Assembly (NCBI GenBank): GCA_002633005.1
Contig: NMRA01000075.1
Coordinates: 1 to 64,000 of the forward strand
From: Phoronis australis
Taxonomy: Eukaryota > Animalia > Phoronida
DNA: 64,000 bases
Direction of reading: 5' to 3'
In this document: positions 1 through 64,000 of the stretch, in pieces
Layout: every line of letters starts with the position of its first letter
How positions within the stretch are numbered: the stretch's first letter is position 1
Translations under genes and position numbers: made by a program
The notes under the pieces: model-generated
The model's input: only the letters and a program-made list of their open reading frames with translations
Database searches by the model: none
What the model was told of the DNA's origin: nothing

Positions 1-864
1 AACATTGCTGTTGCGTTGGATGGCACAGAACCCGTTGATCAAGTCCCAAAATTTGAAGGCATTATTGAGTCCGAAAATTTTTGTCAAATTTCACGAAAAT
101 AAATCCGTTGTCCAGATATGCAGAAGCAAACGCAAGAAATCAAACTGGCAGTAGGAGTACAGCCTAGTCGAATCCGTTCATGTGTCGTCAATCTATTTAG
201 GGTTAGACTTGTCAAATTTTGAAACGACCCTGCACGGGGCTTAACAGATACAGTTGCAGATGGGTCTATCGCCAGGGGACACCAAATTAGTTGAACCAAT
301 TTTCAAAATGATCTGTGGGGAGCTTTGGCGTATAAAGAGGAGTGCAGGCAAAAAAAGAAATCAAGTCTTGAATCAGTTGTCACTGGGTAGCGTATGATTT
401 ATCGAATACATTCAAAAACAGGTGGCGTAGTCGGCTTTTTAGTAGACAACTTATTTGCCCAAAGTAATGAAAATCCAATATGGAACTCCAAAGGTGGTGA
501 GACAAATAAAAATTACAAAACTGGGACAAGGAGGAAAGCCCTAGTAGTATCAGTCCAAAAATCGTCATCTGACGTCAGCCTCACGGAATCACAACTGCTA
601 AACATCGTTGAGATCCTGGGAGGAGGGTATCAGGAGATACAATGAGACAGAGCTGAGGGCAAATTTATACGTGTGGCGCGTGAATATGTGCTAGTGTGTG
701 TTATGATTATCAAAAATGGTAACATTCTTTTCTTGTAAAGCAATCACCTGGCGAAATTATTATCTGAGTTTTCTAATCATCAACATTAACTTAAAGATAT
801 GTTTGAAAACCGTCACTTCATTTACTGGTGTGTGTTGTAACAAGCGAGATTAACAAACAAATAC

Positions 865-3800
865 CTGTAGCGTGTTCTCTGGATTTTCAAGATGTGGAAA
901 TTCCCTCAATAACGCTCGTGCAATGAGGCCGTATTCCTTCTGGTCAGGGTAACTAAAAGAATAACATGAGACATTAGAAACACATAGAATAGCAAATGCC
1001 AACTAAACTACGGTGTACCGCATTGTTCATTGGGACTGTTTTAAAGAGGTCCTTGAAAGCGAGAAATGGACTACATTTCACTAGCCAGAATAGTTCTCTG
1101 CCACTGAAACAGAATTCGTTCACCTGGAAAATATTTATTTTGGGAGACTATAACAGCCTTAGTTTGACTACGAAATCTCGTAGAGACAACATACTTACAT
1201 GTTATTGAACTTTTTATCTAAATCGTCCAATGCCGTGAGGATCAATGACGACTGTTCTGATTTACTCAACGGCTCTTTTTCTGTCAGCTTTTGTAACAAA
1301 TGTTTAGAAAGAGATTCCACTGGCCATTTATAATCTAAGGGAATGTGCTTCGTCTCTCCACTTGCACTGAAAAGGCCAAAACACCAAATATATCATTCAT
1401 TCATTGAAATCGAAATGAAAAACACAACAGGAGCCAGCTGCTGTAATTCAACAAGATGTTCTGCTACCTGCTATTGAAGTGTAGTGCTGCCCCTGAGACA
1501 ACAGCATGTCTTGTTTAATCAAATCAAAACTCTTACTCACACGTTGATCCTGAGGTGGTGGGTACTTGCTCTAAATAGTTTAAATAGTCATACTTTGCAC
1601 TGACTTTTCAAATTTGTACCAAACTGGTTTTTCTGCTGCTTCAGAGAATTGGTGACTAAATTCGCCGTAACATTGACAGATAGGTTGAAAAAGTTACCAG
1701 AAAAAATATAAACTGATCGTACAATCCCAAAACATTACATGACACTCATTTGACATCTTGGATTAGAAAATCAAGAGTGCGACAGAACCTTGCAACTTTC
1801 TTAATACTTTGGTCAAAAGGATTTGTCATTCTTTAGTGACACCAAATTGAACAGGTGCTTAAGAAACGAAACGACATGACGCTGAGTATGCATCATATTT
1901 TGAAATACTCACTGCTACTAAAAGACACTGTGAAGATGAACAAAAAATAGAAAAAACAACGTGTATTGAGATGTAAAATAACGATTGAGTAAATTCAAAC
2001 ACACCCTTCCGTTAAAGCCTGAACAAAGGAAACACTCCTGGTGTCTCTACTGTAACTAATGGCCCAGTTCCTATAAAGGCAATAAATCGTTCGTGATGTC
2101 ACAATTTAAACATGCAATTCGTCATGTTTATCTTCATTAAAACGAAAATAAAGCAGGCGTTCTACCCGCTAGGAATAGATTTCTCTTTCATGGGAATTTT
2201 TTTTCCATTCCATCAGGGACCCACGAAAATGTTTAAGAGTTAAGTGTGTTTAGTCAACCTGAAAATTCTGAAATCGAAAATGACGCACCTAGCCGCATTG
2301 CTCGCGACTCAACTTGACTGGAAATGGAAATTGAACCATGTCACGATAAGTGATATTGTGAGACAAGTTTATGAGAGAAAAGGCCTAGTTCGATTAACTT
2401 TTTAGCCAGCCTCTCGAAATTTAGCTTTAAACAAGGGTATTTTAAGAAATGGAAATGGTAAAACAATTTGGTGGAACGGGCATATCTTTTAATTCATCAC
2501 GTAAAATTTATGATTCCTGAAAAGAGTACGAAATAATTGTTTTATCCCATAAGCGTTGAACCTGTCAAATGCAATACTGCCATGAGATATTGTATTTGGT
2601 ATCACCTTCCCAGAACTAATTTAACTGTGGCCTCTGACATGGAAAGTTTTCAGAAGGTACGGGAGGTCAATGTCGAATTGACAACAATAGGCGGTTTGAT
2701 CATCAAACTTTCCCAAAATAGTTTAAACTAGTAGCATTGCTGCAGTGTAAATAACAATGAGCATACAACCCGGTCTCTAACAGAACATCTGTTACATGTA
2801 CGAAACTGTTAATCATATGACACTTTAGTGTCAGTTTTATTTGCTAATAGTTATATCGTCTAAAACGCAGGCGACGATTCCACGGTAGCTACATTGTAAA
2901 ATATTGTTTTAATTTAATCATTTTCGGGAAATGTTACAACGTCGTGCACAATTTCCGTTGCTGTCATCTTTGTTATCTCGCTTCAAGTGATAAATCATAA
3001 TAACTGAAACTGTTTTGTTTTACAGGAGAAAGCATTTAATAACGCGCAAATACATGAGCATATAGATTTGAACAGTTTGAGTTAAGTATTTAAAAATCTT
3101 CCGAAATATTGAAACAGACTTAAATAAGGTCGATACGCGGAATAATGGCTCGTGGGATATGACTTTATTTACGCCGCTCTCGGTACATTTGGTGGATGTA
3201 TGCACAAACAAAGCAGTTTTAATTTATACATCAGTGTGTACATGTAAGTGATAGATGAAAATGGGTCAAGGCTTGAATTATGGAATTGTTTGTGAAGAAT
3301 CAAAATGGAAAAGGAATTTAGTAATGATTGACAGATGAACAAAGCTTTAGCACCGAAGTTAATTAATACTTGGTGCTTTACGTGTGGAAATCGCACATTT
3401 TTTCTACTAAAATATTTGTTTCCCCGATTCAAAACATTCCCGGACTAAGGAAAAATGTACCCTATTTGAAAACGCCCATGCTAAGCAAGTTCATCCCCGT
3501 GGCTCACCCTGGACATCAAAGAAAACATATTTTTTGGAATAAAACTGTCTCGCTTATTTAAATAATCTGATTTAGCTTGATTAGCTCATACACTGATTAT
3601 CCACAAAATATAACATCAGCAGCTTGTGGCTATGTAAATTATTACAACGAAATGTTGTCTTTGATAAAATTGTCATTGCCAGAAGTTCGAGGTACGCAAA
3701 CCGGTCGAGTTGCCCAATTTCGATCGATGAGTGTATTGAACATGTGACTGTTTTTCTGATAGGTATCACATTAGTACAGTCAATGTAGATCAGTGGATCC

Positions 3801-4482
3801 GTTATATTGCTGGCTATCGAATGTATCGCCATATTTTTGCTTTCACTGGGCGTCAGAGACAATGGTATGTTTAGTAATATGAGACGTGCGTACAAAAGGT
3901 TATGAGAACAGCACCCTTTCCTACAACCCTATCATTGCCATAGCAACGCCAGGCGGACTACATTTTCGGGATGAACCACTGTTGTGTTGAACGTCTTTGT
4001 TAAATCAATAAAAACCTTGTCTCTGATGAATTAACTCAGTTTCTTTTATCAGGGTCACGACTCAGTAAAATCACGCCGATTAAAATCTAACGATACCACA
4101 TCTAATATGTATATGTAAGCACACTGTTCTCTAAATGGCTATAAGTAACACACATGTATCGCACTGTACCTGTTTGGGTTACTGCATGAACTCACAGTTG
4201 CTGGTTGAGGGTCAACATGTTCATCCTCAGCAGGCAGCCGTGCATGACATGCACCCCTGAGAGTAATGTGTACTTTCGCTCTATCAGGCAACTCCTGAGG
4301 ACTATCCACCAAGACAATGTCGTTATCCCACTCAGGATCTTCATAATGCAGTTTCAATGGGGTGTCAGAATGGATTTTAAATAGTCTCTTAATTTCCAGT
4401 GGTAGCAGGCTTTTGTCACACACAACAATCTTACGTTGGTCTCCTTCATATTTCACCAAGTAGTTGAAACCACTTTTGTTCC
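865..4482 (-). pseudogene. Spliced PB1-like/SAMD3-like gene relic; exons ~4482-4170, 1570-1541, 1366-1199, 952-865, possibly a stop-containing exon near 744-787
   Basis: YLVKYEGDQRKIVV...LEIKRLFKI...LHYEDPEWDNDIVLVDSPQELPDRAKVHI is PB1-like. Downstream exons have GT-AG ends and matching phase 2 joins, giving ...LDKKFNNI-YPDQKEYGLIARALLREFPHLE, resembling SAMD3-like proteins. The next candidate exon has TAA TAA in frame. Confidence 0.55.
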
Positions 4483-4730
4483 CTGTTGTAAATGCAATGG
4501 TAGATGTACTGTCACAGTTTATGACTAACTGTATCACGTGACAATCAGAACAAAGATCTAAGAACTGCAGGAAAGAAACCTGGGCAGCAAGTAGATGGTG
4601 AAACATTGGCGGCAAGGTAGGTAGACTGCCTGGACCACAAGCTTCCGCATTTTATCAAAGGCTGGTAAATCTTCAACAGAAATAACGTGCGTAGGATAAG
4701 TTGATCGAAATTTTGAATGCTTTTAATTTG

Positions 4731-5134
4731 GGCCCGGTCTCTAATCTTTGTACTCGAGACGAACTCGAAACTATGTTTTTTTGTAATTTCTCTGCTCCTT
4801 TTGTGCGAACTTAAGATAATTGGTTAACAGACTGTGCTCAAATACATTACAGTTAATGCATAGGAGTTTCTAGTTCAAGTTTGCATTTGAAGACACTTAT
4901 ATTCGTGCTACAAACTCGAGTAAAAACTCGAAATTTCGAGTTCAAACTCGAACTTATTGCTTTAATATTGGGTTTTCAAACTGTGAACTAAGGGCAATAA
5001 ATTATCTACGTAAGTTATTGTGTACTCGAGCATAGAATAATAGACACTTATCTTGATTTCGCCCAAAAGTAGAGTAGAAAATGCCAAACCTAATTTCGAG
5101 TTCCATTTCGAGTAAAAAGATTGGAGGCCCGGCC
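4731..5134. mobile_element. PIF/Harbinger-type MITE, copy 1
   Basis: TIRs GGCCCGGTCTCTAATCTTT / AAAGATTGGAGGCCCGGCC, flanks TTG and CTG (3-bp CWG-type TSD); near-identical copy at 59282-59682. Confidence 0.8.
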
Positions 5135-5846
5135 CTGGTACACAGACGCATGCCCCCAACTTGGCCACCCCAGTGTCAAACACACTGAATCATTCAGCGA
5201 TTATGGCACTTCACGTATCTACTGAAGAAAGCTACATGCATGTACGCAGCCTAAAACGGGAGGCTTAAATTTTTGAGAATGTGAACTTTTTACTAAGATT
5301 CATGGGGTATGTTCAGAAATTTGCATTCACCGAATGTTGGTAGTTTCNAGTTAATGCATAGGAGTTGCTAGTTCAAGTTTGCCCTTGAAGACACTTATAT
5401 TCGTGCTACAAACTCGAGTAAAAACTCGAAATTTCGAGTTCAAACTCGAACTTATTGCTTTAATATTGGGTTTACAAACTGTGAACTAAGGGCAATAAAT
5501 TATCTACGTAAGTCACTGTGTACTCGAGCATAGAATAATAGACACTTATCTTGATTTTGCCCAAAAGTAGAGTAGAAAATGCCAAACCTAATTTCGAGTT
5601 CCATTTCGAGTAAAAAGATTGGAGGCCGGGCCCTGGTACACAGACGCATGCCCCCAACTTGGCCACCCCAGTGTCAAACACACTGATTCATTCAGCGATT
5701 ATGGCACTTCACTTATCTACTGAAGAAAGCTACATGCATGTACGCAGCCTAAAACGGGAGGCTTAAATTTTTGAGAATGTGAACTTTTTACTAAGATTCA
5801 TGGGGTATGTTCAGAAATTCGCATTCACCGAATGTTGGTAGTTTCT
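4851..5846. repeat. About 497-bp direct duplication across the single N at 5348 (probable haplotype-overlap assembly artefact)
   Basis: 4851-5347 is nearly identical to 5349-5846 and the junction is exactly the N. Confidence 0.8.
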
Positions 5847-7953
5847 ACCTGTTTTTTGACTTTCGTCTCGTTTCCTAATTTTCGCAGTTTTTGTTTTTCT
5901 GAGGCGGACTTTTTAGCCCACTTCTCCAAATGGGGGGCTGGCTCGCGCCTACCGAGCAAAGCCTGGATGCACTCAATAGCTTTTCAACATTCGGCGTGCA
6001 GCTTTACCAAATTTGCCGTTTCACGGTCCCCAATTGAGCTGTCATTTACAACGTTCCAACCGAATACACACAAGTCTTGTCTCACCAGATGGAATTCTTT
6101 TGGCGTTAACCACAATTCACTTCCGACACACTCAATTGTCAGATCCAGTTTTTTATCACAAATTGTATTCTTTTCTCTTGTACATGTATGATATATAGCC
6201 GTTTCTTCGGGCGTCTATAAGTTTGATTGACTTACTACACGGTTAAAGGGCTCATTTTTTACGTGAAGGAAACCGAGATGGGACTATTTTTATAGTATTG
6301 TTCTCGTCTCAAACATGCGACAACGAATCATTTCATACACAAAGTGAAGGTTGGTACACGGTTTGTCCCGCGTTGAGTATAGAAGTCGCTCGAGACGTAG
6401 TTATGAAAAAAGAACCACGTCAAGAAAAATTGTGTTCTTTTGACATTGAGACAATTAACATGCGAACGTCCGTGAAGACCGTGAGAGAGGATGATTGACT
6501 GCTCATTTTATTTACACCCATTATGACTGGGAAGTGTTCACCGTTTGAATTGAAGCACATTCATGGAGTTTAAGCTTTAAGCATAACAATTCATAAAATA
6601 ACGCCTCAGACACGGGATGGGCCGTTAAAGGGATACTAAACACTGCTTTATAAAGAATGACACTGTTATTGCACAACGACATACGAAACCAGTTTTCGTA
6701 ACCCACAATGCCGCAGTATCAGTTAGAGTGTTGCAGTCAGCAACTCCGACGTGAGAAAGTTGAATTTTTACAAACAACCGCTTGATGTTAAGTTAACCGC
6801 CCTCTCAACATTAAATAAAATCCAAAAACTGCGAGTGAATCACGGAAACAATATTGTTATGTTAGTTATGAGCCGCAGACAATACACAGCACATTTCAGA
6901 AATTTAAACGGTTAAAATCAGGAGTACGTCCACAGCCAATCACCTCAACGTTATCGAACACTAACCTGCGAGATTGTACCTGATTCAAAAACTATGAAAA
7001 AATAAAAAGCTTCATTACTTGCTGGCTGGTCCGGCAATCTGGAATAGACTTCAACAACGTAGTGTAGCTCTAAAAAAGCTAGACTTCGCGAGATATAGCA
7101 TGTATTTTCAATCCGTTAGACAGTTATTGAACTCTACCCGGGAGAGCTATTTCAACCAATCCCTGTTCTGTTCTGTTCCCTGGTAACGTACAGGTTGGGG
7201 TGTAACTTGTATTCTAACACACGGTTAATTGTGTATCGCCGCGAGAAAAAATCTAATCAAAATTACGTGCTCTAAACGATAATGCACGGCGATGTTTCGT
7301 AAGATCTTGCTTTTCTAGCAAGCGTTATACATGTAGGATTCGACTAAGGATCCAGTGTGACGTCAGTGCTGCTGTCATCAAATGGATCACTTGATTGTTG
7401 GTGGATGGTTTTTCACCGCAGTTTTGGAATAAGTCGTACAATTGCCGTTTTAGCACACTTTGTAAACGAGCTTTCAACTTTGTTGGTTGAGTTAGAATGC
7501 ATCATTCAGTTTTAGGTCAGATAGAAAATTCTTTATTCATTTCTGTTGAAATATGCCAAAACCGACTTCCGGTATTTTTATCTTGATGGCAAGCAAACCA
7601 GAGCTTAAAAAATAAGCATGATGTGTTTGGTCTCAACCAAATACTGACAGTGTTTATTTTGGAAAACCTTGAGAACTAATCAGAAGTACAACATTGGCTC
7701 CTATCTGAAATAATGCGAAAATAGAGGCAAGATGTCCTCCAAGGACTTAAATTAACCCACGATCGCCCCAAAATGTTTTTGAAATAAATGTTTGGCTCGA
7801 CAGTTGTGAGAAGTATGGCCATGCCTCTAAGCTACCACACGCTGTTGCAAACTGCCTGTTATGTGTTTTTGTTATTCACAGCAGCTTCCACCGATTACTA
7901 AAGTTTTCATCTAAACAAGTGAGTGCCCAAATGATGACATGTGTGCACTGACT

Positions 7954-8301
7954 TCACATATAGGTGCGTAGTTTTACCACAATGTGTGGATGTTCAGTTC
8001 TTTTATGTTTGTTTTTTATCCCCACGTGCAGTGCCAGTAAAAGACACAATGTACTACCTATCAGCTTATAATCCACACTCGGTTGTTTCATCATCCCGCC
8101 ATCTCTACTTTTCACTAACTCGCTAACACCCTCATCAACCATAGGTTCAGCTTCACCCGTTGAGTTTTCATGACTTTCCAGCTCCGACAGTAGTAACGGA
8201 AGCTGGGCTGACCGTACGCTTGCTCCCTTCTCCACAGCCGCGAGCTCTTGATCAATGCCTTCTTCCGAGAGATTTTGTTTCCTGCTCTGCCGCATGTAGT
8301 T
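7954..8301 (-). CDS. Candidate terminal exon of the ankyrin gene (NYMRQSRKQNLSEEGIDQELAAVEKGASVRSA...)
   Basis: TTCAG acceptor, phase 0, compatible with the donor at 10977. An alternative candidate terminal exon is 10593-10540 (LAEGTDGGSKENWLESD*). Confidence 0.35.
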   Translation of the reverse strand, partial: NYMRQSRKQNLSEEGIDQELAAVEKGASVRSAQLPLLLSELESHENSTGEAEPMVDEGVSELVKSRDGGMMKQPSVDYKLIGSTLCLLLALHVGIKNKHKRTEHPHIVVKLRTYM

Positions 8302-10977
8302 CTGAAGCCAACATCGAAACATCATTTTATGTAACACAAATGCTCACAAGGCTCCGATCAAATGCCTTTAATCCACCAATATTTATTTCACAAATGGAAG
8401 ACAGGACCAAGTATGTACGTTCAGGTGGAGTAGCCATATTGTTATTACCCGGCCTGAAGGATTGTTTAGTGGCTAATTAGCTGTCAATGGAACATTCTGG
8501 ACCGAGGTGAGTGCTAAGGGTTTAAGACTGCATTGTTACCGAATGAGCACAGGCGATGCTTGCATGCACAATTTCGGAATCTCGGCAATATTAGGGTTCT
8601 TCAATCCTGAATACGAAACATTTTTCTTGAATCGGTCATATAGTATAGGCAAAAGAAAACGGACAAAACGAACAGGTATTCCGCATTGTCACGGCTGAGT
8701 GCAAGGGTAAATCTGCGTAAAAAGTAGTGTGTGAAAATAGAATTGACTGCCGATAACACTCATCAGTCATGGCGCGTCAATTTAGGGAGAACTTATAAAA
8801 ACAAAAAGGTTATATTTTGGGTTTTTATTGTTCGGATAAACAGTGTAGGCAAGAAAAATGTCTGACATCATTAAACCGCTCTTAAAAGGGGTATATAACA
8901 CTTTGACGTATTAGTCCTCATGTAATTGCAATACTGTACATGTAAAATAAAAATGCAACTAAACTAGCACTTATTTTGAGAAATAATTGAGGAAATATGA
9001 AGATTTAGAGAGCGACCTGGACATGTATTATAGAGACAGGTATGGAGATGTTGTGAAGACGACACTCGGGCCTTAGGTGAAACAGCTAATGAAGTGGAAA
9101 CGCAAAAACAGGTAATGTGCTGGAAACGCAAAAACTGAAATATTGCCTTTCCGAGTGCTATTACTGCAATTTGGCACATGCAACTATTCATAATATTCAG
9201 TCGAAGTGATTTTGAGATCGCTACCTCTCACAGCCGAAGATTTTTTTGTCACAACTGGTGCGGAATACAATTGCGGAGCGGAATCCCCAGATGACGTCAC
9301 ACATATTCCATTTAGTTCATGATTAAAAGTACACCAATTGAAGAACAATATTTAAAACATGATACCAACATTATTGGTAACGGAATGCAAGCATTTATGA
9401 CCATTGTGTGAAGAGCAGACGACCTATACATTGTAGTCATAGGTAACGTATTGCCACATACCTGTAATTACACGTGGGAGGCGCTGTATCTGTTGGAAGT
9501 TGCATTGGATAAAAAACTTCCCCATCTACATCTACAGTGCATACATGCATGTGTGGTCAATTCGTGTCATTTATATGTTGCAGCGGGAAGTTTTTTTTTA
9601 ACTTGGTTTTCGGGACTGTTCGTTGATTATGATTTTGCATCGTCTGAGTAGTAGCAGCAGGCATCGGTGTAGTAAAATGTGTTCAGTAAATTGGAAATTA
9701 CCGTAGGTCAACTTACTCGATCGCTCTACATGATGGACTATTGCAGTGGCATCGGAAGATTGTGTTTAAGATTACAACACCTATAGTCCGTCATTTGAAC
9801 AAGTGTCGAGAAAACTGCAGTCGAAACTGACCGCACGGAAGCGGAATTGTTTGGTTTATTTTGGCGTGTGCTGTAGTTTCTATGAGCTTAGAAATGAAAT
9901 ACATGGCGATTCCTAGCGCGGGTAAAGCATATTGCATCACTAAACTGTTTATTAGAGTAAAAGGGCTTATGTGGTACTGGCATTACTGATTAGTGTTGAA
10001 ACCAGCTAATCTGGGCGAAATACAGTTTTAATGTGATATATTATCGGTTACTTAAGGATATGCAAAATATTTGTTCCCTCGCAACACCAGTTCTGCACGC
10101 GACTACGTTGACCGTGCAAGCAAATCATGGCACCCCTGCCAGTCTTCATGTTAAGCATGACGTCATTTGACGCTATGGATCCAGTCAAATGAAATTAAAA
10201 TGATGAAATTAAAAACAGTGATGGTCATGGGCAGAGTTAAGTAAAACATCAAACCACTTCAAACGTTAGGCCTATATTTCCTGGCCATGGACCTGATCAT
10301 TCACAATCCTTCTGAACTCCCAGGGAGCACAATGGGTGAAAGCTTTGTGCAAACCGCGTTGTCAGACCACATAGATTAATCCAAACACACGTACAGTTAT
10401 GTCAAAAGAATCCAGTGCTCAATTAAATGAATCGGAAAAAGACCAGGAAAATTTTCGAAAATGTAATGTGTGTGTATATCAAATCGTTGTTGCACCTATT
10501 CACGTCACAATAGTGACAAATACTATGAATTTGAATTGATTAGTCCGACTCCAACCAGTTTTCTTTGGAACCACCATCTGTCCCTTCTGCCAACTAGGAC
10601 CAAGTCATGTACAATTATAGCAATGTTTTCAACACGCGTGTACTACGCACCACATGACACTCACTTTGTTCATTGTGTGTGTCATTCTAGTGTTCGATTG
10701 TTCAAGTGTTCACAGTTTATCTGTTTGGATTCCCAAATGCGATATTTTGAGTCATGTTACGAAATTAAACATCTGGACTGATGTGGCATGGCTTGCTTAA
10801 ACACTTCTTTTTACCACTACACAAGAGAAGTGTTTCTCTCGGTAATCTGATGGCAGCAATATTAATGAAGAACGATAATGACGCCATGGTCACCATGTTA
10901 GTAACAAGAACATTTAATAAACCATTATGATACTGCTTAAGTACTAACAGTTTCAAAAATATTTCACTGTTGCGTAC

Positions 10978-11127
10978 CTCAAGAATTTTCTTTATTTTTT
11001 TGACACGCTTAGGCTCCTCCATGTTATGGTCGCTCTCTTCCGTGTCATCGTCGCTCTCTTCCCCGACATCGTCCCTCAAGTATCCATAGTATTCCTTCCC
11101 ACAGACATCGTAAGCAGTTTTTCCTTC
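10978..11127 (-). CDS. Ankyrin gene C-terminal cap exon with acidic insert (EGKTAYDVCGKEYYGYLRDDVGEESDDDTEESD...IKKILE)
   Basis: ttacag acceptor, GAG|GTACGC donor, 150 bp, phase 0-0; GKTAYD is the typical start of a final ankyrin half-repeat. Confidence 0.75.
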
Positions 11128-12868
11128 CTGTAAATTACATATTTTAATTCGCATCAAAATTAAAATGAGCAATACTTTCAAAAAAATAAAACTACATATA
11201 GCATGCAACGGGTATCATAGACACAAGAATTAACGTTCACACGGGAACTTTTAGCCATAGTATTGTGCAATGCTTGCATGTGTAAGCTTGGCAAATTCAA
11301 ACCTTAAGGAACTATCCTAGAACTAAGATGTACATGTATCAGCACAAAATACACAAACTGAAAAATTAAACTTGTGTCTTCAGTTGCAGCAGAATTCTTT
11401 GAACTGGAAGATCCTTTCATGAACATTTATTGTTGATGTTCAAATGTAATAGCAGCCTAGTTTGCAACTAATCAAACGTTTAGATGCTATTGTAGTGTAT
11501 ACTGACGGAAATGTTTCGATAATATATGTACATACATTACACATCAGCAATGACTTCCTTATATATACATACACACCATATGATTAATATACTTTTAAAT
11601 GATTGACAGCAGTGGCACTAAGAACACGTTTTAAGAATAAGTTCGACAATAGGCAATTTGAACACCTTAAAGCTAACAAGCTTTCTCAACAACATTTCCT
11701 ATAGAATTTATATCACTATTTTGACTTGAAAATATCAAGAAGTCTACTATCTGATATCTTCCCTATATCTATTTGATGGTCTTCAAATTTGCCAAACATT
11801 TTCTTACCGATTCCGTGAAAAACTATATCTTGTTAACTTGTACAGAATTAGGACTATAGCTATTAAGGAATATGGTCCCTATGTGTCTTATGTATTTCTG
11901 TAATATTTTACATGATAAACTGCTTACGTTTGACCTACATGTATTGATTTGGCACGTGTCAGAACTCAACTGTCTCCATCAACATTCAACTACGACGACA
12001 CTCAGTTCAAAAGTATCCTGCAGCTGCATGCCACAAGGTCCTCTAGCAAATACGCTGACCATGGTACATGTATATAGGATATATTGACTTGCTTGGTGAC
12101 TACATGTACTAGAGAGTCCACATAGATAAATCACGATACATCGGCCAGATAGTGGCCTCTTAACTGGCCGCTAGGTTCATCTATATAAATTAAGAGTAAC
12201 TCATTATACATGTATATCGGATACATTGACTTTTCTATTGGCCGTTAGGATCGCACATACAAAGCCTCCTCTTTATGGTGAATTTGGAAACATTTAATAT
12301 ACTGACCTCTTTACTTATCACCAAGAACACATATAATATCGGATGCATTGATTCCCGTAATGGCCACTAGGATAGTACATGCTTTTTCAAGGCCATATTT
12401 ACAAAACATTATTTAACCAGTGCCACCAGAGGGTAAGACTTCTAGTTCGAACTTACGGTATAACGGATACATTCTATGCATGTATTTCTTAGGGTTGTGG
12501 CCGGTACGCCGCCTGTTGGTTTGATCGCAAAAACAAGGAACTCTTTAATGTAAGATTGATAGGAAATAAAATCTGATCATATTATGGGAACCATGGTTTT
12601 GGTATCAATGCACCTTTCCTTCTTTCTTAAACCTTATTAACGATATGTTCACGTGACTCAAATAATGACAGATAAGTAAACGGTGACAAATCAAATTCAG
12701 CAGTTCCCTTAATGAAACCCAAATGTGTGTGTAAACACGACTGATACGGAACAAGTTGAAACCATTTCGACACCTGCTTGAGAAGTAGAGTGAGTTGCAC
12801 TACATCAGTAAGTCTGGAGAAAGACAATGATAACATACTTCAGAATTTGATTGGCACACTTATCTTAC

Positions 12869-12967
12869 CGTATTGGGAGCTGTGGCATCGACACCCTTTT
12901 TTAGAAGGAGTTCAACAACAGCTAGCTTGCCACGCCTAGACGCGAAGTGCAGGGGCGTGTCGCCTTC
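12869..12967 (-). CDS. Single ankyrin-repeat exon EGDTPLHFASRRGKLAVVELLLKKGVDATAPNT
   Basis: 99 bp, tag|GAA ... ACG|gtaaga, phase 0-0; matches the GxTPLHxA..G..xVVxLLLxxGAD consensus. Confidence 0.93.
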
Positions 12968-13544
12968 CTACAACAAGCATTAAAACGACTGACAAACCAT
13001 AAATATAATTACACCATTTCCATGTGTTTGGTGAACAACTCGTGTAAATGAAAGCGAGGTTGACCTATTTGAAGTCAAAATGTCAAAGAATATTATCAAA
13101 AATAAAACTGAGTTCAACACGAAGCATATATGATATCAAACATTATATGATTATTTTCATGCACATAGTAAAAGCAAAAGGAAAATATTTTAGAAGATTT
13201 TAACAACATTTTTGAAATCTCGTGCTCAAGATGGATAGGAAATAAAATCTGATCATATTATGGGAACCATGGTTTTGGTATCAACACACCTTTCCTTCTT
13301 TCTTAAGCCTTAATAACGATATGTTCACGTGACTCAAATAATGAAAGATAAGTAAACGGTGAAAAATCCAATTCAGCAGTTCCCTTAATGAAACCCAATT
13401 GTGTGTGTAAACACGACTGATACGGAACAAGTTGAAACCATTTTGACACCTGCTTGAGAATTAGAGTGAGTTGCACTACATCAGTAAGTCTGGAGAAAGA
13501 CAGTGATAACATACTTCAGAATTTGATTGGCACACTTATCTTAC

Positions 13545-13643
13545 CGTATTGGAGGCTGTGGCATCGGCACCCTTTTCTAGAAGGAGTTTAACAACATCTA
13601 GCTCGCCATCCTTAGACGCGAAGTGCAGGGGCGTGTCGCCTTC
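13545..13643 (-). CDS. Single ankyrin-repeat exon EGDTPLHFASKDGELDVVKLLLEKGADATASNT
   Basis: 99 bp, same splice sites and phase as the paralogous exon 676 bp away. Confidence 0.93.
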
Positions 13644-13690
13644 CTACAACAAGCATTAAAACGATTGACAAACCATAAATATAATTACAN

Positions 13691-16600
13691 AGTGCAGTCT
13701 TCACTTGACTGTGTAATGGATGGAAGGGGCTTTGAACAGCCTTGGCTACAGTAATACCTTGTAGAAGAAATTGTCTGTCTGCAATGCTGGGACACTGACA
13801 AGGTAACGTAATGCTGTGACTGACGTAGATCTCGTACATCCAGTGATGACGCGAAGACCAATGTTTTGGAGCCTCTCAAGTCTTTTGATTTGATTTTTAC
13901 TGATGTTGATCATGGTGAGAGCGTAGTCGAAGACCGAAGTGACCAGGGCTTTATAAAGCATGACGAGGTGCCTTTCCTCCGCCTTCCGACCAGCCGCAGC
14001 CCTAAGGGCATTAATTCCTCTGTTAGCACGGCTGATCATACTGTTAACTTGAGTTGTGAAGTTGAGCCTGTGGTCGAGTTCTACACCCAAGTGACGCATG
14101 TGGTCAGATGTTGCAATCAACTTCCCATCGTAGGTAGGGCAAGGGAAATCATCAACACTGAGGCGATTGTCCAGAGTACAGAAGAGAGCTTCACATTTGT
14201 CTCCATTGCAGCTCATTCCGCTGGTAGCACAAAACTAGCAGATTTTCATCAATGAAGACTGTGCTTTGTGGAGAATCTCATGATGTGTTTGTCCTTGCGA
14301 TGACAGCAGCATGTCGTCTGCAAAGGAGCGAAGTCAGCAGTCAGCGCGGTTCAGTCTGGCGAGTGGGAGGGTGTAGATATTGAACAGCACTGGGGACAGA
14401 GATGAACCTTGGGGTAAGCCTGTGTTGACAGATACCCATTCTGAACGCCATGTGCGATGTTTTAGCATGCATCGCCGGCTGTTGAGGGCACTCATCACCC
14501 ATCTAATGCATCTTACAGGAATACCGAGATGAAGCATGCCATTCGCAAGTTTTGGAAGTTGAACAGAATTGTACGCATCTTCTAGATCAAGGCCAATGAG
14601 GAGAGTGTTTTCTTTGTTTTCAAAACCTTGCCATATCTCATCTGCAACAGAAGCTGCATTGGCCCATGAATCTCTACCAGGTCGATAAGCACCCATTCCT
14701 GGGAGGAGCCAGGGTTCAATTAACTTGGTGATTCTTTGCGCCATGATCCTTTCAGGGATTTTTCCAATGACGTTCTGCATCACTATGATTCGATATCCCT
14801 TGAGTGCACGATGGTCTTTTCCAGGTTTTGGTACAGGAATTAAGAAGGCATCAGTCCAGATGTGAGGGATGATTCCAGTGGCCAAACTGACGTTGTAGGA
14901 CTTCACAAGCTTGGCCAGCAGAAAGTCAGGCAAAGACTTGAGTGTCGGGACTCTCATGCCATCGGGGCCAGGGGCACCCTCTTTGCAAGTTTTGATAGCA
15001 TCCGCAACCTCTGCTGTAGAGAATTGACTGTCCTGTTCAGCTGTCTTGCAAAGTCCATCTAGTTGTTGGATGAGGAGGTTTCTTTCAGATTCATCACTGT
15101 GGTCACTTTGCTGGATGAAACGCAGGAGAAAAGCCTCACCCTGTTCCCTGTCATTCCTGAGAATGGTGTTGCTTGCATTCAGTAGGATGGATCTGGGGGG
15201 AGCACGTCTCTTGTCCATGTTACGATGGAAGTGCCAGAAATCTGTAGCTGTCAAGTTGGATCGGCTGCAAAGCTCATCCCATCGACGATTGGCAGCCTCG
15301 GATGCTGAGCGTTTGAACAGGGCAGTGGCCCTGTTTCTGGCTGTTCTGACGACCGTGAACTCTTCCGGTGTGCAGTTTTGNNNNNNNNNNNNNNNNNNNN
15401 NNNNNNNNNNNNNNNNNNNNNNNNNNNNNNNNNNNNNNNNNNNNNNNNNNNNNNNNNNNNNNNNNNNNNNNNNNNNNNNNNNNNNNNNNNNNNNNNNNNN
15501 NNNNNNNNNNNNNNNNNNNNNNNNNNNNNNNNNNNNNNNNNNNNNNNNNNNNNNNNNNNNNNNNNNNNNNNNNNNNNNNNNNNNNNNNNNNNNNNNNNNN
15601 NNNNNNNNNNNNNNNNNNNNNNNNNNNNNNNNNNNNNNNNNNNNNNNNNNNNNNNNNNNNNNNNNNNNNNNNNNNNNNNNNNNNNNNNNNNNNNNNNNNN
15701 NNNNNNNNNNNNNNNNNNNNNNNNNNNNNNNNNNNNNNNNNNNNNNNNNNNNNNNNNNNNNNNNNNNNNNNNNNNNNNNNNNNNNNNNNNNNNNNNNNNN
15801 NNNNNNNNNNNNNNNNNNNNNNNNNNNNNNNNNNNNNNNNNNNNNNNNNNNNNNNNNNNNNNNNNNNNNNNNNNNNNNNNNNNNNNNNNNNNNNNNNNNN
15901 NNNNNNNNNNNNNNNNNNNNNNNNNNNNNNNNNNNNNNNNNNNNNNNNNNNNNNNNNNNNNNNNNNNNNNNNNNNNNNNNNNNNNNNNNNNNNNNNNNNN
16001 NNNNNNNNNNNNNNNNNNNNNNNNNNNNNNNNNNNNNNNNNNNNNNNNNTCAATTAACTTGGTGATTCTTTGCGCCATGATCCTTTCAGGGATTTTTCCA
16101 ATGACGTTCTGCATCACTATGATGCGATATCCCTTGAGTGCACGATGGTCTTTTCCAGGTTTTGGTACAGGAATTAAGAAGGCATCTGTCCAGATGTGAG
16201 GGATGATTCCAGTGGCCAAACTGACGTTGTAGGACTTCACAAGCTTGGCCAGCAGAAAGTCAGGCAAAGACTTGAGTGTCAGGACTCTCACGCCATCGGG
16301 GCCAGGGGCACCCTCTTTGCAAGTTTTGATAGCCTCCGCAACCTCTGCTGCAGAGAATTGACTGTCCTGTTCAGCTGTCTTGCAAAGTCCATCTAGTTGT
16401 TGGATGAGGAGGTTTCTTTCAGATTCATCACTGTGGTCACTTTGCTGGATGAAACGCAGGAGAAAAGCCTCACCCTGTTCCCTGTCATTTCTGAGAATGG
16501 TGTTGCTTGCATTCAGTAGGATGGATCTGGGAGGAGCGCGTCTCTTGTCCATGTTACGATGGAAGTGCCAGAAATCTGTAGCTGTCAAGTTGGATCGGCT

Positions 16601-18633
16601 GCAAAGCTCATCCCATCGACGATTGGCAGCCTCATATGCTGAGCATTTGAACAGGGCAGTGGCCCTGTTTCTGGCTGTTCTGACGACCGTGAACTCTTCC
16701 GGTGTGCAGTTTTGGCGTGCACGGTCAAAATCCCGCTCTTTGGAGCGCTTGTTGGCCCAGGCAGTGTCAACATCTTTATTCCACCAAGTAGTGGGGTTCT
16801 GCCTCCTGTGGTGGCATACGTGCTTATGTAAGCTTTTGGCGTGTCTGCACACTGATTTCCAGATTTTATCCCCTTCGGTATTATTGTAGGACCGTTTATA
16901 AGTCGTTACTGGAGCCTTTAATTGGTGGTGTAGTTGAACTTCACACAAGTAGTGATCGCTTCCAGCTTGACAACTCCTACGCCACTCAGCACGGTCGCGA
17001 AGATTGTCGCTGCTCAGAGCAAGGTCAATGCACGAGTCCTTGTCAAACGGTCTCTCAGCCATCCTAGTGGGTTCACCAGAGTTGAGAACATATAAATCTA
17101 GTTCTGGAAGGCATTCGGCGAGACCTTTACCATTTGGGTTCACACCGTAGACATCCCAGCTGGAATGACGAGCATTAAAGTCACCAACAATGAGAATGTC
17201 GGGATAGATGTGAAGCAGATTGTGAAGAAAATTGGTCGCAACTAGGGGAGGAGTTTCCCCGTATATTCAGATTGACTAGTGTGAATGGGTCGCGGAAACC
17301 AGGATCAGTGACGCTTATTATCTGTAGTTGCCTGTCAGTGTTAGTGAAACTGAGTATTCACAAGCTCTACCATGGTGTGGCTGTCTTTGTTGATTGCGTA
17401 CGCCAGGCCATTGGTGATGCCCTCTCTAGGAATAATGAAACCTTCGAGTTCAAAGTCTGTCAGGTCCTTAAGTTTGGTTTCTTGGAACAGGAGAATGTCG
17501 TAGCCCGCACAGATTTTATCCAGTATATGCTTGCTGCCACGTATGTTACAGTAACCAATCCTGAGACGGTTGAGTTGAAGTCTTTCGTACTTGAGTTGTC
17601 GGGCACGTTTTCCAGCTTTTTTACCTCTGTGTTTCTTTCTAGGACCGCGCTTTCTGGTGCCACGGCGGATGTTCTGTCTGGCTGCACTTTCCCAGTCGCG
17701 CCGTCCAGCATCCGTATGGACATTTACTTCTGTAATAAGTCTTGAAGCAGGCGATGGAGTAACGATAAGCCTGTTGAGGTTGTAACAACCTCTAAGCCCC
17801 CTACGCCCAAAGGGGCAGGCTAACTGCGGCGGGTCAGTTCCCTACTGGCCTGGGGCTGCCAGGCTTAAGGCGGGCGGCAGCTGACCAATAAGGGTTAAAG
17901 AACCCCTCCCACTGTCATGCGTGGCCCCTGATGCCCACCCGACGCTGATGAGGTGATGGCTTAGAATCGGTAAGCTGCCACGCACCGGTATGTTCACTGA
18001 CACAATGTGGCAGCCGGGAGTGACCTCTCCCGGACCCCTGACCAAGAAGACAATCCGTCGTCTCCTGCCCTTCTGAATGTTGAGTGCATAGGACAAGTAA
18101 GGTATCCAACAGACACTTCGTCCGCTCTGATGGGGGGGGTCGGCTCCACCTGCGGCTCTCTGCAGTTCTTCTGACCGTTGAGTGCCAGGGATGTGGAGAG
18201 CATCTGAAAGGCACCACGTCCTCTCAGCCAGAAAAACTAGTATTTTACAGGACAAGGTAGTAAGTCTTGAGCCCAACCAATGAAGGGTGCTATTTGCCCA
18301 TAGCTGGGAGTTAGGTTGGTGAACGCCAGAGCATATCCATACACCGATGGGTCATGCACGTTGCACCTTTAAGAGCCTAACCTCTTCCGAGATCCCTTGC
18401 AAAATTTAGCCTGGGGCCGCAGGGTGCCCAGTTACCATGGTGTACCACAAGGAGGTACTGCAAGAGTCTTGATTAGAGGTAGTTAAAGGCCACCAAGGCG
18501 GGTCTTACACATGCCTTCCTAATTCGTCTCATAGGACTAGGTGGTCGTAGAAGGTGAAAGCTAGAAAGTGTAAGCGCTAACTACACTAAGCTACAATAAC
18601 TACACATCTAACCCTGTGTCTAAGACACCACAC
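13691..18633 (-). mobile_element. Non-LTR retrotransposon (APE endonuclease + RT; RT resembles I/Ingi group, clade uncertain), inactivated
   Basis: APE motifs RIGYCNIRG, ILLFQET, LIVGDFNARH, DSCIDL, GSDHY; RT motifs APGPDG, PKPGKD..YR, LDLEDAYNSV, GLPQGSSLSPVLFNIY, FADD. In-frame stops near 14334 and 14235 and a frameshift near 17340. The 3' end is lost at N 13690; 14717-15380 duplicates 16051-16712 around the gap. Confidence 0.93.
18394..18631 (-). ncRNA. HDV-like self-cleaving ribozyme at the LINE 5' end
   Basis: P1 GUGGUGU/ACACCAU with G1-U wobble; P2 CUCUUGCA/UGCAAGGG; P3 ACC/GGU with L3 UCCUUGU; P1.1 CC/GG; P4 CUGGG/CCCAG; J4/2 GCUAA; long J1/2 of about 160 nt. Confidence 0.8.
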
Positions 18634-20340
18634 CACATTAACGGGCTCTCTACTGACAATAAGACAATCGATGCAGTCACTGAATGTCATTTCCCCATAA
18701 TTTGTGCTAAGTTGAAAAGTTTTTGCCATTAGTATAAAGCCTTTCTTCTGAAAGGAAACGTTAATGTCACTCTGTGAGAAAGGACAGGTATTTATACCTA
18801 TGGCCTATAGAAGCGCTTGTAAAAAAGGTCCAGTTTCGGCACATGACTTTCCTTCATGTAACCTCATTCAGCCTCAATAACATCCAAAATCAGATCCTTG
18901 AAGGTACACACAGCAGCATATCACTTGACTCGTTTTTGTGCCCAAAATCAGACCCTGAACTAGACCAGAGTGTCACTACGTCTTCTTTAGCTTCAGTCCC
19001 TCATGTTTCTTTCAGGAAAGGAAATAAGCTATTGTCCACACATGACTCATTGCCTATGAAACGGCATCCTCACCAACGAGGCTGACTTGTGTAGCAGTCA
19101 GATATAGTTCCTCTTCATACACAAACAATCCACTGGCACATTGTCTTATGGTAACTTAGTACTGCGATTCACATTTCTCCAGGGCCACTCACTTTTACAT
19201 TGTGCCATGCAGCACTGCTGGGTGTGGAAATGCTGTGGGAAGAGAAAGGAGTAACAAAGCTTGTGTATGTTGCAGCTTGAAGTGGCCTTATAATGTCACT
19301 GAACCAAATATTGAAACATGAAAAATTAAGTACTCCAGGTTGGGTGAAAAACGATACCCCTGTTTTTCAAAAATTTGATATGGTGACTGCTCTACAATTT
19401 CACACAAAGTTAAATAATTAATATTTTCAGAAAGCAAGGGTGTATATAATAAGTATTGTATAAAACTGCGTCTTTATTTTCCATTCGTAGCCATAATTCT
19501 TTAAACGCATCACTTGTCTGCAAAATAGGCAAGTTTTTTGAGACAATTTCAAACCTTTGTTACCCATTTTTAAGCCTTTTCATTTTTGATTCATTCAGCA
19601 ATTTTAAACTCCGATTACAGAACCATGGGTCTGTCAAGCATACTTCTAGTCTAAGACTGAGTGAACCGTATCTCAGACTTTTTATTTTTCTTCTAATAGA
19701 AGATATGAAGACTTGGGTCATTTAAAAAATGATGGATAATCTTTCTGTTGTTTAAGAGTAATTACAAATCTTAAGTAACCATCAAAAACGGAATTTTCAC
19801 AAAAAATGGCAGTCATTTGAATTTATAAACGACTTGCAACATTTCAGTTCATGAGTTAAGACTATTAAGTGACTGAGAATTCAGAAAATGTAATATATTT
19901 TTATGGGTTTACAATTGATAGCAAAACAGTTTCATGAAATAAACTTGAAGGAACTTAAGGTTAAGAATTACCTCACCCAAACATGTATTACCTGTTATTT
20001 CTACACATTCAGTTGCACCAAATATTACAACCCCAACCCCCTATGCCAATCCCCCGCTAAGGACCTGCATAAGTAAATTAACAAAATGACTTTCATACCT
20101 TTCTTTAAAAATAGCTGTTCCTTTTCAAAGGCTTTGTTCGTTGTCTCCAAAAGTAGGCTTTGACAACATAACTGCACTGCATGAGAAGATCTTGCTAGTT
20201 AGCTGCAGTCAATTGCTTAAAACCAATTTTTGTCCATTCAGGGACGGTGCAGAAGCGACACGTATCTCCTCTGCACGGTACAAGCCCTCAGACCTAAAAA
20301 ACCAAAGGTCACGTAAAAACAGACATGATAGATTCCATTT

Positions 20341-20521
20341 CCGGAAGACATAGGATAGGTAGTAAACAAATAGTCTAATGGATATTTGTCACATACCCTT
20401 TACCATTGGGCTTGGATTGTAATCTTAACTCCCGAAGACATAGGATAGGGAGTAAACAAATAGTCTAACGGATATTTGTCACGTACCCTTTGCCATTGGG
20501 CTTGGATTGTAATCTTAACTC
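20341..20521. repeat. Tandem duplication of about 90 bp
   Basis: gaagacataggatagg...gattgtaatcttaactc occurs twice back to back. Confidence 0.9.
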
Positions 20522-21128
20522 ACTAACCAATATAGAGTTGACAGCATAAACATTCAGCATTGATTTATGTAACTCTCACTGATAAACCTGTCAGAAATCA
20601 TTCCAAACAATAATACTGCTTTGATGTACGAAAAGATCCCGAGTGCTACGTCAAGTATCGGAACACGCATCATAACAAACAAAGATTAACCCAACTGGTG
20701 ACTGCAGTGAAGTGGACATCGGCGAGTACCTCACTTAACAGGCATCTGTAGAATAAACATGGAACAATTGTTAAAATAATCACAAACCTTACCTTTGTAT
20801 AAGGGCGTGCTTACTTCCTCTCATAGAAGCACCCTGTTCACGCAATCTCAGATTCAGTTGGCACGGCTGCAAGCCATTTCACCATGTATTTAAAGGGCTT
20901 GCAAAATCAAGGCTGCTTATCTATCACCACTAGTACACGCGCGCCCTCTAGTTAATGTAAATTGTCCGAATAGCCCCATTAGTGCGGTTTTCCATTTCCA
21001 TGCAGTTCTGTCAAAGCACAAGCAAAGAAAGGTCAGCTTTGTTTAATTTTATCTTACTTGGCATGATTCAACTTTACTTGCAGGTAAGCTGAGCTGCTAT
21101 TTAATATTTCTTGTTGATTTGACTTCAG

Positions 21129-24100
21129 GGGCAGCCATCCTTTGTCAAGTTGTTTAGATACCCTCATCTGGATGTATACAAAGATGCTGTAGCTCACAAG
21201 AGCTTCTTTAAAGCTGAAAAAGTTGAAATAAAGTGGAGCCATAATGGTAACTGAAGCTTGTGTATAGAGCATGTGTGTTCACCATGTGTGTAGACCCTGN
21301 TGTGTGTAGACCCTGTGTGTAGACCCTGTGTGTAGACCCTGTGTGTAGACCCTGTGTGTAGACCCTGTGTGTAGACCCTGTGTGTAGACCCTGTGTGTAG
21401 ACCATGTGTGTAGACCCTGTGTGTAGACCATGTGTGTAGACCATGTGTCTAGAGCATGTTGGCTGATTATGGGACCGTGACTACAAACGGTGGCTTAAGG
21501 TGACATGTCAAATGTGATGTGTTGGTAATCTGATTGAAGGCTCAATTTGTCAGACCCCAATTCACTTTAATGGTGTTTAGTAAACTTTACGTGTTAGTTA
21601 TAATACTGACTAGTGTTTGTTCAGTCAAAAATATATTTAATGCCACTGATAAAAACACGGCATAGGATTAAATGCATGAATGGGAAGTACCTTTTTACTA
21701 AGGTGATGAAACGTCATGTTACTAAGTGGTAGAATGTGGATTGTACATGTTTAAACTGAGGTAGACAGTTTTATACGCTGCATTGATTTTTGTCTTAATT
21801 GTCTGATTGGCCTATGGTCTTTACTGCAGGAGTAAAGTTAATTAATTTGTCCCAGGTAAAGGCGTGGTCATTTTAACATCAGTGGAGACATCAGAAACAT
21901 CTTACTACGGTGAACAAGGACTGCACTATGCATCAGTGGAGGGTGACAGCTCACTGGTGCCTCTTGGTGAGTTCAGTGTTTTGATGAGTAAGTACTCTAT
22001 ACATCAGTGGAGGGTGACAGCTCACTGGTGCATCTTGGTGAGTTCAGTGCTTTGCTGAGTAACTACACTATGCATCAGTGGAAGGTGACAGCTCACTGGT
22101 GCCTCCTGTTGAGTACAGGGCTTTGATGTGTACACAGTTATGTGATTATATCCGTGTACAGTGGTTCAGAGTGGGCTGATCTTTGAGCAGATGATCAAAT
22201 TTGTTGACAAAATCATGCCCCCCCCCCAGTTCCCCTCAGGACTGGAACATATAAAACCTACAGTAACTTTGGTAATCAGCATCAGCTGAAAACGAAGAAA
22301 TGCAAGGATTTCAGTTGACAACTTGACAATTTCACATTTATCCATCCAAATGTAGAAGCTGGGAATTAACCTCAGCTTTCTTGTAACAGGCTGGAAGGCA
22401 TCAGGAAGTGTGTCAACGGGTGCACTTGTCCTGTAAATGTAGCCTCCTTCCCTAGCCAATGACATTGCATGGTTGCTGCAAAAACGCATTGAACTTTGGC
22501 TTGAGAGACTGCTGTTATGCGTTCTTTACCAACTACACATGTTGGTGGATATTGTCGTCATCTCCATCTTTGTGTCTGGCTTGCACTGCTGTACCGTATT
22601 CTCTCTAATAATCGCCCATGGCGCTTAGAAAAATTCATTTCAGTGGGGCGCTTGTTGTAACCCAAGGCGTTTGAAACCCGGTCTCCGAAACGGGTATCAT
22701 ATTTACGCTCTGTGACATATCTGTAACCTTTGACAGACTTTCTACAAATTTGTAGTGCATTGCTATCAAACTGCTGTTAAATTACGATCATTTTACAGAA
22801 AATTGTGCATAAATCTCAGGGCGAGAACTCTCCGACTGACTGGCAATCATCGATATGGCAACTTGAATGCTTGAATAAAAATATCTCCATGATAGCAAGT
22901 AACAGCATATGTTCACGAAAACAACAACGGTTTTAAAACTTGACATGTTTCGGTGTCATTTATTAAACACCATCCTCAGAAGTCATAATACAGTGGCCAC
23001 CTAGCTAGGCCCAGCAACAAGTAATGAAGCACAGATACAGTCAGTTACAGGGAGTGACAATGAACTAGACCAACAAGGACAACCTGTGGTGTGTCAGTTG
23101 CCTATTGAGATTGGGCTTGCACCAACTGATATGTAAAGCCTCAGGAATTTTAAGCTCCTTTGTTGTTACTGCCTGGTCTATTATTGCAAAATCATTGAAA
23201 GAGCACTGCTGATAACAATGATTGGAGCTCTGCAGGTGAATATTTACATGTGAATTACTGTCAGAATTTAGGTGTTCCTTGGTCCTGGTTTTCAAATGGC
23301 GAACAGTTTCGCCTATATAACTGGAGCCACATCCAGCACAGATAAATTTGTATACTACCTTGGACCGTAGACCCATAGAAATTTTGTCCTTAGGGTTAAA
23401 TAAACTCGACAGTTTTAGAGACTTGAATGTTAATACAACTCTTAAGTTCCCCCAGGGGCAGTTTTTTTTACATTTACCTCTGTATATTCAAAGTTCTTTG
23501 ACAGATTGTCATGAAATTTTTACATTTGTATTTCTGTTATGGAGATGACAACGCATTTTTATTTTTGGGCAGATTAGATGTATTCTTTGCCACTCATTGG
23601 TCTTTTCTGCTATTTTTGAATCTGGATCTATGTAAGACATGACAAGTGCATGTCAATCCAGGTGGCAAGAGATGCTAATTTCTTTTAGATGAATCTAAGT
23701 ACCATTGTGCATCATAGTGGCAATGTTATTTTTAGGTTTGACTGTTTATCTTTGGAGTTCCTGTACAGATTTTCATGCAATTTGTGAAATCACTGTTTTT
23801 TGGGAGTTGATGAGACCCTCTCATTTCATTGCCAGACGGCTTCAATTTATTTTGCTCCCCCCAATGGCCCATTTTGATATTATCAAACTTCCCTAGAAGC
23901 ATACTGTTTGTAGTGCAGTGGTGGGCTCATTTCAACACTTTGGTTGCTCTTGTTAATGCAGTTATAAAGTGTGTTCTTGATCAAAGATTGCTGTGGCAAC
24001 GTTAACACTTTTCTTCTTTCAGCCAAAAATGGTCCTGTGTACAGCGTCGAATGGAATCCGTCTTTACCACAGTTCTGTGTTGTCTATGGTTGTATCTTTT

Positions 24101-24776
24101 GTTGTGCAAACGTGTTATACAAACATGTTCAAACGTGTTGTTCAAACGTGTTCAAACGTATACAGCCAGGGATTACTATGTTGTATTTGCAGCTGTACGA
24201 ACATTGCACCGTAAACTCGCGGGTCAACGCCCATGCCTGTGTAATCGCCCATCCCCGACTTTTGGTCATTTTTCGGTTTAAGGGCCCACTGCTTGAGTAA
24301 TAGCCCATCCCCTACTTTGTGCAAATTTCCCCTGAGTACCCACCTCTTGGGTAATCACCCACCCCCGACTTTTAGCCAATTGTTCATTTTAAGCGCCAAC
24401 TGCTTGGGTCATCGCCCTCCTTCCTGCCAAAGGTTTTCCCAATTTAAGTGCCCAGGGCGTTAACCCACAAGTTAACGGTATTTAGAAGTGTTCCTTTGTG
24501 ACAATGTTGGATCACATTTTCTGTACTTGACTGATGTTCTAATGCTCATTTTTGTGCAGTTTCTTTAATTTCTTTCCTTTTGTTCTAGATAGTTGATATC
24601 TTTAGATGGTACATTTTTCATTAATTAACTTGTCACTGTGCACACAACACTGTGCTTCCTTAACTCATGCTCAGTCATGCCTGCTAAAGCAACACTGTTC
24701 AACACAAAGTGTGAACCAGTGTTTGACTTTGGCACAGGGCCAAGAAATGTCACCTCCTTCAACGCTCATGGAAACA
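21129..24776 (+). CDS. EIF2A: Eukaryotic translation initiation factor 2A, internal exons 21129-21246, 21856-21966, 24023-24091, 24675-24776 (5' and 3' exons not found)
   Basis: The spliced peptide GQPSFVKLFRYP...VAHKSFFKAEKVEIKWSHNGKGVVILTSVETSETSYYGEQGLHY...VPLAKNGPVYSVEWN...FCVVYGFMPAKATLFNTKCEPVFDFGTGPRN..FNAHGN matches the eIF2A beta-propeller; splice phases are consistent. Confidence 0.93.
21270..21455. repeat. 13-bp minisatellite (TGTGTGTAGACCC)n in an eIF2A intron
   Basis: Direct reading; the N at 21300 lies inside the array. Confidence 0.95.
21923..22135 (+). repeat. 3 x 71-bp tandem repeat covering the 3' end of an eIF2A exon and its donor site
   Basis: catcagtgga(g/a)ggtgacagctcactggtg starts at 21931, 22002 and 22073. 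Confidence 0.9.
22900..23460 (-). mobile_element. Penelope-like element 3' fragment (GIY-YIG endonuclease + pLTR)
   Basis: ORF 23065-23376 VVYKFICAGCGSSYIGETVRHLKTRTKEH...EALHISWCKPNLN is a PLE GIY-YIG domain. Confidence 0.9.
22937..22984 (-). ncRNA. Minimal type I hammerhead ribozyme (Penelope-type)
   Basis: GACUU-CUGAGGA-U-GGUGU(loop)ACACC-GAA-ACAUGU-C^-AAGUU: intact core, helix I GACUU/AAGUU, helix II GGUGU/ACACC, palindromic helix III; about 80 nt downstream of a GIY-YIG ORF. Confidence 0.8.
24092..24674 (+). other. U12-type (minor spliceosome) GT-AG intron in eIF2A
   Basis: 5' site GTATCTTTT; branch point TTCCTTAAC at 24656-24664 close to the CAG acceptor, no polypyrimidine tract; the join restores VYG-F-MPAK. 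Confidence 0.88.
24207..24480. mobile_element. Tc1/pogo-like MITE inside the U12 intron
   Basis: Imperfect TIRs ACCGTAAACTCGCGGGTCAACGCCC / GGGCGTTAACCCACAAGTTAACGGT and internal repeats aatcgcccatcccc. Confidence 0.65.
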
Positions 24777-24785
24777 ATATCCTTT
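24777..24785 (+). other. U12-type AT-AC intron 5' splice site in eIF2A
   Basis: ATATCCTTT exactly where eIF2A homology ends (HGN|I); the 3' end lies beyond contig join 24920. Confidence 0.85.
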
Positions 24786-24920
24786 GTAGTCTGTTGCACT
24801 GTTTGCTTGTGACATGAAATGCAGATTATATTTGTTGTGCATTTGAAGCTAATTAGGGATTTTTGGAAATCAATACCAACTGGAGTTCGTGATTTATAGT
24901 TTTTGACTAATTCCATCCAN

Positions 24921-24999
24921 TCGGGAATGAAAACTTAAGTTTTTCAGACCAAAAACTTAAGTTTTTCGATGAAAACTTAAGTTCATTTTTGTAAGGGTG
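24921..24999 (-). mobile_element. End of a CACTA/EnSpm-like non-autonomous element
   Basis: Terminus CACCCTTACAAAAA followed by three palindromic AACTTAAGTT subterminal repeats; truncated at N 24920. Confidence 0.5.
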
Positions 25000-26111
25000 T
25001 GTCTAAGACACCACACTATGAGCCATGTTTTGATATTCTCCATGTTGTGCGCAACTCTACGCAACACCACATGTGGCTGGTCATTATCGAGAACTGTGGC
25101 TCGGCTGACGTGGCTGCAAGTTTGAACTCTCACTCGACTGTCTCTCAGTATTTCTCCTGTCTCCAAGTAAATCATTCTGCCCGGCATTTATGACCAGAAG
25201 CTGTCAGCATACCGGACCGTTTGAGACTAAAAGAGGGCCAAAATGTTTTGTTAACAACAAACACACATCGTTCCGATTGTCATTTTGCATTCACCCAATA
25301 CAGGAGGTAATATTAGCGACATCCTTTGCTGCTCACGCTTTCACGAGTCATCTAAATTTACCGCAAGTGTTAATATGTCGCTATCTATGAAGAAGCAGGG
25401 GTTGCAATCTGCAACTATACTGAACCTGCTGACAATGATGGTAGATCCAGCTACAGTTGCGTTTCGATCGAGCACATCTTCAAGACATTGTTAAAGGGGC
25501 AGATGATTATTGTGACCCACGTGAAGAAGTTCGAGGTTTTTGCTTGTGCTGAAAATTGACATCTCAATCGTCACATGTCAGCAGTCTTAACAGCATCAAA
25601 TGCTCCTCAAGCACTTAATATGGATTCAGTTTTTCTGAGTTTCAAGGTCTCATTGGTCTGACTTGAGTTAACAAAAAGTTGGGAACATCAAGAGTAAGTT
25701 TGCTGAGAGTGCTGAAAGGCGTTTGTGTTGTTTTCGGTACTTTTATATCACGATAATAATGTGTGGGGGGTGATGTTCGTGTGTGTGAAACACTTACCAC
25801 GGCTAGGCAAGCTTTACTTTCCCGTACTGCGCCGCAACACCCAATTAGGGAAACAGCAAATATAATAGTTCCGACACCTTTAAATACGAAGAAATTATCA
25901 TCAGCCTAACGAGATTTCCATGCTCATTCGTTCATCTTTGGAGACTCGGTAAATCGACAGAACTAGACGACGGGTATAGATAGCAAATGAATAAAGTTTT
26001 GCCCACTTTGCCAGAAGATAGGTCAAGAATACTTTCTAAGGACTGTCTGCATGAGACAACTCGTACGCTAACATTTTGCCTTTTGTCGCTGCAACGCTAT
26101 AAGCCAAATAG

Positions 26112-28687
26112 TATGATGGGCCGTTGGGGGGAAAGTGTCGCCGGAAAAATACGAGCGTAATTGTGTACATTACGCCGTTATTTACGCCGTTAATTACGCC
26201 GTAAAATTACGAGCGTACATGTAAGTTAATTCTTTACGGCGTAAAATTACGCTAGTAATTTAGTTTAAACTCTTAGCCAATGACGTCGGGTTTTACAATC
26301 CACGATCGTGCGCGCTCATTGAAATACTTATTTACTGACGGATTTCATGTCTACGATACGAGCGCTGAATCATGGCGGATCAAATTGCTGCTGCTATGTC
26401 AGCGATTGACCTATCGCCAAGATTATGACGGACGGCTTAATTGACTAATCAGAACGCAGCATTCTTGGCACACCTTCGTCTGCGTTTCCAAGCCGCCATT
26501 TTACCCGACAAACCACACGTACATGTAGTCGAGTAAAACTTACTTTAGTTTATAGCTCAAGAAATTGTCCGCTAAGAATGAGGAAACGGTGCTGATATGG
26601 CGTGTGTAGCACCGACAGCCGTTATGCTGCTCCAGAATAATATCCCGTCATTTTTGGCATGTCCAAAGCCGAAAAAGATGTTGAAAATTAAAGCGTAAAC
26701 TATGGATCAAACTGTACGGCCACACGAGCAGCTGAACTTAGCGATGTTGCTTGATAACTCGAAAGCTATAATAAACACAAATATATTAGTTCCAAGATAC
26801 GTACTTTTCGGCTTGGTGGCTATGGTGCAGGGCTATCTCAGATTGTGACTCCCGAGTTTCCTACGTGTTCTGGCCGCCTTTGTCTCGACACCTGCTGGAT
26901 CTCAGCACTCTAGCGGTATAGTTCCCGGAAATTGTTGTTTTCGATGACATTTTTATTTTATGTTTTTCTTATTTATTTCAACCTAACAGAGGTTCATTTT
27001 TGTTATTTGTTAAACCCTTAGGCTGGCGTTCAACTGAACTTCTCTCCCGGTCAAAATTCAGAGATTTGATCATCGGCACAGGGAGGGGCACTGGATTACT
27101 GCCGGTAACTCAAAGCCTTGGTCGAGCTGTTGTCACTAAAAATAAACTGTTGAATTACTTTTTGACGTGTACTTCTAGTATACACTATGTCTGTAGAGTT
27201 AGACAGAGCTCGTTTTGAAGTTGTTCAAACATGATATTTAGATTTATGAAGCTTTAAAATAGAATTTGAGTTATTTTTGTAAATACCCTATTTTTGCAAC
27301 TACCACACCAGACTTGTAATCTTTTGTAACCATACCACGACTTAGTGATCATGCTACCTTCAAAATTAAATGAAAGTTACCTTTATGGAATGAAACTACA
27401 AAAAATGCCAAGTTCGTAAGAAGGTAGGCCTAATTTAAATGTCTTAATGGTGCAAACGGACAATTCCATAGGCGGATTTAGGGGGGAGGGGGCAGGGGCT
27501 CCAGTCCCCCCCTCCTCCCGCAAGCAAAATGAAACAGCAAGAGCGTGAAGCATGAGGAAATATTGAGTTCAGTAACTAGGACCGATAGCGGTAGAGGGGG
27601 GCTCAGACCCCAGATCGCGGCGGAATCGTGTTCCTGTTTTTTTTTAGTCCACCGATAGATTTTCTGAACAGAAGGTCCAAACGTCTACATCCCCGGCCCT
27701 TGCAAATTTCGGGCCGCCTGTGCACATACAATTGCACTTTGCCCAATTCCTCGAGGCAACATGTTGGACCCCTTGTGGTATCCTAGATCCGCCACTGAGT
27801 TCCAGACATTAACTTGACTTAGACACAGCCCTAGACCTTCCGGAGTTAACTGTTTGCCTAGGACGAAATGAATGTGTACTTGAGCTATGAAGCTGAATTT
27901 TTTTATCAAAATATTCCGTTACAAGATTAGAAAAGCGTAAACAGTGCTATCGAGTCGACTGCTCGAAGAAAAAGTTTGATAACGGGAGTATTTGCTCAAA
28001 TTGGAAGGAAATAAACACATCGACAACCTCCTAAGGTGTTTCTCTATGCGCAAAAGGTATTTATAACATCGTGACTTTGATGGTTTAGTCGGTGCGAGGC
28101 ATAATTCGCCGAAAAGCTTCCGGCCTACAGAGCGCCTATAGGAGCTGCATCGCCTCTGGTTCGGGCCAACAGAGGCGATGGTCATTGCCTAGCCCCGAGG
28201 CAGAGGGGTTCTTCGGATTTTCGCTGGCTCCTCGAGCCATTTTTTCATCGTCACCTTTACAAATTCCCATATCATCAACGTACGATTCTCTGTTGAAAAG
28301 CATCGCCTCTTGTCTCTGTCGACGCGTTTTCAAATAGTACAAAAACACTCATCGATTCCACCAGCAACGTCGTTTAGCGACAGTGTATTTGCCTCTGACA
28401 TCTCGTTCGAATGTCGGGTATCACGTGACTTTTCGCATAGGGGCGGAGCTTGCGATAGGTCAATTGTGCAAGAACGAGCTGCCCAGCAACAGTCGTGTAT
28501 GTTAGGTCATCACTGATTGGTATAAGTTTGGATCGTTTTTAAGGTATTTTACGAGCGTAATTTTCGGCGACATTTCCCCTTTTAATTTACGGGCGTAATT
28601 TTAATTCCACACTCATGCAATTTAATTTACGCTCGTAATTACGAGCGTAATTTTACGGCGACACCTTCCCCTCAACGGCCAACCATA
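26112..28687. mobile_element. 2.6-kb TIR DNA transposon derivative, IS3EU-like
   Basis: Imperfect ~40-bp TIRs TATGATGGGCCGTTGGGGGGAAAGTGTCGCCG / CGGCGACACCTTCCCCTCAACGGCCAACCATA; 6-bp TSD AAATAG on both sides; subterminal AATTACGAGCGTAA/TTACGCCGT repeats. Confidence 0.75.
27467..27797. mobile_element. hAT-like MITE with 5-bp TSD, nested in the IS3EU-like element
   Basis: Ends CATAGGCGGATTTAGG / CCTAGATCCGCCACTG; flanks AATTC and AGTTC. Confidence 0.6.
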
Positions 28688-29513
28688 AAATAGTGATTAA
28701 CTCGTCTTTCACAAAAGTTAATGAATATACGTGGCTTGGCCGCTCTGAAGAAGAAAACGTATTCGCTAATTTTTCTTAAAGTGTACTGGTTATAAAAATT
28801 CAAAGACAGCTAATGCTTACTTTTCAATTTTAAAAACAGTTCAAGTTAATCGTTTGCTTTACTTATTAATTTTCATTTTCGCACTTTGAAACTGTACATT
28901 TAGCGGGCACGTTTTACGACTGTAATTATCCCATACAATACAAGCCCATGAATACCAACTAGCTCACTTAAATCTTCAGCGGCGCCATCAAACCTTTGAT
29001 GTACCCAGAACTTCGCTGGAGATTGTAGGGTGAAAGATGTACGCATTCTCGCCGATTTACGTGCAAATAGTGTTAGAGTACGACTTAGAGTTTAACAACC
29101 ACACAGGGATATTCCGTGACCGCGCCTTTGCGCCATTAGCGCATAAAAATTAAAAGGGACAATTTTTTTCACCAGGTCTGCCTAAAGGGTACAGGTTCAA
29201 ACCTGGTCAGGGTATCACTGTTAGACGTGAACATGACTGTTCTTATTTGGATAATCCGGTCTTGGGGTTTCTGTTTCCTATGTCACATCTTAAATTGCAC
29301 TAAGTCTGCAGGGCACAATTTTTTAAGAGACACACAAAGTGCGCAAAGGGCACAAGTTCAAACCTGGTCAGGAATATTCCTGCACAAAAAGGTTCTTTGT
29401 AGTATTTCGACGATAGCATTCATACAGCAAGCTGGCTAGCTAATGGCATCGCTAGTTAACATTATCTGTATTGCAACATACTGTGACCTTAGAACGACTC
29501 GTCATAAACGTAC

Positions 29514-29709
29514 CTTGTAGCGCAAAGGCGAGCTGCAGAAACAGATAAACATTTTGGGATTCCGTCACGAGAATAGTCAAGTTCAGCAGCGAAGGGTTGG
29601 TTCTAAACAATACTCCAAATCCCAGCAGCACGGCGCCCATCAGCCAGTAGAAACCGTTGAAATAGATCATGAAGCATCTGGCAACATTTGCTCCGCAGTT
29701 TATTGGCAT
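29514..29709 (-). CDS. Tetraspanin-like first coding exon (TM1, small extracellular loop, start of TM2)
   Basis: MPINCGANVARCFMIYFNGFYWLMGAVLLGFGV matches the tetraspanin C..xxFNxxxWLxGxxLLGxG pattern; donor G|GTACGT. Later exons were not found. Confidence 0.7.
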
Positions 29710-32700
29710 AATGTAATCATTTTATATCCAAATTCGATCACATAGCCACGATATCTAGGACCAAGAATTCACGAATGTTTTCACGGAGCAGCGTTTTGCA
29801 TAGATTTGCTACGTTGTTTCACGTAACTTAACTTGTTTCGTAATAATGACACGAAACTAACTGATTGATTATAGTTTACGTCTTCAAACTGCACAGTAAC
29901 TTGTAAAATCCTGACGCCACGCTAGATCGAGTGACTTCACTTATCGCATGCACGAAAAAAATATCACGAGCGATTTTCATAGAAATTAGCAATCTCTTTT
30001 ACAGTTTTTATGTTAACTTTGAAAGATACTCCTTCCATTTCATTTTAGTACAGAAACTCATAAAATAGATTTAGTTGAATATTAAGTCCAAATATCGTTC
30101 AATCAACACAAGCCAAGTATTTTCAAACTTAACTGAGTTTAATACGAATTTTTAACTTCAATGTTGTTTTTGGTGATACACAACCACCGAAAATAGTGAG
30201 TGAAAGCTGGCTCATGCATTATGGATACTAACTCAACTGCCGCCGTATGTGAAAAGATTTTCGTGGAAATCCAGACCGTTTTCTAAAAAAAATATTAATA
30301 ACGTTTAGTACAACAAGGCAAACTCAAACAAGGCTGAAATTTACCAAATTTTTAAGTATTAGTGATATCTTTCAACCGGCGACACTCACCCCGTGTTCTA
30401 AACTGGTGAATGTAAAGAAACAAAACTATTACCGTAAGCTCATGAAAATTCAGTACATACAACTGTATAACGCGTTTAGAATATCACTGTGACCACAGTG
30501 CAACCTTCAATTGTCAATGCAAGGCCGTATGAAGTATGAAGCGCCACCCGCACACCCAACCCCTTCCCCAATAATTTTCGGGCGTCAGGCTTAAGCCTTC
30601 GCATGGAACCGGGGGCAGTTGGGAAAGAGATGTTGCGAAACACATGGTAGACTTAAAATACAAGAGAACATTACCCCAGTCATTGATGTACCATTTGAGG
30701 AGCCTGGCTTACACCTTGTTGTCAGGTGGCCGATTTTTGCAGCAAAGATCGTCTAACTCCAATTGAAAACATGCGCTTCTACATTCCTGTATTTCCAAAA
30801 GTCCAGTGTATTTGTAAAGGTTAACTTTTGCAGAGCATACTAAATCACTTGATTTTTAGGGACTGTAAAACTATATTTCTGGAGGGGCACCTCTTTGACT
30901 AGAGATAATGCAGTCATTTGTCACTCTCTTCTTTCTTTTTTTCTCGAAATTATGTAACTTGAGTCCTGTTGCTCATTTCCTGGTTTTTAAATTATGTTTG
31001 CAGTGTGAAGTTGGGAGGATCGGTGTCATCCGATCGCTAAATAGCAAAGTACACTAAACGATTTTTAAAATAATCACAAAGATATTTATGAATTCGTAAA
31101 ATTCTGGTGTGTCCCAAAAACGGCGTACACAGACTGCACTGGCAGTTCAAATGGCAACAAATGCATTCTTGACTTATGAACACGACCAATGATTTGAAAT
31201 ATAAAAAAGAGGTCAAAAGAGAATTAAATCCTCAAAAATTTAATGCGCTGCTCATTAACTTCGGAAGATTAATTGTCTTTGTAATTCCTTGATGTCTTTT
31301 AGTTTCCAGTAGTATTGCTCAATAGGATTTTATTTTCCAAAACTGAGTCGTTTGTTTACCAATCCCGTGCGTACAGAGCATGTGATGGCCCATGCATGCG
31401 CACAGACACGTGATGGCCCACGCATTGTGTTTCACAACAAGACGTAACTTTACAGCAGGCCCGGGCGCAGAATCTGATCTGTGGGAACTGAATTTGAACT
31501 CCCGGTAACATAGTTGTACTGAGGTGTGAGTACATTTTGCTACACCTTGTGTATCATTTGTTTCTTGCCACCACTGCGTGTTTTATCAAAGAATTTTTAA
31601 TTATCCCCCCAGGCAGAGTACCAGAGACCCGGAAACCTCGCCCTTTCAAAATATAGCTTCAAAGTATGACCCTGATAAAATGAACTTTCCTCAAACTGAT
31701 CTATGGCGAAATCAAATTGACCTTAGGGCCAGAGCAAACTGATAGATACGAGCTGACCTGCCTATCTAGAGTGAATGAAAATTGAGCTGACCAGCAGCTA
31801 GCCTAATTCATCCAATTCCTATATAGAAACCTTGAGTTGGCATGAGGTGTTATCTCACAGCTATATTCATTGAGGCAGGCAGCGTAGTTCTCAGTTATCC
31901 CTCTGCGTTTGCCGTTAGGCCTCATTCTCCTATCCATGAAAATTTGTTGGAACACCATTACCCAAGTACTGATGGCTGCTTCCCAACCCCATTATGGCGT
32001 GGGGGTCGAGTATAAAATTGGTGACGTCCGGCAAATGGAGAGAAGGGACGGAGGTGGTAGCTGCGATAAAAAGGGGGGGAGCCAAGTGTGACGAAGTTGG
32101 GTCGGTTTGTGCTCCCCCCCTCCCCTTCCCCCCTCAGTTCTTTGCACACCTCCTTCCCATCTGAGTAAGGAACAAGTTGAAACCAACTTTGCGGCAGTAT
32201 GTGGCCTAAATCAAAGGTTCTCTTTTTGAACGGTTTACAACCATTCTTACTTTTGAAACTTTCTGACGTAGTAGATCACGTGGCGATTCTCCGGGGCATT
32301 TTAGAATTCGGTGATACCCCATAAGATTTAATTAATAATTGTCTTGAGTGAGAAATTTATTAATTAATAAAGTTTAACATTTGTGACAATACTAACATGA
32401 AACAAACCAGCGTGCATGTATACAGGGTGAGAAAGAAATATGTTAAAAACTTTAAATAGCCAAAACTTCGTAAAAGTTATAAAACCAAGATGTTACACAT
32501 TATTTATGGTGTCCTCCTTGCCTAAGCGACTGTTGTTAACGCATTGTTCAACGGAGATTCCTCAGCGTTACTGCCCCTGCTCAAAATGAATGACTGTGTT
32601 TTTATGGTCTCTAGTGCAATTTGCTGCTGTAAAGTGTGTGAACTGTATCTAGTTGGATTCCGCTTTGATAACTGACTCAATTATATATGGTTTCATTCAA

Positions 32701-32807
32701 AATTTAATGTGCCTACTGACTGAACAATATACATACAACGTAGATGTACAATGGCACTGTTGGTCACCACATGTCGGGAGCGACTCGTGTACGAGTCAGC
32801 TCCGCAC

Positions 32808-33256
32808 CTATCGGAGTTTTCCGTGGATAAGCCCATGGGCGTGTATTCGGAAAATGAAAAATTTCAGGCATTTCAGTAACACCAAATAAACGACCGGGCG
32901 TTTTTTTCGGAAAGAGGCATGTAAACGTAAAGTGATATCCTCACCTGATATGAAAATATCCGATTTTTTCATAAAACTGTATTTTTTATTTTAGTTGATA
33001 AATACATAGTTCGCTAAAACTTTTTTCAATTTTATAAATGATAAATGCTCCACAAAAATGAAGTTGTGGCTAAAAGCTGACGCTAAGTGGGCTTTTAAGG
33101 GGACATTTTCCGAATGAATGCCCCGCTGTCTGGACACTTGACACCAGAAGTTTCAACACCAAATAAACGCCCACGGGCGTTTATTCGGCATAACTTTCCG
33201 AATAAAAGCCCATGGGCGTTTCATCGAATGGGCTTATCTACGGAAAACCCCAATAG
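32808..33256. mobile_element. MITE with long TIRs
   Basis: CTATCGGAGTTTTCCGTGGATAAGCCCAT / ATGGGCTTATCTACGGAAAACCCCAATAG. Confidence 0.7.
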
Positions 33257-33814
33257 AACTGACACACAATGTTGCATGGGCTTAAAAACAGTTAAACAAT
33301 ATGACTTGTCGAAAATTTACATGAAATGTAAGTGGAAGAAATTATCGAAAACAAAGATGGTGGTTTGGCGTTGATTTTACTGCTTGTATTTAAAAGATAA
33401 TGGCGCGTGTTTTTCTGCTGAAAATACCTCGCTACACGTGCCGATAATCTGACCGGGTCTAAATGACACATTCTAGTGTTGGCTTGCGAAATAGTTCATG
33501 CCCGTGTAGCTATAGCTTTTTCGTATTGTTTATATGGAAATAGCGTGGACACTACCCACATGAATAAATCAACAAGCCCATGAATTAAAAATGGCGCTTG
33601 CCGAAAGTACAGAATTATCGGTGAGTACAGACTGCGAACAAACTGCGCGAATCGATTCACTCCATGGTGATCAAAACATCCGTACACGACTATGTTTTCC
33701 TTGATGCATAATTTGAAGTTTTGATTTAAAATATTAAGGCCAAATAGTGTTCCACGAGGGTTTTTTCTGCAGCGTAACGTCTGCAAAACGTTATCATACA
33801 AACAAATTACATTC

Positions 33815-36800
33815 TTATATATAACCTCCGGTCATTTCAACTTTCTGTTTCTTCATGATCTCTTTTCTCTGTTGAACTTTCAACATTTGTCGTCGGCGTT
33901 CCTCTGTTTTGAGATGATCTACCATAACCAGTCCTTTCATCAAAATTTCGGTTTGCTCTTGATAGTTTCCAGCTAAATTTTCCTGCAAATGAGGAAACAA
34001 TGTGAGAGGCATTATTTGTAATAGAATACCAAACTCGGATTTCTGGCCTACAAACAGATACTAAAATGACTTTACCATCCAGTTTTTTGAAACAAAATAT
34101 TCCTCTGTAACCCTCACCGAACCTCAAAGGCCGGGTATGGAGCAAAATTTGAAAACTCCTTTCAAAGTCTCCTAAACGAGCAAACGTGACCAAAGCTTTT
34201 AGCAAACTACACGGCAACTTTGGGAAAAGACCACCCTCTAACTACCATAATGTCCAACCTGTGACATGGGGAGTATGAGTTTTTAATTGATTCCTGCGTT
34301 TAACTTGAAAGATCGGCGTCAACGATGCATTCAGGAGAGAGGACGAGGATTCGTGGAAATCACCAAAACAAGGTTTAGTATCCTTTTAATAGTACTGAAT
34401 CCAAATGTCACGTCAAGTACGTATCAGAGTCATCAGGGCCTTTCATACTATCGTCGACGCGTCGATGGTTTGGGGAGTTGCGGTCAGTATGAACGCTTAA
34501 CTCCGGTCCTGGATCGCAGTTAATAGCTCCAATTAACATCGCAGTTAACAGGTGGATTTAAGACCTCAGCATCGACGCTGCGGTGCAGTATGAACGCTTA
34601 GTCCGGTTCAATCGAAAATATCACCAGGTGCCACTGTTATCGTCAACAGTTACAAGGTAGTGCCGTCACTAATAGCTGCTTATATTTTGCTCTAATAACC
34701 AATCGATTTAAAATAAGTTTAATGTCACTTAGCACATGTAAATATTTCCAAATTGAAACATTGAAAAAAATCGTAGCGTGCAACGCTACCTTGCTATAAC
34801 TTCGATGACGACAGCGGCACCAACCGCTTACTTCGATGTTCATTAACTACCGAAGCCAGTATGAACGGTCCTGTTAACTACGCTGTTTACGTCGACGCTA
34901 CCCTCAGACCGGAGTGAAGTCAATATGAAAGGGCCTGTCATCGTTCCGGGCATCGCTGCCAAAACATCTCACCTTGTTTACGGCACCGAGTTGTTTCGCT
35001 GGCGTCTCAGGCCGGGGCTCACTGCGGCTTCTCCTGTGAGAGGATCTCTGCTGTCTTCTCCTCACTTCAAAATTGTTGTCATCCGGACTGCAAGGTTTCG
35101 CTTTGTTCATGTCGTTTTCTTTCACGAGGGGTCGACTGTGTGAGATATTCAAATTTCGCTTGATGACTTCATCGTCCGTCTTGCTACAAAGCGTATCGAT
35201 TGGCAGATGAACCGAGGCCGGTGCTACGTCAATCAGCTTTGTTCTTTGAACAGACTTCTTTTTAAACCGCGATGGTGCCTGAAAAAGACGTGTTTATTGA
35301 CATTACTAACAAAGTGAAAAATATATATAGAATGCATATAGACGTATGCATATATATATATAGATAAACATTTTTATACCACAGTATTAGCGTCAAATGG
35401 CAGATACAACGGTGTAATAACCCATAAAGTTATCTCATTAGTGAGATAACGATTTGGCGGGAAACCGAGGACGGAGTCGAACCCGGGACCCTGGATTTGC
35501 TATTCGCAGACTTTACCACTACACCACGCAGCGACTGACGTCATAAAGAGTGAAAATAAAATACTTAAATGAGCACGCGCAATAATCGCATGTTAAACAA
35601 ACCGCATTGTACTGTACTTATGCGCTACGAAAAATAAGACACATAATTTCCATGAAAAATGATATCTTAATTCAGTGAATTTTTTTCTCTCATGTCCTCT
35701 TACTTGTAAATCACCGATCTACAGTTTGAATGCGGGTATCGTGTCGTCAGGATCTTTGACTTGAGAATTATATTCAGTAACCAGTGGTAACCTACTTTAG
35801 CAGACGATAATTTCCCGGTCGAAGCTTAGCGTGAAAAAAACGTGTTTTAAGCTATAATAGTTGGTAAACCTTAATTCATAAATTCAATTTATTTCTATAA
35901 TATTTAAGTTTTCAATTGGTTTTGAGTAAAAGCATTATTTGACAAAAATAGCCCGGCTTTTCTTAAAAGGTCACGACCTCCGACCCTTGGCCTCTGACAT
36001 AGAAAGTAGTAACAAAGCCGTGGAGAGTCAGAAAAGGTAAATCGATTCATTGCAATGTTTCTCGTTTAGTATGTGGTATAAATAGATTATTACATGTTCT
36101 CAGCCGTTATACCCCTTATCTAGAGCCCTCGAGGATTTTGGAGAATGATCACCCTCGGGGCTAACGCCCCTCGGGCGATAATTCTCCAAAATCCTCTCGG
36201 GCTCTAGATAACGGGGGATAACGACTTCGTCATGTAATAATCTATACATGCATGCTATACATACATACATACATATATAAACTTCGTTAAAGCCTAACTT
36301 CAACGGAATTGTGTTACTTCTGATGTATTAAGCTAACCAAATAGTCTTATCAAAGCAGTTTGTAAAAAAAGAAAATGCGAGTTCAATCGCGCAAGTGTAA
36401 GCCCGTCGAATGATAAGTGAAGCTGCCTTTTCGTGTGGCGACACCGCGAGATCCTAGCACAAACAACAAAAGGTTGTATTGAATAGGGGCCTGAATAGTG
36501 CGGGTGTTATTTGCAGCTGTTTGAATTTAAAGATGATTCTCGCGGTGACGTAGACAAAAGCAGGCTAATATGCCTAACAGTTCGTTACGTTTGGCAATTT
36601 ATGGCACTAATAGGCTCAGAGGGATGTTCTTAACATACTGTAGGAACCAAATTTACAGGTGTTACCGTTGAAGATAGGCTTTAAAGACACGACTAGACTT
36701 TTTGTTAGCGAGCTTCATACTGGTACGTTCGTAATTTCAGAACAGTCTCCTTTCTTCTGGTGTGCAGGTATGAAGTAAAAGACCGAGAGACATAACAAAC

Positions 36801-39800
36801 AAGCAAATAAAACCAGTAGCTATATTTCGTGACTTCATGTCACATCATCAGGCAATGACTGGAATGAACAAAACCAGAGCAAAATAAACAGTGAAATACA
36901 CGTTACAGCGGGAAGAGGCGCATACAAGCAGAGAGTGTGAATGCAACACACGGTAGAAAGCCCGCAACCCTATCGAAACAGAGCCAGCGTGCGGTAGACA
37001 CGTGTGAGCTGTTCATTCAACGCAGGTTTTTCGTGACTGATCAATAGCCATTCCAATATCTTTAGCCGAAATATGTCATTTTCAACATAGCAAATTATGA
37101 TATTCTCTACTATTTCTTGCCTAGTTATTTTTCGGCCATGTTAGTGTACAAAGTGATCTTGGATGGACCCCCCGCTCGGCAAATGCATGGCCAGCCGTCG
37201 CGATAGATGAATCAGAGCTAAGTTCCGAAGATGTAAGAATCTTGCGAGTTAAGATTGTGTGACCCTATGGTGTTTGCTTGTAATCGAAGAATCACGTGGC
37301 ACGCTGTGAATAATTAGCGGTGATATTATTCGTCCTATTTTCTAATCGAGTCTCGAGTAGGGCCTACAGTTTGGTGGTTACGGCCATGCTGACTATTTTT
37401 AAAGCTGTAAAACTTTACACGGGAAACGCAAAATTCAGCTTTCGTTGAATGGGAAATACTTGGTATATAGAAGCCACAAATTATATTCAAAAGTAAAAAA
37501 TTACCTGTGTCCGTGACTGTGCATGCGTGTAATACAACGCGAAGTTGTTGACAACGATTGGTACCGTGAAAGCAATGACCAGCACGCCAAAGTAGACGCA
37601 CACTGTCCCTATTAAGTATCCGGTCACAGTTTTGGGAACTTTGTCACCATAGCCAACTGTTGTCATGGTTACAAGTGCCCACCAAACACCAAGAGGAATG
37701 CTGGTAAAGTTATCTGAAAGTGAATATTTAAAATGTGCCATTTATTTTATTCGCAAAATTATATCACAAGCTGTTGTTTGCTAACAAGTTTAAGAATTTT
37801 TCGTTTTTCCTGTTACGTTTCAGAGCACTTAAGGGCTGTCCCATTATGCATTTGATGCAGGTATTGAGGTATTGAGGAAACATTCGTCTATGACCCTTCC
37901 CTCAAGAGCCGGATGTAAACGTAAAAACAATACAACCAATGAATTATTCATACATCAAAGTAGCGCCACGGACAATGACTGGTAATCCTTCTGGAAGGAA
38001 CGGCGCCAATTTTAAGGACGATGACTACTAGACTTACCGGAGAGACAGTCGGGATATAGTTGATTTTAAGGACGGTGTTGATGACAACAATAATGAAGGC
38101 GATGGCGAAGATGACAGAGATGACAATGACGATGACGACGACATCGATGATAATGATGATGACGATGATGCGGATCACGATGATGTTGGTGATGATGATG
38201 ATGATGATGATGATGATGACGATGATGACGATGATAATGACGACGATGAGGATGATGATGACGATCACGATGATGATAATGATGATGATGATGATGATGA
38301 AGATGATGATGATGATGAAGATGATGATGATGATGATGATGATGATACGACAAAGGAAATGCACATCGAACACAATAGACCTACCTGCTTCTGCGTAATA
38401 GATGATTGTTGCAAAGAGTAACACGCCAGTGAATAAAAATATCAACATCAACAACAGCTCTTTTGTGCTAACTTTGATAGTGTACACCAAAATCTTGAAG
38501 GCTGTGTAGTGTTTCATAAGTTTGAAGATTCTTAACACTCGCACGATACGCATTATCATGACCACTTTCAGGAAAATATAGGGCGAATGAATTTGGTCTG
38601 TGGCGCGCAAGATCACAGTACAGTAGTGCGGTATCAAGCAGACGATATCAATCACGTTCAACGGCTGTTTCAGGAACTTGATTTTATCTGGACAGAAAAT
38701 TATCCTGGCGATTACCTCTACCGAAAAAAATACAATGCACACGTAGTCCATGTGAATAATGGCGGGATGTGACACGAAATTGAGCACATCGTCTGCCGAT
38801 ATTTTGGAGCCATTTGCTTTGCAACAGCAGTCGACTGTGCCTGGGTCAGTGGCTTGGACATACGTTCCATTTACAAGTTCAACTACTTGAAAAAAGTAGT
38901 GTGTCTCCATGATGAATAAGGCAATCGACATCGCAACGAATATGAAGGACACAATTGTGATGGCCTGAAAAAGAGAGAAGATACAACGACAATCACAAGA
39001 CATGTGCGATTTGAAAACACTCCTTTCTTGAATGCTGGATTAAGGTTTTTCTGTACCCAAAGTTATACGAAATTTGGGGACCCCATCCCGGAAAATTCAT
39101 TTCAATTTTTACCGACCTACGCATTTAAAGTTCCTCTCTAAAACGATTTTAACCACCGGCCAAGGCGTTTCATCCAAGTACATGTACCTCAACAAGGCGG
39201 TGTCCATAATTTGAGCAGAGCCCAAAGCTTTCATGCTTTGACTATCCTCCTCTTACCCTGCAACAGCCACTGAATAGTTTCATAAGGAAAACAGAAACTG
39301 GGCCTGTATACATTGTCACGGCCACGACGGTGGGAGAACCGGTCTCCACCTCAGCCTAGAAATTTCAGATTTTACTTTAAAAGTGTAGTCTTTGGCTTGT
39401 TGAACGAGGAACAGTAGCAGTGATATTTCCTGGAATGTTCTTCCATGCGTTAACTTCGCATACTTTGCTTCAGAAGGCTTCAGTTAGGATGATTACTACT
39501 TAAATGGTAATCTACTAATTTGGTCAACAATAGGTTTTTTCAAATTTTCATTTTCATAGGCACATTTGGCCCTCCCCCGCTTTTACCGTATGAAAAATGA
39601 AATTTTCACGTTCTTTATCAAACGTGAAAAATGCGCTTGCCTTGGCCATTCTAGATGTCGCTGGATACTCCAAAAGCCGCCAAACTTTCTTCTGAAAGAT
39701 CTTCCACTGGGAATCATTTTCGCTTATTGCTTCCTCCTCAGGAACCATGAAGTTGTCGTCTAAAGCCGCTAGGGTGTCTTTGTGTGACCTGTACTTGCTG

Positions 39801-41244
39801 TATACTCCCCAGCAGCAGGGTTCTATGTCCATCTCCTCGAGACCCCAGTAGATTAGTTCCTGAAATGAAGAAGAGGGTATACACTGTATAAGACGAGCTG
39901 GCCGCATCCGTTATTAGAGTCTTCCAAAAGTACATTGTAGACCTTTGCATCACAGGGTAGCGATTTATTGGATGCCTCAAAGCGGGTGTCACATCATTGA
40001 CTATGCGAGGAAGGTCAGGAGGGCTCTTTCCCCCAAGTGCAAACACAGAAGGGGCTATTACACGCCGTCAGACCTCCGATGCCTAAACAGTGCACAAAAG
40101 CGTAACAAAGATAACCGTGTTGACAACACAGTCACTTGCTACATTGAGAATGATGAACACATGTTACGAACATTAGAGTCGCTTCTAATAATGTTTGAAA
40201 AAAACTAGTTTGAATGAGCATCTAACTTGAACTCGAATTCGAAGGACCCTATCATTATTTAGGTGATCATTGCAATATGATGCACAGCAAAGCGTGTATA
40301 AATATATGTGGGTATTTATATCGTCATAGTTGCGTATGACAGTTTCACGCGTTCTATTGTATTTGTCGTTTCTGATGTGCGTTTCACTGTGAACTAGTAG
40401 TAAATACTAGCCTGAAGATGAGATGTGTGTCACAAAATATCGCTTTGTAAATTATGTTACCTACTGATGTCAGATGGATTTTCATTGCACTGTTGTGATG
40501 TTAACACAAGATCTCTATTTAGAAAGATTACTGCCAAATTATAATATAAATAGGTAAATAAAACAACAAGAATGGATCAACTGAAATTTTTGGATGTAAT
40601 AACTTCCTTTGTCAACAGAAACAGAAATAAAGTAAAATCAAACACTATGTGACAATTGACATTTAAGATATGGTGTAATGAATATGATACATTTTGGCGT
40701 AAAAAATTCAATGATATATTTTAAGAAGTTTTTATGTTCAATCTATGAGGTTCTAGTGTATTGAGCTTGTCTATCCAATATTGTTCTCTTTTGAGTCTGT
40801 GAGGGGTACTGGGGTGTTGGAGTTTTTCTACTATTTGTACAGAAAGATCTTATGGTTTTTGGAATTGAAATGATTACCTATAGTATCAGAAATGTTTTTA
40901 TGTATAACATTAAATCTATGATGCCAAATTATAGTGATACATGAATACACATATGGATGTATATTTCACTGAAGACGCGACTTTGTTCTGTTTTTACGAG
41001 TTTAATTTCAGTTTTTTTCAAACTCTCTAAATAGAGATCTTGTGTTTGCAGTTCAATAAAAACCAAATCGACATCAGAAGGTAACATAATTTACAAAGAG
41101 ATATTTCGAGACACATATCTCATCTTCAGGCTACTATTTACAATTAGTTCACAATGAAACGCACATCAGAAATGACAAATGCAATATAACACGTGAAGTT
41201 GGCATGCGCAACTATGAAGATGTAAACACACACACAAACACACN

Positions 41245-41280
<36 letters not shown>

Positions 41281-44200
41281 ACACACACACACGTTACTAC
41301 CAAATTATAGTATATTATGTCTGTATACATTTGTATATTTGTCATTTTTGACCCCCAGATATAATGCTTTCTAGCACATTCTGGGCTCAACTTTTGTTAT
41401 TCGTAGATTGTTTGTTTTTTGTAATAAACATTACAAAAACTCCTGATTGAGATCAGTTTCGTGCCTGCCCGGGTCGCCACCAGTCTTGCCCACAACCGAC
41501 ACCAGTTTCGCCACACAGTTTCGCATCCCCCGTCGGTATGAAGTTTCGAAATCTCTTAGAGCAAAGGGATACTAAACACAGTATACATTTTTATTATCAG
41601 AAATACGAAGGCGCTGGTCGGCTCAGTTTCATGAATAGGTGGCCCTTCTGCAGCTGGGGTTTTCAGGGAATAACCACACCCTACTACGGACTTTCAGGTG
41701 AAAATTAGATTTTCTTTACGGATACGTTGCTTTTATTGCAATTGTCAAAATGTACGTTTTGTGACAGCTGCTCGCCCATATCCAATAGTTACACAATGAG
41801 GTGGACGAAAGCTATTTAATTTTGTGAGAATAACCAAAAAGGTAACTATACTTGGCATCATTTAACAGGCTGCGAATCGCTACTTAATAACTGCAAACTG
41901 GTGTTATTTTTTCCTAATTTTCAAAAGCCTCAGAAAAGATTTCGAGTTAGTTCTTAACGCAGTGGCTTGTCCATTTATCTATAGTCGTAGTCTCACTATT
42001 AACTAGTAGCGTGGGGTTGTCCTTGACTAGGCAGGTGACGAAACTACGAACTCCACCCGGTCTACAGGAAGTAGCGTACCCCGCGGCCCGTCGACATCAC
42101 TACAGTCACAAACTGGTTTGAGCTGAGTAAAAAGTATTACGTCTACCTCTTTAGCTGATATCGGGGGTTTTGTGTTTGTTTTTGAAAAGATATTAAAATA
42201 CCACAACTCTGCCTCAATAAAAAACAACCAGAATCAGATATGCTTGGTTTGAACGTTGTAGGTTCATAAAAACAACATTCGATAAGGCTCCATTCACTTG
42301 CAACTGGGTAATCAGCCACTGAAAATAGAAAAGTGGCACTTTTAACAATTCTTTTGGAGAAAAACAAATGAAAAATTACTCTATTACATTTTTATAATGC
42401 TATTACAATAAACGGACAATTATAAATGAACGAAGAAAAAATTCACATGCACACGCGCACGTCAACCTCCCTCTAGGAACAGAGTAATCTATACTTGTGT
42501 CAAACTCAATATATATGTACACTAAAATTCTCCCATTTTTCAGCAACCACTGTTACAAGGTTCTTACAAGCAGCTGTTCTTGAATGTATATGACGAAGTT
42601 GTGAACATAAGGTACAATTTTGTTACATCTCTCCCCATAAATGTATTGTTTCACTAGTGCTAATAATATCATTTTGTTGAATAGAAAATATTGTGTCTCG
42701 TGAAGTTCAAGTATAACAAGCTTGTAGGAAATTTGGATGTGACAATTTTGAAATAATCTTCTCAGCTCCTTCCAAAAATTCTCTACAGACCTGCATTCCC
42801 AAAAAATGCGTGACAATGTTCTCGGAACTTAATGACAAAAGAAAAATAAATCGGGTTTACAAACCTGGATATTTACTAAAACAGCATGTGTCGTGTTCCT
42901 GGTTTGTTTCAACAACTCGTTGTAAATATCTATTCTCCAATGTCAACAAAACCTACACTAAACAGATAAAATTGCCTTCATTACGGCTCAGTACTAAACT
43001 CAGTTTGGTAAATTGATACGACAAGCGAACTTCATTGAACAGGCATTCTGCTGTGATCGATACCCCACTGGTGCCGTCTCGTCAAATAGTAAATATTAAA
43101 CATGATGAGATATTTATTTAATCGATTTTAAACAAGTTGCGTCAGTTTTATCAAATACACAAGAAACGAAAACACGAAGTCCGCATTTGTTAGGCTCTAT
43201 ACGTTGCGTGTAGTTGCAAGTTGAAATGACAACATTCTGCTCTCAAATAGAGTTCCGTGAATCTGGAAACTTACGAAAGTAATTTTTCACTTGACAGGAT
43301 GTGTTCTAACGTTTAAACGCAGATTTCCAAGGCTTAAAAAGAACCATTGGTGAGGGGCAAACGATTCATCGTTAAGTACCAAAGAACAGGTCTCAAAATG
43401 AGTCGGGCGCAGATTGTAACCTATGCTTTTTTTACCGAAGCAAACTGTACTTCCGCCATTCTCAAGATTTATTTTGAATTGACTCGCCCTCAAAACCATT
43501 AGCAGTAAAACAACGAGTGATACAGAAAAACATATACCAGTATTCAGCGTCAAGTATACCATGATAATGTTTGAGCAAAACATTGTATTACTTAAACGAC
43601 TGATCAGTACTAAATCCCGGGGATATTTTTCATTTCTTATGAGGCAATGACAATCATTCTCCAGCATACAAAAATCTCAGAATCAGTTTGTGGTGAAATT
43701 TGACATTGTCTACACCGTTGCTGGCCTGGAAAACATAAGTATTGCCACACATTAAAACTTTCGCAAAATATCTGTTTTTTAACCTTTGTCTTAGTTCATT
43801 CAACATGATCTCCGATGCATTGAAATTTGCATTCGCTCGAAAAAGGCGCTGTCAGATCACGTTGGTCACGGTACATAAATGGAATTTCGCTGTCAACCTT
43901 ATGTTAACACAGACGTTCCTTTATAGGTTTTAAAAGACTTGAATGCATTCGACTCGTTGAAAACTAATAAGTCCGTGTAACGGCTACCCAACCATGACAA
44001 TCGATTCAGGAAAAGTGTGGTGGCGAATTACTTGTCTTCGTATATGTCGCGAAGACAAGACTGACACGCAATGACGACGTCTACGCCAGGGCATTATGTA
44101 TTTGCTTTCATAAATCAAGTGTTTGCTTTTATTATTTATTGTACTACTTGCCCTTGTTGTCGGCACTACACAAATGTACAAGCATCTTGAGTCGTTCTAA

Positions 44201-47200
44201 CAGGCCATAAATGAATGTCATTTTAACTGACGTTTTGCACAAACTAGCTAGTCTTGCAGTCGCTCCCAGTCAAGGGCGAGGTTCGATACTCTATCACCTG
44301 TCATTTCTGTTTTTATATCGTTTTATATTTTTTTTCTTTTTTTGTAAATCTCAACTACACACCTTATTCATCACAGTTGCCATTTTAAAAGTGAGCCTCT
44401 TTTCAGGTTTTAAAAATAATGTATTCTGCGCTTAATCACAACGCAACGCGCGATTTTTTCGCGTGCCTCGTTATATTTATTTCTCAAATGCATTGTTTTT
44501 TAAACCTAAAAAGAGGCTCACTATTAAAATGGCGACTGCGTGAATAAGATCTCTACATTTACGCGTAGTCTAAATGTTATTTTTTAACAACAATAACAAA
44601 AATAATACAGCAGAAACAACAAAAACGATGGAGACATCGACAACGTTGGTGACGATTTTCAATTTTTTTCCCAAATTGCCATTTTAGGTGGAATCAATGC
44701 CTCTTTCCGTAATGCTTGTAAATAGCTAGCCAGCCAGCTAGCTGTGTGAAGACTATCGTATACAGCTTTGTACCAAGGCTAGTAAATAGCATGATGCCCG
44801 AGTTATAACAACCTAAGGATGTACTCCCTGAAGAAATAGTATTGAAATAAACCAAATTTGTGTATCGTTCACATTTTTGATGAAAAATACTGAGCAAAAA
44901 GAAGTCATGAACTTTGCTAAAAGGATCACCTCAACCAAAGCACTCTTTATAGTAAAAACAAAAATCTATGCATTACTTGAAATGCGGGATTTTCGCAAAG
45001 ACTGCATATATTGCAAATTTCAGTTACCTTTTGGTGGCTCTTTCTTAGCATTTAATTACAGGAAATTTTAAATCGACTGAAAGCTAAATTCTGGATCAGA
45101 TGGTATAAAAGCTATACATCACATTGTTATGCAACAGTCATTCTTAAGCTGCGGATAAATTTTAAGTTTCTGTAATTCAGTTTTCTAAAACAAACACACT
45201 AATCGTTTTCTTGTAATTTGCATCAATGTTGAAACTGGTTGCAGTAAAACATCTAGAGTAGCCAATATGAAGAACCGACATTTTGAAAGACCCGCTCTCT
45301 GGTGCCATGGTGCATCTTGGGATAGACCCGAGTAACCACTTTGGATTGTCCTGGATGTAAATGTTGGCTTGTAAACGTAGTGGTGGGAATTGACGACGGA
45401 TTTACCTTGTTGTGTGCCTGGATGTCTTAACTACAACCAGAAACAGCGGCATCTGATCTATTACGAGTTCCCGAAAAATCAAGAGGTAAGAAAGTTATGA
45501 ATGACATACAGTGGCAGAACTGGTTATAAGGGCAAGTTTAGTGAGTTCGTGTTGTGTATAAACTTGGGTCTTTCAAGTTGACTAATTTTCTAGAGAACAA
45601 CATCACTTAAAAGCCCGTAAAATATGTTAAGAGCTGTAGTAGCATAACTAGAAAATTTATATGGAAGTACAAAGTAGCGTGAAAAGGGTTCGAAAACTGT
45701 AATACTAGCATTATTTGCCTTTCAACAAGTTCAAGTTTGACACCCCCCCCCCCTCACCCACCCCCGTGGTTACATTTCTACAGAGCAGCCAACGTTTGAG
45801 CTGTGTAACAGTGCAAACTTCAAAGGGCTTGTTTGCTTCAACTACTTCCTGACATGCGCACTACGTTTCTGTATACGGACCGATGCTGAAACTCGCTATG
45901 AGTGGTTTGAAGCAATACAACCCAGCTAGCTTCTGAACACCATAATTACTGTGCGCGTGTAAGCGCAGAGTACTGTTGTTCCAGGGTTTTCTTCAATTTT
46001 ATTCTTCTTATTACTCTGCGCGTGTAAGCGCAGAGTACTGTTGTTCCTGGGTTTTCTTCAAATTTATTCTTATTCTTATTCTTCTTCTTATTCTTCTTCC
46101 GACCAACTTTGAGGCTTAATAACTCCAAATTGGGTGCAGGTACGGTCTTTAAATTCAGCATATGACTTTTGACAGTATATAAATTTTGATTGGTTATATA
46201 ATCATATTCCATATTGCACCGGAAGAGGTCGTTTGGTGCAAAGGTCATATAATTTTCAAAATGCTACTCCTCCTTCAGTTTTAAAGCTATCTTTTTCAAA
46301 TTCGGTGCACAGGTATAAGTCAACATGACAATTTAAAAAATTACTTTTCTAAGTAATCGGGTCATCCAATCAGGTGAAATAGGTCAAAGGTCATTAGGTG
46401 CAAACTAAAATTTTGAGCTAGACACTTCAAATTGACAGGTCTGATTGCCACAGGTAAATCAAATCGGAATCCAAAGTTTCAGGTCATTTAGTGCAAACAT
46501 GGGGTCATTAGGTGCATTTTTCTTCTGAAAATTTGACCTTTTCAATCAGCAAGTATTCTGATGTGTCAACCGTTAGACATCTGTGATTCTCAGCGTTAAA
46601 CACATTTTCCATGGGGTTTGCAATAATTCTCCTAAAGATGCTTAAAATGCACCGGATAAGGTCAATTAGTGCAAAGGTCATGTAACGTTCAAAATGTTAT
46701 ATCTCTTACGTTTTTCAAGGAATTCTTTTCAATTTCAGCACACTGGTGTAAGTCAACATGCCATGTGAATACCCTACTTTACTTCGCAATAGGCCTAACC
46801 AATCAGAGAAAATAGGTCAAAGGTAATTGAGTGCAAACTAAAATTTTGAGCTAGAGACTTCAGAATTACGTATCTGTTTACTAAGTGCGATTGAGTTTGA
46901 ATTCTAAATTTTCAGGTCATTTGGTGCTCCCATGGGGTCATTAGATGAATTTTTTTCTGAAAGTTTGACCACTTCATTCATCTTGTATTCTGAAGTGCTT
47001 AAAGTAAAACATCCTGTGATTATTAGCATTAACAACACTTTTAATCGAGTTAACAATTACTCCCTCATCGGGGCTCATAATGCACTGGAAGAGGTCAATT
47101 AGTGGAAAGGTCATCAAAAAATTAATATGTAATTTCTCCTACAATTTTAAAGAATTCCTTTTCATATTGGTAAACGGGTTGCTGTCAGTAACTTCCTATA

Positions 47201-50200
47201 ATAATTCCAGTAATACGCACGCGCAGAGTCCGTTATTGTCACGCCGTGACAATAATCTTTCTAGTTCATGTTGTAATTGGGGCGCTCAGGGATCTACCAA
47301 GTACTGAGAAGCGCACTATGGAATTTCTCATTGTTGCCAACTAAAGGTTTCAAGGGCACAAATTAGATCTGGCAAGGTAAAACTATCAGACCAGGTCAGT
47401 GCGGAGGGTGACCGGGAAAAAAGTTTAAAGAAGAATTTACCCAACCATGAAACATTGTGAACGGAGGAAGAGGATGGCGTCACCGGAAATCAAGTTAGAA
47501 GCAAAATATGAGTACAAAGCCCCTAAATCCAGAAGTCACTTCTCATCTGAGTTGTCACCATGGTTTTACTCCCGCAGTGTGTCGTGTGCACTTCTTGCCG
47601 ATGCTGGCCTGCTTCCCCGCGACCTCACGCTACGCCTCTGCTGAGGAATCATTGTCCGAAAATGTAGTTTCTTTTGCAATTTTTGGCAGTTGCTTTTCGA
47701 GTCCTCCTGTATGGCCTGCTCACAAAATGAAAGAGTACCCATAATTTTATTTCTGCCTACCTGTGAGGGTACATTACTTCCAATGCAATTCTCACTCGTT
47801 GATATGCCGGAATAATGACATTGCTTTTCATTACAATGAAGTCCTTTTAATGATTATCGGACTTTCCCATGGGTTACGAAATCATTAGCAGATTAAAACG
47901 TTTATAATTGTATTGAATGATATTCATCTCCTGACTCAGTTACTCAATTACAAAACTAATATATCTCTGAAGTATTGTAGGCTGGAGCTCTGGATTTTGA
48001 TTTTCTAAAAGTAATCAAGTACTTTTTCCAATAATGTTTTAATGTGCTATTTGATTTAACATTTGTAGATTGGTATAATGTGGCCCTACGAAAATGCATT
48101 TTACTGGGGCATAAAAACAACAGTGAGATGATTCAGCCATTACATCATGGTTTCAGGGTCAAAATAGAGTTTGACCTCCATTAAATTCAGCTGAAACCAG
48201 ATTAAGAAAAGTGTGACGCTAGCCACGAAAGGGCAATGTTAGAGAAAAATCGAGAATTACTTATTTTGCGGCAATTTACATACAATCTTTTCTATATTTA
48301 GTTTAAGCCTGAGAAATTATGGAACTGATCTGGCAGGTCGAAAGGCCATATCGACAAGACTTTACAGTTAGCTAAATATGTACTAATTTATAGGACAAGG
48401 TTTCTCTCAACAAAAGCATTTACTTACTGAGAGAAAAAAATCCGCAAAATTTTATTTTTGAATTTATACCAATCTAACATTGATTAGGTCACATCATTAT
48501 TCGCTGATACATTTTTTTCTTAATCGTCGTTTTATGTAACCTGGTATTTTTTCATAAAAAATCATATAAGTTTTTTTTGATGGTCCCTCATGAAAAAGTG
48601 GAACATTTTAAAAGCAATTCCTAAAAGCCTTTTTGACTTTTTAGAATAGTACATGAAACCTGAAATTTTTATGTCAATCTGATGAGCCATTACTTTTTCC
48701 GACGTTGGCCAAATTTAGACATGCATCTAGGGTACTAAATTACCTTAAAGACTCATTTGAACTGTCTAGACCCTGAGTTATCTGAATAATATTGCCAAAA
48801 GAAAACATTTCACTGTTCCCAATGTTGACACCCTTAAAGGAGAATGCCACCCGATTTAATTATTCTTTCTTACCGTTTTAATCGGTCCATATCCACATCG
48901 CCACTTATACGGTCGACCTCACCCTTCCGAGAGGTGTCGCGTTAACCTGTGAGGAAGGTGCGAAACGACGCAGCGACGTCAGTGGTTCGTCTGCAGAGTG
49001 AATACCGCTATATTGTGGTGCATCGTTCCCGCTTGTCCGAACTATGAAGCTGCGAAGAAAGCAGGTATATCGTTTTTTCGACTTCCTCGAGAGCCAGAAA
49101 TGCTTAGGAAGTGGCTCGCGGTAGTGAAGAATGAAAAGTACGCTGTTAATAGCAAATACAGGTATCTCCGTGTCTGTGGCCGGCATTTCGTCGACATTGA
49201 TTTCTCTGACGAATTCCGGCTTACCAAAGAACTATCCATACGTTCCGTTGCCTGTGCATGTTCACGGCTCCTCTCTAGTATTTTTTGATCAGCGTATTCC
49301 GGTTCGAACTGATAGCCTGTGAAACCTAACGATCCGACCCGTGAAGTCTTCGTCGGATGAGCCCTTGACTAAGTCGGGATTGGCGCCGAGCGAGTTGCCA
49401 TGTAGACGTTTATTATTCTGCGTTCTGTTTCAAAATGAATTATTCTCACCCTAACCAATGCGTATAAAACCGAAACAAAGTCTGTCTCATTAGATACAAT
49501 TTGTAATGCCTTTGCAGCATTCGTAAGTGCAAATGTTGAAAAGCCAGCAATGAATAAACCACTGCGTTACCGGCTTTTGATGCCGGCAATAAAGGTAATA
49601 GACCGGGCACCGAGGTAGTGTGAGCGCATGCTAATTCAGTATTTGCTGACAGAAAGCTGTTGTGAAACAATTACTCGATTTTATATGCTATGGTCACATG
49701 TTCGGGGAATCTTAATTTAGAAATACAAATACATTATTCAAATCATTGTTACTGTACATCCTTTGCCCTGACGGTCTCTGGAAGGGGAACCCGACTTCGC
49801 GGCCCCCGACAAGTAAGTAGATTGTCAGTTTCGTGGTTAATTCACATAAATAGTTACATGCAAATTATTTCTTTGGCTCACTGTTATATTTTTTCGTGAC
49901 TGGAGGTTTAGTTTACAACTCAATCTGGTTTATGTTCGTGTTAGTCCCGGAGGCCGCGACCGGCCTGGGTTCCAAGCCACTGGCCGGGATAACGAGTCAG
50001 TCCGGCCGCGACGGGCCTCGATCGGGTTCCGAGCCACTGGCTGGCCGGGATAACAAGCGTTTTGTGTGTTTAGAACTAAAAAATCAAAAGTCTTAACAAC
50101 ACAGATCTAGGTTCTCCTGTCTGTATTTCACGGAAGAATACTTATTATTTATCTCCGAACAGACCCCAAACTCCTGCTACGGACCTTGGTAAATTGGCCT

Positions 50201-53200
50201 GCCCATCAGTCTACAGTGTGTTCAAATACCAATAAATTCGTAACAGCGAAATAAAACAACACGTTTTTATAAGAACTTAGTGTATTTTCAAGGGTTTTAC
50301 ATCGATATTTGATGATTTACTGGTGTGAAACGATGAATTCAAGCGATAAGCTGACACCAGTAACCCGTGTTGTGAACTGCTGAACACACTGCGTGTGAAG
50401 CCAATGACGTCATTGGATAATTTCAACACCTCCGTCTGCCGTCAGGTGTCAAGTAACACAACCGAATATGGCGTTATCGAGTAGAACTACTCGATCTAAA
50501 TTGATACAAAATAGGTTGTTTTTGGTGGGATTCTCCTTTAATATTGTTGTAATTCCCAAACACCATAGACGCAGTTTTCACACAAAATGAGTAAATATGA
50601 CGAAACAGGAACACTCTGACGACATCCTCGGCTTATTCGAATGTTCAGTGATGACGTGTCATGGCAGTAGATTACGCAATTTGAACCCGGAAATAAGACT
50701 AGACATGCCCTCACACTGGGTCCAAAGCGTCATAATGACGTCAAAATAGCTATAGCCCCCAGCCCCCTATGGTGCGCCGCCCATGCTAAACATTCCTATA
50801 GGGTAGAATTTCAGAATTACACTGACGGCCAATGCCATTATTTAGCAGACAGACACACTGCACTAGGCAGTGCCCAAAATCAACAAAATAATGGATTTCA
50901 AGGACTCAGAATCGAAAGCTTTTCCAAAGTCCACAAAGACTAACAGAGCAGGCATGTTATGACTTTCTGTGTAGTGCACAATATCGTAAGTAGTTCTGGT
51001 GTTTTCTCTCTTATACAAATCAGTTTGAATTTTGCTAACCAATGGCACTATGGCACTCTTAATAGGCTGAGCCACACAATTCGTCATTACTTTGTAAGTT
51101 GTATCAAATATATTTCTACATGACAGTCTCTATTGGCTGTGCCTAAACAATGACGTATAAGCAGCGTCAATTTTGATCATGCTAAATAATTTAAGACATC
51201 ATTTTTGTCTCGGAGTAACCAAATAGATTATCTACAGTTTAGATGGTGACCACAAAGTAAATGCTTTGGACTACTTTTGGTGGCTCACACCGGTACAGAA
51301 ATTTGATAATTAAAACATTCCAAACTCGAGCTTAATTAATCTTTACGCCAATGTGTTGAACTGAAAGAGAACCTAAAGGCTCCTCTTAAGCTTCAAGCGT
51401 ATGCCATGTTTACCAAACCATGAAGCGACACTGGTGATATCCGTCATTTTTTGACTACTCTTTATTTGAACACAGTTCTTTAATCGTGGCATGAGAACTC
51501 ATTTGATTTTCACGAAATTACCAAGAATTTCTCACATATGTACTTAAAGATTATGAACATTGCTTCAATTTCTTGGAGATATAGGTAAAGACACACTTTT
51601 ACTGTTTGAATAATTTACTGTTTTCTATTCAGGTTCCATGCGAATACAAGTCACTGTAAACCCTATGGGGCATGGAAACGTTTATTAGGCCTATACAAAT
51701 ATCACAACTACGGGAAGGGAATTAATCGGAGTCCCGAAGGTGTCAACTGTTTGAAAAGAGTCTAATGTGCTCTATTAATATTTCATTCTCTAATGTATGT
51801 GTTTTTTGTAAAATCGCCGCCGAGACTATGTTGGATTAAGCAGATACACAAAAGTCATGCTTTGCAGCAAACATTAACTGGTGAAGAGTACTGGTTGACA
51901 TGCTCTAGTTAGCGACAAAAACACGCAGAAAATTAATAAATAAAGTCCAAAGTTTATCGGGTACTAAACAAAGCAGGCGTAAAATTAGCGTCAAATTCGA
52001 ACAAGTTTAATTATTGTGCAAGAAGTGACAGTTAAGCCGTAGTAATTAAATGGTATCCGTTCAGAGAGAAAAACATAGTTCTGCCGTTAACGCTATCGCT
52101 GTTTTTGTTTTTAAAACTCACAAGTTCCATCATGTATCACTAAGTTAGCAACACGTTGGAAAGTACAACCCTATGTCCTTTTGCTTATTATTGCTGTCTA
52201 GTATATTAATATGTAAATTTTGATGTATTGATTTATCGATGTCTACTAGTGTTTAACTCTTAAGAATGTTAAGATCGACGTCATTCAACCATATTACTGC
52301 TGCGCCACCGGAAATCAACTATTGACATGTAAGAATTAATTTCTACATGAACATTGCTTACTTCTTAAAAATCCCGTCACATCAAACATCACAGGATTGT
52401 ATGAATTACTTGTCGTTAAAATCCTTTCGTTGAAGTTTGTTAAGCCACGCGCACACCCCGAGTTATACTGGAAAAAATGTCCCCAGCCATGGAACGTCCC
52501 TACCGCACACCCTACATCTTGTGGCAAACACGGCACAAAAGGATTACACAGAGGTATATATGTATCTGAGCAGGCACCATGTTGGTACATTTAACTACTT
52601 CCGCCTCGTTTGAAGATTATCGTAAGCACTGCGACTTGCGCGAGGGCACGTTCACCTAGAACAGGTGCCACGTTATGTATTAAGTGTAAAGTTGACCCAC
52701 CGCAATTCATTCTATTGATACTGGATTGTTCTATTGTAACTCGTAGTGTGGACACAACTAAAAAGTGTGTCGGTTTTGGCTTATAAAAAGATAATGAAAA
52801 CCACCATTCCATCCAGTTCTCTGAAACAAAATAATGCTACGTAACCTTCAACAACCCTCCGAAATTTGCAGGAAAATTTAAAGAAAATCTTTACACTGTT
52901 TGCTATATGCTTTTAGTTACACGACAACTTCCAGGGATAGCCTACCGACCAAGAACCAGGATACACAGTCTATAGGTGACGCGGAGAGTTTTGAGGCCTG
53001 TTTTTATCACTCAGCTGGGACGCCAACACTTTGCTTCAGCAGGTGACAGGCATAGAGTTGGTCGGAATCGCCAAAACAGGGTTTAGTATCCTTTAATTAA
53101 AGGTTGTTTAGCTGTCACTGTTGAATTCCTAACCGAAGCGCTTTAGGGTTTAAAATAATACCACGGTCATCGCATCTTGACTTTTTGCCGAATGATCGAT

Positions 53201-54945
53201 TAACTTAAATCACAGACAACACGTACATACATAGTTCGACTTTGCAACTTTAGGATTGACCAAACCATGCGCGCACTCGGGGGGNGAGCCCCCCCCCCCA
53301 TTTGGCGAAGAGGGTAAAAAGGTCCGCCTCCGAGAAAACGCGACAAAAGTTCACTAAAAAGGCGCAGACGCACGATTCTCACACATGAAGGTGGTACCCC
53401 GTTTTTTTTTAAATCCTCCCGCTTTTTGTTAGCAAAAGGTCCACTTCGCCAGAAATTCGAGCCCCCTCCCATATTAAAGGCTGGGTGCGCGCTTGTATAC
53501 ACCAATGATTTTTTTCTTGAGTCATTGATGGTTTCGATGTTTTGTTGGTAAGGGATATCATGTCCTATTAGGTTACGGAATATCACGTGACCGGTTTTAT
53601 GAGCTTAAGCTACTTTTCGTTTTTTGCAGCTAAAACTAAGACGAAATGCTAGTAAAAGGCACCAAATATAAAGCGTAGAGCTGCAGTAACGCTAGTGACA
53701 CGGTACTAACGGCTACAGTGTATGTTTATGCGAGAATGCAATTATGTTTGAATACTCTTTTATAACTTCACGGCAAATGTTGGAATAGTCTTCAATAACG
53801 CAAGAGCCAAAAGTAAATTTGAGGCAGCTTTTTATCTCCATCATTTCCGGTTGTTGTACTAATGTTGTTGCTACGTATGAAACGACAACATTTGTCAATC
53901 CATCAACCCGATTGTCTCTACAAGGTAATTTTATGTTGGATGACGACTTTATTTAATACAAATGTCTTGAAAAGAGGGTAGTTTGTCCACGCCACATTTT
54001 AGAATGTAAAAATTTTATTGCCTAAATGAGGTGTAACAAAAAGCGCTTTGTGTGACCACGAAGTACATGTAAATCAACTCTGTGTCAGGGCGACTATTTG
54101 GATTGCGTCGTTCCTTAACAGCGTCTTTTTAACGCATGTGAAATATTCTAAGGCAATTTCTTAATGATCTGGGGTTTTCGAGAGAAAATTTCCAAACCAT
54201 GGTTAGCCTGCGTAAAGCTGGATAGCCTGCACCTACCATCCTCTTGGCTGTCACTAGTCAAAGAGTGGGCTGTGTCCAGATTGCTGGACCCTAGTTTGAC
54301 GAATAAGACTGATAAAATTCAAACCAAATTTTTTTTGCGTGTATTACATTGAAACAAGTCATGATCTTCGATCTCGCTCCAAAAATCCCCGAAATCAATT
54401 GTCTTTTTACATTATCTAATTTAATCGGTGTCCCTAGAAAATAGTCGCCAAGGTCTGCCCACTTTTTTTAAAAAACAGTCCGACATGTTTGTTGAAACAA
54501 TTCAAAATTCGCCATATCTCATAAAATCGTGGGTAACTTCAATTTTAAACAGTTCAAGACCAAACAAAAATAGTCAAAAACAGACAATTAAACAAATTCA
54601 AAATAACATAAGCACCATTACGCGATTCTCTGCTGATGAAAGCATGCACTGTTATCATTTTCTGAGACAACCTACCTCCCTAAACACGTTCCCACAAACG
54701 TTGTGGTCCACGTGGAGTTCCTTGCTTCTGTAGAAGTGAAGGATGCTGTGAAAAGCAAGCGGGTTTCTGTCAAAGAAATATTCGTCTTCCTGGAAGTCAT
54801 AGCTTTCATCGACTTCCTGCATTCGAGCCAGAAGAGCCAGTCTGCTCCCGGGTATCCGTTCCAACGTACTCAACCATGTTTCGTGGCGCGTGCCGCCAAC
54901 GTTCAGGACGATCTTGTGATCGTAACCTGTCTTTCCTTCGTGCAT
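33815..54945 (-). CDS. Shaw: Voltage-gated K+ channel, Shaw/Kv3 family, about 583 aa; exons 54945-54676, 39859-39641, 38964-38385, 37713-37505, 35278-34973 and probably 33982-33815
   Basis: T1 domain (IVLNVGGTRHET, EYFFDRNP, HX5CX20CC Zn motif), S4 RIVRVLRIFKLMKH, pore WWALVTMTTVGYGD, S6 GVLVIAFTVPIVVNNF. Splice phases are consistent. The last two exons are less certain. Confidence 0.92.
34435..34936. mobile_element. MITE in a channel intron
   Basis: TIRs AGGGCCTTTCATA / TATGAAAGGGCCT, flanked by GTCATC on both sides; internal cagtatgaacg repeats. Confidence 0.7.
35468..35535 (-). repeat. tRNA-derived (SINE-head-like) sequence, not a functional tRNA
   Basis: A box TGGTGTAGTGG and B box GGTTCGACTCC at tRNA spacing; acceptor and anticodon stems do not pair well. 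Confidence 0.6.
36082..36245. mobile_element. Palindromic (fold-back) miniature element
   Basis: atagattattacatg...ttatctagagccc..gaggattttggagaat is mirrored by attctccaaaatcctc..gggctctagataa...catgtaataatctat. Confidence 0.85.
36817..36856 (-). ncRNA. Minimal hammerhead-like motif
   Basis: GC-CUGAUGA-U-GUGAC(AUGAA)GUCAC-GAA-AUAU-A-GC: perfect core and helix II, weak helix I. Confidence 0.6.
38078..38346. repeat. Imperfect (GAT)n microsatellite in channel intron 3
   Basis: Direct reading; it explains the poly-I, poly-M and poly-H ORFs. Confidence 0.97.
40320..41221 (-). mobile_element. Penelope-like relic: GIY-YIG C-terminus between inverted ~200-bp pLTR arms
   Basis: Arms 40320-40526 and 41024-41221 are inverted copies, each with a CTGAAGA..GAAA-type motif. 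The interior encodes HRFNVIHKNISDTIGNHFNSKNH and RLKREQYWIDKLNTLEPHRLN. Confidence 0.8.
41225..41292. repeat. (CA)n microsatellite
   Basis: Direct reading. Confidence 0.97.
42520..42816 (-). mobile_element. L1/Tx1-clade LINE ORF2 C-terminal fragment
   Basis: IFWECRSVENFW...ILLALVKQYIY..RC matches the zf-RVT region (HxFWxC..V..FW). Confidence 0.7.
45402..45500 (+). pseudogene. THAP-domain N-terminal fragment (transposon-derived)
   Basis: CCVPGCLNYNQKQRHLIYYEFPKNQEVRKL* follows the THAP CxVxxC...FP pattern. Confidence 0.65.
45945..47265 (+). mobile_element. Non-autonomous Helentron-type (HINE/DINE-1-like) element with internal ~432-bp tandem repeats
   Basis: 5' ACTCTGCGCGTG..GCGCAGAGT hairpin (duplicated), TTC/TTA microsatellite, repeat units at ~46216, 46648 and 47081, 3' subTIR CACGCGCAGAGT, hairpin TTATTGTCACG/CGTGACAATAA, then CTAGT. 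Confidence 0.8.
48838..50537 (+). mobile_element. Kolobok DNA transposon derivative (1.7 kb) with THAP-domain relic at 48998-49288
   Basis: TTAA TSD on both sides; TIRs AGGAGAATGCCACC / GGTGGGATTCTCCT; CIVPACPN...SFFRLP...KWL...RVCGRHF is a THAP zinc finger. Confidence 0.88.
50890..51010 (-). mobile_element. L1-clade RT fragment
   Basis: ENTRTTYDIVHYTE..NMPALLVFVDFGKAFDS resembles the L1 DFEKAFD region. Confidence 0.7.
52808..52960 (+). repeat. Dispersed repeat family (other copies ~34075-34240, ~56340-56510, inverted ~61560-61705)
   Basis: Shared catccagtt(c/t)tctgaaacaaaa...acacg(a/g)caa(c/t)t..ggga..a.cc.cc motifs. Confidence 0.65.
53266..53495. mobile_element. hAT-like MITE
   Basis: Ends CATGCGCGCAC / GTGCGCGCTTG with G/C runs; related aaaaggtcc motifs recur near 61930. 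Confidence 0.5.
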
Positions 54946-56515
54946 CACGACACGGATGTAAAATTATCCAAAGTGTTCGCGGTAGGGAGAGGAGCGGCCA
55001 GTGTCACATTGCGCTATGCAGTTCACGCAACACTTGGAGATATGGACAATTCCACGGCTGTTATATACATTTTAAGGACATCACTATCAGTCACTTCAAA
55101 TACTTCCTTTGGCAATTCGGTTTGTACCAAATAACGTTTGTCTTTGGTGAAAATATAGGCACTGTACTTCGTCTAGGTAATCACTAAAAGTTAACTTTCA
55201 TCCGCTGGAAATACGACGTCCTTTTAATGAATTACAGTGCTGTAAACGGCATTGGCAAATAATGTACACTACGCATCAATACATTCTCGGAACAGAATTT
55301 ACAATTCCGATCGCTTCGCAGTAGCGTTTCTGATATAAAACTTCAGGCACACGCATCCATTCAGTTTTGACTGAAACATTGCCTCCGGATATGTTTCCTA
55401 GTGAATATTTTATAAAGATTGCGTAGATTAAATATAATATCAACGTTGCCATGCGCGTCACTCGTAATTATCATCCGTTCAACCCGATGCCAATACATAC
55501 AAAAGTATAGACGACCATTGTCTAAAATCAAAGATCGATGCGGTTCGAGTTACGCTTTACAAATTTCACAATCGACGGCGGATTTTCCGCTGAGTGTTTG
55601 GATTGCACGTTTGCACAAATATATTGACTTCCGTCTTTAACAGAGCACGTCGAGCATAAACTGCAGGCATTACCTGGGTCTCTAACACTGAGCTTGCTGT
55701 GGTGAAAAATCACAAATCAATAAGCATTGTGTTTCTTCAAGTCTTTTAACATAACGCAGTACCTACATGTAAACCGATAGCTTACTTATTTACATTTAGC
55801 TTGCGACATTCTGTTTAGACTAACAATATCAATTACTTGCAATAACAACGATACCCGTAACAGTCACTGTTCACGTAACAATAAATAAATGTTCATAATC
55901 ATAAAGGTAATTAGCCAATTTCATTAAATGTCATAAGTCGATCGTAGCTGAGACGGTCGCAAGTATGTTAGGGCCGTGCAAACTTAACAGACAGAATCGG
56001 TTTGGTGGCGGAAAGCGCATCTTTGGGGGGATTGCTACGAGACGGAATATCAAGCTTTTGTGATTTATTTCGCTTTGTCTAAATTTACAAAATAACAAAA
56101 CTGTTGTGTTTTGTGATTTTACTACAAATTGCCCTTCTCGTCATTCGCGGAAATCCAGGCGGCAGACTTTATCACTTGAAATACTCGGGTGAGGTTTAGC
56201 TGCACTGGTAAAGTGTAAGACTGCAAGCGCTGTGGTCGTGAGCTTGAAATTCCGTGTGATCTCAGAAACAACTTTCTCGAGAAAGTCCATAACTTTAAAA
56301 GGACGCTAAGCCCTATTGACTGATTTTAAAACCAATCTTCCCATCCAGTTCTCTGAAACAAAACAATACCCTGTGACCCTCGACAACTCTCAAAATTTTG
56401 TAGCTAAATAAGAAAACTTCTACCAAAATCTGCCAATTAGGAAACCGTGGCCTTCGCTTAAGGTGAGTTACACGACAATTGTAGGGAAAAACCACCATCC
56501 AAGAACCATAATATC

Positions 56516-56673
56516 CAGTGGCGGATTTAGAGGGGGACCAAGGGGGCCATGCCCCCTTAAAATTCTCCCAGATTCCATTTGGCAGTTCGGGAGTGCGAAT
56601 TTTTGACTGGCAAAATCGTGGCTAATACTCTGTCCTGCGCCCCCCGCAACTTAGAATCCTGGATCCACCCCTC
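56516..56673. mobile_element. hAT-like MITE with 5-bp TSD ATATC
   Basis: CAGTGGCGGATTTAG / CTGGATCCACCCCTC flanked by ATATC on both sides. Confidence 0.65.
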
Positions 56674-59281
56674 ATATCTAATTTGAGACTCCAGATTTTT
56701 TAGTTGAATCCTGTTGGTTCGTGCTTTTTAACCTACTTTTGCAAATTAAAATCCACTAATGTCAGTTTAAACGGGTGACGAAACGATAATTTTGGATCTA
56801 CATGTAGGTCTCTACTCCAAAGGCATCTTGGGCACTTCTGGTATTGTGGTTACCAAATTTCTCCCGAAGTGTAAGCTAGGTTATCTTCAAAAGTGAGGAC
56901 TTCAGTCGTGCGGCTAGCTATGTGACTTTAGAACTGGAAATGTTTGGCCGTATGTCTGTAATCAGAGGGTTATAACTTTTGAACGAGAATCAAATGCCTA
57001 CGAAACAGACCTACATGAATGTTCCTAAAATAGAATGTAGCGTATACGTTTGTAAGCCCTATCTCCGACAGATTTTAATTACAGAAACTATTTGGTATTT
57101 TGTTGATGCATACCGAATGTCTGTCACGTAAAACCGGAATCTTAATTTGTGTATAAAATAACAGTGTGTGCTTTTGGTCAGAAAACTGTGTTTAAGGTCA
57201 GTGGAGTGTCTTCCATGTTTTCGGTTGCTGATATGGTGAAGGTCAGTGGAAGTGATTCGTATTCCGTCGAAAGACATGATTCGTATCACATTTATCACAA
57301 GCAGGACAGCTTTCTATCACTGTGTTCCGTGACCCTCTGGCCTTGCATCATCGAATGAAGCGACTCTATTTTAGACTGGTTTCGCGTGTTAGAATTTGAA
57401 TGAAATGAGTCTGCACATGCACGTGGCATAATTATTCAGTGTATATGTATATGTGTATGTATACATGATAGTTTTCCCGGATGAATGAATGCCCATGGTT
57501 TCGCACAGTACATATTCGATGGTTCATGCTTTAGGCATTATCAGTAAGTAATTGAAATTCTTGTTTCCCGCGCAAATACAAAGCTCGACATATCGGCAAG
57601 GTTGTAATTAAAAAGAGAAGATATTTTAGGCTTTCTGTTCACTAACGAATGAAAAATTTAGTCACATCACCGATGTTTGATCAATCCAGTTCCGCAGGGA
57701 ATACAGGAAAATAAAACGAATGCATGAACTGATATCACAATCACCAATAGTCGTAAGATGTTTTGGATCGTACTTATTGTTCGAGCGTATAATTCAATGG
57801 TTCTGGCTTATGAATCGAAACTCCTGTGCAAGACTAGCCAACACTCAGCTCAAGCAGAGCTGAAGGTTCATGGAAAAATTTCCCCAGATTCTGGAAAATG
57901 GACATAAATCAGAAGGGTAGAGTAAGGCCGAGCTAGAGTAGAAGGAAACTGCCATGTTGCAGACCTCGACGATCGATCGGGTTCCTTGTGCAAATATCAG
58001 TAACTTGTTGTTTTTAGCTGGTAAACTTGCTGATCCAATATAAAATCTGGGCAAACTAACTGTTGTAACACGTCCATTTTTTCCCGCAATGGCCGCAGAT
58101 GCAGACGGAGCACCTAAACCTATTTGTTGATTCACTCAGGTCCAGTGGAGGTATTCCTAGTTTTTTTGTTGACATAAATTGTTTAACACCAGTCGTCAAC
58201 TATAATATTGTTGCCACTTGCTAGATCACAAACACTTCGGCTTAGCTGTCGTCGGAAGGAGATGGAATGATGATACGAAGGTCATCGTCGAAGTTCAAGT
58301 TGCTTTTGATTGACAATTCTTCCAGATTTTTTTGGCGACACCAAATAAATGTTTCCACGATTATTGTTAGAGAATAAAAAGACCTAAGGCGTTGGGGATT
58401 TTTTATTCCAGGATCAAAGATCACGGTTCGTTTTTATGTACGCCATAATAAAATTCGGTTTAATTTGAATTTTGTCCGTCTTATTCGTCAAACTCGGGTC
58501 GATGGTTGCACTTGATTGACTTCGCTAGTTTTACCAAGTCAACCAGCTAAGACATCTTATTATTTGATAATGACGACTTTCTGCTAACAGACCAATCAGA
58601 TGTCGTACAGCAGGATGGCTCTAATCGGCGGAAACGACAATGTTAATCAAATACAGCTAATTTTATGAACCTCACTTTCTCCCGCTTTTGCAACGAAGAA
58701 ACGATAGGGTCGACTTAAGACTTAAAAATGGGCGGCGACACACAGGGGGCTGGGGAGGCTATAGACCTACCTTTTTTAATGCTGCGCCGCCATTGTTAAA
58801 ACAGAAATTTGGTCTTACGCTCCCACTTTGCAATTGCTAAATATTAAGGTTTAGACAAGTAAATTATGAGCGCATTGCAATCTAGAAATAATTCCTGGGG
58901 ATTATCTCAGTACTTCGTAGTTCTGTTTATATTCTCAGAAACTTTGCACTTTTGCTTAAGTGAGATCACAAACTATAGTAGGGCCTACATGGACCACTGG
59001 CTCCGTATATTTTTATTGGACGAAATCAGTGATCTTACGCCATGACGTCATTTTTCACTAGGGACACCTGGCAGACATGGCACGTTTTACTTCCGGCAAA
59101 GACGTCGTCTGCTAATCATGGTCATTTCGTCGGGATTTGTATCGACGATTTTGTCTAACCCGCATCCGTTTAAATAAATTGAACGCTCGTAGAGCGTTAC
59201 TTTCTTAAATAAAGCTCATATTAATACTCCAGAAATAACCACCAGGCCTTAAAACCCAAAATTTCAAAATAAAAATTTCTG

Positions 59282-59682
59282 GGCCCGGTCTCTAATCTTT
59301 GTACTCGGAACGAACTCGAAACTATTTTTGGCAATTTCTCTGCTCCTTTTGTGCGAACTTAAGATAATTGGTTATCAGACTGTGCTCGAATACATTATAG
59401 TTTATGCATAGGGGTTTCTAGTTCAAGTTTGCTCTTGAAGACCCTTATATTCGTGCTACAAACTCGAGTAAAAACTCGAAATTTCGAGTTCAAACTCGAA
59501 CTTATTGCTTTAATATTGGGTTTACAAACTGTGAACTAAGGGCTATAAATTATCTTCTTAAATTATTGTGTACTCTAGCATGGAATAATAGACACATATC
59601 TTGAGTTCGCCCAAAAGTAGAGTAGAAAATGCCAAACCTAATTTCGAGTTCCATTTCGAGTAAAAAGATTGGAGACTGGGCC
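59282..59682. mobile_element. PIF/Harbinger-type MITE, copy 2
   Basis: TIRs GGCCCGGTCTCTAATCTTT / AAAGATTGGAGACTGGGCC with perfect CTG TSD. Confidence 0.85.
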
Positions 59683-60239
59683 CTGGACTCTACTGTTGGT
59701 TCAGACCTCGAACCGCGTTTCAATGCCGAAGTTATTCTTTTCGTTGTTCTAGATAGTAAAATAGATTGAAGCATTTCCCGTCACAATACACTAACCGGAA
59801 GCTGAGCTTGCCATGTTAACAGGGTGGCGCCTCCTCTAGGATATTTTGCAAGAAAATGTTGGAGTTGACAATCTGTTGCCTATAATATATGAGATTTAAT
59901 TATTTTTCAGAAAGAGCTGTGTGGTGCGTAAGAACAAATTTCTGTCCAAGTCTTGAGTCATTTTTCATGAAACAAACCTCAGACGTTGATTGCAAAACAC
60001 CACATTCGTGACGCACACGCTCCATTTGCTCGATTTTTGGTTTGGTAAGGCGACCTCCTTTGCTAGATGGTGATTAAACTTTGCTGAAGCAAATTTGCTC
60101 AGGCTCTCGAGTGGTGGAAAGTAAATATTCACGTTAAAAAAGGGAAGAAACTTTTGGCAATTTGTTATGAATTGTGAGCAAACGTGTGAAAAGAGCGAAA
60201 TATAGGGATTGGCCAACATATATGGCTCTCTATTTCATG

Positions 60240-60690
60240 GTGTTCAAAGTTGCGCAACGATATCTTCTACACACTCCTCGTTGCACTACATTATTTGCAG
60301 AAGATTCAGTTCGCAATGCCTTACCTCATACCATTAATAACCTTCCTGAAAGTTTTTTTCAAAAAATGTTTACCCATTGGTTATCTTCTGCTATAAAATA
60401 TTCTAGGAACGTTTGCTTTGAAAGTTATGAATTTGAGTGCACTATTCCCAATTGCTTTGTGTGTAAATATTTTGAATAAGCTCTCATATCACCAAGTTTT
60501 GTAATTCTAGTTATCTGTAACAGTGTATTTTTTCTGGTGACTCCGTGGTTAGCGGACGCTTTGTGCCCTTCACGGAGTCTCCATAAGATTTAATTTGTAT
60601 AAATTGTACTTTTTGTCTTAACGTGAATAAACTTGCTGCTGCTGCTGCTGCTGCTGATGGTGGTNGTGCTGCCGCTGCCGCTGCTGCTGC
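60240..60690 (+). mobile_element. 3' end of a CR1/L2-group LINE (Crack/Daphne-like) followed by a (CTG)n tract
   Basis: The ORF ends in CTIPNCFVC; 3' UTR stem GACTCCGTG/CACGGAGTC at 60539-60579; AATAAA then simple repeat. Confidence 0.65.
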
Positions 60691-63091
60691 ATTGCATTGT
60701 TTTCGTAACGCTAGCCAACTTAATTAACTCAATACAGAATGTAGATTTTAATGCCGTATGTTTTGCTCATTTTTTACTCAAATCATTACAAAGCTGTGTA
60801 TGTACACAGCTTTACACCAAGGCTAGACTGCCTGGTACGCAGTGGGCTGATCCTTTTTATAAAATGTCAGTTTACATGGACCAAATTTGCACATTTGAGT
60901 AAATTTACTTATGAACAAAATGTGCACAGGTGTGTAAAAGTAAATTAACTATTCGTCGCTGGATTTGATGTTGTTAAAGTCGGTTAACATTAGTTTGTAC
61001 TGCGACTAACGGCAGGCATCCACTAATAAATTGAATTGGACTAAAAGGCTGCTTTACTAAAACACGAAGCTTACGCAAATGTTGAATACAACGCAAGGTA
61101 AGTTGCCAGGTCATTGCACTTTCAACGCTCTTAACGGTCTTTGTTACATACAAAGTTACTTCAATAACGTAATTAAGCAAAGCTCACTTGTGCGCCTGCT
61201 TAGAATAAATTCAGTTTGAGAAAAACTGAATGACTAACTAGCCTACTGACAATACATTGAAGCCCTCGAATACGGTTACCCAGAGCCTGGTTAAGAAAAT
61301 CACAATGAACACCTACACCTGTAAAGAACATGTGCTCATTTGCACAGCTGACTGGTGGCTAGCGTAAAAAATCAAAATGAACACCAGAGGTCGTCGGGCT
61401 CATGAATGTTTGCTTAAAAGAATTCTGAACCCTGTTTCGATGATTTTCCCCAATCCTCGATCGCTCACTTGCTAATGCATCATTGGCGTCAATCTTCCAA
61501 GTTAAAGACTGAAATCAACAAAAGACTCTAATTCCTTATGGACATAACAGGCGTTGGTGGGTGGTCTTTTCCCACTGTTGCCGTGCAGTTCGCTAAAGGC
61601 GTAGGTCACGCTTGCCCGTTTAGCAGACTTTGAAAGGATTTTTCAAACTTTTGAGGGTTTTCAAAGGTTACAGAGCATTATTTTGTATCAGAGAGCTGGA
61701 TGGGAAAGTCGTTTTTATTATTATTATTATCTGTTAATACATTTAGGCCAAAACGGTATCCTTTTAAGACATAAAACAGAAATTTGGCTTTACGAGACCC
61801 CCCATTGGGCAAAAACCTGCTCCTCAGAGAAACAAAAACTCCGAAAAAAGTAGAGAACGAGACAAAAGTCCACTAAAAGACATTAACTATCAAAATTCGC
61901 TCTGAACATCGCCCGTGAATCATAGTAAAAGGTCCAAATTCTTAAGAATTCGAGCCCCCCCCCCCCTATTTTGTAGGCTGGGTGACTGGCTTAGTTTCCA
62001 GAAGAATTGAACATGCTTCAGAAATTTTAAATCATCAGATTGAGACCCAAAATAGAAAAAATAAGCAAACCCAACATTGTTTGCATGACAGGAAGGTCAG
62101 GTTTAGGAAGGTCAGGTTTGGAAAGGTCAATCTTTTTGCCATGGTGCATATTCTGCAAAAAGCAAAATACTTAGTTTGCTTTGTGTAGGTTTCTTGTTCG
62201 AATGCTCGTCTCCTTGACTTAAAAATGTCTGATTGACCGTGACGACACCGATGTGACAAAATTAATTTTTTACTCAATTTCGTTTTTCGCTTGTCAGGGC
62301 TGAAGGTTAGTATGTACTCAGCTGTTTTATTGGTTTTAAGTAGAGTATTGTGACGGCTAGATCTAAAAGTGCTGGCAGCATTATGGTCGGCATTCACCGG
62401 AATGATGTTAACCAATAGTCGACTGAAGTCGGCGAGCACAAATACCCATAGTTTAATTTAATGCAATTAATTTAATCTAGTGAAACGAACCCACTAAGCA
62501 ACCGCCATTAATATATATAACTCTCCCTTCCTTTCACTGTGAACTACCTTCAGATCACACAATCTGCAAATATGACCAACGTAAATATCACTCTTAACGT
62601 ACGGGACTGTTTCATGCAATCCTAGTGGGATGTGAACTTTTAAAGTGGGTTTAAGGTTTTGTACATGTAGCCGCGAGCTTACTCAGATTTTACAGTCGAA
62701 TTCATAAAGGTGGTTCAAGGTTAAACCTGGTGTGAATTGGAAGAGGCAAGATTTTAAGATAATACACATTTCAAAAGGGTGGTTTACATTTTAGATCAGC
62801 AGTCTAGTAAATCCTGGTTTAACTCTGGTTTTAACCTGGTATAAATCGGTTTTCATGTCATCAAATAGGTCTAAATTCGTTAGGCCTGTATTTTGATACA
62901 GGATCTTGAACTAGAGTAGCGTTCAATAACGCTGGGATCTCGCTAGCAAAACAAGACTTCGCGAAATTACGCGAGATATTGCCGTGTATTCTGAATGAGA
63001 ACACGTGATTTTGGCTAGAATTTCTAGCCGCGAGACAGCTACTGAACTCAAGTTTAACTTTAAGCCTGGTCAGACCCATGTTTGATTATCA

Positions 63092-64000
63092 TTAAAAAGA
63101 GAAAGCAACCTTTTTCATGTCATGTTTAGTAAAAATACGGTTCGTTGATTATCCCAGACATTTTTAAATTAATTACAGCTTCCAGTAATTTAATTAATTA
63201 GTCTTGCCCTATTCAGGAAGTGGCGTTTAGGGGGTTGAAAAATTCCGCCATTTTGTTTTCAAATACCTGTAGTCCGACTGTGTGAGCTGTCGAGTCAGTC
63301 ATTGTTTAACCTCGGTTGTGATAAGTTCGGCCGTCCAGTCAATCAACATGCAGCATGGTCACTGCGTACTGGGATGTGCTCATTATCGTCTCACGCGCAC
63401 TTTGCGGTATACCATTACATCGCTTTCCGAAAGATGACACACTCCAGAGTACTTGGCTCGTTCTTGTGAAGAATGCAACGTTATCCTATCGTGAAAGGTA
63501 CATAGCAGTGCAAATCACCGAGGATGTGGTAATCGTTTTCTGTCATTGGATTACGAAAGACATTTGTACGCGGAATTGATGAAGGTTCCTGCAAAACAAC
63601 GCCTGAAGAAGGATGCCATACCGTTGCTGTTGATTCCCGGCGGTGCTTTGTCACCACCCCCGAGAAGTGTATTTTTGAAGCGAGAAGCCTCGCGAGCTGT
63701 GGCCTCTACAGTGACTGGAGGCCCTTCATCTACTGTCACCCGTGCCTCCGAGTGTACCATAGAGCGTGCTATTCCAGGAACTAGCAGTGATTCGCCCTGT
63801 GCTGGTGTTGTCTCCAGCGCAAAGCCTGTCAGTATCCCTGCAGCGATGTTGAGTAGTGGGAGTGAATACCGGCACAGTTCGACACCCAGTTAGGAGGACA
63901 GCTCGTCGTCGAGTGAACAGGCCGTCACTCACGTCGCTGTGATACGGGTCGCCGGTCCCAGCCATTTTCAGGCTATTACAAACTAAACGATCCCCTAACG
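63092..64000 (+). mobile_element. THAP-domain transposon relic (Kolobok-like), running off the window
   Basis: Frameshifted HCVLGC...IPLHRFPKD..QSTWL...YERHLYAELMKVPAKQRLKKDAIP; possible degenerate TTAA-AxAGAGAAAGCAACC left end. Confidence 0.7.

What the first reader, a model, noticed from the sequence alone, without database searches (positions are those of the whole stretch)
12558..13689. Tandem one-exon-per-ankyrin cassette whose exons diversify faster than their introns
Seen: two 99-bp phase 0-0 ankyrin exons sit in 676-bp tandem units. By hand count the exons differ at 10 of 99 nt (9 non-synonymous, 1 synonymous; 8 aa changes: R/K, R/D, K/E, A/D, E/K, K/E, V/A, P/S), while ~310 bp of adjacent intron differ at only about 11 positions (~3.5%). 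GDTPLHFAS and LLL are untouched; changes are mostly charge swaps, several at the end of helix 1, part of the ankyrin binding face. The array ends at a contig join, so more units may be collapsed. Known: exon-per-repeat arrays with homogenised introns and hypervariable exons occur in putative immune receptors such as Ectocarpus ROCO-LRR/NB-ARC-TPR genes. Inference: a diversifying ankyrin recognition module, variable by unequal crossover or exon skipping. Two units give weak statistics.
Basis: partly seen in the sequence, partly recalled or inferred. Interest (0 to 1): 0.8.

Follow-up and report, generated by a model that had tools for sequence, protein, structure and literature searches.

The report
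Hypervariable ankyrin-exon cassette array, invertebrate
An expressed invertebrate gene builds its ankyrin binding domain from copied one-repeat exons that vary more than their introns and most at positions predicted to grip partners, so it likely works as a fast-diversifying recognition protein, probably an intracellular immune-type sensor, although its signalling part was not found.

Summary
Observation confirmed. Two 99-nt, phase 0-0 ankyrin exons (13643-13545, 12967-12869, minus strand) lie 676 bp apart. They differ at 10 of 99 sites (9 non-synonymous) against 13 of 363 in the introns (p=0.016). They are not two alleles. RNA shows such exons spliced to each other and to a capping exon, and contigs of one DNA sample stack roughly 8-20 times deeper over the unit than over unique DNA. 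In that sample 20 of 99 exon places vary against 4-9 of 162 intron places; this weakens under a stricter depth cut. Five of six positions randomised in a designed ankyrin library vary (p=0.01). Excess over synonymous change is suggestive only (p=0.08-0.21). The gene continues through a capping exon and a linker exon. No P-loop, Roc, NACHT or death domain was found, and the 5' end is lost at a contig join beside a LINE. The host is a lophotrochozoan-like invertebrate. It likely works like brown-algal LRR-ROCO cassettes and fungal NLR ankyrins; membership of either is unshown. This scan noted similar arrays before in feather star, acorn worm and choanoflagellate DNA. My literature searches found no animal ankyrin case.

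The parts
13545..13643 (-). Ankyrin exon A, 99 nt, phase 0-0
   Evidence: RNA joint into its 5' end, X7 2 reads
12869..12967 (-). Ankyrin exon B, 99 nt, phase 0-0, last internal repeat
   Evidence: RNA depth 14-35 in X5 and X7 falling to 0-2 in the adjoining intron bins; exon-to-exon joints
12552..13227 (-). One whole 676-bp exon+intron unit
13228..13689 (-). Second unit, cut after 462 bp by the contig join
12920..12946 (-). Hypervariable segment of the exon (codons 8-16: helix 1, its end and the following turn)
   Evidence: 21 of the 40 variant rows shown lie here; DNA contig depth drops to 353-481 at 12923-12940 from about 1500 nearby; five contigs give five variants
10978..11127 (-). Capping exon, 150 nt, phase 0-0: degenerate last ankyrin half-repeat with an acidic insert of about 33 residues that other copies lack
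   Evidence: splice from exon B type in X6 (2 reads) and X7 (15 reads, loose end); skips of 97-103 bases in X7 (27 and 38 reads), X5 (2 reads) and one X1 contig; no Pfam hit
8058..8301 (-). Linker exon, 244 nt, phase 0 to 1; single copy by DNA depth
   Evidence: stranded RNA depth 3-10; splice sites seen in sequence; the joint from the capping exon was not among the joints shown; depth arithmetic suggests RNA stops near the 8058 donor; no homologue
4170..4482 (-). Candidate next exon (untested): ubiquitin-like/PB1-like fold with phase-1 acceptor; open path on to 1366-1199 and 952-865. May be a separate gene
   Evidence: phase match; Atlas leads CIDE-N 0.88, PB1 0.83; Pfam PB1 E=0.18, below cut-off; no RNA laid here
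13690..13690 (.). Single-N contig join where the array is cut; a LINE follows

Best explanation
This is the 3' end of an expressed gene whose ankyrin domain is built from tandem 676-bp cassettes of one exon per repeat, present in more copies than the assembly shows, and it likely works as a diversifying recognition module of an intracellular immune-type sensor. Shown: cassette anatomy; head-to-tail splicing of cassette exons and onto a capping exon; several further cassette variants in one DNA sample; variation concentrated in codons 1, 3, 8, 10-16 and 31 while GxTPLH, G13 and the leucines of helix 2 show almost no amino-acid change. Inferred: unequal crossover or gene conversion between the similar introns copies and reshuffles whole cassettes, always in frame because every exon is phase 0-0. 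Selection for new binding surfaces then keeps the exons more different than the introns. A small family of about 2-3 loci shares the cassettes. Untested: the ligand, the effector domain (lost at the 5' join or lying beyond the linker exon) and exon skipping within one animal.
For: Pair: pN 12.4%, pS 3.8%, intron 3.6%; pN vs intron p=0.005. DNA run X1: summed contig depth is 8-17 times the unique baseline of 91 at exon sites outside the hypervariable segment and 12-21 times over the intron flanks. Of 32 X1 variant rows at 8% or more, 27 are shown: 20 of 99 exon places vs 4 of 162 intron places, p=2e-6; p=4e-4 if all 5 hidden rows are intronic. Non-synonymous variation at 5 of 6 library-randomised positions vs 6 of 27 others, p=0.0096 (positions from PMC4308713). 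Five contigs read SRCGKLD, TMYGKLD, SRRGQLA, CSRGQLA and SRHGKLD at codons 10-16 from the listed rows only. RNA exon-to-exon joints: X5 8 reads, X7 5 reads. CpG decay explains 2 of 10 pair differences.
Against: Against synonymous sites the excess is not significant: 9:1 (p=0.21), 20:3 (p=0.08), 28:7 with RNA (p=0.20), all counted letter by letter. The 8% cut favours the exon where depth dips. With an absolute depth cut the contrast shrinks to 12, 9 or 7 exon places vs 4, 4 or 3 intron places (p=0.003, 0.036, 0.046), and to p=0.06-0.59 if all hidden rows are intronic. The randomised positions are the least constrained in any ankyrin. Summed contig depth is not a copy number and contig overlaps inflate it. 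No P-loop motif lies on either strand between 1 and 46000, and no immune domain was found by Pfam in the frames scanned.
Confidence: 0.6

Rival explanations
1. Ordinary young repeat expansion: cassettes were duplicated recently, and the surface positions drift under relaxed purifying selection. The introns look more uniform because of splice signals, an embedded repeat or more frequent conversion.
For: PMC5120217 (abstract and Discussion read) finds paralogous repeats in general diverge fast with dN/dS mostly below 1. Tests against synonymous sites are not significant. The intron stretch tested by reads includes splice flanks and part of a dispersed repeat.
Against: Relaxation alone should not lift amino-acid-changing differences above the intron rate, yet pN is 12.4% vs 3.6% (p=0.005) while pS matches the intron. 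Radical swaps pile up at codons 11-12 in several independent copies.
Confidence: 0.2
2. The array is under diversifying selection, but for a non-immune target: self/non-self or gamete recognition, or binding of proteins of selfish genetic elements, possibly through the downstream ubiquitin-like domain.
For: The sequence signal is the same. No NACHT, NB-ARC, Roc or death domain was found. A phase-compatible exon chain with a PB1/CIDE-N-like fold lies downstream.
Against: The published look-alikes are candidate immune receptors (PMC3341825, PMC11378527, PMC4986451). The link to the ubiquitin-like exon is a one-in-three phase match with no RNA test.
Confidence: 0.15
3. Assembly artefact: the two units are two alleles laid in tandem at a contig end.
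For: Other joins in this window carry near-identical duplicates (11 of 497 and 12 of 665 differences), and the array ends at an N.
Against: Both units lie on the same side of the N with a 214-bp spacer. RNA splices exon to exon of the same type (13 reads in 2 of 3 RNA runs). At least five contigs with different letters cover one exon segment in one DNA sample.
Confidence: 0.03

Closest known systems
Brown-algal LRR-ROCO and NB-ARC-TPR candidate receptors (PMC3341825: passages and section 15 read; PMC11378527: passages read)
   Same: One repeat per exon, tandem exon arrays that recombine, diversification on the ligand-binding face, a family of paralogues.
   Different: Here the repeat is ankyrin and the host an animal. 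No Roc-COR or NB-ARC was found, no inverted or dead spare exons occur in the window, and alternative splicing of cassettes is not shown.
Fungal NLR ankyrin repeats with high internal conservation, Podospora Pa_3_8560 (PMC4986451: passages read)
   Same: Near-identical ankyrin repeats with variation at inner helix and hairpin positions; copy number above what one reference shows.
   Different: The word intron does not occur in that paper's main text, whereas here every repeat is an exon. No NACHT or NB-ARC domain was found here, and repeat-number polymorphism between individuals is untested.
Designed ankyrin libraries, ANK-N5C/DARPin (PMC4308713 and PMC8683736: passages read; PDB 4o60, 4qfv hits)
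   Same: Near-consensus scaffold closed by a capping repeat; 5 of the 6 randomised positions (2, 3, 5, 10, 13, 33) vary naturally.
   Different: Natural; also varies at scaffold positions 12, 14, 16 and 18; no binding was measured.
Ankyrin-cassette Roc-COR-death genes noted by this scan in feather star and acorn worm (unreviewed notes)
   Same: Single-ankyrin exon cassettes with similar introns and variable binding codons.
   Different: No Roc P-loop follows within 8 kb here; the host is lophotrochozoan-like; no shared sequence words were found.

Membership tests
Ankyrin-repeat protein (Pfam PF00023) | 33-residue repeat scoring above the curated cut-off | tested here: met
   38.2 and 36.3 bits vs cut-off 21.1
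Exon-per-repeat diversified receptor (Ectocarpus type) | One repeat per symmetric exon, spliced in tandem | tested here: met
Exon-per-repeat diversified receptor (Ectocarpus type) | Positive selection on the binding face | tested here: inconclusive
   pN above intron rate p=0.005; binding-position enrichment p=0.0096; vs synonymous p=0.08-0.21; no phased set for site models
Exon-per-repeat diversified receptor (Ectocarpus type) | Exon shuffling or alternative splicing of repeats | tested here: inconclusive
   One joint in the order opposite to the assembly (X7, 2 reads) fits extra units, another allele or a paralogue; 151-nt reads cannot show skipping
ROCO protein | Roc GTPase plus COR domain | tested here: inconclusive
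   No P-loop motif in any frame from 1 to 46000; both gene ends may lie outside the window; no genome held
NLR/STAND protein with ankyrin sensor | NACHT or NB-ARC domain upstream of the repeats | not testable with these tools
   5' end is cut at the N at 13690 and followed by a LINE. The upstream neighbours seen in RNA loose ends are further ankyrin exons
NLR/STAND protein with ankyrin sensor | High internal repeat conservation (85% identity over 100 residues, PMC4986451) | tested here: inconclusive
   The two assembled repeats are 76% identical in protein and cover only 66 residues

The most novel reading that the evidence does not exclude
A lophotrochozoan 'natural DARPin library': a pool of hypervariable ankyrin cassettes shared by several genes, recombined between individuals and combined by exon skipping within one animal, coupled not to Roc-COR or NACHT but to an undescribed effector such as the ubiquitin-like domain chain downstream.
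Probability: 0.15. Interest if true: 0.8.

Novelty: new variant of a known kind. Interest (0 to 1): 0.52.

Why it matters
Invertebrates lack antibodies, and the known ways they diversify receptors are few. An expressed array of interchangeable, in-frame ankyrin exons that varies where engineers randomise designed ankyrin binders would give an animal counterpart to the brown-algal and fungal candidate receptors. With this scan's unreviewed notes from echinoderms, hemichordates and choanoflagellates, it suggests a recurring design that short-read assemblies collapse and so hide. The locus is directly testable with long reads. Its weight is limited because the effector and ligand are unknown and the selection statistics rest on few copies.

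Tried and rejected
No whole genome is held, so no genome-wide collection of units. Homologue searches with the linker exon found nothing (0 of 161 candidates; 0 representatives; no usable Atlas hit). The ubiquitin-like exon gave 0 of 42 candidates. These blanks are weak evidence. The run search listed no RNA holder by index; RNA came from raw-read runs added by species label. CpG hypermutation rejected: 2 of 10 exon differences. A tail-anchor reading of the linker exon's read-through (hydropathy 1.37 over 19 residues) is disfavoured because RNA depth appears to stop near the donor at 8058 in X5 and falls to about 1 in X6 and X7; this is arithmetic on binned depth, and that donor is a poor match to consensus. 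A likeness of the linker to the start of a Roc domain (recalled) was dropped: no P-loop follows. No further ankyrin exons of this type lie in the window; an ankyrin-like motif at 19183 on the plus strand has no Pfam support. Literature searches for an animal ankyrin exon-cassette array found none; the library lacks most subscription papers, and I read no supplements. Look-ups of this scan's notes near the place and by sequence were empty. No structure or complex was predicted, because no spliced protein could be supplied.

Full report
Observation. On the minus strand, 13643-13545 and 12967-12869 are 99-nt exons with identical donors, near-identical acceptors and phase 0-0, encoding EGDTPLHFASKDGELDVVKLLLEKGADATASNT and EGDTPLHFASRRGKLAVVELLLKKGVDATAPNT. 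Both pass Pfam's Ank cut-off. The duplicate aligns without gaps over 462 bp at period 676 and ends at the single N at 13690. Exons differ at 10 of 99 sites, introns at 13 of 363 (p=0.016). Non-synonymous divergence is 12.4%, synonymous 3.8%, intron 3.6%; non-synonymous vs intron p=0.005, vs synonymous p=0.21. Only 2 of 10 exon differences are CpG-type.

Surroundings. Right of the N lies a LINE with endonuclease and reverse transcriptase frames, then eIF2A, a tetraspanin and a Shaw-type potassium channel, so the gene's 5' part is missing from the window. The channel's three database hits are an abalone, a limpet and a ribbon worm at 51-53% identity. This places the host among lophotrochozoan-like invertebrates and suggests that its own proteins are not in the database. 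No genome is held. Downstream on the minus strand are a 150-nt capping exon (11127-10978) and a 244-nt linker exon (8301-8058), neither with a family or homologue.

Expression and splicing. Eight runs were listed; I laid four of them: one of four DNA runs of a single sample (X1) and three RNA runs (X5-X7, about a fifth of each read). Reads over the exons come from one strand only, the one expected for a minus-strand transcript in a usual stranded library. Exon-to-exon joints that go back 98-99 bases occur in X5 (8 reads, 7 starts) and X7 (5 reads); X6 had only 3 reads on that stretch and none. The splice onto the capping exon is seen in X6 (2 reads) and as a loose end in X7 (15 reads). Two X7 reads join an exon-B-like end to the start of exon A, the reverse of the assembled order. 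Loose ends, translated by hand, show more distant ankyrin exons (GCDINTVNE-RGD, GADVTVRDA-KGD, SLHSASSHGR, VVNT-VGRTA) and other continuations after the cap (EIKNLLKQHM, KHMRFKQQSG). So further repeats and paralogues or distant alleles are transcribed.

Copy number. X1's summed contig depth is about 91 over unique bins, 142-299 over 10580-12399, 8-17 times baseline at exon sites outside the hypervariable segment and 12-21 times over the intron flanks. The tool warns that this sum is no copy number, and overlapping contigs inflate it. I read it as roughly ten or more units spread over about two or three loci. Independently of depth, five contigs cover 12926-12939 and, matched by their depths, read SRCGKLD, TMYGKLD, SRRGQLA, CSRGQLA and SRHGKLD at codons 10-16, against SRRGKLA and SKDGELD in the window (listed rows only, so some residues may be incomplete). 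Two alleles of two units cannot give five variants in one sample, if that sample is one diploid animal.

Exon against intron in the larger set. One search showed 40 of 48 variant rows: 35 in the exon, 5 in 162 bp of intron. For X1 alone, 27 of 32 rows at 8% or more are shown: 20 exon places vs 4 intron places (p=2e-6; 4e-4 if all hidden rows are intronic). The share cut favours the exon where depth dips, so I repeated the count with absolute depth cuts of 110, 130 and 160: 12, 9 and 7 exon places vs 4, 4 and 3 (p=0.003, 0.036, 0.046; worst case 0.06, 0.32, 0.59). Letter by letter, X1 gives 20 non-synonymous to 3 synonymous (ratio 2.6, p=0.08) and all rows 28 to 7 (ratio 1.5, p=0.20); multi-letter codon changes make these counts approximate. 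PMC4308713 randomises scaffold positions 2, 3, 5, 10, 13 and 33 as the binding surface (passages); these are exon codons 33, 1, 3, 8, 11 and 31. Five of the six vary in X1 against 6 of 27 others (p=0.0096); the window pair alone shows no such enrichment (p=0.62). The direction is consistent throughout; formal proof of positive selection is lacking.

The missing effector. No P-loop motif occurs from 1 to 46000, and Pfam found no immune domain in the 52 frames submitted. Binned RNA depth suggests that the linker exon is spliced at 8058 in phase 1, with no covered exon down to 5900. The nearest plausible phase-1 exon is 4482-4170, which has a ubiquitin-like fold by Atlas leads (unnamed cluster 0.91, CIDE-N 0.88, PB1 0.83) and an open path through 1366-1199 and 952-865. 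From memory, not from a call, this resembles the 'SAMD3-like' genes often carried by transposons, so it may be a separate gene inside an intron.

Mechanism. Shown: cassette structure, tandem splicing, extra copies, focused variation. Inferred: unequal crossover or conversion through the similar introns copies and mixes cassettes in frame, and selection for new binding surfaces keeps the exons apart. An immune-type sensor is the likeliest role by analogy (0.6), ahead of relaxed drift (0.2), a non-immune recognition role (0.15) and artefact (0.03).

Comparison. It works like the LRR-ROCO and NB-ARC-TPR exon arrays of brown algae (PMC3341825, passages and section 15; PMC11378527, passages) and the ankyrin repeats of Podospora NLRs (PMC4986451, passages), but the defining Roc-COR or nucleotide-binding domains were not found or could not be tested. 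PMC5120217 (abstract, Discussion) supplies the relaxed-selection rival. PMC9334734 (passages) lists mollusc ROCO-TIR genes but no such array. Eight searches found no published animal ankyrin exon-cassette array; supplements were not read. That ankyrin genes often have introns at repeat boundaries is recalled, not checked. This scan's unreviewed notes describe similar arrays in feather star, acorn worm and choanoflagellate DNA; they prompted the P-loop check and are not counted as support.

Verdict. Real, expressed and larger than assembled; a new variant of a known kind; interest 0.52.

Noticed in passing
window 10995-11099: The capping exon's acidic insert (with a 21-bp triple repeat) is absent from many X7 reads and one X1 contig, and differs at 9 listed sites between the window and X1: a second highly variable spot in the gene.
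   Followed up: partly
window 865-4482 (minus): Three-exon open chain starting with a ubiquitin-like/PB1-like fold; phase-compatible with the ankyrin gene's linker exon, or a separate transposon-borne gene (recalled likeness to SAMD3-like genes).
   Followed up: partly
window 13691-18400 (minus): LINE with endonuclease and reverse transcriptase frames directly at the join; 665 bp are duplicated across the 669-N gap (12 differences).
   Followed up: partly
window 21920-22132: A 71-bp triple repeat copies the end of an apparent eIF2A exon together with its donor site, giving tandem possible donors.
   Followed up: no
window 18400-21130: No 5' eIF2A exons were found here by five recalled motifs; the motifs may be too strict or the scaffold may be misjoined near the LINE.
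   Followed up: partly
window 38113-38346: About 67 GAT units lie inside a 363-codon open frame of the Shaw-type potassium channel gene.
   Followed up: no
window 12720-12810 and 13396-13486: Part of a dispersed repeat sits in each cassette intron (loose ends and raised depth) and could seed recombination.
   Followed up: no
window 4851-5845: 498-bp duplicate flanking a single N (11 of 497 differences), probably two alleles kept by the assembler.
   Followed up: partly
window 48953-49285 (plus); 23068-23487 (minus): THAP domain (E=4e-13) and a weak GIY-YIG match (E=0.0015), probably transposon remnants.
   Followed up: no
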